Origin: Amphiscolops sp. MND2022
Taxonomy: Eukaryota
Assembly (NCBI GenBank): GCA_964187785.1
Contig: OZ076409.1
Span: forward strand, 32,242,001 to 32,302,000
Length of the DNA: 60,000 nt
Direction of reading: 5' to 3'
Shown here: positions 1 to 60,000 of the stretch, piece after piece
Layout: every line of letters starts with the position of its first letter
Numbering within the stretch: the stretch's first letter is position 1
Notes under the pieces: model-generated
The model's input: the letters and a program-made list of their open reading frames with translations, nothing else
What the model was told of the DNA's origin: nothing
Database searches by the model: none
Program-made: the position numbers and the translations under genes

Positions 1-203
1 ACTACGTTATAAAGATAAATTCGACAAAATCTGCCACGTGTTTTCAACGAAGTGGTTTTATGTACCAGTCAATCGACACAAAAGACACGAGATTATGTAA
101 TTTGGAATTATGTAACTGCACGCTTTTTGGCTAACAAACATGTTGTATGAATTGGCAAAACACATTGTTCAATTAGGTCTACACAACAAATATGGCAACG
201 TAA

Positions 204-3200
204 AACTTGTATTGAGCAAGGGCAATGAGAATGAATGGGGTTGGCAAAGGTCAATCAATTAAAGATAGCATTCAGCGTACCTCCAACGCAACAGTAAACC
301 TATCGTGAAGTCGCCCAACGCCAGATGGATATAAAACCCAACTATTCGAAGCAACCAAAGCTGCAAACACCAGCTATGTATAAGAAGGTGCCAGATGAAC
401 CCCAAGTCTTGACAGCCAGTCATAATGAAAGACGTCACTGTGACATATCTGGCCTTCCCTCATTGGACCCCTACGCTAAAGATCCTTCGACAACTGGAGA
501 ATATTATTCTGCGACCAGTGCTCAAATGCCCATTGACACGAGGACAACATCTGGAGATCCTGAATATCAAACCGCTGTATCCTCGAACCCCGAGATGAAA
601 CGCTCAGCACTATCCTACAAAAACGATCCACCATGGCCGTTGGTCTCTAGCACGCAAAGAAAAACTGTTTTGCAAGGAATCTGAACCCCACGACAACTGG
701 AGGAGTCACTAAAGATAATACTCCGAACGCAATACACAACCAAGCGTTAGCTGAAGCAATAACCACTGCGATGTCAAAAGGTCTGGAACCGTTGCTAGCC
801 ACAAAAGCCACCAAGAACAAACCGACCAAATACCGCAGTACACGAGATGGCATAGTGGACGGTTGACTCATGCTGATGAAGCGTTATCTAGAGAAAGCTC
901 ATGCTAAGGACACCCCACTAGATAGAGCATGGACCCTTGTGGAATTTCTAGAAAACGAAGCAAGGGACTACATCACGAATAAATCGGAGGCAGAAAGAGA
1001 TACAGACGAGAAAGTCTTCGCACTGCTAGCGAGAAGATTTGGAACGGGATCCAACAAGATTCAAATACAACAACAGTTCCGCACGCGTAACCAGTTCCAT
1101 GACGAAGATTACATGCAATACTTGGATGCATTGGAAGGCTTGCGTAGCCAAGGTTTTCCTAATGAGGAAGTTGCGGTGAGACGCTACGAAATCATGCAAA
1201 GATTTATTGAAGGGGTACGCAGTTTCGAGTTGAAGCGCAATCTCGCACTCATGTATGCGCAAGAGCAGTATGTGGATACACCCCCAACGGTGGAAGCCCT
1301 CCGATTCACAGTAAAACAGTACCTGCGCATGCGTGGTTTGGCCCGTCCGGAGACTTTTCCTGCACCTCTACAACAACAACAACAGTCTGCCTCAGCGAAT
1401 CAGCAAAACCTCATACAGGCACCAGCTGCTCAAGCGCCGTCCAACGCCCAACAAATCCCACAACAACCCGCGGCCTTCAGACAACAACCGCAGCGAACTT
1501 GTATTGAGCAAGGGCAATGAGAATAAATGGGGTTGGCAAAGGTCAATCAATTAAAGATAGCATTCAGCGTACCTCCAACGCAACAGTAAACCTATCGTGA
1601 AGTCGCCCAACGCCAGATGGATATAAAACCCAACTATTCGAAGCAACCAAAGCTGCAAACACCAGCTATGTATAAGAAGGTGCCAGATGAACCCCAAGTC
1701 TTGACAGCCAGTCATAATGAAATACGTCACTGTGACATATCTGGCCTTCCCTCATTGGACCCCTACGCTAAAGGTCCTTCGACAACTGGAGAATATTATT
1801 CTGCGACCAGTGCTCAAATGTCCATTGACACGAGGACAACATCTGGAGATCCTGAATATCAAACCGCTGTATCCTCGAACCCCGAGATGAAACGCTCAGC
1901 ACTATACTACAATAACAATCCACCATGGTTGTTGGTCTCTAGCACGCAAAGAAAAACTGTTTCAAGAAGGAATCTGAACCCCACGACATCTGGAGAGTCT
2001 CTAAAGATGATACTCCGAACGCAATACACAACCAAGCGTTAGCCGAAGCAATAACCACTGCGATGTCAAAAGGTCTGGAACCGTTGCTAGCCACAAAAGC
2101 CACCAAGAACAAACCAACCAAATACCGCGGTACACGAGATGGCATAGTGGACGGTTGGCTCATGCTGATGAAGCGTTATCTAGAGAAAGCTCATGCTAAG
2201 GACACCCCACTAGATAGAGCATGGACCCTTGTGGAATTTCTAGAAAACGAAGCAAGGGACTACATCACGAATAAATCGGAGGCAGAAAGAGATACAGACG
2301 AGAAAGTCTTCGCACTGTTAGCGAGAAGATTTGGAACGGGATCCAACAAGATCCAAATACAACAACAAATCCGCGCGCGTAACCAGTTCCATGACGAAGA
2401 TTACATGCAATATATGGATGCATTGGAAGGCTTGCGTAGCCAAGGTTTTCCTAATGAGGAAGTTGCGGTGAGACGCTACGAAATCATGCAAAGATTTATT
2501 GAAGGAGTACGCAGTTTCGAGTTGAAGCGCAATCTCGCACTCATGTATGCGCAAGAGCAGTATGTGGATACACCCCCAACGGTGGAAGCCCTCCGATTCA
2601 CAGTACAACAGTACCTGCGCATGCGTGGTTTGGCCCGTCCGGAGACTTTTCTTGCACCTCTACAACAACAACAACAGTCTGCCTCAGCGAATCAGCAAAA
2701 CCTCATACAGGCACCAGCTGCTCAAGCGCCGTCCAACGCCCAACAAATCCCACAACAACCCGCGGCCTTCAGACAACAACCGCAGCGAACTTGTATTGAG
2801 CAAGGGCAATGAGAATAAATGGGGTTGGCAAAAGTCAATCAATTAAAGATAGCATTCAGCGTACCTCCAACGCAACAGTAAACCTATCGTGAAGTCGCCC
2901 AACGCCAGATGGATATAAAACCCAACTATTCGAAGCAACCAAAGCTGCAAACACCAGCTATGTATAAGAAGGTGCCAGATGAACCCCAAGTCTTGACAGC
3001 CAGTCATAATGAAATACGTCACTGTGACATATCTGGCCTTCCCTCATTGGACCCCTACGCTAAAGGTCCTTCGACAACTGGAGAATATTATTCTGCGACC
3101 AGTGCTCAAATGCCCATTGACACGAGGACAACATCTGGAGATCCTGAATATCAAACCGCTGTATCCTCGAACCCCGAGATGAAACGCTCAGCACTATCCT

Positions 3201-4091
3201 ACAATAACGATCCACCATGGCCGTTGGTCTCTAGCACGCAAAGAAAAACTGTTTTAAGAAGGAATCTGAACCCCACGACATCTGGAGAGTCTCTAAAGAT
3301 GATACTCCGAACGCAATACATAACCAAGCGTTAGCCGAAGCAATAACCACTGCGATGTCAAAAGGTCTGGAACCGTTGCTAGCCATAAAAGCCACCAAGA
3401 ACAAACCAAGCAAATACCGCGGTACACGAGATGGCATAGTGGACGGTTGGCTCATGCTGATGAAGCGTTATCTAGAGAAAGCTCATGCTAAGGACACCCC
3501 ACTAGATAGAGCATGGACCCTTGTGGAATTTCTAGAAAACGAAGCAAGGAACTACATCACGAATAAATCGGAGGCAGAAAGAGATACAGACCAGAAAGTC
3601 TTCGCACTGCTAGCGAGAAGATTTGGAACGGGATCCAACAAGATCCAAATACAACAACAGTTCCGCACGCGTAACCAGTTCCATGACGAAGATTACATGC
3701 AATACTTGGATGCATTGGAAGGCTTGCGTAGCCAAGGTTTTCCCAGTGATGAAGTTGCGGTGAGACGCTACGCTACGAAATCATGCAAAGATTTATTGAA
3801 GGAGTACGCAGTTTCGAGTTGAAGCGCAATCTCGCACTCATGTATGCGCAAGAGCAGTATGTGGATACACCCCCAACGGTGGAAGCCCTCCGATTCACAG
3901 TACAACAGTACCTGCGCATGCGTGGTTTGGCACGCACGGAGACTTTTCCTGCACCTCTACAACAACTACTACAACAGTCTGCCTCAGCGAATCAGCAAAA
4001 CCTCATACAGGCACCAGCTGCTCAAGCGCCGTCCAACGCCCAACAAATCCCACAACAACCCGCGGCCTTCAGGCAACAACCGCAGCGAACT
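204..4091 (+). repeat. Tandem triplication, 1292-bp unit (about 60 bp flank plus gag fragment)
   Basis: AACTTGTATTGAGCAAGGGCAATG starts at 204, 1496 and 2788. Near-identical ORFs recur at 325/1617/2909. Confidence 0.97.
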
Positions 4092-4330
4092 GTGGAGACC
4101 CCTCGCACTTCGTGGCTGATTGTCCCATGAAGGACCGAGCACGGAAACCCGTACAGCAAGTAGTCAACTCCTGTCGAACGAACATGACTGGCGAATGGGT
4201 GTGCCCATCGAACCCACGTGGTATGAATGACAATATGACGCCCGCAGCCTTACCAGAACACGGAACAACACCATTTTGTATTAATTGCGGCCGCGCGGGT
4301 CATGTGGCATCTGACTGTATGGTGTCTGAA
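268..4330 (+). pseudogene. gag: gag (capsid-like region x3, two CCHC zinc knuckles), disrupted
   Basis: Retrotransposon-gag-like WLMLMKRYL...RNQ.HDEDYMQY...L...GFP. Knuckles CGDPSHFVADC (first Cys lost) and CINCGRAGHVASDC. Stops and frameshifts present. Confidence 0.9.
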
Positions 4331-4399
4331 AACGCAGTAACAGAAGAACAAGTACAAGCGGCGTGGTACGCCCCCGTCACGAGTTCAGCAGACTTTGCA

Positions 4400-7300
4400 A
4401 ACACTGAAGATCAAATACGGGTGATATCAACATCCGAAGAAGGAGGCCCCTCACGTTCGGTGGTAGTGACCTGTGGTGAAAAACAAATTCTCACCACGCT
4501 CGAAGCCCCAGCACCCAATTGCACCGAAACACTTATATCTATCCACTTGCTATTATCCACCGAACAGAAAGCACGCCCCGAACTCCGATTGGCTCAATTG
4601 AAGGAGGAACTGTGTCGCAACACAAACCTCACAATAGCTTCGAGACCTTGCCACCTTTCACCAGAAGTGACGAGACCAAGCTAGCCCAAGTACAAAAGGT
4701 CAAGACAATCGCGCCAGTCCCCATAGCAATCACGATTGACGGAGTGGACATGAGATTTGATGAGATTGTGGTCCTGGAAGGACATTTTTCTCAAGGCCTA
4801 TTATTGGGCAGGCAAGAACTGCGCTGTTACAACATTGGAGTGCAGGATGCACAAGGAGAAGCACAGATTGATGAGCGAGCTTCGCTAGTCGTTGCATTCG
4901 GCACTCCTCTGCCAAAACCGATACCACTTTTCGGCATGATAGACATTGGTTCGGGAGTCTCCATTCTTTCACTGAGCGCATACAAGAAGATCGCACCGCA
5001 ACATGAGCTGATTCTATCACCATACGAAATTGAACTATTCGCTGCTAATGGCAAGAGTATCACCACCGTTGGCATCGCAGAAGATGTGAACTTTCAGCTC
5101 GGCGGTTATACTCTGAAAACCAACTTTGTAGTCAAAGCTGATCACATTGGATCAGAGTACTTTCTCCTAGGTAGAAATTTCCTGCGCATATACAACGGGT
5201 TGGTAGTGGATCTCACGGCAATGAAGGTGACAATTCGTGACCCCAAAACGCCTAGAACGTTTAAAGCCGTCCATGAGGTTAGTGACAAGGAGCCATCGTT
5301 TGTCGTTTCCACCGAGGAAGTAGTCCTAGGGCCTTTCGAAAGAAAAGTGGTACGTGCGAAAATCATAACACAACAACCGGATGAGTTTCACTTCCGTAAT
5401 GTAATGGTCCATTCATGTAGCATGAAATCCTGTTCAGTCTTTCTTTCAGAAGATACACTAACTTCCGTGGGGGAAGAGGGCATTGTATTCATAGCCCTGC
5501 AAAATCAAACTGATAACGAACGGGTAAGAATCAAAGAACAAACTGTAATTGGAAAAGCAATGCTCACTACTTTTGTTTTGAATCACGTTCTTATGCAAAG
5601 TGTCTGTGAAGCTTCGAAGCTTACAAAGGAATTTGTAAATCGAATACATAAAGATATTGATTTGGACACTAGTTCAGAATACAGTTCCTTCGCCCAAAAC
5701 TTCTTGTCTTCAACGGAACCGTCTGAGGTAGGCTTGTCAGAAAATGAAAAGAGAAAAGGTACAGATCCTGAGTTGCTAAAAGCAATCCCAGGCCCTGACC
5801 TTCCCTCCCTCCTTTCTTCATGGGGGGAAGAGGCGAGAGACAAATTAAAAGTTATTTTAACTGAGTACGAAGATCTATTTATGAAAAACAAGTCTGACAT
5901 AGGCAGGTGTAAAATAGCAAAGCATAGAATAGAGTTAGAGCCGGAGGCTATACCACACCGGGAAGAAGCTAGACGAATGTTTCCTTATAAGGCGGCAAAA
6001 GCCAATCAGGAAGTGCAGAACTTGCTGGCTCTTGGTCTGATTCAACCCTCCTACTCTCCGTGGGCCAGTGGCATAGTCATGGTAAAAAAGAAATCAGGCG
6101 AGCTTCGCTTCTGCTGTGACTTCCGCGCGCTAATTGATGTAACTGTAAAGATGCGTTCCCACTGCCCAGGATAGATGAGAGCCTCTCGAGGATTGGAAAT
6201 GCAAAGATTTTTACCAGCATTGATTTGGCGTGGGCCTTTGGCAGATTCCATTGAAAAAGTGTGACCGCAGAAAGACTGCATTCGCGTGTGAGCTTGGCGT
6301 ATTCGAATGGCGACGAATGCCCTTTGGGTTGTGCAATGCAACGGCCACCTTTCAACGACCAATCACAAGAGCTCTTCAAAAGATCCAACAACGACATGGA
6401 AGTGTTGTCATGGCATACATCGACGACATAGTTATAGCAACCGAAACTATTGAAGATCATTTGGAAAGAATCAGAGAAGTGTTTGAATGTCTCAGAGAGG
6501 CCGGCTTCAAGATGCGAGCTGAGAAATGCGACTTTATGCGCACCGAAACTAAATACCTCGGAAGAGCAGTTTCCTCCGAAGGCATAAAGCCAGACCCGGC
6601 TGCTGTAAGCAAAATCCAAGAGTGGATGCCGCCGAGAAATAGAGAAGAGCTGCAAAGCTTCCTTGGATTTGCGAACTACCACCGAGGCTTCATTCCTTTC
6701 CATGCCGCCAAGGTACAGCCTATGCAGGAACTGTTAAGGGAGAATCAACACTTCTACTGGAACGAGAAGCACCAGGAAGCGTTCGATTTAGTGAAACAAG
6801 CACTAGCTGACGCCAGAGCTTTGGCAGCGCCAAAGGATGAAGGACGTTTCGTTTTGAATAAAGACCCCAGCGCGGTCGCTATAGCCGGCATACTGCACCA
6901 AGATTAAGATTATCAGGGAAAGACCATTCTTCGTCCCATCGTTTTTGGTAGCAAATCACTGACTCGAACACAATTGAATTATGGCGACCCAAACCTAGAG
7001 ATGTATGCTGTTTTCTATTTTATTGAGAAATTCCATTCCTACCTTGCGGGTCGGGAATTCACGCAGCGCGTGGATAACCAGGCTTTCTCGTGGCTGAAAA
7101 CATACTCGATGAATCAGGCCATGATTGGACGCTGGATTGCGCGCGTAGACCAATACCACTTCAAAACGATCCACAGGCCACGCACGCAACACAGAAATGC
7201 AGATGGTCTCAGCAAGAGGACCAACGACTACGTGCATCGGGAGAAGATTGTAGAAAAACTACCGGAAGTGAGCAAGGGATTTAGTTTCCCTGTGCCATAT

Positions 7301-8978
7301 ATTGACAAACATGGAAAATTCATTCCCAACTACCCGGAACTTCCGCCCGAAGCCCGAGCACAACTCCCTGTGCTCTACATTTTGAAGAAGAGACCGAAGG
7401 AGGATTCAACCTCAGATCCAAACCTGAAGTCCATACCGTGGTACCCACAGGTACAGTGGGAATCAACCCCGACTTCAACTGAAGACGACAGGCCGAATTT
7501 TATCCCTTTTCTTGAACCAGAATGATATCTTGTGCGTCAATTACATTCAGCAGCAACGTGCGATGCACGTAAGACCCTGTTTGATCGTCATGCCCCAATT
7601 GTACCAACACGAGATCTTATACCGAGCGCAAGATGAATCAGGACACCAAGATGTTGGCAAAGTGCTGGCAAGGATCCAGGAGCGCCACACTTGGCCAGGC
7701 ATCAAGCGTGATGTCGTCAATCACATTAAGCACTGCTTAACGTGTCAACAGACAAAACACCCCGCTGGAAATCTTTGCTACCCCCGGCAAAGTATCAACA
7801 GCAGCAATTTCAACAATCTAGTGCAGTTTGACCACTTGAAACTGTGCAAAACAACGTCAGGAAACAATGGACTGCTAGTCATTATCGACCATTTCACTAA
7901 GTTTGCAGAATTAATCCGATGTGCACATGATGAGTACGACGCCCAGATAACTGCGAACATCCTTTCAAATAAATGGTTTGCAAGACATTGCACCCTCGCC
8001 AGGATGCAGTCAGACAACGCTACCAACTTCACCGTCGAAATTGCACAGGAACTGATGAACGCCTCGCAAGTGATCAAAGTGACATCGACTCCAGCACACC
8101 CGAGAGGCAATGGCCTGGTGGAACGACAAAACAGAACATTGCTCACGCTGCTCCGAGTCTACACTTCTCGCAGAATGCTCGACTGGGATGAGCACATAGA
8201 CGGAGTCCTGGGTGCCTACAATTCAACCAGGCATGCTACAACTGGGTTCTCTCCGTACATGCTCCAACATGGCGCGGAAAAATCCATTCCGCTCTCGTTC
8301 ATATATCCCGAGTTCGCACCGCGAGAATTCGAGTCTAAGGAAGAATTTGTAGAACACCTACTCGCCAGACAACAGGAAATCCACGAGATTGTTCGCAGAA
8401 ACAGACACCAGGCGCAAGTACGACAGAAACAGAAGTTTGATCGACACTTGAAAGCAAAAGCACACGCCGTAGGCGACGCCGTTTGGGTTTTCTGCCACAT
8501 AATTCTCAAGGGTGGTACCCGCAAGCTTCTCGGCGCCTGGCGCGGGCCTCACAAGGTCACAGACGTGCTACAAGATGGACGACTATACGTATTGGATACA
8601 AGCCAAAAAGTCCATTTTGAGCGATTGAAGAAGCACGTGCCTGCACCCTGGGATTGGGCAACACACCAACCATTTGGACCAGACCAGAACATCGCCATAA
8701 TTGCAGACCCATACGCAGAAGAAAGCAATGAGGAAATTACGTCGGACATATCGCGTGACTCATTCCTTCCAGAAAAACTGCCAGAGGCATCATTCGAAAT
8801 GGAACCAACCGCACCTATTCCGCCCCGCACATTTCAAACCCTCACTCAATCCGCTTTGCAACAAGGAATCTTACGCAGGCGATTTAGCCACTTCGGATAT
8901 CCATCCGAGTCGGAATCTGAACAAGAACCAATAGCACTACCTCCTGCAGAAACACAGCAACCAGTGGGTTTTCCCTGA
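4400..8978 (+). pseudogene. pol: pol: protease, reverse transcriptase, RNase H, integrase (frameshifted)
   Basis: PR MIDIGSG..LGRNFL. RT SPWAS, MPFGL.NA, YIDD. RNase H LEMYA, RVDNQA, NADGLS. IN GH..CLTC, QFDH, QSDN, NGLVER. Confidence 0.95.
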
Positions 8979-8997
8979 CATTGACGACCTAGAACCC

Positions 8998-10963
8998 TTG
9001 TTCTCGGATCAGGAAGAAGTCTTGCCCGAACCACCACAGAGCCTAATACCCTCACCATCAGAAACGTCGGCACCACTACTGTCGAACCCAGCCCTAACCG
9101 ACACTTTGGGTAACTTTCCACTATACAGTTCTCAAAATGGTAGCTCGGTAAGATTAGAACCCGTAGAGGAAGCCGAAACCCCAGAAGGAAATAACAGAAA
9201 AAATCAAGAATCTGACCGAAACATAGAAGTCTTACCCACACCCGGGAGAACTGCAAGCAGGAGGGGCAGACCAAGAGGTAGACCTCTAGGTCGTAGAAGA
9301 GGAAGCACCACTTCATCAAGCAGAGCACTCACACGACCGAACAGACCATACACTCGATCGGGAGGAAGAACAGAAACTAGGGCTCAATCACAAACTTTAG
9401 AACGCGCAATGACACTACCCAACATTGCGGAAAGTATATCACCAGAGAAGCTAGAAGCACAACCACCGACACCTTCAAAAGCCCCACCTGACCAACTACG
9501 ACGTAACAGGGCACCACGATACCGGTGCGGAACCTGTGGTTCCCGCAACTGTAGTTGCGTCAACTTAATCGAACGAAAGCCACCGGACGACCAATTGGCC
9601 CGGGGAGTGGACGCTCTCACCCCCACTTTAGTTGACACGGACACTTTTGAAGACCACGAACAACACACGATCTAGGCTGTACACACCGAAAACCAGGATG
9701 ATCCACAAGTACACCATATTCTCATAACAAAAGAAAAAACATACTCGAGCATTGAACCAGGTGTGGTCCCACCATTGGAAACCACATTGAAGGCTATGCA
9801 CGATACGTCACCTTCGGAATGTCCTGCCTATCGATTCAAAGAGTGAACGCGGCACGACAAGAGTGGGTTGGAATTTACCTTAACCGCTATAATTCCTCCA
9901 CTCCCACCATCGATGGTATTCGGAGAAATTGGACCAGAAGACACGAACATAGCAATGGTACCTTGTATCTCCGCGCAGAAGCTATAGCAACAATTTGGCG
10001 TGACCTCCCCCCAGGAGATGTGTATCACCCATCAACTGGCTGCTGGCTACTAGTCACCTCCTTGGGTGAAGTAGCACCAGTGACTCCAGGAATTCTGCTA
10101 ATTTGCCTAGAAAACTTACGTACCCTAGTGGTGTTTGAGGACAAACTCTGTTTACATCTAGCAGACATCTACCGCGGAAAAGTTCTTAGTCAACATTGGT
10201 TACAGCTACTAGCTATCATCTTCTGTCGCCAAGCCAAAATACGTTTAATAGACAAGTACATGTATACATTCGAGAACCCAACAACCGTGCTTGAAGCACT
10301 CTCCATGGTTCACAATTGGTCTTGCACAAACTTGGGAGACCGTCCCTTACGCAGAACAGTATAGCAAGACCGCAAAGCCATTCTGGATCATCTCGCACCA
10401 ATTCAAGACAATCAAAGCACACTTACAGGGAAATTGTTAACAACGCACCCGAAAGTCACGCCCAATTACTTACCCTAGATAACCTACTCTGAGACTGATA
10501 TACTGAAAGCACGCCGTACCGTGGTAATATGCTGTCCGGCTGACTTGCTCTCCTATTCGGAAATGGCACGTTATGTCATCAGAGAATATGGTCAAAAGAA
10601 GATTTTCAAACTACGACCTGCCGTAGGGAAGGCCATACACCTCGCTAAGTCACCCGACGCGCCATGGAACAACAGCATGTTTCTACTATTTACAAGAACC
10701 TCCAACAAACATCCCATATTGCATGATGTACTACATCTGTGCCTAATAGATCTGGCGCAGAAGCTCACGCAAGCCCAAATCACCCGAATTCACCTTCCCA
10801 TCTATGATCCTGAAAGGTCAATCAACATACTCCCAACTTGGTATTCAATGTTGCGAGATCATTTCTTTGATTCAAAATCGACATAGTGCTCCACGACAGG
10901 GTGTATGTATCGATTGCATCCGTCAAAATGCACCCTACCCGAGCAAAGCAGAAATTAGTTTGA
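8998..10963 (+). pseudogene. Post-integrase Pol extension: AT-hook, CxxCx4CxC, tandem macrodomain-like repeats
   Basis: RRGRPRGRP and CGTCGSRNCSC, then VICCPADL..P.VG..FLLFTR..L..CL..RIHLP..W..F..IVLH. Conserved in B and C. Confidence 0.7.
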
Positions 10964-11126
10964 GTCCTTGTAGCTATTAGCAATAGTCATTGGATGGAGT
11001 ATTCCTCTTTTTAAGCGTTCGTGTAACAACCGCTCAAATTTTATTACCGCCGACTGTTTAATCAATCCCGCTAAATTCTTTTAACTATACTTCGTTTGAG
11101 TTCACGTAACACTATTTTAGCCTAAG

Positions 11127-11150
11127 ACTGACGCTTGTTGTTTCTTTCAG
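11127..11150 (+). promoter_or_regulatory. Putative splice acceptor for ORF3 of A
   Basis: ACTGAC branch-like motif plus TTGTTGTTTCTTTCAG, upstream of the ORF3 ATG. Confidence 0.5.
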
Positions 11151-11237
11151 TTCAGTGTTGTTCACGCACTTGCACCTGCCACCACCAGCATTGCTGTCAC
11201 TCATTTGCAGTTTGTAAACGATCATATTCCAATAAAG

Positions 11238-14200
11238 ATGCTACCATTTTCGCCAATGGACCAATCATCCAGAAACCGATTACCATGTCCACCCGAACCA
11301 GTGTCTTCCGTGTCCTCGCTGCCTGTCGCAGAGCCCCAAACCCACACCGACCAGCCTGGTCTGATCCAGGCAAACCTTCAATCTGACGTCTCACCAACAC
11401 TAGCCACCGGGATAGCCATGCTAACCGCCCAAATGCAGACATTAGAAACACACCCTGATTTCACGCTCTCCATTTCCATTGGAATTGGCTCTTACCGTCG
11501 CACAGCCGAACTCCACAATGGAACATGGCAGGGCCATGATCTCACTCGCCACTTTGACGACAACCGATCAAGCTTGCGTTATAGTGAGCCTGCTAGGCCT
11601 TCCCCCATGGCACCCCTTCGAGCAGACCTGCGACAAACATCACCAGCGACAAGCTCCTCAGCTCCCGTCAACACTGGAAACAACCCACTAACGTCACCTG
11701 TCACAACACAACAATTCACGTGCCTACTACCAGCCATGCCACCACAGATGCTAGCATCCACTTCCGCTTTTGCCTCCACATGTATACGACGTCTTCACGA
11801 CAGCGACCCTCAGCTCATGCTCCCTTCAACTTTCAGGGGGGAAGGGGTAGAGGAAGCAGGCACCAGTGCACAAAACACAGACAACGCTACTGAAAACACT
11901 ACGACAAACCAAACGCAAAGAACAGTAGTAATGCGGAATCCATTTGATGTGCCTATCTTGAAGGATGTTGTTGGATGCCTAGAATCATATGATGCCTTGT
12001 TGCCATCACCACCTACAGACCCACAGCACCTGATAGGCTTCCAAGCTAATCCGGAACTGCAAGAACAGCAGAAGATACAGGAAAAAACAGAGAGACAAGC
12101 GGCCAAAGCTCCCATCGATCTCAGAGACGTGCTGAATCAAAAGGAGCAAAACAAGATGGAACAATTAGCTCAGAAGAAAAGGGCCAGAGAATTAGCCAAT
12201 GCAAACACACCTAGCTCCAGCTCAAACATCTCCCCCGTGCAAGAGCCAGAGGCCAGACGAGAACGATTTTCTGACGAACTCCTCTCGCAGACAGAAGCAC
12301 GGCAATTCGACATTGCCACTAGAGACGCGGTGCGTCAGCAAAGGGAAGCCGAATCTGGGGACCCAAACACTGGCATTGACGAACAAAAGTACCGCTACTA
12401 GCAAAGGAGACCCAGAGAATGTGCAAATTTTAGAGAAGGCTTCAATCGGAATGCACTATCTACGGCCCGTGAAGAAGCCAACCTTGCTACTAGACCGCAT
12501 TCCCCAATGTTTCGAAAGGGTGGAAGAGGACCTTCGCAAGAACAGGTCTTCACTCATGAGACCACTGCCATCAAGGACAAAGCTAGATATACAGCGACCA
12601 GCAAGATACTACGAACAACTGCTGCGAGGCAGAGACTTCAAGAGGGACCTGTCAGCATTACTACCCATGGGCAAAGAGGTGCTTCAAAAGACAAGGATCG
12701 CCTTATTCATGGACCCGACAATGAAAGCAACGGCCAAATTGAACAACACCCTGATGGATGTTCGAGTGATGAATCTGCCGTGCTCATCATTAGAGGAAAT
12801 GGCCGAGGTGACCTGCAAGGTCTTCGGTCCCACCGCCAATCACTCCGAAACAATCCCATTTCCCCCAATACTGAGCTACAGCAATGTAATCGACCACTTG
12901 GCCCTTCGAGGAACATTGAAACACTTTGAAGGAGGAAATCGAAGACTAACGGAAGCAGTAATGACTGGCGATGTAGTGGCATACATTGAAATGATGAAGA
13001 ATGTGATCGGGAGAGTACATAGAAAGAAACCCACAGTATGCGTAATCTTCGTGTCACCCCCTGGATATATACATCTACCATTGCCACTCCAACAATTGTT
13101 GTATCTACTATCTGAAGCCGCCCACGCACAGAACCTTCACTTCTACATAGTGGCCCCGAACCTAAGGGTCAGTGCGATGACCTGGCGCCCATGCGAGAAT
13201 TCATATTCTGCACTCTTGGCTGAAATATCACAGGCCCTACAAGCCTACACTGGATACCAAGGAAACTCGCAATTGACAGCTGATGATGCCACCGCCTTCG
13301 ACTTTGGGATGCAAATGGCACACCGCACCTTTGACGAGAATGGGATGCGCCGGAACAGAGACCCAAACAAACACGAGAGAGCGAACATGATTGACAACAT
13401 ATGGTTCAAAAAAAGAGACGAGTCAACTCGGGACGAGAAGACGCACAACGCGAAATTCCATAAAGAGCTGGTAGCTCTCTTCAAGAAGACAGAGGAGATC
13501 AGACAGACTCGAACTGAAGTGACTGTCTTCCCAGTAGCGACACGAGCAATTGACTCAAAACACAACATGGTCTCTCCAACCTTAGTGCTGCTATCAATAC
13601 TGGCCCAGAAAACAGCACAGGAAAATTGAACCAACCCACGAAACTCATACAGTGGTACAGTCATGGCACCTAGAACTACAGGAAACCCTGGCCGAAGTGG
13701 CCGAACGTCATGGAATCCCATTCCTGATATTCTTGTATAATATCTCACCGTTCTGGGTACCCAAAATGGCACAGCACGAGAACAACTTAGATGAACAACA
13801 AGCGAAGTTGTATGTGGAAGCCATGCAACGGGCAAAGATCAGTGAAATTCTCGCCTACTTGATGGCCGCTGGCCTGAGCTTGTTCTATAAAGGCCCAACA
13901 CATCTGGTACAGAAACTAGTTCTGAGCGAAGCCAATTCTTGCCTGCTTAGCTTCTTAGTATTTGCGAGAAACAAACGAGGCTGGATCAACGCAATTCTGA
14001 AAACGCTGGATCCCGCGGGCGCTCTGAAGCTCAATGCTTAGCTAGCCGAAAACATTGAATCAATGCTGGCCCGGATATATTCAGCCTGGATAAACGTCTC
14101 AGGCATCATGATCACGATAGACCATTCTGACCCACTGAACCAACAAAACAACGGCAAAAACCTGCCAGGTTTCCTCTTCCGCTCGCAAGTGGCCAGCCTA

Positions 14201-15406
14201 ATGCTAGTGGAGACTGAAGATTTAGTCCCAGTGATTGCCCCGATAGTCTGGCCCATATTTGGTCCCATGATGGCCCTCAGATACCCTACACAACCACTCA
14301 GAGTAGCTGCTAGATCGCCCACACTATCCATACTGCACTTTGTGGATCCTCAGGACGATGCCAGACCACCTGAATTTCAGACGCTAGTACGCGACTTTGC
14401 CAACTTTCGACCCCCAATGGCATACATCATTATCAAGGACAAGAAGCAAGTCGAACACTACTTCGTAACTCTGATCCAAGCCAGAGCGCGGTGCGCAATA
14501 CCAATGTCGTTAGAACTCCACCCAGTAGAATGGTTGCACGCCCTGATCAACCCCGGTACAGGTGTCTTGCTAGACTTTGCCAGCTGGGACGAACCAGGAA
14601 TCCTGAGACTTTTAATTAACGCCGTACAACGCCTGGGAGGACGAAGAAAGGGTACAACGCCAGAAAAGCTCCAACACCAAAACACCCAAGACACCTCCCG
14701 CATGTATAACCCCCGGACGAGACCATTGGATAACACCGCGGTAGCCATGACCAACATCACATGCTGGGCAAATCCCCCAATAGTAGACCAGACCATCTAT
14801 CGCAACTACCAAATGCTAAATGCAACCATACCTAAAATCGCCGAAGAAACGAAACGAAAAGTCTTGCCCATCAACACAGAAGCCCCAAGCAACCCAAAGA
14901 TGGCGATTGAGATCTTTATGAAACTCATAGCAAAGCAACAAGAGGAAAACAGCTCAGTGTGCACAGACGATCTAACTGCAGTGGAAACCTACAAAGACAT
15001 ATCCAAAAGATATGGACGCCAAGACCTTTCCAACCAACTGCCAGAGCAATGCCCGGTGGGCTCCTCCGCAGAAAGACAGGCAGCGGGACAGGAAGAAAAC
15101 TCTGCCGGTGGCAGCACGACATCTGTAGTATCTACCATGATTCGAGAAGGTACCCCGCATGTTACCACAGCAGCGAACATGGATACTTCCACCAATGACG
15201 CTAATCAAACCAATCGGGTATCAGAAGACAATATAATTGTTCCCGACAATGACGTAACGATGCCACCAAGCAGTCCGGAAAACATACCAGTATCCATATC
15301 CCAGTCAAAGGTAGCTGATATAGAATTAGAACTCAATGAATTGCCCCGCGTGAATCCCCAAGAACTGCCGTCAATGGATATGCTACCAGAAACAAGAACA
15401 AACTGA
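11238..15406 (+). pseudogene. ORF3 (env position), ~1390 codons, SGNH/GDSL-hydrolase-like central domain, disrupted
   Basis: Joined ORFs 11205, 12199, 13652 and 14063 are clearly homologous to the ORF3 pieces in B and C (VSPPG, APNLR, DDA..FD.GM, APIVWPIFG). Confidence 0.8.
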
Positions 15407-15892
15407 TTGAGTAAAAGACGCCAGGAGTGAACAGCCCTAGCATGGAACTGAACCAATCAAACCCAAACTCACCAAGTACAACTTTAACCCCACCCAGCGC
15501 AATTACTAAAATACCACGCGCTATTTTAGTTACAAAATTTTGAATGCAATTAGTAATGTCTTTTCAATGCAATTACCTAGTAGGTAGGTCCCAGCTTGGT
15601 GCATGCCTGCCCATCAACAAAGAAGTGCAATTAAAGTCTTGCATAAAAACGTTCTTGACATTGCTGGTAGGTGACGTGAGAGTGATACCACCCCTCAAAA
15701 GAAGTCCTAAAATACCTTGAACAAATGAATTTTTTGCAAAACTGCATTTCATTCCCAAAATGACAAAAATGCTACATGAGACTTTTTATTTTGAAGCAGT
15801 AAAATTCAGAAAAGAAGCTGAAAAATGACGTTGCTAAATTTACTAAGTAAATAAGAATGCACCTTTCTCCGTTTGCCGAGGACGACAAACAA

Positions 15893-15906
15893 CGGCCCGG
15901 GGAGGA
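15893..15906 (+). promoter_or_regulatory. Polypurine tract (PPT) of A
   Basis: CGGCCCGGGGAGGA immediately before the LTR start TGTAAC. Confidence 0.8.
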
Positions 15907-16610
15907 TGTAACGTCCACCAGTCAACACCAAAAATTCTATCAAGGACCAAAAAGTGTGCGAATCAAAATGGCCGACCTAGCAGGTTGTTGAAATCAAAAA
16001 AGAACAGCAGAGAACGCAAAAAAGAGACCCCTTAGACGAGTAAGAGAAAAAGACGACACACCAACTGAGAAACACGTTGTGAGACGCGGAATTGTGCCAT
16101 CTCACTCGGAAATTGCAAGTTCTTTGCGACGAAATGGCCCGGGATCCAGATATTCCATATTCAAAGAAGAACTGGAAAACTGTAGAATCAATGAAAGAAC
16201 GCTGGAAAGGTCGGTTTTTATTGATCTTGATGTTATTATTGTTTATTTGCGGATTTATGGTAACGCAGGATCTGCTAGATCCTTGTGCTGGTACTTTTGA
16301 AGGTTATTTTCCTAATAAATTGCTTTCAGACTAAAACCCCGTTTTCGGACCTTGGAGGCATGTAGGACCGAGGGAACTCTTTAGGATACGTTTTTACATG
16401 CTTGTGGGACGTGTCCGGACTTTGAGTGTGCCGGCACGCCGCCACGGAGCTCTAATGTGGGGAGTCTCCACGGCGTCCTGGAAAAGTCCCTACTGAGACC
16501 TTTTAGGGATGAAAAGCTGTTGTTTAGGTTGTTATAAGACACCGGTCTCTTGTTAAACCATCCTGAGTATTATCCCAGTTCTAGAATGTAGCTGCTAGCT
16601 TGACGTTACA
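15907..16610 (+). repeat. 3' LTR of A (704 bp)
   Basis: TGTAACGTC...GACGTTACA inverted termini. Shares blocks with the C/D LTR (AATCAAAATGGCCGACCTAGCAGGT, GGATACGTTTTTACA). Confidence 0.9.
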
Positions 16611-17048
16611 TAAAAACTTCGATCCGAGTTGTTTCGATCCCATTCAAAAATTTGGTATGTCGACCTGAGGACTAACTCTGATTTTCGATCCCGTTCCTTC
16701 GACCTACTTCCGCCCACCCGACAAAAGTTCATGATATCTGATACTGGAAAAAATATGCTTTTGTTGATCATTTTGGAATGATACATCATCTTAGTATTTG
16801 CCTTCCGCATCTGCCGTTGACGCTTTAATGATACACATGGCACTTGATTGATGACGAAGATCCACGATATCAGATAAAGGAAAAAAATTTTGCCAAGAGA
16901 AAAAGCTGAGACTCAAGATCTATTGCGTCATCTGATATCTGATTGGCTGGCCATGACACTACCTGGCTAGCGCGAGTCTACAACACACTACGTTGTTAAT
17001 TTCCTGCATTAACCGTTCGCACAAAAATCGAGATTTTAGAATAATATT

Positions 17049-17765
17049 TGTAACGATAAGCGCTGGCGCTTGAACCGCGACTTAGAATGGAGGAACCAAA
17101 GCAGCGAATAGGATCCGGGACCTAGATCCCCGCGGCCCTGGCTCATTTTCCCTCCGAAGGAGCCTGTCCCAAGGTGGGGGAACCGTCTGGTAAGAAACTC
17201 TCTGGCCTGGTCCTAGTCTGTAATTGCTAAAAGCAACAGGCATCTTGCATAACTCAAGCCACTGCTCGACTAGCCTTTAAAAAGGGGGCTGAAAACCAAA
17301 GAAGGTTGAACCATAGTCTTGGAGAATCTGATAAAATCGACATCGCCAAATTGGGTAGATAAATACAGATATTAAGGGCAGCTCTCGAGCATATCAATTC
17401 ACTGCAAGGAAAAACATTATAAAATCAAGAGTTTCAGTCATTTGATGGAAAATGACCTCGGCTTCCCAGCGCTAGCGCAAGTCACCCCACAGGAAATTGC
17501 GGGGATTCTTAGACAAGCATCGGGAACACTGGTTTCTGCTACTAAAGCAACGTCAATCTCCCAGGGATGGGCCCAATACCGTGTTCTGCAGATGGAATAG
17601 ACGTCTATACAGTCGTCTCTTGTGCTCGTTCTTCGCGGGCGGCACTTTCTGCTTTTTGCCGTACGATTTTTGACAGGTCTTTCACCTTTAAAATGTTTGG
17701 GTGCCACGTCAGACCTTGAACGAATTTTTGCATCGAAAATTTCGTTGTGGGCAGTTGCCGTTACA
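17049..17765 (-). repeat. 3' LTR of B (717 bp)
   Basis: TGTAACG...CGTTACA termini, direct repeat of 36028-36731, adjacent PPT. Confidence 0.96.
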
Positions 17766-17778
17766 TCACTCCCCGGGC
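17766..17778 (-). promoter_or_regulatory. PPT of B
   Basis: Minus strand reads GCCCGGGGAGTGA then TGTAAC. Confidence 0.8.
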
Positions 17779-18524
17779 TTCTGGCTTGTCGTCCCTGGCA
17801 AGCGGCGTTCGGCCTCGTCTGGGAACTGCGTCAAACTGACTGCTGGGAATCATCATCCAGACATCAGGAGACAAGGACGAGTCCTTGTTTCTCAGCAACC
17901 ATTTCGGTCAATTTTCACGGTTTTTGCTTGAAGAAAATCTTACTGCCTAGGTATTTTTACAAAAATGCAAACGGGTTTTAGCACCAGCTCGAGAGCTAGG
18001 GTTTTCGGTCGGTTAAAACTTGTTTGGGCAAGTAATTTTCGCTAAAAACTTGTTTGCGACCGAGGTCAGCTAAAAATTTTTTGGCAATTCAGTATTTGCA
18101 GTTTTCAGTCAATTTCAGGCGGTTTTTAAAACTTCTTCTAGGAGCGCGCAGGTTTACTCAACAGGCAATTGATAGAAGACACTAGACGAGAAAAAAGATC
18201 GCGACTAGAGGGACTAACACTTCCTTTTGACTATGGCAACTCAAAAACAGCGCGAACGGTGCGCAACGAAAATAGCAGTTTTTCTTTAGTAATAGTTTCT
18301 TTTTTCTTGCTTTGTAATCCAACCAACTGGGGCAGGCGCACTCTATTGACCGTACACCCAGTGCAGCGCTAACAATACACTAACTATATAACTAGAAACA
18401 AAAGTTTGCACCTTGTATTGGGTAGCACCGATTAGAGTAATGAGTTTAAACGCACTGTCTTTGGCAGGGCATAAGTAAGTATAGAGTCTGCAGGGAGCGC
18501 GAACGCTCCCTTCAACGGCAAGGT

Positions 18525-21500
18525 TTACTGAGCTGAGCTGCGTCGGGTTCGCTCCTTTGAGGCATCACTGGAGGCTGCTTCAGCATTTTCTGTCGCCACC
18601 GACGCTCTGCGTTGAGAAGAGACTATCGTGACGGCGGTTTCCGAGTCAGACAGGTCCTCGGGGAGCGACAACTCAGCAATCGGCTGCACCAAGGCGGCGC
18701 CAGGGGTCAGCTCAGCTGCATGTTCTCCCGTCTGCGGCTTCGACGACTGGCGACTGGCTTGCGAGGATGGTGGACTAATAGGTTCCGGTTCCAAGATGTG
18801 GGTTGTCAGATCAATGGTGACGGGTTGATTCAAGGACATAGCCATCGTTGGCACGACCATGGTAGGCGCGAACGCCTGTTGTCTGGCAATCTCTGCTCTT
18901 CTCTCCACGGCTAACGAAACGCGTTTGGAGATCCAGCCAGGCTGGCTCCAGAGCTCGCAAGCTCGTTTCCATTTGGGGAAGCTGGCAATTTCCAGTTCTG
19001 GACAGTCTTCTTCCCATTTTGCACGTGCTTGGGGGCCCAGCACGGAATTGATCTCGTCGTGCAGCACGATTGACTTGTCTCCCAACATCGTCATTTTGCC
19101 CTGGGGCTTCCACGCAGATCTTCTGGGGAATGGAGTGATACGACACTGGAGGTCTTTGTCTGATTTGGGCGGCGCCCTCGATCCAACCCGGGATTTGTGC
19201 CAATTCCAGATGCTGAATCTGTCGGTTGAAAATTTCGGGGGCACGTCCGACGGGCTTTGCTCTCGGCCACCCCAGTGGTTCTTTCCAGTATCGGTTTGGA
19301 AGGGTGATGCATTTGAAACTTTATAGAGGGTCTATGGGTGGGCCAGCACTAGTGCTGGTGCGAATCACCTTTCGAATATTATCTCGGCTCCAGGGAAATC
19401 GGAAGGGAACTCCGTCCAGACTGAGGGGTGCGGAGTACCAATTGATAGGGCCGTGTTCTCGCGGCAGAGGGCATGCCTTCCTTGCACGGGCGCGCGAAAG
19501 GCCCATTAGGCTCTCCTCCAATTGCTTTTCCGATTTCCAAGTGGTGTACCCGTGCGGCATCTCGCCACTCAGCACGGCGTGCACAACTCGCGGGTATGCC
19601 AATGAAGGGCGTCCTTGGAAGTATGTGCAGAATGAGGCCATGTGCACTTGGACTGCGATGGCGAGGGATTTGGTGGGGTACCTGCACACGCCGATAGCGC
19701 CGAAGATGGGGGCCAACACAGGAGCCATGGCGGCCACAAAGTCTTCTACCTCGGCCAGCGTCAGGTCGGCAATTTGTTGTGGCATTGGGAATCCTGCCAC
19801 CTCCCGTGGGATTTGGCGGTCAGAACTGTGCAGGGGTTAAGACTGGTACACGCCCACGAATAAGCCAGAGGCGAATACCAGGGTCGAATATAACCAATGT
19901 TGGACGGACGCACGCATGCGTTCCGATTGGGCGGAATAATCCTGCTGGTCTTTGGAGGTCATCAGGTGCCCCCAACGGGTCAGGCTACGGAGTTGCCCTT
20001 GTGCGATGACTAGATAGCTGTAAAACGAGGTCAAGTTGCAAGATATCACGATGTCGACCAGTAGAGCCAGAGGGCCGGCTACGAACTTCGTCGGACCCAT
20101 CGTTAGCGCGAGCGCAAGCACTTCTCCAACAGTGGCTTCTCCGATAGTTTCCAATAGTTTATCAGCCTGTATATTGGTGCGTGAAAATTCGGCAGTTACC
20201 ACCTCAATGTTCCATCCCAGGCCGAGGCTGGTGCAGAAGGCTTCTATGGGACAGTTGAGTTCTCGAGCTATTTCTGCCAGGGTTCTGCTGACAAATCTTG
20301 TTTGGTACCATTGGGCGTACGTAGTGCCAGCGGCGTCGACCTCTGTCTTCAAGTTGGTTGCTTCGTGGGCCACGATATGTCTTAGACCTACAGGCAGCTT
20401 GACGGGCTCAATTCCCGCGGCAAAGTGAACCTGGGGAATGGTGCTTTCGACGGTGCGTGCAGCAGGCCACGCTCCAATTTGCTTCACCAATTCTGCCAGC
20501 TCCGTTTGTACGGGAATCTCTTTATCTTTGCGCACCAGCCAGTTGTAGCGACGGACAGCCTCGCGCTCAGTCACCTTGGACTCCCGCACGACGCGGATGC
20601 CATCCAGATCAAAGGCCATTCGTCCCATGCGCATGCCATGATCGAAAAGTACAGCATCGTCTATCTTTAGCTGTGCGTTTCCTGAATGTTCCACAGCGAT
20701 CAACACTCTGGAGATGGCAGCGAAGAAAGCTGGATAGGATAATGCATCAGGGCGTAGGTCCCCACGGTCCACTCGAAGGTTTGGGGCGCAGATGGCGAAC
20801 TCGATCCTGCGCGCCTTGCACACCTCTAGCAGGATGTAGACAAATTGCTGCAAACTCCGTTGCCAATACATGAATCCCGGTGGAGACACGAAGAGCGGTA
20901 GCGCTCCCAGGTGACCCCGAAGGATCCCTGCGGCATGCTCCATCGCGTCAGCAACGGCGTTTACTAGGGCGGCGGCATTTCCAGTTCCCCGGGTGTCGGT
21001 CATAGTAGTATCCAACTCGCGCAGCAACCCTTCGCACGCCATGTGATCCAGTAGATTGGCGAAGATTACGCGCTGTGGGGGCGGCTCCTTCAGTGATCCT
21101 CTCAAATTTGGATCGTACATTGCTCGGACCATCTCGGCTACTTCAGCGAAGCGGGATATGGGCATAGTTAGCACTAACACGTCGGGCATCAAATTGTCAA
21201 TAGGCAAGTCACTCTTGCAAGTGGAGTCGACTGCCACACAGTAGCGCGCACGCTGCAAGGCACCTTACAGTAGGGGCTTCATGGAGATGATGTTGCGGGC
21301 GTACCGGGCTTTCGCCTCCCACGTTTCACCTTCTCGAAGTATATACCGTGCAGGAAACTGCTCGGTGATGTTGTGCTGCAAGGGTGCCATGTAGTCATTC
21401 GGTGTTGCTGGCAGTTGTTCTCGAGCACGTTGCTCCCAAGCTTGCTCGGTCATGTCCGCATTACGGGGGCGTAGCAGCCGTGTGACCTGCGCTGCTATTG

Positions 21501-22761
21501 TGGTTCGATTTACCTCTTTCTGGTCTGCTTCGGTGAAGGGCGCTCTCCTTTTGATCGCACACATATTGGCATACAAGCGTTCAGCAGCCATCCAGATTCT
21601 CTTGCTATCATTAGTTACTACTGAGCCGGACACGTCGTCAGATGGAGGAAGGAAAACTGGCGGGTGGGCTTCTTCTATGGCTTCAGGGACTTCCAGAGAC
21701 ATGTTGGCGGGAGTCGTGCCCGAGGGCACAGAGCTCACTTCAGAGCCTGCATCTGGGGTTCCATATTGTTCGATAGCTTCCTCCATGGTCATTTGGGGCG
21801 CACCTCGGCCCAGGTGGCCTACACGATACAGAGGCCTAGCGATTACCACGCTTTTCATTTGGGGTCGAGGCACATCGGCACGCTTGTCCGGAGGGGGACG
21901 ACTGGTTGGGCTTTCTGTTGCCGAGCTAGTGTGTGCAATAGCGGCATCCTCACCGGTCAGTCGCTTTCGTCCTGCCTCTTCACAGGATCCAGCCACGGCA
22001 CTTCCACTTGGTCCAGCTGGGACTTCAACGTCCATGGATGCTGTCTCGACCAGAGAGGCGGGAGGGTTACAGTCCGAGGGCTGGGCGGCAGCCTGCAAGT
22101 AGGTGGCCAGACCAGGGATTCGTTGCTCCACAGCCCGGACAAAGTCGGAGGAATTGGGATAGTTGGCAACGGCCTGTAGCGCCACTATCACAGCTTGCTC
22201 GGCTGTACTTCGCCCGGTTAAATCTGGATTCGGTACTGGTGGTAACCGGGACCCCGAGGGCTCTCGATCAGAGACTGGTGAGTTAACAGAGGTTTGCAAC
22301 ACCATGTGCGGCGCCCTGTACGGTGCTCCAAAGGCGGGTGAGCCAGAATAAGTCGGCGTCATCGATACTGGCTTTGGTATTGGGGGCGGTGGCAATGATG
22401 AAAAGTTAGCAGGCACCATGCACAATGAGGCCTCTTGTTCGAATCTGGTGCCCTGGCTTGGGCCATACATCGCAGTGGACCGCTCGTCCAGGAATTGATG
22501 AGTTAGGTCCTGTCCGTACCAAGCATTGTTCAGACAAGTTAACGGGCGACGGTAACCAGCTACCTCCGTCACGATGGATAGGGATACGCCTGGCAGCGTT
22601 TGCATTGTCTCGAGCTGGGTGAGCAATGCAGCCACGCCAGCTACGGCCACTGGTGAAAGGCCGTTCCTCAACCGTTCTTCCACGTACTGGGCCTGATTGA
22701 CCCTCTGCGCTCGCGCAGGAGAGTTTCGAGGCCTAGCACTATGAGGCCCTGTTGCAGGCAT
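18525..22761 (-). pseudogene. ORF3 of B, ~1410 codons, SGNH-like domain, interrupted by stops/frameshift
   Basis: ORFs ending at 22761, 21258, 19800 and 19244. Motifs VAVDST, FANLLDH, FVSPPG, APNLRVDRGDLRPDALSY. Confidence 0.8.
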
Positions 22762-22797
22762 TTAGTTGTTTGGATAGTAAGTTATTAACTCATAGGT

Positions 22798-22818
22798 CTA
22801 AAAAGGACTAACGTTAGG
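22798..22818 (-). promoter_or_regulatory. Putative splice acceptor for ORF3 of B
   Basis: Minus strand CCTAACGTTAGTCCTTTTTAG, ~37 nt before the ATG at 22761. Confidence 0.5.
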
Positions 22819-23053
22819 CTTACAAAGCGCGTTTGGTGAGAGCTTGAGGCTCGTCTCCCATGTACAATAGAATGACACCGGCTCTATAAGGGAACCGTAA
22901 CAAACTTAAGTTCAAATCTAACTAACTAGAACAAAAAACAGTATATCGCAAAGACGTTACAAGTTAATATTTCAGTGAGAGAGTTCAAGACCCTTCCGCA
23001 GGTGCAACAATGATCAAAGGGAGGGGTAGTTAGGGGGAAGCGATGTGGTAAGG

Positions 23054-24593
23054 CTATTCCAGCCCTATACTCAATATCGACACATACACGCGGTTGTGCA
23101 AGACCACATGAATACCAGTGCCCTCAAACATGTTCGTTAGGGTGTGGTACAGATTGACCAACGAGAATGCGGGTCTCTCTGGATCCAGTATGGGCAAATG
23201 GACCCTTGCGGATCCTTTGTCCGTTAGGCACTGTATCAGGTGCGTCATACAACGCAAACAGTCATCAGTCAGCAATGGTGCACGCTGGCTTGCTCTGATT
23301 ATCAATAAATGAATACTCTGATTGCGATTGGGATTAATGTCAGGTGGGATGGTGAAGATCTCACCCACCTTAGGCCGTAGGGAAAACACATTCCCTTTGC
23401 CGCACTCCCGCAGCACATACCGCAGGGAAGCTGGATTAGTTTTCAGGTCAGCGGGGCACGCTAACACTATGTCGCCTACTACTTGCAAAAAATCGGTTAC
23501 GTCATACGAAATGTGTTCTGCTGAGTTTGGGTACAAGGCTCCCGGGTAGACTATCTCCACATCGAGCGTGACATTGCTCGATTATCACTGCTGGCTTTGA
23601 CCCATGTATCCAGAGTGCTCAGAGCGGCCTTCGGGGAAAGAGGAATCTCGAAAGTGTGAGTCCACTCATCCAGCAGTCGAATTCGGGGATAATTGGTGAA
23701 ACAGGTGATAATTAGTTCCAACCACCACGCGAATTTTGCCTTGCCTCGATACCAGTCAATGATGTGGAAAGAAAGTATCAAGTCCGCAGTGGTGAGGGTC
23801 CTTAGACCCTCTAGACAGGACAACAAGTGCAGCGGTTCCACTATCGCCTCCACTCGTGGAGCAGTAACCAGCAACCACCAATGCGGTGCTGGGCTATACA
23901 CCCTGCCGGGCTCCACATGAACTCCGTATTTATCGCATAACAGATCAGCAGTGATGCACCGGGCCATTTGCACGGGCTCTTGTTCGAAGTTGAATGATCC
24001 AAATGCAATGTTGCTGGGCACAGTGGGCATCACAGTGGCCAGGGTAAACTCTAGCCCCTTCCCATCGCTAGTCCACTCTTTGAATCGGGGACATGGGGCC
24101 TTTGCTACCCCAGGTGATGACAACTTCTCCAGAATGGTGTCCACCGGATGGTCTCCAGATCGTTCCACGGCGGAGTAGGTCTTCTCGGCCCTAACCGTAA
24201 GGCGGTGCACCAGATTTTCTTCCCGTTCTGGAGGAATGCCCCGGGCTCCAATGGGAACCCTCCGGTTCTCGTTTACGGCTAACAGGCAGAGGCAGTCTCG
24301 CAGTCTCGCAGCCCGCAAGTTCCGCATTAGTAGCGTGGCTGTCGCTTACTTCTCAGCTGGTATCTAGGAGCTTCAGAGGCCTCCGTCGGAGCCTCCGCAG
24401 ACCTTGGGGCTTCGGCTGCTGTTTCGGCTGGGACCGAAGTTTCGACTTTCGTTGGCGTTTCTTTCTTCCTTGTTCTTGCCTTTGCTCGGACCAGCCGTTT
24501 CTTTTGCGCCTTGGGTGGTCTCCTTCTCCCCCTTTTGAATGAAGGAGCGGTCACATGGGACACAGGGCGCACTGGACTGATCGTCACTTGCAT
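23054..24593 (-). pseudogene. Post-integrase Pol extension of B (AT-hook-like, Cys cluster, tandem macrodomain-like)
   Basis: KRGRRRPPK, PRY*CGTCGLRDCLC, RCITADLL..WLLVT and IVLACPADL..PKVGE..LLIIR..RVHLP..IHVVLHNR. Confidence 0.7.
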
Positions 24594-27500
24594 TGCTGAC
24601 AGATTTTAGAGGAATTTGAGGAACAGTTGGCCAGATGGGGTAATTGCTGAGGAAATCCGTTAACAATGGATTCGTCAACAAGGGTGCCGACGTTCCCGGC
24701 AACGACGACTGTTTCCCAGCCAGGAGAAGATACTTGTGGTGACGGAGAGCGCGCACGCTCATGGTCAGAGAATAGTTGAGGTAAGCGTTGAGTGGGTGAA
24801 ATCGATTGATCTGAAGAAAGCACGGGAATTTCAGGCTCAAATTGATCAGCATCGGCGGGATCAGGCGGTACCGGCAACATGACATCAGACAGTTCGTCGT
24901 CAGTACCCGAAGTGGAACAGTCAAACTGCTGATAGTGCATGCGCGAGCCTCCCGCGCAGAGTTTCGTGCGCAAGCGAGTGTCCATCCAGTGATGTCTGCG
25001 CGAAGGCAAAGACTCATCTGATGCCTCTGAAAGCAGTTGTTCAGTCTTGTACGAAGGTAGTGATTTGTTATCATCGACCACGTCGACGGAACGCTCAGGT
25101 TCAGGGTCCATGAGTACTACGACCTCTCCATTGTCCGCATGCGCTGCGGCAAGCTCCAGCGGTCCACTGTGGTGCGATTTGAGGCGCTCAAAATGAACCT
25201 TTTGGCCAGTGTCCAGCACATAGACACGACCGTCCTGAAAGATCTGTACCGCCTTGTGCGGGCCACGCCAAGCACGCATTAGCTTGGGGGAGCCTTTCTG
25301 CGGCACATAGCGGCAGAAGACCCAGACGAGCTCTCCCGGCTGGTAAGCTCGTGCTTGAATAGCGCAATCGTATTTCAATTTTTGACGCAGCTGAGCCTGT
25401 TGCGTATTACGTCGCACCAAATCGTGAATTTTTAGTTGGCGAGCCAACACATGATCGACGTACGCTTCATGCGTATCGAAGGATTTAGCTGCAAACTCAG
25501 GGTATAAAAAGGTAAGAGGAATTGCCTTCTCAACGCCCCGAGTTAGCATGTAGGGCGAGAAGCCAGTGGTGGCATGCCTTGTAGAATTGTAGGCACTCAT
25601 GACCTCATCAAGACACTGGTCCCAATCGCGCATGCGGCGCGAGCAAAAGACTTGCAGCAAGGTTAACAGCGTGCGGTTTTGGCGTTCTACCAAACCCTGA
25701 GTCCGTGGATGTCCTGCGGTGGAAGTCACTTTCGTGACGTGGGCTGCGTTTAAAAACTCGTTGGATACTTCGGCGGTCAAGTTCGGAGCATTGTCCGACT
25801 GCATACGAGTAGGTGTGCCATGACGGGCAAATAATTTTTGTAGCAGCAACCGAGACGTGGTCACAGCGTCATAGTCGTGATGACTGCAAGGAACCGCTTC
25901 CGCGAACTTGGAGAAATTGTCGATTATGACAAAGATGCCGGTATTGTTATTGTCAGAGGGGCAGATTTTCAGGTGGTCGTGCTGGACCAATTCGTCGAAG
26001 TATCCACTCTGGATGTGTTTGAGCTGGAATTGTACATCACCAGGCTTATCGCATACCTGTTGACAGGTGAGGCATTGGCCAGCATAGCGGCCAACACTGC
26101 GTCGGATGCCAGGCCATGTGTGACGTTCTTGAATCCAAGCGACCACTTTTGAAATGCCTTGGTGTCCCATGGCGTCGTGCGCATGGAACAAGATTTCGTG
26201 CTGGTACAGTTGAGGCATGATGATCATGCACGGACGTTCGTGCAGAAGGCGTTGGTTGGGAGTATTGCACACAAAGGACACCTTTTTTGTTGATAAACAA
26301 CAGATCCTTTTTCTGGCGAAAATAGTTACGTGCCAACTCACGCACGTTCTCAGGAAAGATGTCGTGGTCTATGGACTCGCTCTGCACCAATTTTTTTAGT
26401 GCTAACACATGGACATCACGGTTTTGAGCTAAGACCAAATCCTTAATCCCATGCACGGTGTGAGCATGTTCAAGAAGCTCAGTGTCGATGTCTCTGAGAG
26501 CAATGATTGAGTCACGTACAGCCGAGGGAGTACTTTGCAGCGTGGCTGCACTTGCTCCTGCAACTGAATACACGGTACGAGAAGGGACGTTAACAGCATG
26601 GGTTGGTAGCAAGTAGTCCTCGCTAGCCTCAGCCGTGATATCTATCCAGTCTTCCGGATAGTCTGGGTAGAAGTCTTTGTGCGACTGTAGCACGGGAGGG
26701 GGCTGAGGCGGTAAAGGCGCAGCTAACGCCTTCGCCTTCCTGTCCTGCCTGTTCGCACGTTGTGTACGGCGAAGCACGCGAAGCACTTGGTCAGGAGCTC
26801 TAGGCTCTAAATTCTGCAAGTGCGCAGGTAGATCGGGGTGATTTGGGATTATTCGACCTTGAAGGTTGAACCACGGGGCAATAGGGAGCTTGTCGAATTC
26901 GTCAGCTGAAAGGAAATTCCAACGCTCACCTGCGGCTGGCAGCTGCGCAAGCTGCTTTTCTCGCCATCGATATTCATTGGTTCGTTTGCTCAAGCCATCA
27001 GCGTTGCGATGCTGAGTTCGTGGGCGGTGTTCCACACGAAAGTGATACTTGTCCAAGGTCATAACCCATCGGCCAATCAACGCTTGGTCTGTGGAGTATG
27101 TTTTCAACCAGGACAAGGCTTGATTATCCACCCTCAGGGTGACCTTTCGAGGACAAAGGTAACTGTGATTTTTCACAATGAAGTAGTAGGCTGCAAACAT
27201 TTCCAGTTTGGGGGCTCCGTACTTAGCTTGCGTGGTGGTGAGTTTCTTGCTACCATAGACAATTGGTCTTAGGCGTCTTTCACCTGGAGGACCCTGCCAG
27301 TGGTGCAGGATGCCAGAGATGGCAACAGCGCTGGCATCGGTGTCCAGCACAAACTCTCCCTCGGAATCAGGCTGCGCAAGCGCAGTCGCCTCGATCAATG
27401 CTTTTTTGATTTCGTTAAACGCTTTTGTTGTTCGGGACCCCACGTGAAAGTAACGTTCAGCCCAGTGACGGCATGCAGGGGCACGACCAGCTTGGCGTGC

Positions 27501-30500
27501 CAGGGAATGAAATCGCGATAGTAGTTGGCGAATCCCAAGAAACTTTGCATCTCCCTTTTGTTGCGGGGGATCTTCCAGTCACGCAACTTGGCAACAGCTT
27601 TCGGGTCTGACTTTACGCCTTCTGCGGAGACCACACGTCCCAGGTACTTTATTTCTGATTTCATGAAGTCACATTTGGCTACGCGCATTTTGAAACCAGC
27701 ATTGCGGAGGCATTCAAAGATTTCGCGCAAGCGCGCCATGTGATCTTCCACAGTTTCGGTCGCAATCACGATATCATCGATATAGGCCATCACCATGCTG
27801 CCTTTGCGGTTGACAATCTTCCGTAGCGCTCGCGCTATTGCTCGCTGGAAGGTGGCTGATGCATTGCACAGGCCAAATGGCATCCGCCGCCATTCGAAAA
27901 GCCCTAACTCGCAGGCAAAAGCGGTCTTGTGGCGATCCGCCTTTCGCACGGGAATTTGCCAAAAGGCTATGCTGGTGAAAATTTTGGCGTTGCCCAGCCA
28001 TGCCAGGCTTTCATCGATGCGAGGCAAGGGGTAGGCATCCTTATTGGTTACCTCATTCAACGGGCGGAATTCGCAGCAAAAGCGCAACTCCCCGTTTTTC
28101 TTCTTTACCATTACGATGCCACTTGCCCAAGGGGACAGTGAAGGCTGTATCATCCCCAAGACTAGCAGGTTTCGCACCTCTTGGTCGGCGCGCTCTGCCT
28201 TTTCAGGGGACATCCTACGAGCACCTTCACGATGCGGTACAGCCCCAGGCTCCAGCTCCACCGTGTGTTTGGCGATGGTGCAGCGGACGATGTCAGCCTT
28301 ATGCTTCATAAACAAATCATCGAATTCATTGAGAATATTGCCTAGAGACTCGCAGGCGCTAGCGCCCCACAGGTTCTTAACCTCTTGTAACTGAGAGTCT
28401 GGCCCAGGAATTGGAGCCATCAGCTCCAGATCAGTGCGTTTACGAACTTCGCGTTCCGAAAGCCCTGCCTCACTAGGATCTGTCGAGGACAAAAACTCAA
28501 ATTGTGATGAAGAAGTCAACTCAGAAGCAGTGGATAGATTCATTTCACTGTACACTTTATAAACAAAATTTGCACGACTGTTGTCAGCTTCAGTTTCTTT
28601 GCTGGCCTTTGTAGGGGGTTCCAGATTCTGGGGCACAGCCTGATACACTAATGTCACAGGCACTACGGTGCCCAGTTGAACACCGCACCGCACATGCTAT
28701 GGGTTGCTGGTAAGGTTTATCAAACTCACGTACAATGTTCCTGTCTCACTGACAGTGGCCACGCTGTCCTCTAAAAAGACAACATTTTGCAATAAAGGAT
28801 CAGAAAATGAGGCGTTGAGCGCCACGGTCTGAAAGATCAATGGTTCAAGCGAGTCAGTGCTGAGCTTGGCTCTTGCTACTGTGCGCTCGAAAAACTGTAG
28901 GACCAAGTCGCTATCCAAGGCAACCGGAGTAGCTAGCGAAGTGTCACCTACCTGTGCGTGTGCATGATGCCAGACGGGCTTCACAGGTGCTCGCAGGACA
29001 ATTTTCATAGAGGTGAGATCGACTAGGACCTGACAGGAACGGAGGAAGTTCCGACCTAGCAGGAAGTCCTCCACACCCTTTTCATCGTCCACCACGACAA
29101 AGTTGGTTTCAAGCTCGTACCCTCCCAATTGGAAACGAATTTGCTCTGCCAAACCAAAAGTCTTTATTGTTTTTCCATTGGCAGCGTACAAGTCGACTTG
29201 ATAGGGCTTCAGGACAGTACCGGTTCGGGCAGCCACTCGATTGAAGGCGGAGAACGTCAATATTGATACGCCGGAACCAGTGTCCACCAATCCACGCAGC
29301 GGGATGAGTGCCGCATGGGGCACGACGAAAGAGACAACGAGCGACGCACGCTCGTCTATACGTGCCTCACCAGTGGGCTCTTGGTGGTTGATGTTGTAAC
29401 ACTTCAGTTCTTGGGGACCCAGGCATAGGCCAGGTGGGAATACATCCACCACCACGCAGGCCTCGAACTTCACAAACAAATCATCGAATTCATTGAGAAT
29501 ATTGCCTAGAGACTCGCAGGCGCTAGCGCCCCACAGGTTCTTAACCTCTTGTAACTGAGAGTCTGGCCCAGGAATTGGAGCCATCAGCTCCAGATCAGTG
29601 CGTTTACGAACTTCGCGTTCCGAAAGCCCTGCCTCACTAGGATCTGTCGAGGACAAAAACTCAAATTGTGATGAAGAAGTCAACTCAGAAGCAGTGGATA
29701 GATTCATTTCACTGTACACTTTATAAACAAAATTTGCACGACTGTTGTCAGCTTCAGTTTCTTTGCTGGCCTTTGTAGGGGGTTCCAGATTCTGGGGCAC
29801 AGCCTGATACACTAATGTCACAGGCACTACGGTGCCCAGTTGAACACCGCACCGCACATGCTATGGGTTGCTGGTAAGGTTTATCAAACTCACGTACAAT
29901 GTTCCTGTCTCACTGACAGTGGCCACGCTGTCCTCTAAAAAGACAACATTTTGCAATAAAGGATCAGAAAATGAGGCGTTGAGCGCCACGGTCTGAAAGA
30001 TCAATGGTTCAAGCGAGTCAGTGCTGAGCTTGGCTCTTGCTACTGTGCGCTCGAAAAGCTGTAGGACCAAGTCGCTATCCAAGGCAACCGGAGTAGCTAG
30101 CGAAGTGTCACCTACCTGTGCGTGTGCATGATGCCAGACGGGCTTCACAGGTGCTCGCAGGACAATTTTCATAGAGGTGAGATCGACTAGGACCTGACAG
30201 GAACGGAGGAAGTTCCGACCTAGCAGGAAGTCCTCCACACCCTTTTCATCGTCCACCACGACAAAGTTGGTTTCAAGCTCGTACCCTCCCAATTGGAAAC
30301 GAATTTGCTCTGCCAAACCAAAAGTCTTTATTGTTTTTCCATTGGCAGCGTACAAGTCGACTTGATAGGGCTTCAGGACAGTACCGGTTCGGGCAGCCAC
30401 TCGATTGAAGGCGGAGAACGTCAATATTGATACGCCGGAACCAGTGTCCACCAATCCACGCAGCGGGATGAGTGCCGCATGGGGCACGACGAAAGAGACA

Positions 30501-30990
30501 ACGAGCGACGCACGCTCGTCTATACGTGCCTCACCAGTGGGCTCTTGGTGGTTGATGTTGTAACACTTCAGTTCTTGGGGACCCAGGCATAGGCCAGGTG
30601 GGAATACATCCACCACCACGCAGGCCTCGAACTTCACATCTACGCCGTCCATTGTTGCGTAGACTGGCACTGTGAAATACGTCGTCAGGGTTTCAGATTC
30701 TCCAGGGACGTACCACTCTCGGGGACGGGGCAACTCGACTCGCTTGTAGAGGATGGATAATTCAACCCAAAGCTTCGCTAGGGTTAACGTTGGCCTGCGC
30801 ACTTGTTCGGCGGCTAGCATCAGGTGGATAGAGATCAACGCCCGTCCTTGTGGGTCGAACGTGGTAGGTTCTAAGCAGGTTTGATCTTGCTTGGCACCGC
30901 AAGTGATTGTTAGCGGGGTGTGGAATGCTGGCGGTTCCGCCGGATGTAGCATTATTACGCGATCATCCTCCAGGGGTACCGTGTGTGCGG
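24584..30990 (-). pseudogene. pol: pol of B (PR duplicated, RT, RNase H, IN), disrupted
   Basis: LVDTGSG (twice), YPLPRI, MPFGL, YIDD, LDTDAS, NADGLS, HDAMGH..CLTC, QSDN, GLVER. Confidence 0.95.
28310..30637 (-). repeat. In-frame 1164-bp tandem duplication spanning the protease
   Basis: 28310-29473 vs 29474-30637 are essentially identical. ORFs recur at a 1164-bp period. Confidence 0.96.
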
Positions 30991-31170
30991 CGACACCAGC
31001 CGACTCGACTTCGGGCCATCGATTGTAGGCGGATTCATCACCAGGTTTCGGGGCGTGGGAATGTTCGCCGCATTGCACATCAGCATAATCAAAGACTCCA
31101 CAGCTAGAGCATTGATGGATCCTGGGATAGCCCCGCAGGACACCATCAGTCACGTCCTCGGCGGTGATTT

Positions 31171-33488
31171 TCACGACTTCAGGTTCGGGGGCAGCCGGTG
31201 GTTTGCGAGTTTGGTCGCGACTGGGACAGTCTCGGGCAAAATGCCCAGTTTGGCCACAATTAAAGCAGGCATCCACAGGTAAGCGCACGGCAGGTTGTGC
31301 TGCTGCTGATTTGGCGGGGCAATGCTTGCCGGTGGGGGACGTATCACCCCTTGAGGTAGCATCTTTTTGTTGGGAGGTAGTGGTGCAAAGGGATGAGGTC
31401 TAAACCTCATAGCTAATCTGGGATCGTAGGGTTGTTGTGGGGGTTGCGTAGGTTTCGGGCGATTGCGCAGCAGTTGGCGGGTGGTGAAGCGCAGGGACTC
31501 CACCGTGGGTGATTCGGTCAGAAGGGCTTCCGAGGCGTACACTATGGCATGTTCCCGCCTCAATACTGGATCTCGCACACCTTCCATAAAACGCTGCAGG
31601 ATTTCATAACGCTTAGTAGTGATAGTCTCTTGCGGAAATCCCTGACTTCTAAGACCCTCTAGAGCGTCCAAATACTGCATCCAGTCTTCCTTTTCTTGCT
31701 GGACGCGGCATTGGAAGGGTTGCCGCACTTGCATGTGGTTCCCTCCAGCGCCAAAGCGACTGGACAGTAGCTCGAACACTTTCTCGGGGGTGTCGCGTTC
31801 AGATTCGGCTTTGTTGATGCTGTAATAGCGAGCTTCACCCTCGAGGTGACCAATGATGCTCCAGGCTCGGTCTTCGACCGAGACCTTGGTTTGGATCCTT
31901 TTCAGGTATCTCTGCATGATTAGGATCCATCCATCGATAGACCCGTCTTTGGAGCTGCGATACACGTTGGGCCTTGTTTGGGCCAAGTCCCTCCCTGCAA
32001 GCAGAGGTGCCAGTTCCTTAGACATGGCTTTGGATATGGCTGCCGTGAACCTCAGTTGCTCAGGGGAGATGATTTCTGCCTCTTCGTCCCTCGGTTCCAC
32101 CTCACGCGCTCAGCCCTCGCTACCGTGGCTGGCTTGCACGGATAGTCTCTTCTTTCTTTCGAGTGCTCTCGCGCAAGGAGTGCCCGAGGGCATTCCGTCG
32201 TCGGCTGTCAAGTATAATGAATCTGGTCCGGACACCGTGATAGGGGCCGTCATGTATGCGGCTCCATCAGTTTGGGACCCTAACGTGGCTTTGGTACTGG
32301 ATAAATCAACTTCGGCAGAGGAATCTAGATAGATTGTTGACATCGGGTCCACACCTTGATCTCGAGTGGTGCCTATTGCTGCAGAGGGCATCGATGAATC
32401 CGCTGAGTCGTGGGGTCCTCTCATCTGCACTCGTGCAGGTTTGCGCTCCGCGTCAGGCATGGTGAGCACTAAGTTCCCGGCTGCCCCCATTGCTTCGGGC
32501 CTCGGGCACCGTCGACCTGGAGGTGCTGGGTTTTAGTGCACTCACCAGTTCAGACTTTATCGCTCGATTTGGGTGCGGCAGTTCCGGGGCTCGGGCCGGG
32601 CCCCCGGTTTGCACTTCTTCACTCACGCTGGGTTGTCGCGGGAATGACCTCTTGCGCCTCATGATGTTGATGGCGTTGAGTACCGTATGCATTTGGTTAA
32701 TCAAGTCGTTGATCTGGGTCTCCACGCGCAACTCGCGGGCCATCAGCATATCGTTCATTTCGCCCATTCGGTGGCCTAATGCATCCATTCGAGCATTCTG
32801 CACGTTTTGCGCGGTACGCAACTGGTCGTTGACCTGCAACCTTTCTCGCATTGTCGTCTGCATCGTCCTGATGATCTCTACGATGGCGTGGTGTTGCTCG
32901 TTGCATTCAGCACGATTGCTGGCTAGCCCGGCTAAAGCGCGTTGGGTCTCGGCTTGGGCATCCAATAGTGCTGTTTTGCACACCGAAGACCGTTGTGACG
33001 AGGACACTGAATCAGTCATGCTCCGCACACGAGATGCCTCTGGGCGGCGCTGGCCTGCATTCACCATGGGCGGTCGAACTTTCTTGTGTTTTCCATAGGC
33101 ACATACTCGAGTGGGTCCTCGAGCGATCCCACGCCCTTGTGGTCTCGCATAACTCATCCCTCCCACATAGGTGAGGTCCTGGTTTGCTGGGATTCGCCTC
33201 CTCACCTAGGGGTGCGCGCGAGCACCCTTCCTCAGCGGCTAGTTCATTGGTCACATTTGAATTGGGCCAACCTTCTTCCAGCTCATTGGTCCTCTCCCGG
33301 CAGGTCTCATCAACCCATTGCTCTATTCGGCGGGAATTTCCCGAAACGACTGAACCCTCGGAGGGAGGAACCATAACGGCCAACTCCTCCTTGCGTTGTT
33401 GTTCATTGGTGACTTCGTCAGACATGACGTCTGAAAAACGTGAACCGTCCATCGAAGATTCAATGGTGACCCAAGACTGCGAACTCAT
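31171..33488 (-). pseudogene. gag: gag of B with long N-terminal coiled-coil-like region and CCHC knuckle
   Basis: GWILIMQRYL..AWSII.HLEGEAR..QYLDALEGLRSQGFP and CFNCGQTGHFARDC. Frameshifts present. Confidence 0.88.
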
Positions 33489-35994
33489 GTTGGATTTCAC
33501 CGGTTCTAGTGCGGCTAACACGCCTAATGTCAGCAACCGAGCAGGCGCTAGCAACTCAGGGGGTCTTGGACTATGTTTCCGAAGATGTCAGGGCCTCTAG
33601 ATCAAGATCAACCCTTCACTCGTCCCGGTGGGAACTTAAGAAAATTCATGTTTTTCAACGTCCAAGATTTTTCTAAACACGTTCTAAGGCTCGTAGGCTG
33701 TTCAAATTTGCACAACGCTTTTCCACAAGCACACTGGGCCAGAAAATTAACCTGGTTTGGGACAAAAAGTTCTCAGTCACTTGCAGCAAGAATTTCAAAG
33801 GATTTTTGGATTTTCCAAAATTCGCACAACAACACTTGAGAGGCTCGTGTGTGCGCCAGAAGCGCCGTATCAAGCCCAAAATTGACCAGCAGGTTTTAGG
33901 TACACGTAGGTCTACGAAAATGATCACAGTTTTGAGCTGCGCTTTTTCTACACCGTTTCACCTAGGTACGGACGTGCGGTACCACTATGTACCCAAATTT
34001 ACTGTTTTTCACGTCTTTCTCAATATTGCGGTCCACTGGAAAGAGCTAGCAAGCTCAAATTTTCTGCAGCGACGTAAAAACTAGCACAGGTTTTGATGGT
34101 AGGCCGCAATATAGCCCCACCCGTCGGCTAAGGTGCCCGGGTTACTCGGGAAAATTGAGAAAAAACTACCTTTTTGCCCACCTTTTTGGGTGCCACGTTT
34201 TTCCTATTTTCTCAACAAGTATCACACAGATCGGCATCAAACTTGGTAGTTAATGCCAGTGGGCACCTTCAATGCCACTAAAACGGTCGAATTGAAGCGC
34301 GAGCGTTTATTTGGGGTTTCGACCCAATATGTACGTTACACAAAAAAAACACTGTTTTTGAAGACTTTTTTCACAAATTGACCAAGAGGATCACCTCAGA
34401 AAGTGATACGGCGGGCAAAGTGGGACCAATGTGTTGCCCCACTATCCGTAGCACTGGGATAAGCTCTCAATTGGTGGTGCCCGTTAGGTATAAGGCACTG
34501 ACAGTCCTGCAGTTTTGGATTTTTTCGGTCCTCTTACGCTTCTCTGAAGTCGAAACGTCAGAGAGCTTTCCTCGCCTTTGGTGACCGATACGCTAACCAA
34601 ATTTTCGGCACTAACGTTAATTTTAATGGTGATTGCGAGAATGCAACCACTTTGCGGCTAGGGTTCAGGGATCGATGTCTCGACCATAGCTCAGAGACAG
34701 TCTGGTTTTATGGAAAATTGATCAAATTCAGCGCGTTTTTCCACTTTTCTCCGCACCAAATGAAAAATTTCACGCGCGGTTTTCACCACCACGCGTTGTT
34801 TTTACTATAAAAACAGAAAATGAGATCGTTCCTGCCCGCTCCCTTCAAACAAACTTTGCTCTCAAGACTTTCAGACAATGCACTTTCAATGGCTGAAAAT
34901 CACAAGTTTTCCGTACTGTATCAACCCCAGGCTGCCTGAATCCGCTACTAAAGTTGCAGTTAGTGTCCTGTGGGTTAGTTACGTTTAAAGCAACACCGTA
35001 CACCGCTTTTTTACATCTCTACATTTGTGTAGGTTCGTGTTTTGGGTGCCTTTTAGGCCAAGTTTCCACTTTTCCCTTACTTTTCTGGCACCAAATCGGC
35101 ACTTTTATTACCACTGAAGGCCAAAATACTGCCTTTCGTGCCTTGTACCAGTTTTTTGAGCCTTGTAGTTGCTTTTTTTGTAATTTTCACAAAGTTTTCC
35201 TGGTTCCATTGAGCACTAGTGCTCGAAACCAAGAAGAACACCGAAAACACGCGAAATTAAGGTTTTTCTCTCCAAGTGCCATCTTTTTCACAGAAAAACA
35301 CTTCGTGGGGTTCCGTTACATTTGTGATAAAATTTTAATGACCTGCACCAACGAGTCCTCGTCAAAAAAGGTGCATTTTCAAAAGTTTCGCCAACCATGA
35401 GCCATTTGAGCGACGCCTCTGGTCACATGGGGTGCATCTTCACCACGCTTTTTCTCCACATCTAGACCAGATAGAGACACGCGGTTTGGACCATTAGCAT
35501 CGTCTGCTGTTGCACTTGCTGTCCATCAAAAACCATGCCTCTAGGACGTCTCCACGAGAAATGAGAGTAAAAAGTAGGCAACACACATTTTGACCCTTCC
35601 CTCGCCTCGCTGGCTCGTGGTCAGCCATCCACCAGTTACCTTCTTGCATGGCATTAAATGGCTGAAAATAGCTTGAAAAACCTGTTAGACACCCGTAGCC
35701 ACGCGCTACGGTTCTCTGTACCTGCAAAAAATACCCGCTGATAGGTACACAACACATCACACAAAATTAGCAATTTCCTTATAAAAAACCTAAAAACACC
35801 ATTTTCGCAACTGAAAACGTGATTTTTTCGGCGTTTCCTCTGGTTCAACGCCTCTCCCGGTTCCAGTAGGACGTGGTACGACTAAAAAAGGCAAAACTCT
35901 GCTTCTCTCCTTTTCCAGAGTCGAAACGGGCTTGGCGCCGATCACCAGGGGGCCAAATCTTTTAAAAAACCGCTAGGGAAAGTTTCCCAAGACG

Positions 35995-36012
35995 ATCCCT
36001 CTGTGGTCGCCA
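35995..36012 (-). promoter_or_regulatory. Primer-binding site, tRNA-Arg-like
   Basis: TGGCGACCACAGAGGGAT is complementary to a tRNA 3' end ...TCCCTCTGTGGTCGCCA resembling animal tRNA-Arg(UCG). Identical 18-mer in D. Confidence 0.8.
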
Positions 36013-36027
36013 AAAAATGAGTTTCCA

Positions 36028-36731
36028 TGTAACGATAAGCGCTGGCGCTTGAACCGCGACTTCGAATGGAGGAACCAAAGCAGCGGATAGGATCCGGGAC
36101 ATAGATCTCCGCGGCCCCGGCTCATTTTCCCTCCGAAGGAGCTTGTCCCAAGGTGGGGGAACCGTCTGGTAAGAAACTCTCTGGCCTGGTCCTAGTCTGT
36201 AGTTGTAAAAAGCATAACTCAAGACCACTGCTCAACTAGCCTTTAAAAAGGGGGCTGAAAACCAAAGAAGGTTGAACCATAGTCTTGGAGAATCTGAGAA
36301 AATCGACATCGCCAAATTGGGTAGATAAATACAGATATTAAGGGCAGCTCTCGAGCATATCAATTCACTGCAAGGAAAAACATTATAAAATCAAGAGTTT
36401 CAGTCATTTGATGGAAATTGACCTCGGCTTCCCAGCGCTAGCGCAGGTCACCACACAGGAAATTGCGGGGATTCTTAGGCAAGCATCGGGAACACTGGTT
36501 TCTGCTACTAAAGCAACGTCAATCTCCCAGGGATGGGCACAATACCGTGTTCTGCAGATGGAATAGACGTCTATACAGTCGTCTCTTGTGCTCGTTCTTC
36601 GCGGGCGGCATTTTCTGCTTTTTGCCGTACGATTTCTGACAGGTCTTTCACCTTTAACATGTTTGGGTGCCACGTCAGACCTTGCACGAATTTTTGCATC
36701 GAAAATTTCGTTGTGGGCAGTTGCCGTTACA
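36028..36731 (-). repeat. 5' LTR of B (704 bp)
   Basis: Direct repeat of 17049-17765 with scattered substitutions and a ~14-bp indel. Confidence 0.96.
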
Positions 36732-37241
36732 GTTTTTCGCTGATTTTTTTGCCTTACACAATAATTGGTACCAATAATATTGAAATTAATGTTGCCCACA
36801 ATTATTTGTTAACAGCCCTGTATACTGCTGGCTTTCCATAAATAATGGTCGTTTTTAAACCCAGTGCCATGAATAATTTCCTTATATTTATGGCCATATA
36901 TACACTTTCCAATACCTGCACTGGGTACTGAATTCGGAGCTATAGATAGTCGCCGCTTATAATCGTCAGGCAAGCCTGAATAGTCCACTATCAGAGTCCG
37001 ATTGAAAGAAAAACTAACATGTAGTCTTCTGATAATGATCAAAGCCTCTATTCATGTAGATTCCTCTGCACTCGGCCAACATATAGGATGGTCGCTTTCG
37101 GCGTTGGTTAGTCTACAGTCATTTGTTATACCTTCATGCCTTTTGTATTCATACGCCGAAAGAAATCAGGTAAGTAATAGTGACTTTTTGAAGACAAATT
37201 TCATACTTTTACAGTTGAGGAACATTTTTCGAGGCAATTCC

Positions 37242-37876
37242 TGTAACGTCAGCCACTGGCATGACAAAATTTCGATGAAAAATTCGAATTGTGCGATATC
37301 GAAACAGAAGAATCAAAATGGCCGAACTAGCAGGTACGAAAAAGAATGAACAAAAAGAGAGACCACGCGGAGATCGAGCAAGAAACCGAGCACGTGTGAA
37401 AAAGTTGCAGAAAAAGATGAAGAATTGCCAGAAGATGAAGAAACATCAGCAGAAAGATGTTGTGGAATGTTGTGCCATCTCCTTGGGAAATCAACAACAT
37501 CTGCAGAGCATTGCCAGAGGCAAAAATGGATGATGGACTGAAAACTGTAACGTAACTGGGGACTATCCCCGTTTTTCTTTAATATTCCCCCTTTTTCTTT
37601 GGAATATTTGGATGATGTATGACCTTCCAGGTCTTTTTAGATCTTATTCATCAAATACGATGTTTTCCAGCTAAATACTGTTTTGACCTCGGAAGAATGT
37701 AGGAACTCGTAGGAACGTTAGGATACGTTTTTACAGGCTTGTGGGGCGTGTCCCCCTAGGAGACCATTTTGGGATCAAAAACTAGTGTCTAGGCATGTAG
37801 TAAGTCAACTGTCTCCTGTTTAAGCATCCTAGGCATTGTCCCTGTCCTAGATGTGCGTCGCTAGCCGGTCGTTACA
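37242..37876 (+). repeat. 5' LTR of D (635 bp, ~72-bp internal deletion)
   Basis: TGTAACG...CGTTACA termini, followed by spacer and PBS. Confidence 0.93.
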
Positions 37877-37892
37877 TCTGGAATAGTTTTTA

Positions 37893-37910
37893 TGGCGACC
37901 ACAGAGGGAT
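37893..37910 (+). promoter_or_regulatory. Primer-binding site, tRNA-Arg-like
   Basis: TGGCGACCACAGAGGGAT, same as in B. Confidence 0.8.
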
Positions 37911-40577
37911 AATTTTCATTTTGCGTACAAGTAGGATCAACTTCTGCCTTCCGGCCCTGTTAGGTCCGGATCTTGGAAAAACTCAGGGGAGGGTCCTAGA
38001 TTATTTTTATAATCTTTTTCCAGCCCTCTGGGTTTTGTACTAGTATTGTTCCTGCGTTTTTTGCATATTTTTGAAGTCTATCTAGAGAAATTAACAGTTT
38101 CTAACAGTGTACCCCCTTTAACCTTACCAAAACCTAATGAAAAAGCTATTCCGGCCTATCCGGAACGTGTTTTAAAGGGTTTTCTAGCTCATTTTCAGCT
38201 AATTTGCAATGTATGGGGACAGAGAGGACGAACACCGAAGGTTCCCACTAGCTGTGATGACGTGGTGACGTCCTACACGACTGCTCCTCCCACGCCCCTG
38301 TGATTGCTGTATACCACGTCAAACGGGTGAAATTGGCTATTTTCTTAATTTTACGGCCCAAAAAGACTATGCCCAAGCCACCTATTCCCATTATAACTAA
38401 CTGAGAAAAATACCCAGAGGGTATTCAGATCAGTTGTTAAAAAATTTGAGCTCGAAAACCTTGAAAATAACTCCATTTATAGCTCAAATACCGAAATTTC
38501 CGATTTTGAAAGCCAATATTCTGCCAAATAGAGTAAGGCCAGTGGTAATACTGAAAAAAACGTTCCGATAGACCCACTGGGTCAGGAACAAAAAGTTTTG
38601 CGGGGCCATTTTTCCAAAATAGCAAAAAATTCAGCGATTTTTGTTAAAAAATCGTCAAATTTGGCCATTTTGACCCAATTTGACGAGGGCAAAGCCTTGG
38701 ACGTTAGCTTCCAAGCTTCCGAATTCGCCCAAAAATCTTTCTTCCTAGCTTGGTAGTACGAGACACTACTACCAAGTTGTTTCCTAAGGTTCCCCAATAG
38801 AAATTGAAACTTTAACTACTTGTTTCTTTCAATACACATAGACCCGAGTAGAGGACCCCATAGACCTGAGAGATATAACATCAAAAATAATAACTGAACG
38901 AACCCCATCCCCATTAAATAAGTTGTCACGCTTTCTTACAATACTATTGGAAGAATTTTGAACATCCAAGAACCGATAGACAAAAGTTTCTTGACGAAAA
39001 CACGTTATTTCAGTGTTGTTCCGAGAGTGTAAAAAGTGCACATAAAAAATTTTTTAGAAATCCAATTTGGAACCTACCAGGTTTCGCTTGCTTAATTTTT
39101 GTTAGTAAAAACCCTCACGTTGCAAGTGCAGAAAACCGCGAGCGATTCCAACCAGTGGTTGCCGAGAAATTGCCAAAAACGTGAGATTTTAGTGACAATT
39201 TCGGAATATTGGTATAGTGTTCCAAGAGCAGGTCGGAATCTTTCGCAGCACGAGCAGCTCAAAACGAATTACACCATCGTGTTGACCGCCAAAAGTTACG
39301 TTACTGGTGTAATTTTCATTGCGCTAGCACTGCTAGTCCTCGAGAAATCATAACCGCGGTTTCGCTCAAAAAGTGTACGAAATTGTAGTAAAAATTGAAA
39401 TTTAGTTGAGCATAGTGCAATACCTTGCAGATACCCCAGCACCAAAAATCTTGCATTTTATTACGCACGGCACTAGATCCCGACGATTTGTGCAATTTGA
39501 GCAGCCGGCTCCTAGCCAAAGCGGAGAAATTGGCATTTTTGTGAGTTTTGACCCGAAAAAGTGATACCCCTGGTATATCAAGGTTTTGTCATTTCGGATC
39601 ACTGCATATTGATTCAGACACCTCGCCGCCGTATTTTTCGGTTACGTGGGCAAAAGTTACGCTCGCCTGCAAATTTTCAGGTGGCTGGGACGTCTAGATG
39701 GCGAACTTGACCACTTTTTGCGAATTTTACGACATAATCAAATTTTCAAAAAACATTGTTAACCGTAACGTCCATAGAGTCAATTTCTGTACAATCGGCG
39801 TTAAACTTCCAACGATTCAGCTAGTGTACTATATGGTGTGAAATTTTTAAGTTGCTACGAGTCCTGGAAACATTTTCCACCCTTTCCAGACGTGCCAATC
39901 GACGACAAATTCACTGATTTTACGAAAATTGAACGGAAAATTCTACACTTTCTGTCCCAAACAACCTCCAAACGGACCTGAAAATAACCCCTCCATAAAC
40001 AGAATACCCTCTGCGTCTCCGATTGAGTCTTTTTTCCATACACACCCCCAAATCCCATCCATCCCACCGTACCTGAATCCATAAATCGAGAAAACTCAGT
40101 GAGAAACAATTTCAACTAGTCGAATGAGCGCATAGCCCTAAAACTAATTGGACCAACACTATTCATTCCAGTCAACCACTCCTCAACTCAATAGGCCCTT
40201 CCACAGCCTACCCGATTAGCCAGCAACTCGTAAACAGTCAAATCAATCAAAATTTTTGTTTTAGTGTAAACCTAATCCTCTCCACTTAGCGGAGACCGGG
40301 ATGAAAACTTTAGTTGATCTTAGAACGTATATTACCACCAGCCCAATTACCGAAGCTAGTAAAAAAACCTTTTTGTTAACCTCGGTCCCAATCAAAGTGA
40401 AATGGTCCCATTTAATACTTGTCGTTTCTCGTGTTGAAGTTCCACTTGCCGCAATTCATACCTCTTATCATTCGTTGTCCTTTCTTCCTGGAGGGAAGGG
40501 TGAGACAAATAACTCCGTCAGTTAAAAAACCTCCTTTTAAATTATAATTGAATTCCATACCTCAAAAATTGGCCAAA

Positions 40578-40782
40578 ATGGACTGGGACGTACCCGAAAA
40601 CCTCCAAGCTACAGTTCCATTTGGTAGCATGACAGAAAACACTACTCGATGGGAGACTCTTGCTGACAATCTCCAAGAACCAACCATTACAAATGTATTT
40701 TCAGAACTCATGTCTGACTGTATTCCCAACGCAGAACAAAACACGGAGATGAGAACCGCAGCCGAACAGCTCGATTCGTCGC
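40578..40782 (+). pseudogene. gag: gag N-terminal fragment of D
   Basis: MDWDVPENLQAT...AAEQLDSS matches ORF 57159..57611 of C. Confidence 0.85.
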
Positions 40783-40850
40783 TAGCCGGTCGTTACATCT
40801 GGAATAGTTTTTATAAAAACAATTCCAGATGTAACGACCGGCTAGCGACG
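40777..40850. repeat. 74-bp near-perfect palindrome of two U5 ends plus spacer
   Basis: 37-bp arms, one mismatch, no loop, centre at 40813/40814. Confidence 0.95.
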
Positions 40851-41546
40851 CACATCTAGGAAGAGGGACAATGCCTAGGATGCTTAAACAGGAGACCGTT
40901 GACTTACTACATGCCTAGACACTAGTTTTTGATCCCAAAAAGGTCTCTTAGGGGGACTTTTCTGACGTCGAAGGAGGCTTCTCAAATTAGAGCTCCGAAG
41001 CGACGCGCCGGCACTCTCAAAGTCCGGACACGCCCCACAAGCCTGTAAAAACGTATCCTAAGGTTTCTAGTACGTTCCTACGAGTTCCTACATACTTCCG
41101 AGGTCAAAACAATATTTAGCTGGAAAAAATCGTATTTGGTGAATAAGATCTAAAAAGACCTGGAAGGTCATACATCATCCAAATATTCCAAGGAAAAAGG
41201 GGAATATTAAAGAAAAACGGGGATAGGCCCCAGTTACGTTACAGTTTTCAGTCCATCATCCAAATTTTGCCTCTGGCAATGCTCTGCAGATGTTGTTGAT
41301 TTCCCAAGGAGATGGAACAACATTCCGATAATCTTTCTGCTGATGTTTTTTCATCTTCTGGCAATTCTTCATCTTTTTGTGCAACTTTTTCACACGTGCT
41401 CTGTTTCTTGCTTGCTCTCCGCGTGGTCTCTCTTTTTGTTCATTCTTTTGGTACCTGCTAGGTCGGCCATTTTGATTCTGCTATTTCGATATCGCACATT
41501 TCGAATTTTTCATCGAAATTTTGTCATGCCAGTGGCTGACGTTACA
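40830..41546 (-). repeat. 3' LTR of C (717 bp)
   Basis: TGTAACG...CGTTACA termini with adjacent PPT at 41547. Confidence 0.94.
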
Positions 41547-41560
41547 TCCTCCCCGGGCCG
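41547..41560 (-). promoter_or_regulatory. PPT of C
   Basis: Minus strand CGGCCCGGGGAGGA, identical to A. Confidence 0.8.
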
Positions 41561-42095
41561 TAGTTTGTCGTTATCGGCAATTGAGAGGATGCTCATACCC
41601 AGAGGGTAACAGCAATGCTGAGAGTCTGTTGATTACCTAAGAAAGGTTTCGCTTTTTTCTTACTTGTTTCCTGTCAACCTCCAAATTTTCCGTCACTTTC
41701 TGGTGTATTAGTACTTGTCAGTTTTACGATAACTCAAAATGTTCGACGAAACTAGAATCACGACAGGCAATTTTAAAGTTTTCTTGCAGTTTTCACTGGT
41801 TTAAGATAAAATCTCTTTTCTAGGAAGTATCCTTGCACTTCTCAAGTAACAACATTCAGGTCTTAGTAGTAGTAGTTAATTACCAAATTGGAGAGGGTGG
41901 GCACTGGCTCAGGGCCCACCCACATAGTGTAGTTTAACTAAAATTTTAGGTACATAACAAGTTTTGCTTAGGAACTCAGTGTACGTAGCACCAACTAAAA
42001 TGAAATGGTCTATAACCATTAAGATAAAGTTGTATTCGTTTGAGAGTGAGTTTGGCTTTCATTTGGTGGACGATTCAGCATTGGTTAAGGCTCTT

Positions 42096-45000
42096 TCACT
42101 CATTATTCTGGCTCTGTTGCGAGTCAAAAACGGATGATGTTATTGCTGACTCCTGGTTAGTAGACGGTTCCGCCACTAAGGGAGGATACTGCATGGAGTC
42201 GTCGATGGTGAGCAAATTATTCAGCTCTGAGTCTATATCAGCGTCCATTTGTGATATTCCCGTCTCGGGTTCATCTCGGTCAGGGGTTGCTCCGTCGGAT
42301 AACGTGAAATTATCTTCAGTCATTGGTTCATCGTTGGGCTTTATGGCAACGGGTAGATTCTCCTGATCTTCCTCCATTTGGGTCTCAGTTATTTCTGAGG
42401 GTAACCCACTGGATGTTGTCTGCTGTGAGCTGCCAGGGGCAGCCGCATTTGTTGCGCTGTTTTGGTGGGTGGTGGTTTCCTGTGGGAAATCGGGTAGGTT
42501 GTTGGCTAATTCTATATGACCATACTGCATAAACAAACTTTTGAAGATTTGGATTCCACGAGCATAGTCTTCGCCAACAAAGTCTCATCGTTCTTTCTGT
42601 CTGCTGTGTAGATATAAAAATTTTTCCAGCGCAGCGCGCGGAATATTGGGGACGATTGTACTGATTGGCAAAGCTTTTCTGTTCTGTTCTTTGGCCACCG
42701 AGGGCGTCTTGGCTTTCATGCGCAACGACGTCTGGTGTATTGCGAGATCCACTAAGTCTGGTTTTGACCAGCATGTTGTCATGTCTAGTATGCGAGCTGA
42801 GTGTGCGCGGGGACTAGTTCGGTCACTATACATTCGTGATGTGTCGCATATATAAGGGTATCGTAATTCGCTGGGTTCTTCCCCTCGCTTTCTGCCGCCC
42901 AGTCTCCGAACTGTGGTAGCTGTAACCCTCAAAATTACTTCGGCATTCCAATCCGTAAAGGAGTCCGCCCCGCCTGTACTGAGGTTCAGAGAAGATGTAG
43001 CCACGCAATTGGATGGAAATCCATTGGCATTGGGAGGGCGGATCGCGCATGTGCCTTTATGATGGAGGTAAAGTTGTGCTCAACTTGCTTCTTGTCTTTT
43101 ATAACCGTGTAGGCCATGGGCGGTCGCAGAGATGTAAAGCTGGCTACTACTCTGTGGTAGGTGGGATCCGGCTGGAGTCCATCTGTCGTTACGAAGTGCA
43201 ATATGGAGAGGGTGGGGGTGTTTGCCGCCATACGTAGGACTTGTGGCGGATATCTGAGTGCCATGACTGCACCAAAGATTGGCCAGACTATGGGAGAGAT
43301 TAGATGCATTAGGTCTTCCGTCTCCACTAACATGAGAGTGGCAAGTTGTGTGGGAAATAAGAAGCCAGGAAATTGATTGGGTTCTCTGTTGATGGCAGGG
43401 TTTGCATCCAGGGGATGCAATATACCCGCAACGTTGGCCCAGGTTGAGTAGATCCAGGTGAGGATAGCTTTGATAATGAGTTCTAGTTGTTTCTTCAGTT
43501 GTAGGGGACTCGCTGGGTCCAAGGCGCATAAAATTGCTTGCAGCCAACTTTTCTGATTCTGGGCGTACACCAGGTAACTGAAAAGCGACAAGTTTCCTTT
43601 GTCAAAGATTAGTTTCTGGAGCACACCTGAGGGTCCTTTATAGACTGCGTGCATGCCGACAGCCATTAGATACGCCAAAATTTCACTTATGGTGGCTTTC
43701 TGCATCGCTCCCACGTATAGGCGCACTTGCTGGTCGTCGAGATTGAATTCGGCCTGGACGAAACTAGGGAGCCAGAATGGGGAAATGTTGTACAAGAGTA
43801 CAGGGACTGGAATTTCTAGTCGCAGGGCGACTTGATTAAGGGTTTCATGCTAGGCTTGGTGCCAGGTTTGATATGTGTGCCCGGGTTCTATTTCGATTTG
43901 TTTTGCCAGGTCTCGTGTCATCACTACTAGGAGCGTCAGGGTGAGGGATGCCATCTCGAGCTTAGCGTCTATTGCTATCTCTGCTATGGGGATTACAGTA
44001 GTGTTGGTTCGCTCTGCCTTGATCATCTCTGTTTCTTTGAAAAGGGCTAGCAGCTCCTTATGAAATTTCGGATCGTGGGTTTTATCATCGCGGGTGGATT
44101 CGTCTCTTCGTTCGTACCAGTGGTTATCCACCAGGTGCTTCCCCTCGTTCTCATTGGGGTCATTTACCTTGCGTACCCCATTCTCGTCTAAAGACCTGAT
44201 CGACATTTGCATCCCATAGTCGTAGGCCGTCGCCTCGTCCACCAAGAGTTGCGAATTGCCTCGGTATCCTGTAAACCCTTGAACAGCTTTAGATACTTCT
44301 GCTAAGAAGGCTGGATACGACGCTTCGCAGGGACGCCATGTTGTGGCGTTGATTCTCAGGTTCGGTGCCACGATGTAAAAGTGCAAATCCCTTGCGTAAG
44401 ATGCTTCTAGCACCAAATACAAAAATTGTTGCAATGCTTTTGGGAGATGCATATACCCAGGGGGTGAGACAAACACGGTTCCCGTATTTGGCTTCTTGTT
44501 CTTCATCGTTGTGGCAATGTTAGACATCGTTTCCACGTATGCCACAACTTCGTCTGTGATGAATCCTTCTGTGTATCGAGTGCTTTGCATGTCGAAATAT
44601 CGCAATGATCCTCGCAGGGCGAGGTGGGCAATCACATTTGAATACACTAGGATTGGTGGAAGAGGTATGGTTTCTGCCGCCGCTGGCGTGAAGAATTTGT
44701 CGGTCACCTCCGCCATCTCGCTGAGCGTGGTGCAGGGCATATTCATCAATCTAACATCAATCAGAGTATTACTTGAGTTGTATGAAGATTTGATGGTCGA
44801 GTCAACAAAGAGAGCGATTCTTGTCTTTTGCAATAAGTCGTTTCCCATTGGCAGCAGGCTGATGGGGTCCCTCGCGTAGTTCTTCGATTGTAAGTGATTC
44901 TCCCCAAATCTCCCAGGTCTCTGACGAGTGAGTCGCTCAGTCAATGGTTGTAGTGGTTGCAGGTACGTAGAGTTACTGTTCTGCAAATCCCCCCTGAGAC

Positions 45001-46259
45001 GTTCGAACCATGGTGGGACTCCTCCATCATTGGTAAATATCGGTGGCTTGACTGGCCTGGTGTAGACTACTCCAATGTTGGCCCTCTCTATAGTACGCTG
45101 CGTGCTTTGTTCCCCTTTGCTGTTAGCGCTCGCAAACTTTTGTTTTGGGGGATTTTCTTCATCGGGTGTACTCGGTACTTCGCGTTGGAGACGCACTGCG
45201 TCTCTCGCCGCTATGTCTAGTTGTTTTAATTCAGTTGCAGTGAGCAGCTCTCTGGCTACTTTTTGTCTTCTGGCTTCCGGTTGACTGGGGGATGGCGCTG
45301 GTATTCCCCTGTTTGATCTTGAGCTAGTTTGCTTGTCTTGTTCTTAGCTCTTTTCGCTGCGTTTATTTTATCGCGAAGGTCTATGGGAGCGTTGTTGCTT
45401 TTTCTTTCTTCCCGCTGCTCTTCCCTTTGGCGCTCTTGTAGTTTAGGGTCCTTTTGGAAGCCTATCAGCTTGCTGGGCTCATTTCGGGAGGGTTTGGTGT
45501 TAGATGTGGAGGTGTCAATTCTTCACCGGAATTTTGAAAAGTGACTGTTCTGGTTGGGCGACTTTCTTTGGCTTGCTCTTGCGTTGTTGTTTGGTTGGAT
45601 TCAGTAAGGCTCACTTGCACCCCTCCCCCCTGAAAGGTAGAAGGAAGCATGAAGCTTGAAGTGGATTGTGTAAGCGAGCGGACGCCCACCGATGCCAGAG
45701 GCATAGGTGGTGTTAGGATTGGAGGTGATACCAAGGGTAGGGTGCAGCTGAAAGTTGTGGTTTCGGAAGGGGGGAGTTGAATCACAGTTTGTATTGGTGT
45801 AGGCTGCGGTGCTTGGAATAAAGGTTGAATCGTAGGGGGAGAGATTCTGAATGACCGTTCTTGATCCATTGGAGGCCTATTAGGTTCTCCGTAAAGCATG
45901 TGGGAGCAGTGATCGAATAAATTATGAGTTAGATTATAACCATGCCAAATGCCATCACGGAAAGTAGCGGAACGCTCAAGCGGCCCGATACTGCTAGTAA
46001 TGGTCAATAGGACCTCTGGGTGCGCTGCTTGCGCTTGCATTTGAGCAACGATCATGGCAAAGCCAGCGATCATGATGGGGGTGGCCCCATCTTGCAAAGC
46101 TTGTTGGACTAAGGCTAGCTGGTCCATTCGACCATTAACCTCGCCCACCGACGGAAGAATGCTGGAAGAAGTAGCACGTTGTTGGGGAGATTGCTGATTG
46201 CTTGGTGCAGGCATGCGGTTACGTGATGAGGGGTCCATGGCAGGTGAGTTCGATAGCAC
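42096..46259 (-). pseudogene. ORF3 of C, ~1390 codons, SGNH-like domain, disrupted
   Basis: ORFs ending at 46259, 45196, 43795, 43004 and 42536. Motifs RIALFVDST, YSNVIAH, FVSPPG, APNLR..WRPCEASY. Confidence 0.8.
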
Positions 46260-46283
46260 GGATGAGGAATATGATAATCATTA

Positions 46284-48093
46284 CAGTGCACAGGCAAGCT
46301 TTTTGCTGCTTTTCGTGGAATCCGGGACACGAAAATTGAGAAAAGACGTGGAATCCAGGACAAAATTTCTCTTTGATGTTAAGCGTGTCTTGGATTCCAC
46401 GACAGTGCTTGTCCTGGATTCCACGCCAATACTGCTGCTATAATGACACTTTTGCAGCTGCTCTCTGATTGGTCCGCTAATTTTGAGTAATCATTTTAAA
46501 TTGATTCAATTTTATATCAAAGGAAATTGTTTTGATTGACACGAAAAATCCAAGAAGTACGAATAGAGATACTCGTAACTGGTACCAAAAATGAAGCATG
46601 TCATCGATTAATGGCAGATTGTGATGATCTGGCAGTTTGTTCAAAACGGTACTAAACTTGAAATTACGAATATTTGTGTAATATAACCAAGTGAGAGCGA
46701 AATGACAAATAACAATTCAAACAAATGGTAGTTTAGCATAATTTGCCCAATTTTGAACTCAAGTGACATTTGTATGACTGCCATGTTATTCAAAAACAGA
46801 AACAATGCAAGATCAGTCAATAATTTCGTGAGACCAGGATCAAACTTTGTGACAATTTGTGTCCAAAATTATTCATGATTAAATCCACCTTTGAATTACT
46901 TTTTTAGCCGAATTTCGTTGCTATTAGAAGCCAGAGGGACGATATGTCCATAATATTTTTCGTGAGCACAAAAAGGAGGCCTTTCAGTATACTAAAATGA
47001 AAAAAAAATTTTGTGATATTTTGGTCCCAATCGTGAGTAAAAAAATTACTCACGATTGAGACCAAAATTAGTCATGAATAATTTCATTTTTGAATTGCAT
47101 TTTTAGCCAAATTTCGTTGTTATTAGAAGTCAGACAGTTAAAATATGTCCCTAATATCTTTCGTGAGGACAAAAAGGAGGCCTTTCAGTATACTAAAATG
47201 AAAAAAACTTTGTGATATTTTGGTCCCAATCGTGAGTAAAAAATTACTCACGATTGGGACCAAAATTAGTCATGATTAATTTCACTTTTGAGTTGCATTT
47301 TTAGCCAAAATTTGTTGCTATTAGAAATCAGAGAGACAAAATATGTCCATAATATCTTTGGAGCGAACAAAAGCCGGCCACTAGAACTGCTAACAAATCG
47401 AAAGTGTACCATTTCATCAAAATCTGCCAGTTTTCAATAGTAAGCCAGATATGAATAAATGTCAGAATATTCTAAAACGTCATTGAATTTTGAGCAATTT
47501 TTCCATGACACTAGTATAGAATATCAAAATTTCATTATTGACGTACAATAATACAGTCAGAATTAAATATTAACGTACTATCTACCCCCTTTGGTAGTTG
47601 TTTTCTTACAGTTTAAGATATGTATATGGTTTCCACGACACATGTATAATGATATGGTCTTACTTTCCACAGTCGCTTCAAAAGCCGAATTTTGTGTGAT
47701 ATTGGTGTGATAGTCTGAATCATTTTGAATAAATATACGAAAAGTAGTGCATGATATTATGTTTGTTCAGTCTTCCATTTGAATTTAATTAAAGAAGAGA
47801 TGCCGCGTATCGCGTCGAGCATAAAAAGTCGTGGAATCCAGTAAATTTATGATTTCTGCAATCTGATTGGTTCATTTTGCGAAACTTACGTTTTTGTGGA
47901 ATCCGGGACACCGCTGCATGCCGACAGTTCGTACAGCTAAGCATTTGTTACTGGAATCCACGACAAAATCCGTGGAATCCGGGACAAATGACGTAATTTG
48001 CCAATTTTGCACGGTTAAAGGTACGGTCGTGGAATCCGAGATATTGAAAGCACTATGTTGCGCTTTGAGCAAATAAGGCTTGCCTGTGCACTC
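46284..48093. mobile_element. Non-autonomous TIR DNA transposon (1.8 kb) nested in C
   Basis: Terminal inverted repeat AGTGCACAGGCAAGC / GCTTGCCTGTGCACT flanked by TA. Subterminal GTGGAATCC(R)GGACA arrays at both ends. AT-rich, no transposase ORF, absent from A and B. Confidence 0.85.
46846..47360. repeat. ~200-bp tandem repeat (about 2.5 units) with internal hairpins
   Basis: CAAAAAGGAGGCCTTTCAGTATACTAAAATG and CCAAAATTAGTCATG recur at ~200-bp spacing. Confidence 0.85.
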
Positions 48094-48165
48094 TAATGAT
48101 ATAGGAGAAAATGAGTGATGGTGCAATCTGGGGTAGCTGCGCAAGGGCGAAGCAACATGACAAAA

Positions 48166-48183
48166 CTGAAAAACAAGTTATAC
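48166..48183 (-). promoter_or_regulatory. Putative splice acceptor for ORF3 of C
   Basis: Minus strand GTATAACTTGTTTTTCAG, positionally equivalent to the site in A. Confidence 0.45.
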
Positions 48184-48414
48184 ATGAACATAAAGAAGGT
48201 GTATGAAATACGCTAAGGGAATTAAGAAAGAAACTTGAAGGGTTGAAAGTTAAAAGGGAAAGGAGTGGCTGTTAAGAAAGATTGCAGTTGTATGGAACGC
48301 AGTCATTAAAAGTTTATGGATCAACTCGCGCGTATTGGGAGAATTAAAAGGGTAAGTGGGGAAGTAGACATGAGAAACAAGAAGGGCGGGCCGCTGGCCT
48401 GCGTTCAAGATAAC

Positions 48415-50274
48415 TCAATTAGCATTGATATCAATAGAAGAAATTGATGTAATCAAAACGTAGACTCTGTCGTGGAGTATTATTTCTAGGTTTGACCCGA
48501 AAAAGTGATCTCGGAGCGTGGTGTACCAAGTTGGTATGAGGTTGATCGATCGTTCGGGGTCATAGATGGGTATGTGGATTTGGGAGATTTCGTATTGATG
48601 AAGCTGGTGTTGGAGGTGAGTGAGGCATGTGTGAAGAATTTCGTGCAAGAGTGGGTGTTTATTTGAGGCTCTGGTGCACAAAAGGAAGATTTGGTTGTTC
48701 CAATGTGCGGTGTGGGAGTGTTTCAAGCAAACGGCAGTGCCAACTGAAGGTTTTAAATGGAATATAGCTTCCTGTCCATATTCGCGAACGATGTATCGAA
48801 TAGTTGCCGATTGGGATTGTAGGTCGGCGGGACAACACAACACTAATGTGCCGGAGGCTTGTAGAATGTCCGTATCAGAGTAAGTAATCCATGGCAAATG
48901 GTTTGGGCGAATTTTCGGTTGCAATATGAGCCATTTCCCAGTGTCCTCTTCATGATCATCTAGGGGTTTCGATGTCAAGTGTCCAAAAATCGCTCTGCGA
49001 TCCTCCCATATAGTGCGATGCAAAGGACGGTTGCCCATGTGTATGCACGACCAACTGTGCATGATGGAGAGTGCTTCTAGGGTGGACATGGGCGTGTCGG
49101 GAGTGTATGTTAATCGGTCGAGTATGCAAATTTTCGTTTGTCGGCAGAATATGATGACTATCAGTTGCAGCCAGTGTTGGCTCAAGAATTTTCCGCGGTA
49201 TATGTCAGCTAGTTGAAAACATAGGGTGTCGCTTGTCTCCACGAGAGCGCGTAAGTTCTCTAGGCATAGTAACAACGTAGTAGGTGAGACCATTGAGGAA
49301 TCATCGAGGGAGGTGATCAGGAGCCACCATCCTGCGGATGGTTGATATACGTCACCCGGAGGGGAAGCGATGTGGTAATTGTTCCATAGCTGGTTTGCAG
49401 TAATGCAGCGAATCATCAGGGGGTTGCTGCATGTGTTATCTAGTTCACCGAACCAGAATGAGGGTGGTAGAGGGGGAATGGTTGGTGCCAATGTGAATTC
49501 AAGTCAACCTTTTTCATGGCTTGTCCATTCCTTGAAGCGATATGTTGGACAATTAGAAGGAGAGAACTTGTGCATTTCTTTCAGCGTGGTTTCTAGAGGT
49601 GGTACAAGTCCAGATTCAGTGCTGGCATAAGTCTTCTCGATGGTCAGAATTATATGTCGGATGGTTGGTTGGGTTTTGGGTTTCTGTTGTTCCGCTCGTA
49701 CAGTTAAGATTTCGTGTTGAGGGTGGTTGTGCGCTCGTGCTAGCGTGAGTTCGCGAGCCGGAATTGCTTCTCCCCGGGCCAATTGTATATTCGGGAGTTC
49801 CGCAGTAACTAGTTGGATGCAACTACAGTTACGGGAACCACAGGTTCCGCATCTATATCTGGGCGCTCGGTTAGCTCGGAGTTGATAGCGTGGCGCTCGC
49901 CTGGAAGCATCATCGAGTGTGTTCGGTTGGGTAGGGTTTGGGCTCTCAGGAATTTCCGGGAGAGTCATTGCTCTGTCATGTATTCTGGGTGGGGCTCTAG
50001 TGGAAAATCTAGTCCTTGGGCCTCTTCTAAGTCGTGTGATTGGTTTTCTAGAGGACGTAGTGGTTCAGCTTGAAGATGTGGGTAGCTGGTTCCGGCGACT
50101 AGGAGGCCTACCCTTTGGTCGACCTCTCCTGTTGGAGGTTCTAGGTGGTGGATTTTGATTTGCGATCTGGTTGTCAAGGTCGACATCGGGTTCTTGTGGG
50201 TCAGCCGTTGGAGCTGGGGGAGCTGATTGATTGGGGTCTCTTGTTTGTGGGTAGAATAGAGGGAAATTGCTCAA
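48415..50274 (-). pseudogene. Post-integrase Pol extension of C, including a 358-aa open segment with both macrodomain-like repeats
   Basis: RRGRPKGRP, CGTCGSRNCSC and ITYSDTDIL..LVLCCPADL..KPSVG..IFLLCTR..IHIP..W..F..LEIILHDR. Confidence 0.72.
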
Positions 50275-53200
50275 GGTCAGCTATGATGGCTATGTTTTGA
50301 TCCGGTCCGAAAGGTTTGTGAGTAGTCCAGTCCCAGTGGGCTGGTACGTGTTTCTTTAGTCTCTCATAGTGAACTTTTTGACCCTTATCTAATACATAGA
50401 GGCGTCCGTCTTGTAGTACGTCCGTAACTTTGTGGGGTCCGCGCCACGCGCGTATGAGCTTGCGAGTGCTACCTTTGGGTATTATGTGACAGAACACCCA
50501 GACAGCGTCGCCGACGGCGTGCGCTTTTGATTTCAGGTGGCGGTCGAATTTTAGCTTTTGTCGAAGCTGAGCTTGATGGGTGTTTCGTCGGACTAATTCA
50601 TGGATTTCTTGTTGTCTGGCCAATAAGTGTTCTACAAATTCTTCTTTGGAGTCAAAGCCTCGTGCTGCGAATTCTGGGTATATGAACGATAATGGGATGG
50701 ATTTTTCTGCGCCATGTTGGAGCATGTATGGTGAAAATCCCGTGGTGGCGTGTCGAGTAGAGTTGTATGCGCCAAGGACTCCGTCGATATGTTCGTCCCA
50801 GTCCTGCATCCTGCGCGACGTGTAGACTCGAAGTAAGGTGAGTAGTGTTCTGTTCTGTCGCTCTACGAGTCCATTACCTCTGGGGTGTGCCGGTGTTGAA
50901 GTAACTTTAGTAACCTGGGAAGCTTTCATGAGTTCTTGGGCTATTTCAGCTGTAAAGTTTGTTGAGTTGTCGGATTGCATTCTTGCAGGAGTGCCATGTC
51001 TGGCAAACTATTTGTTCAGGATGATTCTTGCTGTGGTTTGCGCGTCATATTCGTCGTGGGCGCATGAGACAGCTTCTGCGAATTTGGTGAAGTGATCTAT
51101 TATTACTAAGAGGCCGGTGTTGCCTGAATCAGTTTTGCAGAGTTTCAAGTGATCAAATTGAACCAGATCATTGAAGTTGCTACTGTTTATGCTCTGCAGG
51201 GGGTAGCAAAGATTTCCTGCTGCGTGTTTTGCTTGCTGGCAGGTCAAACATTGTTTGATGTGATTCACTACGTCTCTTTTGATGCCCGGCCAAGTATGTC
51301 GTTCTTGTATCCTTGCTAGCACTTTTCCTACGCCTTGATGTCCTGACTCATCGTGCGCTCGGTACAGGATTTTGTGTTGGAAGAGTTGTGGCATGACGAT
51401 CATGCACGGACGTACGTGCAAAGCACGTTGTTGAGGGACGTAGTTGACAAAAAGTATGTCGTCAGGATTTAGGAAGAGTAGATCTTTCTTTTGGTTATAG
51501 TACCTTTTGGCGAAGTCCTGCACTTCATCAGGGAACCTTGAGTCTTCTAGCGTTTCGTTCTTCATGAGCTTCTTCAGTGCCAAAAGGTGTACGTCGCTGC
51601 TTTGGGCCATGCGTAGGTCTCGTAGACCGTATTTGGTTAAGTGGTGTTCGTGTAACTCCGTTCCAATGGTTCTTAGAACATCAGCTTGTTTCTGACATTC
51701 GGCGGGAAGTGCCCCTAGAGAGTCGGGTCTGGCTCGGTTGTGTCTATTCGTGCCGGGGGCACTCTTGTGGTGATGCTCAAAATTCGGTTCGGTCGTTCGT
51801 CTTCCTCAAGAGTCGGTGTGGTTTCCTACTGGATCTCAGGATACCAAGGAGTGCTTCCTGTTGATTCTTCAGGACTTTTGTTCCTTTGCTTCTTCTGAAG
51901 GTAGTAGGTACAGTAGAGGTACAGTCGGGCTCGGGCTTCCGGAGGAAGTTCTGGATGATTTGGAATTAGGTGACCGCGCTTGTCGATGTATGGGATCGTG
52001 GGAAGTTCGTCATAGTATTTCTGTGACATGAAATTGAATCCTTCGCCCACTTCTGGTAGCTTTTCAAGGATTTGTTCACGATTGGTGTAGTCGTTGGTGC
52101 GCTTGCTAAGTCCATCGACGTTTCGGTGTTGCGTACGCGGTCTGTGGATGGTTTAGGCGTGCGATTCAACGACCAATCATGGCTTGGTCCATGGAGTAAG
52201 TTTTAAGCCATGATAGGGCTTGATTATCCACGCGAAGCGTGAATTCTGTACCTGCTAGGTATGAGTGGAATTTCTCTACGAAGTAAAACATTGCATACAT
52301 TTCCAATTTGGGGGCATCGTAGTTTAATTGGGTCTTGGTCAGTGATTTGCTACCGAAAACGATCGGTCTCAGGATGGTTTTGCTGTTGTATTCTTGTTCT
52401 TGGTGCAGAATACCCGCGATTGCTACTGTACTCGCATCTGTGTCTAGCACGAACCGTCCTTGCTCATTCGGTGCAGCTAGGGTGGTAGCGTCGGCTAAGG
52501 CTTGTTTCACCGAGTCGAAGGATTCTTGGTGTCTTTCCTCCCAACAGAAGTGTTGATTTTTCTTCAACAATTCTTGCATGGGTTGTACCTTGGCGGCGTG
52601 GAATGGGACAAAATCGCGGTAGTAGTTAGCAAATCCTAGGAAGCTTTGAAGTTCTTCCTTGTTCCTGGGAGGTAACCACTCTTGGATTTTTGTCACTGCT
52701 TCTGGGTCGGGCCGTATTCCCCCAGCGGACACTAATCGTCCTAGATATTTGGTTTACGTGCGCATAAAGTCGCATTTTTCCGCTCGCATTTGAAGCCTGC
52801 CTCTCTGAGACATTCGAATACTTCTTTAATTCTCATGATGTGGTCTTCGATTGTTTCGGTTGCAATTACTATGTCGTCGATGTAGGCCATGACGACACTC
52901 CCATGTCTTTGTTGGATTTTTTGTAAGGCTCTTGTGATGGATCGTTGGAAGGTGGCGGATGCATTGCATAGCCCAAAGGGCATACGTCGCCATTCGAATA
53001 AACCTAGTTCGCAGGCAAATGCTGTTTTCCTTCTGTCGCGTTTCTTCAGAGGTATCTGCCAAAAGGCCCACGCTAGATCGATGCTTGTAAAGAGTTTTGC
53101 GTTGCCAATCCTGGATAGACTCTCGTCTTTTCTGGGCAGGGGGAAGGCGTTTTTTACTGTTACGTCATTTAGTGGTCGGAGGTCGCAACAGAAGCGGAGT

Positions 53201-53835
53201 TCGCCTGTCTTTTTCTTTACCTATACTATTCCACTAGCCCATGGCGAGTAGGAGGGTTGAAATAAGCCTAAAGATAGGAGGTTCCTTACTTCTTGATTGG
53301 CTTTGGCAGCCTTGTCGGGGGACATTCGTCTTGCGCCCTCCCTGTGGGGGATAGCTTCCGGTTCTAACTCAATACGATGTTTTGCTATCGTACATTTTCC
53401 TATGTCGGCCTAATGTTTCATAAAAAGGTCGTCGTACTGGTTTAAAACTTCTGCTAACTGATCTCTTGCACCCTCCCCCCAGAAAGAAAGGACAGAGGAT
53501 AGGTCAGGTCCTGGTATTGATTTTAACAGTTAGGGATCGGTTTGTGCATGTTTTTCATTTTCTGACACTTCCTCTTCTGACAACTCAGTGGATGACAAAA
53601 ACTTTTGGGCGAAGGAACTAAACTCACTGCTTGTATCACTAAAATTAATAGTACGAATATTATTAACATGTTCTACAAGAGGCATGAAAGTTCCATTTGT
53701 TCGGTCAACTGTAACCGGTTCGAACATAAAGACGGTAGGCTCTGCCTTGCCGAGGACAATTTTACTTGGAATCTGTAAGTTTTCGTTAGCTGTTTTGTTT
53801 CTTATGGCGAGGTACACTGCGCCATCTTCTCCCAC
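50201..53835 (-). pseudogene. pol: pol of C (RT, RNase H, IN), disrupted
   Basis: MPFGLCNA, YIDD, LDTDAS, HDESGH..CLTC, QSDN, NGLVER. Confidence 0.95.
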
Positions 53836-56800
53836 TCAAGTCAAAGTGTCTTCTGAAACAAAGGCACTTCGGTTGTACACCCCGCTGGGGCGTATCATTA
53901 CTTTGCGGAAACGGTATTTATTGGGGTCCTGGGTAATGACTTGTGCTCTAACTAGTTTACGTTCAAAAGGTCCTAGTACAACCATTTCGGTAGAGACTAC
54001 TAAAGAAGCTTCATGGTCACTAACCTCAAGGACTGGTTTAAAATGGCGTGGAGATTTTGGATCTCGGATGATGACTCTCATTGCAGTCAGGTCCACGAGG
54101 ACATTATAAGTGCGTAAAAAGTTGCGTCCTAGAAGGAAGTTTTCAGCTCCTAAGTGGTCTGTGATGACTATGAAGTTGGTCTCCAGCGTGTGACCACCCA
54201 ATTGAAAGTTCACATCTTCAGCAATACCGACAGTGGTTATGGTCTTGCCGTTGGCTGCGTACAGCTGGATGTCATACGGCTGGAGACTCAATGAAAGGGC
54301 GGATGCTATCTTTTGGTACGCGGCAAGAGAGAGGATAGAGACACCTGAACCAGTGTCGATCATACTGTATAAGGGAATGGGTTCTTGGAGGTCATTGCCA
54401 AAGGCAACCACCAATGATGCTCTTTCGTCGATGCGAGCTTCCCCCTGGGTGTCTTGTATACCAAGGTTGTAACACCGTAACTCCTGGCGGCCCAGGTAGA
54501 GTCCCTGTGGGAAATAACCTTCTAGGACTACAATGGCATCGAATTTCATAACTACGCCATCTATGTTAATTGCTACTGGGACGGGAGAAATTGTTTTCAC
54601 TTTTTGAATCGGCGCTAACTTGGTCTCGTCGTCGCGGGTGAAGTGCGGTAACGGTCGAGCGGCGATTGTGTATTTAGTGTTTCTACACAGTTCCTCTTTC
54701 AATTGCGCTAACGTTAATATGGGACGCGATTTTTGTTCGGCAGAGAGGAGTAAGTGTATGGAGATGAGTGTCTCGGTGCAATCAGGGGCGGGTGCTTCCA
54801 ATGTGGTAAGCACTTGTTTTTCGCCGCAAGTAACAATAATGGGGTGAGACGGGCCTCCTGCCTCTGCAACTGAGATTACTCTGACTTGATCATCTTGTTG
54901 GTCGCCATCTAACTGGTTGGTATACGGAGCATACCATGCTGCCCTAACTTGTTGTTCTTGTCTGGGATGTTCTGGGGCCATACATTCTGATGCAAATGGT
55001 TCAGTGCATCCGCAATTGATGCAGAAGGCAACGGTTCCTTGGATTGGCAGAGATGCTGGGTGCATTTCGTTATTCACCCCGTGTGGTTGCGATGGGCAAG
55101 TCCATCCACCGGATGGGTTCGTGTGACATGAATTCACTTGTTGCTGCATTGGTTTTAGTGCGCGATCTTTCAGTGGACAGTCGATCACAAAGTGTGATGG
55201 GTCACCACAGTTAAAGCATGCTCGTTGGGGTTGTTGCCTATAGGGTGCCTGCTGTTGAGGTGGCACTTGTTGAGGTTGTTGCATTGGCGGTGGAATTGCC
55301 GGGGGCAATTTTGGTTGTTGGTTTAGTGGTGGGGGTTGTGGTTGTTGAGGTTGAGCCATTTGATAATTTTCTGAACGATTGGAACCGCGCATGCGCAAGT
55401 ATTGCTGGACTGTGAAGCGAAGCGTTTCTACTGTCGGTGGTGTTTCAACGTATTGTTCGTGTGCGTACATGAGGGCTAGGTTCCGTTTCAGTTCGAAATT
55501 GCGATTGCCTTCGATGAATTTTTGCATAATTTCGTATCTGCGAACAGTCATTTCCTCGTTGGGGTAGCCTTGGCTACGCAAACCTTCGAGGGCATCGAGG
55601 TATTGCATATAGTCCTCCTCGTTGTTCTGGTTGCGGGTCCTGAACTGTTGTTGTATGTGGATCTTACTTGACCCAGTTCCAAATTGCCGCGCTAGCAATG
55701 CAAAGACTTTTTCGTCGGTGTCTCTTTCTGCCTCGGATTTGTTGTTGATGTAGTCTCTGGCCTCGTTTTCTAGATATTCAATGATTGTCCAGGTTCTGTC
55801 GAGGGGACTGGCTTTGGCATGTGCCTTCTCCAAGTGACGCTTCATCAACATCATCCAGCCGTCGGCGTTGCAGTCCTTTGTTCCTCGATATTTCGTCGGT
55901 TTATTCTTCGACTCTTTCGCCGCTAGCAGCGGTTCCAGACCCTTGGACATTGCGGTCGAAATGGCTTCAGCCAGTGCTTGCCGTTGGCTCGTTCTTGGGG
56001 TGTCTGGGGTTGCGCTTGGCGTTGCAGGAAGCTGTTCCATCTCCTGTTCGTCTTGTTCCAGAATTCGCTTAGCGGTAATTTTTCGCTGCGTACTGGTGGC
56101 CACTGGTCGTGGGACCAAGATTAAGTACGTCTGTTTGGGAGGGTCACTACTTGTGTTGGTTTTAAGGGTGTAGTAGTTTGACTCTCTCGTCGTCATTCCA
56201 CTTGCAGGAGAATAGTAATCTCCCGTTGTAGATGCACCACGAGCAAATGGGTCGAATGATACGCTAGTTAGTGGGTCCGTACCCACATCGCAAGATTCTG
56301 CTCGGATCACTCTTGCTATCTTGCTGGTACGTGGTTGATCTCTTTTGTAGATTGCGGGCGGCAACAATTTTAGAGGTTTGGGTTGTTCGATGTTGGACTG
56401 TGCCACCTTTCGGTAGGTAGCTTGCGTTGGGTGTGGGGCCCCGCTAGTGGAGGGTATGTCGCTGGAGTGGCAGGTTACCGGCGCCGCTGGCTTCGTTTTG
56501 GTTTGGGCTGCTGCGGTTTGTGCCGTCATTGCTCTCACTCCTAGTGTTAGGTCTTTCATCGTGGTCATCAAGTCTATCAATCGAGTGTTTGCGTCATTTT
56601 CTCTGCGCTGCATGAGGTCTGATATCATTCTCATTCGTTCGTCAGCTTGACGATCTCGCTCTTTCATCACGGCTGACATTTCCGCCATGCGGGTGTCTGC
56701 CATGTTTTCTCTTTGCTTCATCAAGTCAATCAGAGAGGCGATGGATGCTTCCAACCGTCCTTGATTCTGGCGTCCTTCGGCCTGTATTTCCAACAGGCCC

Positions 56801-57590
56801 CTTCGCATGTCATCCATATCCCTCATGATGACGTCAGCTCTCATTACATGTTCGGTGTTTTCTCTTGACAGTCGTGAAATTACTTTTGAGAGTTGAGCCA
56901 GGCTGTTTCGGAAATCTTCTCTCACGGCTTGCGACTCTTTTATGATTTTCGTAACAGTTGAGTCCGGGGCCGTTTCAGCGCTAGTTCTCGAGTTAGGCGT
57001 GTAGTTTTTTTTGCCAGTTCCTTTTGGAGCAAGATTTGAGTTTATTCATGGGGGTGTTCTAAAGACGTATCGCAACGGGTTGTCTTCCATTTGCGTTGAT
57101 GGATTGTCGTTCGATTCAATAGGCACCGCTGATGGCTCTCCCTCTCGTGGGTAGCCGCTCAAAAAGGGATTTCTAGTTCCGCTGTGCGGGGGGCCGCTAC
57201 AGGAGTTGCATGGTTGCTACTTTGTGATGCCGTAGCTTCGGCTACACTTGTTTCGCGTTTTGGTTTTTTATTTGAGTTTGGCCACTCCTCTAGACTGTAG
57301 TCAGTGACTTCGAGGGGTGGCCACGCATTATTTCGTGTGGTATTTTCGGTACCATCCACTGGATTGGTACTATCGGGGGAAGCTTGCGACGAATCGAGCT
57401 GTTCGGCTGCATTTCTCATCTCCGTGTTTTGTTCTGCGTTGGGAATAAAGTCAGACATGAGTTCTGAAAATACATTTGTAATGGTTGGTTCTTGGAGATT
57501 GTCAGCAAGAGTCTCCCATCGAGTAGTGTTTTCTATCATGCTACCAAATGGATTTGTAGCATGGAGGTTTTCGGGTTCGTCCCAGTCCAA
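53836..57590 (-). pseudogene. gag-pol: gag-protease of C. The 1029-aa open frame 53836..56925 shows gag and pol in one frame.
   Basis: Coiled-coil-like N-terminus, capsid-like region, CFNCGDPSHFVIDC, MIDTGSG..LGRNFL. The start codon is TTG here where D has ATG. Confidence 0.92.
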
Positions 57591-59376
57591 TTTGGCCACG
57601 AGAAACGACAAGTATTAAATGGGACCATTTCACTTGATTGGGACCGAGGTTAACCAAAAGGCTTTTTACCAGCTTCGGTAATTGGGCTGGTGGAAATATA
57701 CGTTCTAAGGTCAACTAAAATTTTCATCCCGGTCTCCGCTAAGTGGAGAGGATTAGGTTTACACTAAAACAAAATTTTTTTTTGATTGATTGACTGTTTA
57801 CGAGTTGCTGGCTAATCGGGTAGGCTGTGGAAGGGCCTATTGAGTTGAGGAGTGGTTGACTGGAATGAATAATGTTGGTCCAATTAGTTTTAGGGCTATG
57901 CGCTCATTCGACTAGTTGAACTTGTTTCTCACTAAGTTTTCTCGATTTATGGATTCAGGTACGGTGGGATGGATGGGATTTGGGGGTGTGTATGGAAAAA
58001 AGACTCAATCGGAGGCGCAGAGGGTATTCTGTTTATGGAGGGGTTATTTTCAGGTCCGTATGGAGGTTGTTTGGGACAGAAAGTGTGGAATTTTCCGTTC
58101 AATTTTCGTAAAATCAGTGATTTTGTCGTCGATTGGCACGTCTGGAAAGGGTGGAAAATGTTTCCAGGGCTCGTAGCGACGTGAAAATTTCACACCATAT
58201 AGTACACTAGCTGAATCGTGGGAAGTTTAATGCCGACTGTACAGAAATTGACTCTATGGACGTTACGGTTATTTAACAATGTTTATTGAAAATTTGATTA
58301 TGTCGTAAAATTCGCAAAAAGTGGTCAAGTTCGCCTTCTAGGCGTCCCAGCCACCTAAAAATTTGCAGGCGAGCGTAACTTGTGCCCACGTAACCGAACA
58401 AAACGGCGGCGAAGTGTCTGAATCAATATCCAGTGATCAGAAGTGACAAAACCTTGATATACCAGGGGTATCACTTTTTCGGGTAAAAACTCACAAAAAT
58501 GCCAATTTCTCCGCTTTCGCTAGGAGCCGGCCACTCAAATTGCGCAAATCGTCGGGATCTAGTGACGTGCGTATTAAACTGCAAGAATTTTAGTGCTGAG
58601 GTATCTGCAAGGTATTGCACTATGCTCAACTAAAATTTTATTTTTTCTACATTTTCGTACACTTTTTGAGCGAAACCGCGGCTATGATTTCTCAAGGACT
58701 AGCAGTTCTAGTGCAATGAAAATTACACCAGTAACGTAACTTTTTGCGGTCTACACGATGGTGTAAAACGTTTTGAGCTGCTCCCACTGGGAGAGATTCC
58801 GACCTGCTCTTGGAACACTATACCAATTTTCCGAAATTGTCACTAAAATCTCACGTTTTTGGCAATTTCTCGGCAACCACTGGTTGGAATCGCTCGCGGT
58901 TTTCTGCACTTGCAACGTGAGGGTTTTTACTAACAAAAAATAAGCAAGCGAAACCTGGTAGGTTCCAAATTGGATTTCTCAAAAATTTTTTAAGTTGCAC
59001 TTTTTACACTCTCGGAACAACACTGAAATAACGTGTTTTCGTCAAGAAATTTTTGTCTATCGGTTCTTGGATGTTCGAAATTGTTCCAATAGTATTGTAA
59101 GAAAGCGTGACAATTTATTTTATGGGGATGGGGTTCGTTCAATTATCATTTTTGATGTTATATCTCTCAGGTCTATGGGGTCCTCTACTCGGGTCTATGT
59201 GTATTGAAAGAAACAAGCAGTTAAAGTTTCAATTTCTTTTGGGGAACCTTAGGAAACAACTTGGTAGTAGTGACTCGTACTACCAAGCTAGGGAGAAAGA
59301 TTTTTGGGCGAATTCGGAAGCTTGGAAGTTAACGTCCAAAGCTTTGCCCTCGTCAAATTGGGTCAAATTAGCCAAA

Positions 59377-60000
59377 TTGTTCCAGAATTCGCTTAGCGGT
59401 AATTTTTCGCTGCGTACTGGTGGCCACTGGTCGTGGGACCAAGATTAAGTACGTCTGTTTGGGAGGGTCACTACTTGTGTTGGTTTTAAGGGTGTAGTAG
59501 TTTGACTCTCTCGTCGTCATTCCACTTGCAGGAGAATAGTAATCTCCCGTTGTAGATGCACCACGAGCAAATGGGTCGAATGATACGCTAGTTAGTGGGT
59601 CCGTACCCACATCGCAAGATTCTGCTCGGATCACTCTTGCTATCTTGCTGGTACGTGGTTGATCTCTTTTGTAGATTGCGGGCGGCAACAATTTTAGAGG
59701 TTTGGGTTGTTCGATGTTGGACTGTGCCACCTTTCGGTAGGTAGCTTGCGTTGGGTGTGGGGCCCCGCTAGTGGAGGGTATGTCGCTGGAGTGGCAGGTT
59801 ACCGGCGCCGCTGGCTTCGTTTTGGTTTGGGCTGCTGCGGTTTGTGCCGTCATTGCTCTCACTCCTAGTGTTAGGTCTTTCATCGTGGTCATCAAGTCTA
59901 TCAATCGAGTGTTTGCGTCATTTTCTCTGCGCTGCATGAGGTCTGATATCATTCTCATTCGTTCGTCAGCTTGACGATCTCGCTCTTTCATCACGGCTGA
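59377..60000 (-). repeat. Second copy of gag segment 56053-56676 (3324-bp period), running off the window
   Basis: Apparently identical sequence and identical ORF translations at 56447 and 59771. Confidence 0.93.

Follow-up and report, generated by a model that had tools for sequence, protein, structure and literature searches.

The window, a stretch of 60,000 nucleotides from Amphiscolops sp. MND2022 (contig OZ076409.1, positions 32,242,001 to 32,302,000), contains three LTR retrotransposons of one clade, elements A, B and C. Element B (17049–36731, minus strand, as are its features below) is a decayed Ty3/Gypsy copy of 19,683 bp. Its 5' LTR with TG...CA ends (36028–36731) and its 3' LTR (17049–17765) measure 704 and 717 bp, in line with the ~0.7 kb estimated earlier, and show 95.1% identity by BLAST; 20 of the 703 aligned bases are substituted (K2P 0.029). 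The 5' LTR is followed by a 15-nt spacer (36013–36027) and an 18-nt primer-binding site (35995–36012) complementary to the host tRNA-Arg(TCG/CCG); a purine-rich plus-strand primer tract (17766–17781) adjoins the 3' LTR. A copy-specific tandem duplication with a period of 1,164 bp (28304–30638) encloses two protease and two dUTPase-like copies, and ~70 bp are missing at 23557 that all eight fetched copies of the same family contain. These two alterations set the net length of B at ~18.6 kb, so that the preliminary description, which gave the same span and ~18.5 kb without the duplication, was close. Assignment to the Metaviridae follows from the direct TG...CA LTRs, the primer site, the purine tract, the order of protease, reverse transcriptase (RT), RNase H and integrase, the Gypsy-type RT and RNase H, and the HHCC and D-D(35)-E integrase.

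The leader (33489–35994) is non-coding, and its 3' half is poor in AUG; the distance of ~2.54 kb between the LTR and the first Met in frame (33488) agrees with the ~2.5 kb originally proposed. The ~10-kb gag-pol-extension and the 4.2-kb ORF3 of that proposal are found at 33488–23057 and 22761–18528. The gag-pol-extension feature (23054–33488) contains a PNMA-like Gag capsid-like region that stays below the cut-off (31327–32037) and a CCHC zinc knuckle (31205–31288), single in B and doubled in the A, C and E types. A conserved pre-protease domain (30536–30937) precedes the duplicated protease (30176–30514 and 29012–29350) and the likewise duplicated, weakly matching dUTPase-like region (29825–30142 and 28661–28978). 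RT with YIDD (27488–28183), RNase H (27039–27440) and an integrase with HHCC, D-D(35)-E and a GPY/F-like end (25166–26260) follow. The extension behind the integrase comprises an AT-hook-like basic patch (24441–24551; RGRRRP in B, RGRGRP in relatives), a conserved cysteine cluster, Y-x-C-G-T-C-G-x-R-x-C-x-C (24256–24365), a degenerate macro-like domain (23629–24048) and a macrodomain of the TARG1/DarG fold in which Arg replaces the catalytic Lys (23084–23533). The predicted AT-hook is thus present as a motif, although below the Pfam cut-off (E 0.35). Of the predicted pseudo-protease, the conserved domain itself holds; its identity as a degenerate retropepsin is weakly suggested by an hhalign match to the element's own protease (probability 22%, E 0.001, 40 columns; control E 0.098), and its profile finds no match in the PDB.

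ORF3 (18528–22761) comprises ~1,410 codons. A splice-acceptor-like site of a pyrimidine run and AG (22798–22808) lies just upstream. The protein contains an SGNH-fold core with Ser and Asn kept and Arg at the His position (20668–21327) and a conserved, predicted helical region with one hydrophobic stretch (19573–20400). In B, gag-pol is interrupted by many stops and frameshifts, and ORF3 is likewise broken. The single gag-pol frame ascribed to the element is therefore unreadable in B itself; a search for intact copies, as suggested at the outset, recovered it unbroken, with 3,111–3,269 codons, in 7 of 18 young copies of the A, B and C types (family E: 0 of 6 fetched copies).

The neighboring elements show the same domain order, as had been described, though both are incomplete in the window. 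Element A (1–16610, plus strand; 3' LTR 15907–16610) begins before base 1. The 5' end of element C (40830–59378, minus strand; 3' LTR 40830–41546) is rearranged: its 5' LTR is absent from the expected place, and an inverted C-type 5' end with LTR, primer site and leader (37242–40786, plus strand) abuts its 3' LTR. In a quick RT-RNase H tree, with database matches as the only company, no named reference clades and 45 near-identical rows of 108 dropped beforehand, A, B and C group together with an SH-aLRT of 100. Between families, synonymous sites are saturated and RT is still 78–95% identical; recombination as the source of the near-identical RT proteins of A and C is ruled out by this saturation. 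At least five families with ORF3 are present in this genome. The tree support, the saturated synonymous sites and the five ORF3 families support the idea that the clade sharing this layout is old and diversified.

Young copies from four families repeat the architecture, with LTRs of ~0.7 kb and pair identities of 95.4–100%. Their spans are 18,883–18,902 bp in five of six B-type copies, 19,109–19,196 bp in four of six A-type copies (both ends located), 18,755–19,301 bp in five of six C-type copies and 19,205–19,736 bp in four of six E-type copies. The young relatives show leaders of 2.7–3.1 kb, gag-pol regions of 3,100–3,270 codons and a separate ORF3 of 1,400–1,530 codons. Among the 62 top database relatives of Pol, 56 have the macro module as their final part. 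The clade as a whole probably counts thousands of copies and could make up about 5% of the genome.

The ends of these elements show two unusual features. The first is the length of the target duplication, scored at occupied sites (no empty alleles). An exact 3-bp duplication flanks 26 of 32 scored pairs, compared to none of 32 at 4 bp, 2 of 32 at 5 bp and 33 of 992 among mismatched control pairs. A family unused before shows it in all four copies, which brings the overall count to 30 of 36 at 3 bp and 0 of 36 at 4 bp, so that the clade does not conform to the Drosophila-type 4-bp duplication. B belongs to the six pairs lacking an exact fit, with AAC upstream (36732–36734) and AAT, one mismatch, downstream (17046–17048). 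For the bulk of the copies, the pair scoring speaks against LTR ends being misplaced and the duplication really measuring 4 or 5 bp, a reading that was rejected; a sister lineage with an intact Pol esterase, sought in this genome as a duplication control, was not found with the queries used. The second feature is the spacer before the primer site, which measures 15–16 nt in all 14 relatives measured. The predicted primer is tRNA-Arg in B, C and E and tRNA-Lys in A, with 18-nt complementarity in A, B and C.

The leader is conserved among relatives. Sense AUGs occur at 19–50% of expectation in all six leaders, compared to 100–121% for antisense AUGs. Conserved small leader ORFs, a feature of 412/mdg1 elements, were considered and rejected, as no uORF is common to different families. 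Rfam gave no match in four loci.

Of the tandem macrodomains originally proposed, the second is well supported and the first weakly. A profile of the second domain matches TARG1 (E 1.1e-5), and its structure model (pLDDT 87) resembles the TARG1 fold (Foldseek E 6e-9, TM 0.83; Z 15.5, rmsd 3.0, 141 aligned residues) as well as DarG with a Z of 14.2 (PDB 4J5R, 2LGR and 5M3I for TARG1/OARD1 and DarG). The first domain reaches a Z of 6.8 and an hhalign E of 0.036, weak support for a degenerate macrodomain. Single-sequence PDB searches gave no match, and Pfam shows neither a macro nor an SGNH family in the window ORFs or in natural longer ORFs. In contrast to TARG1 and DarG, the second domain has Arg in place of the catalytic Lys (TARG1 K84, DarG K80, a numbering derived by shifting the PDB chain by six residues). 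In an alignment of 73 rows, 52 have no gap at this position, and 48 of these show Arg. The glycine loops are replaced, the diphosphate loop GCGLD reading D-P-E-R; a degenerate macro-like domain stands ahead of it, and it is fused behind an integrase. The outgroup Pols P0349 and P0351 retain the Lys and the GCG loop. K84A abolishes TARG1 rescue (PMC8501950).

ORF3 shows a comparable pattern. The model of its core matches SGNH folds with a Z of 11.2 (rmsd 4.2, 182 aligned residues), and GDSL/SGNH proteins make up nearly all of the 50 rows shown, so the SGNH-like character attributed to ORF3 is upheld at the level of the modeled fold. With the blocks located by motif within this fold, Ser is found in 31 of 31 rows and Asn in 32 of 33; the block V His position is occupied by Arg in 41 of 42 non-gap rows (46 total). 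Behind the Asn-x-x-Asp of block III, all 33 of 33 rows have a His that might substitute for the lost catalytic His. Overall, the ORF3 model is of low quality (mean pLDDT 58; residues 236–329 and 502–701 below 50), and Foldseek searches with it against PDB and viral libraries gave no match at E ≤ 0.001 and listed no fusion protein. The ESM Atlas yielded no usable match to the SGNH core, and none of 60 stretches was confirmed in a metagenome scan with the ORF3 profile. Matches of this profile to designed PPR proteins were rejected, as none of the stretches reaches significance by itself and that part of the model has an alpha/beta structure. In unsaturated within-family pairs, dN/dS is 0.05–0.09 for the macro pair, 0.04–0.07 for the SGNH core and 0.04–0.12 for the helical ORF3 region, which indicates strong purifying selection.

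The preliminary description did not contain the point that both accessory folds lack a catalytic residue, nor did it mention the 3-bp duplications, the spacer ahead of the primer site or the conserved leader with few AUGs. The absence of key cutting residues from two enzyme-like folds suggests binding helpers rather than enzymes. Judged from residues alone, Arg for Lys and Arg for His could also mean altered chemistry rather than none. On this alternative, which is unlikely, both domains would be active enzymes with rewired sites, the macrodomain clearing integrase or the cDNA ends of ADP-ribose marks set by the host, and ORF3 acting as a lipase or acyltransferase in membrane passage. The well-kept, strongly selected folds, the conserved nucleophile Ser, block III Asn and nearby His of ORF3, and the macrodomain's adenine-binding Asp, which 42 of 52 rows retain and which TARG1 and DarG share, speak for it, as does the membrane-passage role proposed for the GDSL ORF3s of Vesta (PMC5408684). 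The Arg at the Lys84 position, the remodeled diphosphate loop and the loss of the block V His argue against it, as does the retention of all four S-G-N-H residues in Vesta (PMC5408684).

The favored explanation, held with moderate confidence, is that B is a degraded member of a Ty3/Gypsy clade of 18.6–19.7 kb with 3-bp duplications that is abundant and was active recently, whose accessory modules, a TARG1-fold macrodomain on Pol and an SGNH-fold ORF3, lack a catalytic residue and are likely binding modules. The cycle would start with a genomic RNA of ~18 kb, running from LTR to LTR, and a Gag-PR-RT-RH-IN-extension polyprotein of ~3,150–3,250 residues translated via the AUG-poor leader. The host tRNAs named above are the predicted primers of reverse transcription. 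Integrase would trim ~15 bp off the U5 end, because a 15–16-nt spacer precedes the primer site, and presumably cuts the target with a 3-bp stagger, a geometry suggested by the duplication. AT-hook, cysteine cluster and macrodomain pair most likely anchor the integration complex on DNA or chromatin; ADP-ribose marks would be read or masked by them, not removed. ORF3 is probably expressed from a spliced or trans-spliced subgenomic RNA; an acceptor TTTT(C/T)AG occurs in 16 of 18 loci within 550 bp around the ORF3 start, against a gag-pol background of 0.125 per kb. Its product most likely binds lipid or RNA without catalysis and so helps to move or organize the very large particle, rather than acting as an envelope fusogen. 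Drosophila Oskar, a host germ-plasm protein, has a catalytically inactive, RNA-binding OSK domain. The SGNH fold of this domain (PDB 5A4A, Z 7.9) provides a functional analogy only.

Drosophila Gypsy elements (25 families) share the TG...CA LTRs, tRNA primer site, purine tract, PR-RT-RH-IN order, HHCC and D-D(35)-E with the clade, but 23 of the 25 families show 4-bp duplications (PMC3276498); the clade adds the spacer, the macro pair and ORF3. The preliminary description called most animal Gypsy elements far shorter; the traditional limit lies near 10 kb (PMC6431247), compared to ~19 kb here. For an animal Gypsy element 18.6 kb is large but no record, since the planarian giant Burro/GYPSM1 exceeds 30 kb with an internal region of up to 25 kb (PMC6431247, PMC11410931, both in part). 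Burro is likewise present in thousands of copies and encodes one long gag-pol polyprotein with a dUTPase-like region between PR and RT, the latter weak here; its ORF1 of 4,873 residues carries BIR, ankyrin, MATH, BCL2 and env-like parts (PMC6431247, available text). None of these Pfam families is found in three full polyproteins of the clade, whose extras lie after the integrase and in a separate ORF3. Plant Ogre elements reach 16–25 kb and have extra ORFs, but owe their length to LTRs of 1.9–6.5 kb around an interior of 11–13 kb (PMC6431247, same text), compared to 0.7-kb LTRs around 17.3–18.3 kb here. Vesta of bdelloid rotifers also carries a separate SGNH-fold ORF3 after pol instead of env, and the ORF3s of that paper are typically expressed from spliced RNA; Vesta differs in its complete catalytic residues; here the His is Arg, the SGNH core makes up ~15% of a protein of 1,400–1,530 residues, and the word "macro" is absent from the available text (PMC5408684). 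Fish epsilon-like endogenous retroviruses carry a macrodomain in additional ORFs; these are retroviruses, and the accessible part of the source mentions no SGNH ORF3 (PMC4977317).

Giant animal Gypsy elements and SGNH ORF3s are thus already known; what is probably new is their variant with 3-bp duplications, a macro pair and a His-to-Arg SGNH fold. That a catalogued clade in Repbase, GyDB or Dfam has the same layout and duplications is improbable. Some 3-bp families are on record, as a review gives 3–6 bp for LTR elements (PMC10045372, in part), and macro-bearing Pols form a wider group in the quick tree, also in other assemblies. Against this, no paper on the combination came up in full-text searches (supplements and Repbase entries lying outside them), database Pol relatives with more than 44% identity are not labeled with any element name, and the two divergent ORF3 database matches checked both map 100% to this genome. 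From the ESM Atlas, an RT-IN query retrieves only generic Gypsy Pol clusters.

In a bolder and more tentative version of the binding-module explanation, an undescribed giant Gypsy lineage would have re-engineered integration through a 3-bp stagger, trimming of ~15 bp from one cDNA end and an AT-hook with a pair of disarmed macrodomains for reading or hiding the ADP-ribose marks of the host. Packaging and translation of the 18-kb genome would be made possible by a disarmed esterase together with a conserved leader RNA of 2 kb. If true, it would provide a test case for what determines the target spacing of retroviruses and for a role of ADP-ribosylation in invertebrate defense against transposons. 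The geometry of the integrase-DNA complex shows in the length of the duplication, and retroviral integrases produce 4–6 bp (PMC10045372, in part), so a 3-bp clade with thousands of copies offers a means of testing what sets the spacing. An 18-kb RNA with short LTRs would strain the limits on packaging and reverse transcription that have been debated for such elements, and a dN/dS near 0.05 after loss of catalytic residues points to engaged host functions, be it ADP-ribose marks, membranes or granules of RNA. The settings in common use for structural LTR finders require a duplication of at least 4 bp and allow spans up to 15 kb; intact members of the clade would be missed under them.

An envelope-like ORF3 in an infectious endogenous virus spreading between cells, suggested by its size, its env position behind a splice acceptor, the conserved hydrophobic stretch (KD 1.8–2.3) and the high copy number, is very improbable, as the top hydrophobic windows of ATG-initiated ORF3 proteins include no N-terminal signal sequence, the confidently modeled core is SGNH-like rather than a fusion glycoprotein and ~380 residues follow the stretch. 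The same single hydrophobic stretch leaves room for a membrane-anchored role of ORF3.

Element B is read from the minus strand and carries an LTR pair (17049–17765 and 36028–36731) that shows 95.1% identity in a self-comparison of the window, with a K2P divergence of 0.029. Pfam matches to a zinc knuckle, protease, reverse transcriptase (RT), RNase H and integrase are arranged as in Gypsy. The protease is matched twice because of a tandem duplication with a period of 1,164 bp, located at 28304–30638 in the same self-comparison. Stops and frameshifts interrupt the coding frames, and ~70 bp are missing at 23557 that are present in all eight fetched copies of the same family. Allowing for this loss and for the duplication, the net length of B is ~18.6 kb. 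The domain set and order are repeated in the neighboring same-clade elements A and C, whose 3' LTRs lie at 15907–16610 and 40830–41546, respectively. An insert of ~200 residues between RNase H and the integrase zinc finger (26349–26948) is found in A, B and C alike.

Twenty-four young copies were fetched from the host genome, selected for long frames of ORF3, the separate reading frame downstream of gag-pol. Copies with both ends found span 18,883 to 18,902 bp for the B type (five copies; a sixth, with an internal deletion, measures 15,840 bp), 19,109 to 19,196 bp for the A type (four), 18,755 to 19,301 bp for the C type (five) and 19,205 to 19,736 bp for the further family E (four). Their LTRs are 0.71 to 0.74 kb long, with pair identities of up to 100%. 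The search for intact copies called for in the preliminary description returned an unbroken single gag-pol frame of 3,111 to 3,269 codons in 7 of the 18 young A, B and C copies and in none of the six fetched E copies, and ORF3 frames reach 1,400 to 1,527 codons in copies picked for this feature. The giant layout with ~0.7-kb LTRs and a single gag-pol frame, first described from B, is borne out by these young copies of 18.8 to 19.7 kb. The B LTR yields 2,421 first-look candidates in the genome, with a pair spacing of about 17 to 22 kb, and each of five ORF3 queries yields between 2,917 and 4,040, sets that probably overlap. Across 40 genome samples of 10 kb taken at even spacing, clade matches at ≥72% identity, from a library without families D and E, make up 5.1% of bases (bootstrap, 0.5 to 11.7%). 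Extrapolation from ORF3 coverage (two samples) and from macrodomain coverage (three samples) gives ~5,000 copies in each case.

The part of Pol C-terminal to the integrase begins with a linker of low complexity; an AT-hook-like patch and a Cys cluster follow, and two α/β domains come last. For the last domain, both the profile (E = 1.1e-5) and the fold of the model (E = 6e-9; TM, 0.83; Z, 15.5) match TARG1. Mutation of TARG1 Lys84 abolishes function, according to passages of PMC8501950; of 52 non-gap rows, 48 have Arg here. The loop that reads GCGLD in TARG1 is changed to DPER in the clade macrodomain. The outgroup Pol proteins P0349 and P0351 retain Lys and GCG. The model of the first domain reaches only Z scores of 6.8 and 6.6 to macro-like folds (SARS macrodomain II and an aminopeptidase N-domain), and a profile comparison of the two domains gives an E value of 0.036. 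Of the tandem macrodomains initially proposed, the second is thus upheld and the first is likely, as is a tandem arrangement at the Pol end. The pre-protease region is conserved (dN/dS, 0.04 to 0.05) and shows a weak likeness to the C-terminal motif of the protease (E = 0.001; control, 0.098). A dUTPase-like region after the protease has a best E value of 0.31, with dUTPases in 10 of 13 rows.

The model of ORF3 residues 470 to 1170 shows a mean pLDDT of 58 and a confident α/β core. Almost every one of the 50 rows listed by VIA-align is a GDSL/SGNH protein (best Z, 11.2), and Foldseek places this family at the top, but with E values of >0.001. At the catalytic positions of the core, Ser is kept in 31/31 and Asn in 32/33, and the His position of block V is Arg in 41/42. 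The SGNH-like character assigned to ORF3 therefore holds for the fold, with the block V His replaced. Vesta shows an SGNH ORF3 as well, but with intact catalytic residues, according to passages of PMC5408684. In unsaturated pairs, dN/dS is 0.04 to 0.07 for the core and 0.04 to 0.12 for the helical part. ORF3 keeps Ser and Asn, but the catalytic His of its core and the catalytic Lys of the macrodomain are both exchanged for Arg, and it is unlikely that the accessory domains are active enzymes with rewired active sites.

A quick RT-RNase H tree was built with database hits as the sole comparison; it has 66 rows, with 45 of 108 removed as near-identical. Elements A, B and C of the window fall together with their young relatives (SH-aLRT, 100). 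This clade sits inside a wider group, likewise with a support of 100, where several Pols from other assemblies contain a single macrodomain after the integrase. B shows 78 to 80% RT identity with A and C, compared to about 25% for ORF3. Synonymous sites are saturated between families, which indicates an old clade; together with the grouping of A, B and C, this supports the old, diversified clade suggested earlier. Two divergent ORF3 database matches map at 100% to the host genome, so neither adds a second host for ORF3. In a sister lineage, P0348 and P0372 contain an SGNH domain inside Pol with intact GDS and DxxH motifs, upstream of the integrase in P0372, and a C-terminal macrodomain whose Lys position is likewise occupied by Arg; this lineage was not found in the host genome with the queries used. 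The wider group also has a basal Gypsy Pol of 3,697 residues, P0360, with a superfamily-1 helicase at its C-terminus.

The B clade is a real and, in its combination of features, probably new form of Ty3/Gypsy. Burro, as described in passages of PMC6431247, is bigger than the present elements and differently built, and Ogre owes its length to its LTRs according to the same paper; macro ORFs can occur in fish retroviruses (PMC4977317). For one acoel genome, Gypsy is put at 28.2% in PMC6451197, in passages that contain no element-level description. A full-text literature search, with most subscription journals and Repbase outside its scope, found no description of this combination of features, and prior cataloguing of the clade is quite improbable.

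The layout and its single frame are established for the clade, as are the primer matches, the 3-bp duplications and the selection, together with the folds and their loss of catalytic residues. An 18-kb genomic RNA would be translated by ribosomes that scan or shunt across the leader, and the ORF3 product would arise from a subgenomic RNA; a splice-acceptor-like site lies ahead of ORF3 in 16 of 18 loci and likewise in B. The integrase tail probably serves as a chromatin tether and as an ADP-ribose reader or decoy. ORF3 shows a single internal hydrophobic stretch, a search for an N-terminal hydrophobic peak found none, and a function as envelope is unlikely; ORF3 is more probably a non-catalytic helper binding lipid or RNA.

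The predicted primer sites of B and C match host tRNA-Arg, E has the same site, and that of A matches host tRNA-Lys(TTT). The genes of these predicted primers form large tandem arrays with many anticodon variants (loci L133 to L170), and the tRNA-Arg 3' end has 255 forward matches in the host with a period of about 173 bp. A spacer of 15 to 16 nt separates LTR end and primer site in 14/14 copies, so an extension is expected on the cDNA end. Leaders are 2.65 to 3.13 kb long. In all six examined, sense AUGs are reduced to 19 to 50% of expectation, with normal antisense counts; in young B copies, the final 1.35 to 1.7 kb is free of AUGs, except for one right before the start in one copy. A and C leaders share 76 to 80% identity across 2 kb despite saturated silent sites between these families. 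Consensus structure in six sequences peaks at columns 480 to 960 (z down to −9), the best window containing 7 compensatory pairs versus 1.2 in shuffles; the more conserved columns 1,200 to 1,600 show no structure signal in these sequences. A 65-nt non-coding motif in the most conserved leader block (1561–1625 in the leader of locus L019; 1378–1442 in A and C leaders) is common to B and A/C at 74 to 83% and may act as an internal promoter or in packaging.

The target duplication of the clade is 3 bp. Among 43 elements examined, 7 were unscorable due to truncated or interrupted ends; 26 of the first 32 pairs scored show an exact 3-bp duplication and none a 4-bp duplication, the remainder comprising two of 5 bp and four imperfect ones. 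The duplication of B is imperfect (AAC/AAT). Mismatched control pairs agree in 33/992, and family E, fetched after the first scoring, shows 3 bp in 4/4. Passages of PMC3276498 report 4 bp in 23 of 25 Drosophila Gypsy families. A length of 3 bp is rare but not unheard of, since passages of PMC10045372 give 3 to 6 bp for LTR elements overall and 4 to 6 bp for retroviral integrases. The two 5-bp cases, L053/L054 and L069/L071, are exact (3 + 2 in place of 3 bp); the same ±2 variation is described for Drosophila opus in passages of PMC3276498.

Beside the 3' LTR of C, an inverted plus-strand C-type 5' end (LTR, primer site and leader) adjoins it (37242–41546), and at 40777–40850 an LTR end with spacer meets its own mirror image in a short palindrome. 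C also contains an AT-rich insertion of ~1.8 kb between pol and ORF3, within which a 198-bp unit is repeated 2.5 times in tandem (46863–47359). In A, a 1,292-bp gag segment occurs three times in tandem at 97% identity (204–4091), and kilobase-size internal tandem duplications are also present in B and other copies (loci L013 to L018). Positions 59377–60000 exactly repeat 56053–56676.

Follow-up and report, generated by a model that had tools for sequence, protein, structure and literature searches.

The primer binding site (PBS) of an LTR retrotransposon usually lies within a few nucleotides of the long terminal repeat (LTR), and integrase typically trims about 2 nt from the cDNA end. The window analysed here, a 60,000-nt stretch of contig OZ076409.1 from Amphiscolops sp. 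MND2022, contains elements in which the PBS is displaced past the CA that terminates the 5' LTR, by 15 nt in element B and 16 nt in element D, as the first-pass annotation had reported. The question raised by this locus is what becomes of the intervening spacer: whether it forms an extension of the right end of the linear cDNA, and how such an extension would be lost on integration.

Several large LTR elements are nested in the window, A and D on the plus strand (D from 37242) and B and E on the minus strand, with B spanning 36731>17049 (approximately 19.7 kb, including extra ORFs) and E continuing beyond the window from its 3' LTR (41546>40830; Table 1). Their LTRs are bounded by TG...CA and their reading frames are interrupted. 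Pfam families follow the order zinc knuckle, protease, reverse transcriptase (RT), RNase H and integrase in B and E, and comprise RT, RNase H and integrase in A; the gag-pol of B also has a long C-terminal extension and contains a 1164-nt tandem duplication. The integrase core is a normal D,D35E with a spacing of 35 in all three (A, B and E). The best solved-structure match is Ty3 of Saccharomyces cerevisiae (PDB 7q5b and 4ol8; RT, E 1.8e-43 and 1.4e-42; integrase, E 1.4e-26), which has the same domain order as B, and on domain order and this match, rather than on a tree, the elements are Ty3/gypsy LTR retrotransposons. The B integrase has 333 database relatives, and the 120 listed are all on ENA contigs. 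Distant relatives were found at 78 metagenome loci and one genome locus, with integrase identities of 26-51%; those at 35% identity in L131, L135 and L150 have uninterrupted frames of approximately 2700 codons, and L150 carries an additional frame of 1839 codons.

The elements also carry regions outside the canonical domains. A conserved region at 48418-49503 (-), 9868-10877 (+) and 23063-24054 (-), which is fused behind the integrase in database copies P0046 and P0067, gave an Atlas macro-domain lead (0.86) and no Pfam match, and the single-sequence fold of this macro-like domain was poor (pLDDT 39). Downstream of pol, E, A and B each contain a large additional ORF region (42096-46277 (-), 11121-15406 (+) and 18525-22761 (-), respectively; mutually 30-55% identical, with a relative in L127). 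Its leads from the Atlas are clusters of PC-esterase/NXPE-like type (0.88-0.89, for 12-16% of members), and it is not an obvious env. When env was sought as a test for errantiviruses, the extra ORFs gave no Pfam family, and the Atlas leads were to macro-like or esterase-like folds, not fusogens. Tandem duplications lie in gag/protease at 204-4091 (3 x 1292 nt, 97%) and 28304-30638 (2 x 1164 nt, 99.8%), and a gag/protease repeat with a 3324-nt offset lies at 56053-60000 (100% over the visible 624 nt); assembly errors or recent duplication could account for the latter two. A 198-nt tandem repeat of 2.5 copies (46863-47359) lies in an AT-rich stretch of approximately 2 kb between the pol and the extra ORFs of E, possibly an inserted non-autonomous element.

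Table 1. Coordinates of the LTR elements and of their termini in the window.
Feature	Position	Strand	Description
3' LTR of A	15907..16610	+	Approximately 78% identical to D/E LTRs; stops at CA without spacer
3' LTR of B	17049..17765	-	717 nt; purine tract before; ends TTACA without spacer
Broken gag-pol of B	23054..33587	-	Zinc knuckle, protease, RT, RNase H, integrase (D,D35E)
PBS of B	35995..36012	-	18 nt; tRNA-Arg-type 3' end
LTR-PBS spacer of B	36013..36027	-	15 nt, TGGAAACTCATTTTT, 27% GC
5' LTR of B	36028..36731	-	704 nt; 7-bp terminal inverted repeat; ends CGTTACA
Candidate target-site duplication of D/E dimer, ATTCC	37237-37241		5 bp preceding D 5' LTR
5' LTR of D	37242..37876	+	635 nt; ends CGTTACA
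LTR-PBS spacer of D	37877..37892	+	16 nt, TCTGGAATAGTTTTTA, 25% GC
PBS of D	37893..37910	+	Identical to PBS of B
Leader and gag start of D	37911..40776	+	95.4% identical to E where aligned; deletion-truncated
Left palindrome arm	40777..40813	+	Final 21 nt of LTR and whole 16-nt spacer (40798-40813)
Spacer behind E 3' LTR	40814..40829	-	16 nt; meets other spacer tip at 40813|40814
3' LTR of E	40830..41546	-	717 nt; purine tract before; 96.0% identical to D 5' LTR
Internal region of E	42096..60000	-	Extra ORFs, gag-pol, leader; 5' LTR beyond window

The LTRs of B and D are barely related, with no local BLAST match between them, and the longest substring common to the 200 nt behind their 5' LTRs is the same 18-mer, at offsets of 15 and 16 (36012>35995 in B and 37893-37910 in D), in agreement with the earlier claim of an identical PBS. 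None of 2000 random pairs of 200-nt segments drawn from both leaders shared more than 12 nt, so this coincidence is not due to chance. The spacers are AT-rich (25-27% GC vs 55-60% in the adjoining 20 nt of LTR), and a spacer of 14-16 nt is present at all four PBS-bearing LTR ends from the window and the database copies described below. The B and D spacers also share the reading N-S-F, which was treated as chance.

The complement of the 18-mer equals 17 of 18 nt of the 3' end of a phage tRNA-Arg(TCT) called by ARAGORN (L196). A pattern scan of viral contigs with the 18-mer gave two matches, both of them ARAGORN tRNA genes (L196 and L195), and the second of these (L195, 97-173), a phage tRNA, has a Trp anticodon but shares its 3' end with the L196 tRNA-Arg. 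Other pattern and protein scans of the viral contigs returned either nothing or unrelated sequences, and a scan of the window found no Rfam family and no tRNA gene. Ends of the form ...GTGGTCGCCA are given as Arg UCG/UCU in the available part of supplement 1 of PMC13524379. From these comparisons, made with phage and other-animal tRNAs and not the host's own, we infer that the PBS is of tRNA-Arg type and that such a tRNA is used.

A different primer arrangement would give an ordinary cDNA end: the 18-mer might not be the working site, and priming might occur near the LTR from the proximal TGG, another RNA or self-priming. TGGAA does lie close to the LTR in both window spacers, but the spacer sequences and the position of TGG vary (+1 in B, +3 in D) while the 18-mer is invariant, and in database copy P0276 a Thr replaces Gly, so that the GG of TGG is lost. 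RNA folding of the U5-spacer-PBS region gave no significant fold (z -0.1 to -1.1), which also counts against this arrangement. The junction between D and E described below keeps the whole spacer and stops at the PBS, which excludes proximal-TGG priming at that junction. Priming from the proximal TGG, which the first-pass annotation had set against its own proposal, thus finds its motif shifting, lost in one copy and bypassed at the junction, and LTR-proximal priming is extremely unlikely. Pairing of the spacer TGGAA with the tRNA anticodon loop is a weak lead, given the absence of GG in P0276, and a priming role for the spacer is likewise a lead only; in HIV, an A-rich loop some 10 nt before the PBS contacts the tRNA (PMC3185550, available in part), but the present region has no significant fold and the shared motif is altered in P0276.

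The spacer is absent from LTR ends that meet unrelated DNA. Comparison of the LTR ends of B (17765>17049 vs the 5' LTR, 97.2% identical) bore out the earlier observation that its 3' LTR ends at TTACA without the spacer, and the 3' LTR of A likewise stops at CA. Terminal inverted repeats of 7-9 bp end at this same CA in all five window LTRs, and a purine tract abuts the TG of each 3' LTR (3/3; A, B and E).

Further copies of the B family were sought in a protein database with a probe made from a chance ORF that starts 33 codons before the LTR end; the spacer contains no stop in this frame, so its retention would be visible there. Two protein searches, in which 3 of 3 and 4 of 19 candidates were accepted, gave six distinct proteins from contigs of unequal size, all of them protein predictions whose underlying DNA was not seen. 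P0271 and P0276 read through the spacer and PBS into the leader, with spacers of 14 and 15 nt by frame, a difference for which a homopolymer error could account. In P0272-P0275 the similarity ends past the CA codon, and both the PBS and a full spacer are absent; P0272, which has 2 of 4 residues in common with the spacer as read in P0276, is ambiguous. The junction residue of P0274 and P0275 is Gln, which means that these copies lack the spacer from its very first base. The D/E family offered no usable ORF for probing the protein database. Counting A, B and P0272-P0275, none of six LTR ends joined to unrelated DNA keeps the full spacer (one ambiguous), a result that runs against general retention of the spacer by 3' LTRs, which the first-pass annotation had named as contrary evidence, and that supports its proposal of a U5 extension lost on integration.

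A comparison of target-site duplications (TSDs) was possible for B alone, the partners of the other elements being outside the window. The flanks of B (17044-17048 vs 36732-36736) match at 2/4, 3/5 or 3/6 positions and provide no clean TSD; two changes in five TSD bases would be rare at an LTR divergence of about 2.9% (an estimated 1%), so B may have arisen by recombination or by irregular insertion. Its two ends are therefore not proven to derive from one concerted integration. The 3' flank of B is weakly similar to spacer plus PBS from 10 nt past the CA, and 48 of 3684 null windows reached the same score or more (in one of eight tests); a retained spacer should be approximately 97% identical, so this likeness was treated as chance. 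Behind the 3' LTR of A, the 8 nt that follow the CA (16611-16618) equal the first 8 nt of the D spacer reverse complement, that is, the tip of an unprocessed end. This match, noticed post hoc against a background of 3 in 18940 positions, may be a coincidence or may mark the joining of a processed end to the tip of a tail.

The first-pass annotation had missed the junction between D and E. Here two LTR right ends (40797 and 40830), each with a 16-nt spacer, are joined to each other, forming a loopless palindrome (40777-40850) with 37-bp arms, one mismatch and its centre at 40813|40814; the next longest loopless palindrome in the window has arms of 10. The right arm is the 3' LTR of E with its full spacer, backed by the purine tract and internal domain, and the left arm is fused to the truncated gag of D through a microhomology of 9/10 nt to the LTR end. 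The junction is compatible with blunt joining and equally with an overlap of 2 nt between ends that each carry one PBS base, and the arms contain no PBS beyond at most that one base. A frame of 93 codons (40578-40856, +) runs from the gag start of D across the deletion and the palindrome, probably by chance.

The centre of the palindrome coincides with the boundary between spacer and PBS, which is where a tRNA-primed cDNA must end. This position suggests that two unprocessed right ends were joined, and it lends further support to the proposed U5 extension. That the junction arose from cDNA ends is likely, as judged from a single case whose predicted TSD partner lies outside the window, and D/E is probably a fossil of the unprocessed end. 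A library fold-back was considered as its source and ruled out, because the long inverted arms (D vs E) differ by 4-5%.

The same palindrome could have formed in the chromosome, by a fold-back or inverted duplication at an LTR-spacer-PBS sequence such as an LTR common to tandem elements, in which case the extension would rest on textbook logic and LTR comparisons alone. The junction is a single case in a window rich in rearrangements, and the 2 nt of the overlap reading are a microhomology that template switching could use. A chromosomal event would, however, have had to place the centre within 1 nt of the obligatory end of a tRNA-primed cDNA, to leave arms without PBS beyond at most one base, and to involve a right arm that is a true 3' LTR with purine tract and internal domain behind it, and this origin is unlikely.

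Both D/E-family 3' ends in the window retain the spacer, so spacer removal in this family rests on the related element A. These two ends (2/2) would equally be expected if the LTR of the D/E family truly included the 16 nt and its 3' LTRs normally kept them, leaving a removable spacer in B only. Both ends are joined to each other rather than to host DNA, however, and the terminal inverted repeat ends at the CA, as does element A (78% identical), while the spacer does not itself end in CA; inclusion of the 16 nt in the LTR is very unlikely.

Together, the junction, the LTR comparisons and the PBS make it very probable that the linear cDNA carries a right-end extension of 14-16 bp. In the mechanism that best explains these observations, a host tRNA-Arg would prime minus-strand DNA at the 18-nt PBS, 14-16 nt beyond the integrase attachment site, and reverse transcription would copy the spacer, giving a right cDNA end that consists of the LTR-terminal CA followed by an AT-rich extension of 14-16 bp. 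Few if any extra bases would be present at the left end, at which TG directly follows the purine tract. Integrase would recognise the internal CA and nick there in one 3'-processing step, perhaps assisted by melting of the tail, which would be easier given its low GC content relative to the adjoining LTR, and host repair would remove the long 5' flap after strand transfer. At D/E, two unprocessed ends would have been joined tip to tip into an inverted dimer that was inserted through its left ends, after which the left arm of the unstable palindrome would have lost most of its length by microhomology deletion. The probability that this whole explanation is correct (tRNA-Arg priming, extension, internal integrase cut and end-joined dimer) is estimated at roughly 60%.

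Within this mechanism, the extension was probably removed by a single internal cut of integrase. HIV integrase reportedly requires a subterminal site. Internal cleavage at LTR-LTR palindromes is within the capacity of retroviral integrases (PMC1180852 and PMC3185514, each available in part), and the usual 3' processing takes off 2-3 nt (PMC2615609, available in part). The extension might instead be made and then shortened by a host or particle nuclease acting on the AT-rich tail, leaving an ordinary integrase to trim the final bases at the CA. Such prior trimming fits every junction in this dataset equally well, and it agrees with the ordinary integrase core, with the 2-3 nt removed by known integrases and with the weaker duplex of an AT-rich tail. 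Both ends at the D/E junction are nevertheless full length within 1 nt, none of the six junctions has a clearly part-trimmed spacer (one ambiguous), and Pfam identified no extra nuclease domain in the elements, whose extra ORFs are poorly characterised; prior trimming is the less expected route, with perhaps a modest chance of being correct.

Under the single internal cut, the lineage would, tentatively, have uncoupled the primer site from the integrase site, with the whole tail cut once and at the right end only, the spacer retained for priming, and a dimer of uncut cDNA kept in the chromosome. In general descriptions, integrases remove 2-3 nt and need the CA near the DNA end. A natural lineage that routinely loses 14-16 bp exactly at the CA would, if this is true, offer a test of the depth at which integrase still cuts, of its handling of two ends that differ so greatly, and of the repair of a long 5' flap. 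A fixed record of the cDNA terminus, for which 2-LTR circles must normally be sequenced, would also be provided by the U5-U5 junction. For annotation, searches in which the PBS must lie 0-5 bp from the LTR would overlook the mismatched primer sites of such elements.

Ty3 has a cDNA end extension of 2 nt, and its PBS is bipartite, unlike the contiguous 18-nt PBS of B. The Arg-type PBS first suggested plant Tat elements (Ogre, Retand and TatI-III), a clade with an additional archaeal-type RNase H domain (PMC6317226, available in part); this assignment was rejected, as Pfam found no second RNase H family in 42 frames, nor at a laxer cut-off. The Athila/Calypso lineage differs in its PBS, which is of tRNA-Asp type at 5 bp as opposed to Arg-type at 14-16 nt here. 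Among the relatives, LTR end and PBS were both seen in only three, on metagenome contigs (L159, L168 and L172; integrase identity 27-31%), with spacers of 4, 2 and 3 nt, respectively.

Published surveys place most PBSs close to the LTR. In the first of two parts of supplement 3 of PMC13524379 (44 rows, 32 with a PBS), 27 of 32 PBSs start no more than 5 nt from the LTR end and the other five lie at 7, 9, 13, 27 and 29 nt; the LTR ends there are BLAST-defined and three of the five outliers carry two mismatches, so these offsets are unverified. Similar long-offset outliers occur in part 2 of 34 of supplement 1 of the same paper, and long LTR-PBS offsets may therefore exist elsewhere. In PMC6317226, the PBS was sought within 50 bp behind plant LTRs, and the available text gives no distances. 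The available parts of PMC11054761, PMC5445492, PMC2253517, PMC5371799, PMC13332604 and PMC9578601 contain no spacer of this length. Across the literature covered, in partial texts and with most subscription papers and Repbase outside its scope, neither a 14-16-nt LTR-PBS spacer nor an integrated U5-U5 retrotransposon dimer was found.

Closer likenesses are found in parts of this arrangement. Ligated unprocessed ends record the true terminus in 2-LTR junctions of foamy virus and HIV, where integrase can cut an internal junction (PMC1180852, PMC3185514 and PMC13332604, in their available parts); those are U5-U3 circle junctions with extensions of 2-3 nt, whereas the junction described here is U5-U5, lies between two molecules and is chromosomally fixed. 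Calypso and Diaspora, plant Ty3/gypsy elements of the Athila lineage, are also large, with a long leader and an 18-nt PBS some bases past the LTR, but their gap is 5 bp, the tRNA is Asp, and the available text has no record of an unprocessed end (PMC1142308). In Candida albicans LTR families, the PBS lies 2-10 bp past the LTR, compared with 14-16 here, and the accessible portion of the source contains no evidence on end processing; it terms a short LTR-PBS gap common in the gypsy class (PMC4139406). MuERV-L and HERV-E have a 5-nt linker between 5' LTR and PBS, shorter than the 14-16 nt of the present elements, and deletion of the linker lowered retrotransposition approximately 4-fold (PMC5930517, available in part). 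Some 3' LTRs keep the linker (10 of 26 experimental junctions and approximately 6.5% of genomic proviruses), and in this retrovirus-class system the retained piece includes the PBS and abuts host DNA (same partial text). In the present window, unlike MuERV-L, the ends that keep the spacer are joined solely to each other, and no host junction keeps it in full (0/6, one ambiguous). The spacer is approximately three times the length of the MuERV-L linker and exceeds the 10 bp of Candida, and it extends a kind of linker of which shorter examples are already published.

Follow-up and report, generated by a model that had tools for sequence, protein, structure and literature searches.

Two right-hand ends of a Ty3/gypsy retrotransposon family are fused tail to tail at positions 40777-40850 of the window (the whole 60,000-nt stretch of DNA that was analysed). 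Each end still carries the complete 16-nt spacer that separates the LTR from the primer-binding site (PBS). The centre of the resulting palindrome is best explained as a cDNA end. The junction is a real feature and represents a known kind of cDNA end-joining in a new form; it is also a single event in one dead copy. It is informative on a U5 extension of 15-16 nt, while the origin of the junction as a dimer is not proven by it. The surrounding window consists of a nest of large, decayed Ty3/gypsy elements, here called A, B, D and C, with the following features bearing on the junction.

15907-16610, plus strand: 3' LTR of element A
36731-36028 and 17765-17049, minus strand: 5' LTR and 3' LTR of element B
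35995-36027, minus strand: control from family B, 15-nt spacer (36027-36013) and PBS (36012-35995) following the 5' LTR
17049-17765, minus strand: control from family B, 3' LTR ending at CA without the spacer
37231-37241, plus strand: left flank of element D, source of the predicted target-site duplication
37242-37876, plus strand: 5' LTR of element D (635 bp)
37877-37892, plus strand: 16-nt spacer of element D, between LTR and PBS
37893-37910, plus strand: 18-nt tRNA-type PBS of element D, common to family B
37911-40786, plus strand: leader and first ~70 gag codons of element D (ATG at 40578), ~95% identical to C
40777-40786, plus strand: microhomology joining D gag to U5 (6 nt exact, 9/10 nt)
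40777-40797, plus strand: left arm, final 21 nt of U5 with CA as the terminus, identical to the end of D's 5' LTR
40798-40813, plus strand: left arm, whole 16-nt spacer, identical to D's spacer at 37877-37892
Between 40813 and 40814: centre of the palindrome, at the PBS boundary (±1 nt)
40814-40829, minus strand: right arm, 16-nt spacer kept past C's 3' LTR, with 1 difference from D's
40830-41546, minus strand: 3' LTR of element C (717 bp, TG...CA)
41547-41560, minus strand: polypurine tract (PPT) abutting C's 3' LTR, the same motif as ahead of A's 3' LTR
41547-60000, minus strand: internal region of element C, gag-PR-RT-RH-IN and extra 3' ORFs, decayed, exceeding the window

The original prediction had described a tail-to-tail fusion of two U5 ends at this position, and the sequence confirms it. 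The interval is a palindrome without a loop, whose 37-nt arms differ by one mismatch (40806/40821). It is the longest of its kind in the window, where the next-best zero-loop palindrome has an arm of 10 nt; across 30 shuffles the best arm was 9-14 nt. Folded as single-stranded DNA, the same interval gave a z of -14.6, which was equalled by none of 200 shuffles. Each arm had been claimed to comprise the U5 end and the entire 16-nt spacer and to stop at the PBS boundary, and this holds to within ±1 nt. The left arm together with one additional base (40777-40814) is identical at 38 of 38 positions to 37856-37893, the interval in D that covers the U5 end, the spacer and the first base of the PBS. 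The right arm is formed by the terminus of C's 717-bp LTR, and its proposed derivation from a PPT-flanked 3' LTR stands as well, with the purine tract directly ahead of the LTR at 41546-40830. Because the base past the spacer is the first PBS base, the position of the centre is ambiguous by 1 nt on each side. The letters at the centre would be identical after blunt joining and after an overlap of 2 nt (AT), and given the 1-nt ambiguity, they are also equal with or without a retained terminal base derived from the tRNA.

The interpretation of the centre depends on where the PBS begins and on what normally happens to the spacer. The PBS of B and that of D are identical over exactly 18 bases, beyond which the two sequences diverge at once; the spacers are 15 nt in B and 16 nt in D, and no BLAST match was found between the LTRs of the two families. 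The boundary is fixed by this PBS common to two families, and 18-nt sharing of this kind is, judged from the letters, the layout expected of a tRNA primer site. Its length and TGG start fit a tRNA, perhaps a tRNA-Arg; tRNA genes within the window numbered 0. As in retroviruses, a cDNA whose synthesis starts at a tRNA primer contains the spacer at its right end. B's 3' LTR stops at CA without its 15-nt spacer, indicating from this one clean control that the spacer is normally trimmed, and supporting the earlier expectation that C's 3' LTR should lack it. D's spacer was not found after A's 3' LTR, a comparison made with D's spacer and not A's own. C's 3' LTR keeps the spacer to its final base. 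Given that the spacer is normally lost and is kept here, the centre would mark an unprocessed cDNA right end, and the claim that the junction supports a long U5 extension is thereby borne out.

The same observations bear on whether the junction could have arisen by chromosomal rearrangement only, in which a shared-LTR tandem first supplied C's 3' LTR with a spacer and a PBS, and the PBS boundary was later hit by chance in an inversion or a fold-back. Shared-LTR tandems are common according to the accessible text of PMC5932611, and several tandem duplications and microhomology-type deletions are present in the window. However, by a simple count only ~3 of some 18,000 positions per element match the observed centre, the PBS remnant is at most 1 nt, and no short inverted repeat is available to nucleate a fold-back, given that the self-complement at the PBS boundary of the intact 5' junction is only 1 bp. 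We consider such an origin very improbable.

The family of C and D is assigned to Ty3/gypsy by its PR-RT-RH-IN domain order, the same as that of Ty3, and by its TG...CA LTR ends, the PPT preceding the 3' LTR and the PBS past the 5' LTR. Ty3 is also the closest solved structure to the RT-RNase H of an intact relative (E 5e-106), and the named relatives among the 120 matches listed in the RT search are only 35-41% identical. Compared to Ty3, the elements here stand out by their size of ~18-20 kb, their additional 3' ORFs and the 15-16 nt that separate the LTR from the PBS. Pol extends several hundred residues beyond integrase in C (48415-49503, minus strand), A (9756-10954, plus strand) and B (23054-24345, minus strand); the final part of this extension gives a weak Macro-domain lead (atlas score 0.89) and returned no match in a Pfam search. 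An extra 3' ORF is conserved in C (43850-45343, minus strand), A (12196-13629, plus strand) and B (19837-21264, minus strand). Its named atlas neighbours are weakly esterase-like (NXPE4_C in 12% and PC-Esterase in 16% of members), and we would guess at an SGNH-like fold. No envelope protein was identified.

The four elements alternate in orientation, and sequence unique within the window comprises 438 bp between A and B (16611-17048) and 510 bp between B and D (36732-37241). D starts exactly at TG and has a flank that is unique within the window, while the 5' LTR of C lies outside, at an estimated ~64.2 kb. Element B, the only one with both ends in the window, has LTRs that are 2.8% apart and no target-site duplication (17049, 36731), and this region has therefore probably been rearranged. 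D's LTR is without 72 bp that are found in C and A, with a 4-nt microhomology at 37750-37753, and D's leader has ~136 bp that are absent from C (40434-40569). Between pol and the 3' ORFs, C is interrupted by a 1.8-kb TIR element with internal ~199-bp repeats (46284-48093), which is probably a DNA transposon of the non-autonomous type. Tandem duplications occur in gag or pol of A (204-4091, three copies of 1,292 bp, ~2% divergence), B (28304-30638, two copies of 1,164 bp, 2 differences) and C (56053-60000, two copies of 3,324 bp, 0 differences over the 624 nt within the window), and these could be real or assembly errors. If the near-identical duplications of C (0/624 nt) and B (2/1,164) are such errors, the junction might likewise be an artefact of assembly or of a long read folding back. 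We regard this as extremely unlikely, since the symmetry ends at 37 nt and contains a mismatch, the two sides beyond the arms are different copies (4.0-4.6% substitutions plus indels), and neither a centre at the PBS boundary nor an end at a microhomology would be expected of an artefact.

For the history of the junction, we modestly favour end-joining of two cDNAs U5 to U5, insertion by their U3 ends and the later loss of ~15 kb from the D arm via microhomology. Priming by a tRNA 16 nt from the LTR end would give a linear cDNA whose right end consists of U5 and a 16-nt tail, and the layout of the sequence suggests that this tail is normally removed at integration by a presumed enzymatic step. 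Two untrimmed right ends would then have been joined by host repair, in a putative ligation that was either blunt or over the 2-nt AT overlap, to produce a U5-to-U5 inverted dimer with its centre at the position seen in the sequence. The dimer would have been inserted via its two free U3 ends. With ~18 kb per arm, such a palindrome would be unstable, and ~15 kb of D would have been lost, presumably afterwards, leaving an arm of 37 bp. As a variant of this account, D may have been deleted already in reverse transcription, with a minus strand of ~37 nt jumping early onto gag. At the breakpoint, U5 contains bases that can pair with the PBS, and speculatively a nascent strand of this length might pause there and jump. 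The bases in question (37856-37862 in D's U5, complementary to the 5' part of the PBS at 37893-37899) lie at the junction microhomology, and the complementarity is weak in B.

Transgene concatemers, in so far as the available portion of PMC8701086 describes them, resemble the proposed dimer in that linear DNA molecules are ligated tail to tail and then stabilised by an asymmetric deletion. In that account, the asymmetric deletions that stabilise perfect transgene palindromes usually remove little sequence and destroy the symmetry at the centre. In the present case, retrotransposon cDNA takes the place of transgene DNA, the symmetry at the centre persists and the loss of ~15 kb is one-sided. 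This unlikeness to the transgene palindromes, so far as that text covers them, would count against the dimer, as would the fact that there is one event only.

The loss from D can be further evaluated from the microhomology. The left arm joins gag at CGTCGC, as had been predicted, and the match extends to 9/10 nt overall. A microhomology of at least 6 nt was found at 920 of 500,000 random junctions. The U5 end has 102 six-mer matches in 18.7 kb of internal sequence. When the last 40 nt were compared to that sequence, only 11 matches reached 9/10 or better, or about one per 1.7 kb, and the site used is among them. A site of this kind fits a search along a long arm better than a local patch. The local patch belongs to a nested one-ended insertion, in which D is the older element, C entered D gag in the opposite orientation via its U3 end, and the untrimmed U5 end was patched. 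The patch would be inverted and 37 nt long, derived from a hairpin that had opened or from a short product of minus-strand synthesis, and would have annealed at the microhomology in gag. We consider this history, which the original prediction did not include, unlikely. Nested insertion would produce a junction sequence identical to that of the dimer and would retain the cDNA-end origin of the centre; moreover, nesting is common here, as with the 1.8-kb TIR element within C, and six-mers of the U5 end often recur in the internal sequence. On the other hand, it requires either a zero-loop hairpin or an additional short molecule, priming of a fold-back at the intact 5' junction would depend on a self-complement of only 1 bp, and a 9/10 match at the frequency given above is unlikely to lie beside a fixed insertion site.

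Whether one cDNA molecule or two contributed to the junction is a separate question, and the original prediction had noted that the left arm matches D's own spacer. The identity is upheld by the 38 matching positions, but as an argument for two molecules it is weak. Substitutions between D and C amount to 4.0% in the LTR (plus 7 indels relative to C's 3' LTR) and 4.6% in the leader and gag. Against two intact relatives, C has 6 in-frame stops in 1,859 and 8 in 1,933 well-aligned codons, with codons lacking well-aligned flanks dropped (unfiltered, 14/2,551 and 12/2,795), corresponding to a decay of 2.6-3.4% on the C branch (95% CI 1.0-6.6). This stop-codon clock is rough, given that for B it yields 0.6% with filtering (CI 0.07-2.2) and 1.9 stops per 1,000 codons (~1.5%) without, compared to the 1.4% expected from B's LTR pair. 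At 2.2% per branch, the probability of exactly one change in 37 nt is 0.37. Because the decay of C can cover all of the D-C divergence, the spacer variant does not separate two molecules from a single end that folded back, and the spacer allele was rejected as proof of two cDNAs. These comparisons allow D and C to have started out identical when they were inserted, and their divergence is compatible with co-insertion followed by decay.

If D and C did start identical, a single cDNA inserted by its U3 end could also be considered, with its U5 end closed as a hairpin, replication converting it into an inverted duplication and a subsequent break repaired at the microhomology. A hairpin would yield a perfect centre. 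We know of no enzyme step that closes the U5 end of a retroelement into a hairpin, which counts against this account. In addition, clamping by reverse transcriptase over a 2-nt duplex requires C or G, as stated in the accessible part of PMC3035444; the overlap here is AT, and a clamp of this type is thus disfavoured. We judge a single hairpin-closed cDNA quite improbable.

The joining of two untrimmed ends, which we prefer, has its nearest counterpart in 2-LTR circles, where, to the extent described in the consulted text of PMC13332604, junctions preserve unprocessed ends and an extended LTR end lowers 3' processing in HIV. As far as that source goes, the two share host ligation of unprocessed cDNA ends, with the ends recorded as reverse transcriptase left them, and here the full spacer is kept in both arms. 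By the same partial description, the circles are intramolecular U3-U5 joins, episomal and with few extra bases, whereas the present junction is U5-U5, inverted, has 16 + 16 nt and lies in a genomic contig. A 2-LTR circle junction as such was rejected, as the head-to-tail U5-U3 polarity is absent and both arms are inverted U5 ends. The inverted tandem of Rover in Drosophila, as reported in the portion of PMC5932611 available, likewise brings together the termini of two inverted copies of one LTR family, and arose by double insertion, with a 6-nt palindromic target motif between processed ends. Double insertion was rejected for the junction here, where the 32 nt between the CA ends are the spacer and the inverted spacer. 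A shared-LTR tandem array was also rejected, the orientation being inverted and at most 1 nt of PBS following. In a literature search that covered few subscription journals, the text returned held no description of genomic U5-U5 fusions with a retained spacer, and the sole match to "U5-U5", in the part displayed, concerns RNA packaging. Supplemental Table S2 of PMC5932611, which lists LTR-LTR junctions, may bear on novelty. Searches of metagenome contigs gave 0 matches to the junction pattern and 0 to the LTR-PBS pattern. In viral contigs, 59 loci fitted a pattern of this type; all of them are versions of a single stretch that has no BLAST match to the window, and we therefore take them as chance.

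A possible reason for the existence of the spacer comes from a complementarity between its 3' part (37884-37891) and the LTR.

37777-37784, plus strand: LTR segment complementary to the 3' part of D's spacer, starting 116 nt ahead of the PBS

In B, the counterpart at 36128-36121 pairs with 36021-36014 (minus strand). In B and D alike, no complement between spacer and LTR is longer than 8 nt; the 8-nt one begins 116 nt ahead of the PBS and lies in register 114, and 4 of its 8 pairs have changed on both sides between B and D. An 8-nt complement is by itself common (2,071 and 2,661 of 20,000 shuffles), and 3 of 20,000 paired shuffles matched in register to within ±2 (1.9e-4 in the all-against-all comparison); this register was spotted by eye and tested post hoc in two families only. 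Spacer-LTR complementarity in one register in two families is what is new here, at p about 2e-4 (post hoc). Folding without constraints did not produce the pairing (z -1.29 in D, -0.84 in B). When the PBS was blocked, the pairing appeared only if the RNA started 116-120 nt before the PBS, at a probability of 0.25-0.5 in B and 0.06-0.2 in D, and stayed at or below 0.08 for the longer 5' ends tried. C's variant spacer base breaks one of the spacer-LTR pairs, which hints that this base is a derived change. The register also predicts the spacer of family A from 16512-16519.

In Tf1, the PBS lies several bases from the LTR. The "pretzel" leader of Tf1/sushi elements resembles the arrangement here in that sequence adjacent to the PBS pairs with the LTR, and those elements self-prime, according to the text accessible for bioRxiv 10.1101/2022.12.06.519325 and PMC4600332. 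The present case differs from Tf1/sushi in comprising two families with unalignable LTRs and a common 18-nt tRNA-type PBS. Self-priming of the Tf1 type was rejected: the U5:PBS duplex is good in D, where 31 of 2,000 shuffles equal it, but not in B (626/2,000), despite the common PBS.

Tentatively, and with considerable doubt, we propose that in a clade of very large Ty3/gypsy elements the spacer is retained for pairing to the 5' region of the RNA during priming, so that integrase would have to cut 15-16 nt from U5, with slow trimming, blunt U5 ends and recurrent U5-U5 dimers as possible consequences. The usual trimming by integrase at a U5 end is two or three nt. If this is true across the clade, dimers inserted by two U3 ends would be a recurrent source of inverted repeats and hairpin RNA in this genome.

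If the junction is what we take it to be, it would be a genomic record of a replication intermediate, revealing the start of reverse transcription and a 16-nt cDNA tail in a family that nobody can assay directly. In families with a very short spacer, nothing recognisable would remain of the same event. Under this reading, two questions would become testable: whether an extension of this length can be removed by a gypsy integrase, and whether long extensions bias a family toward U5-U5 inverted dimers, which may be a source of rearrangements and silencing triggers.
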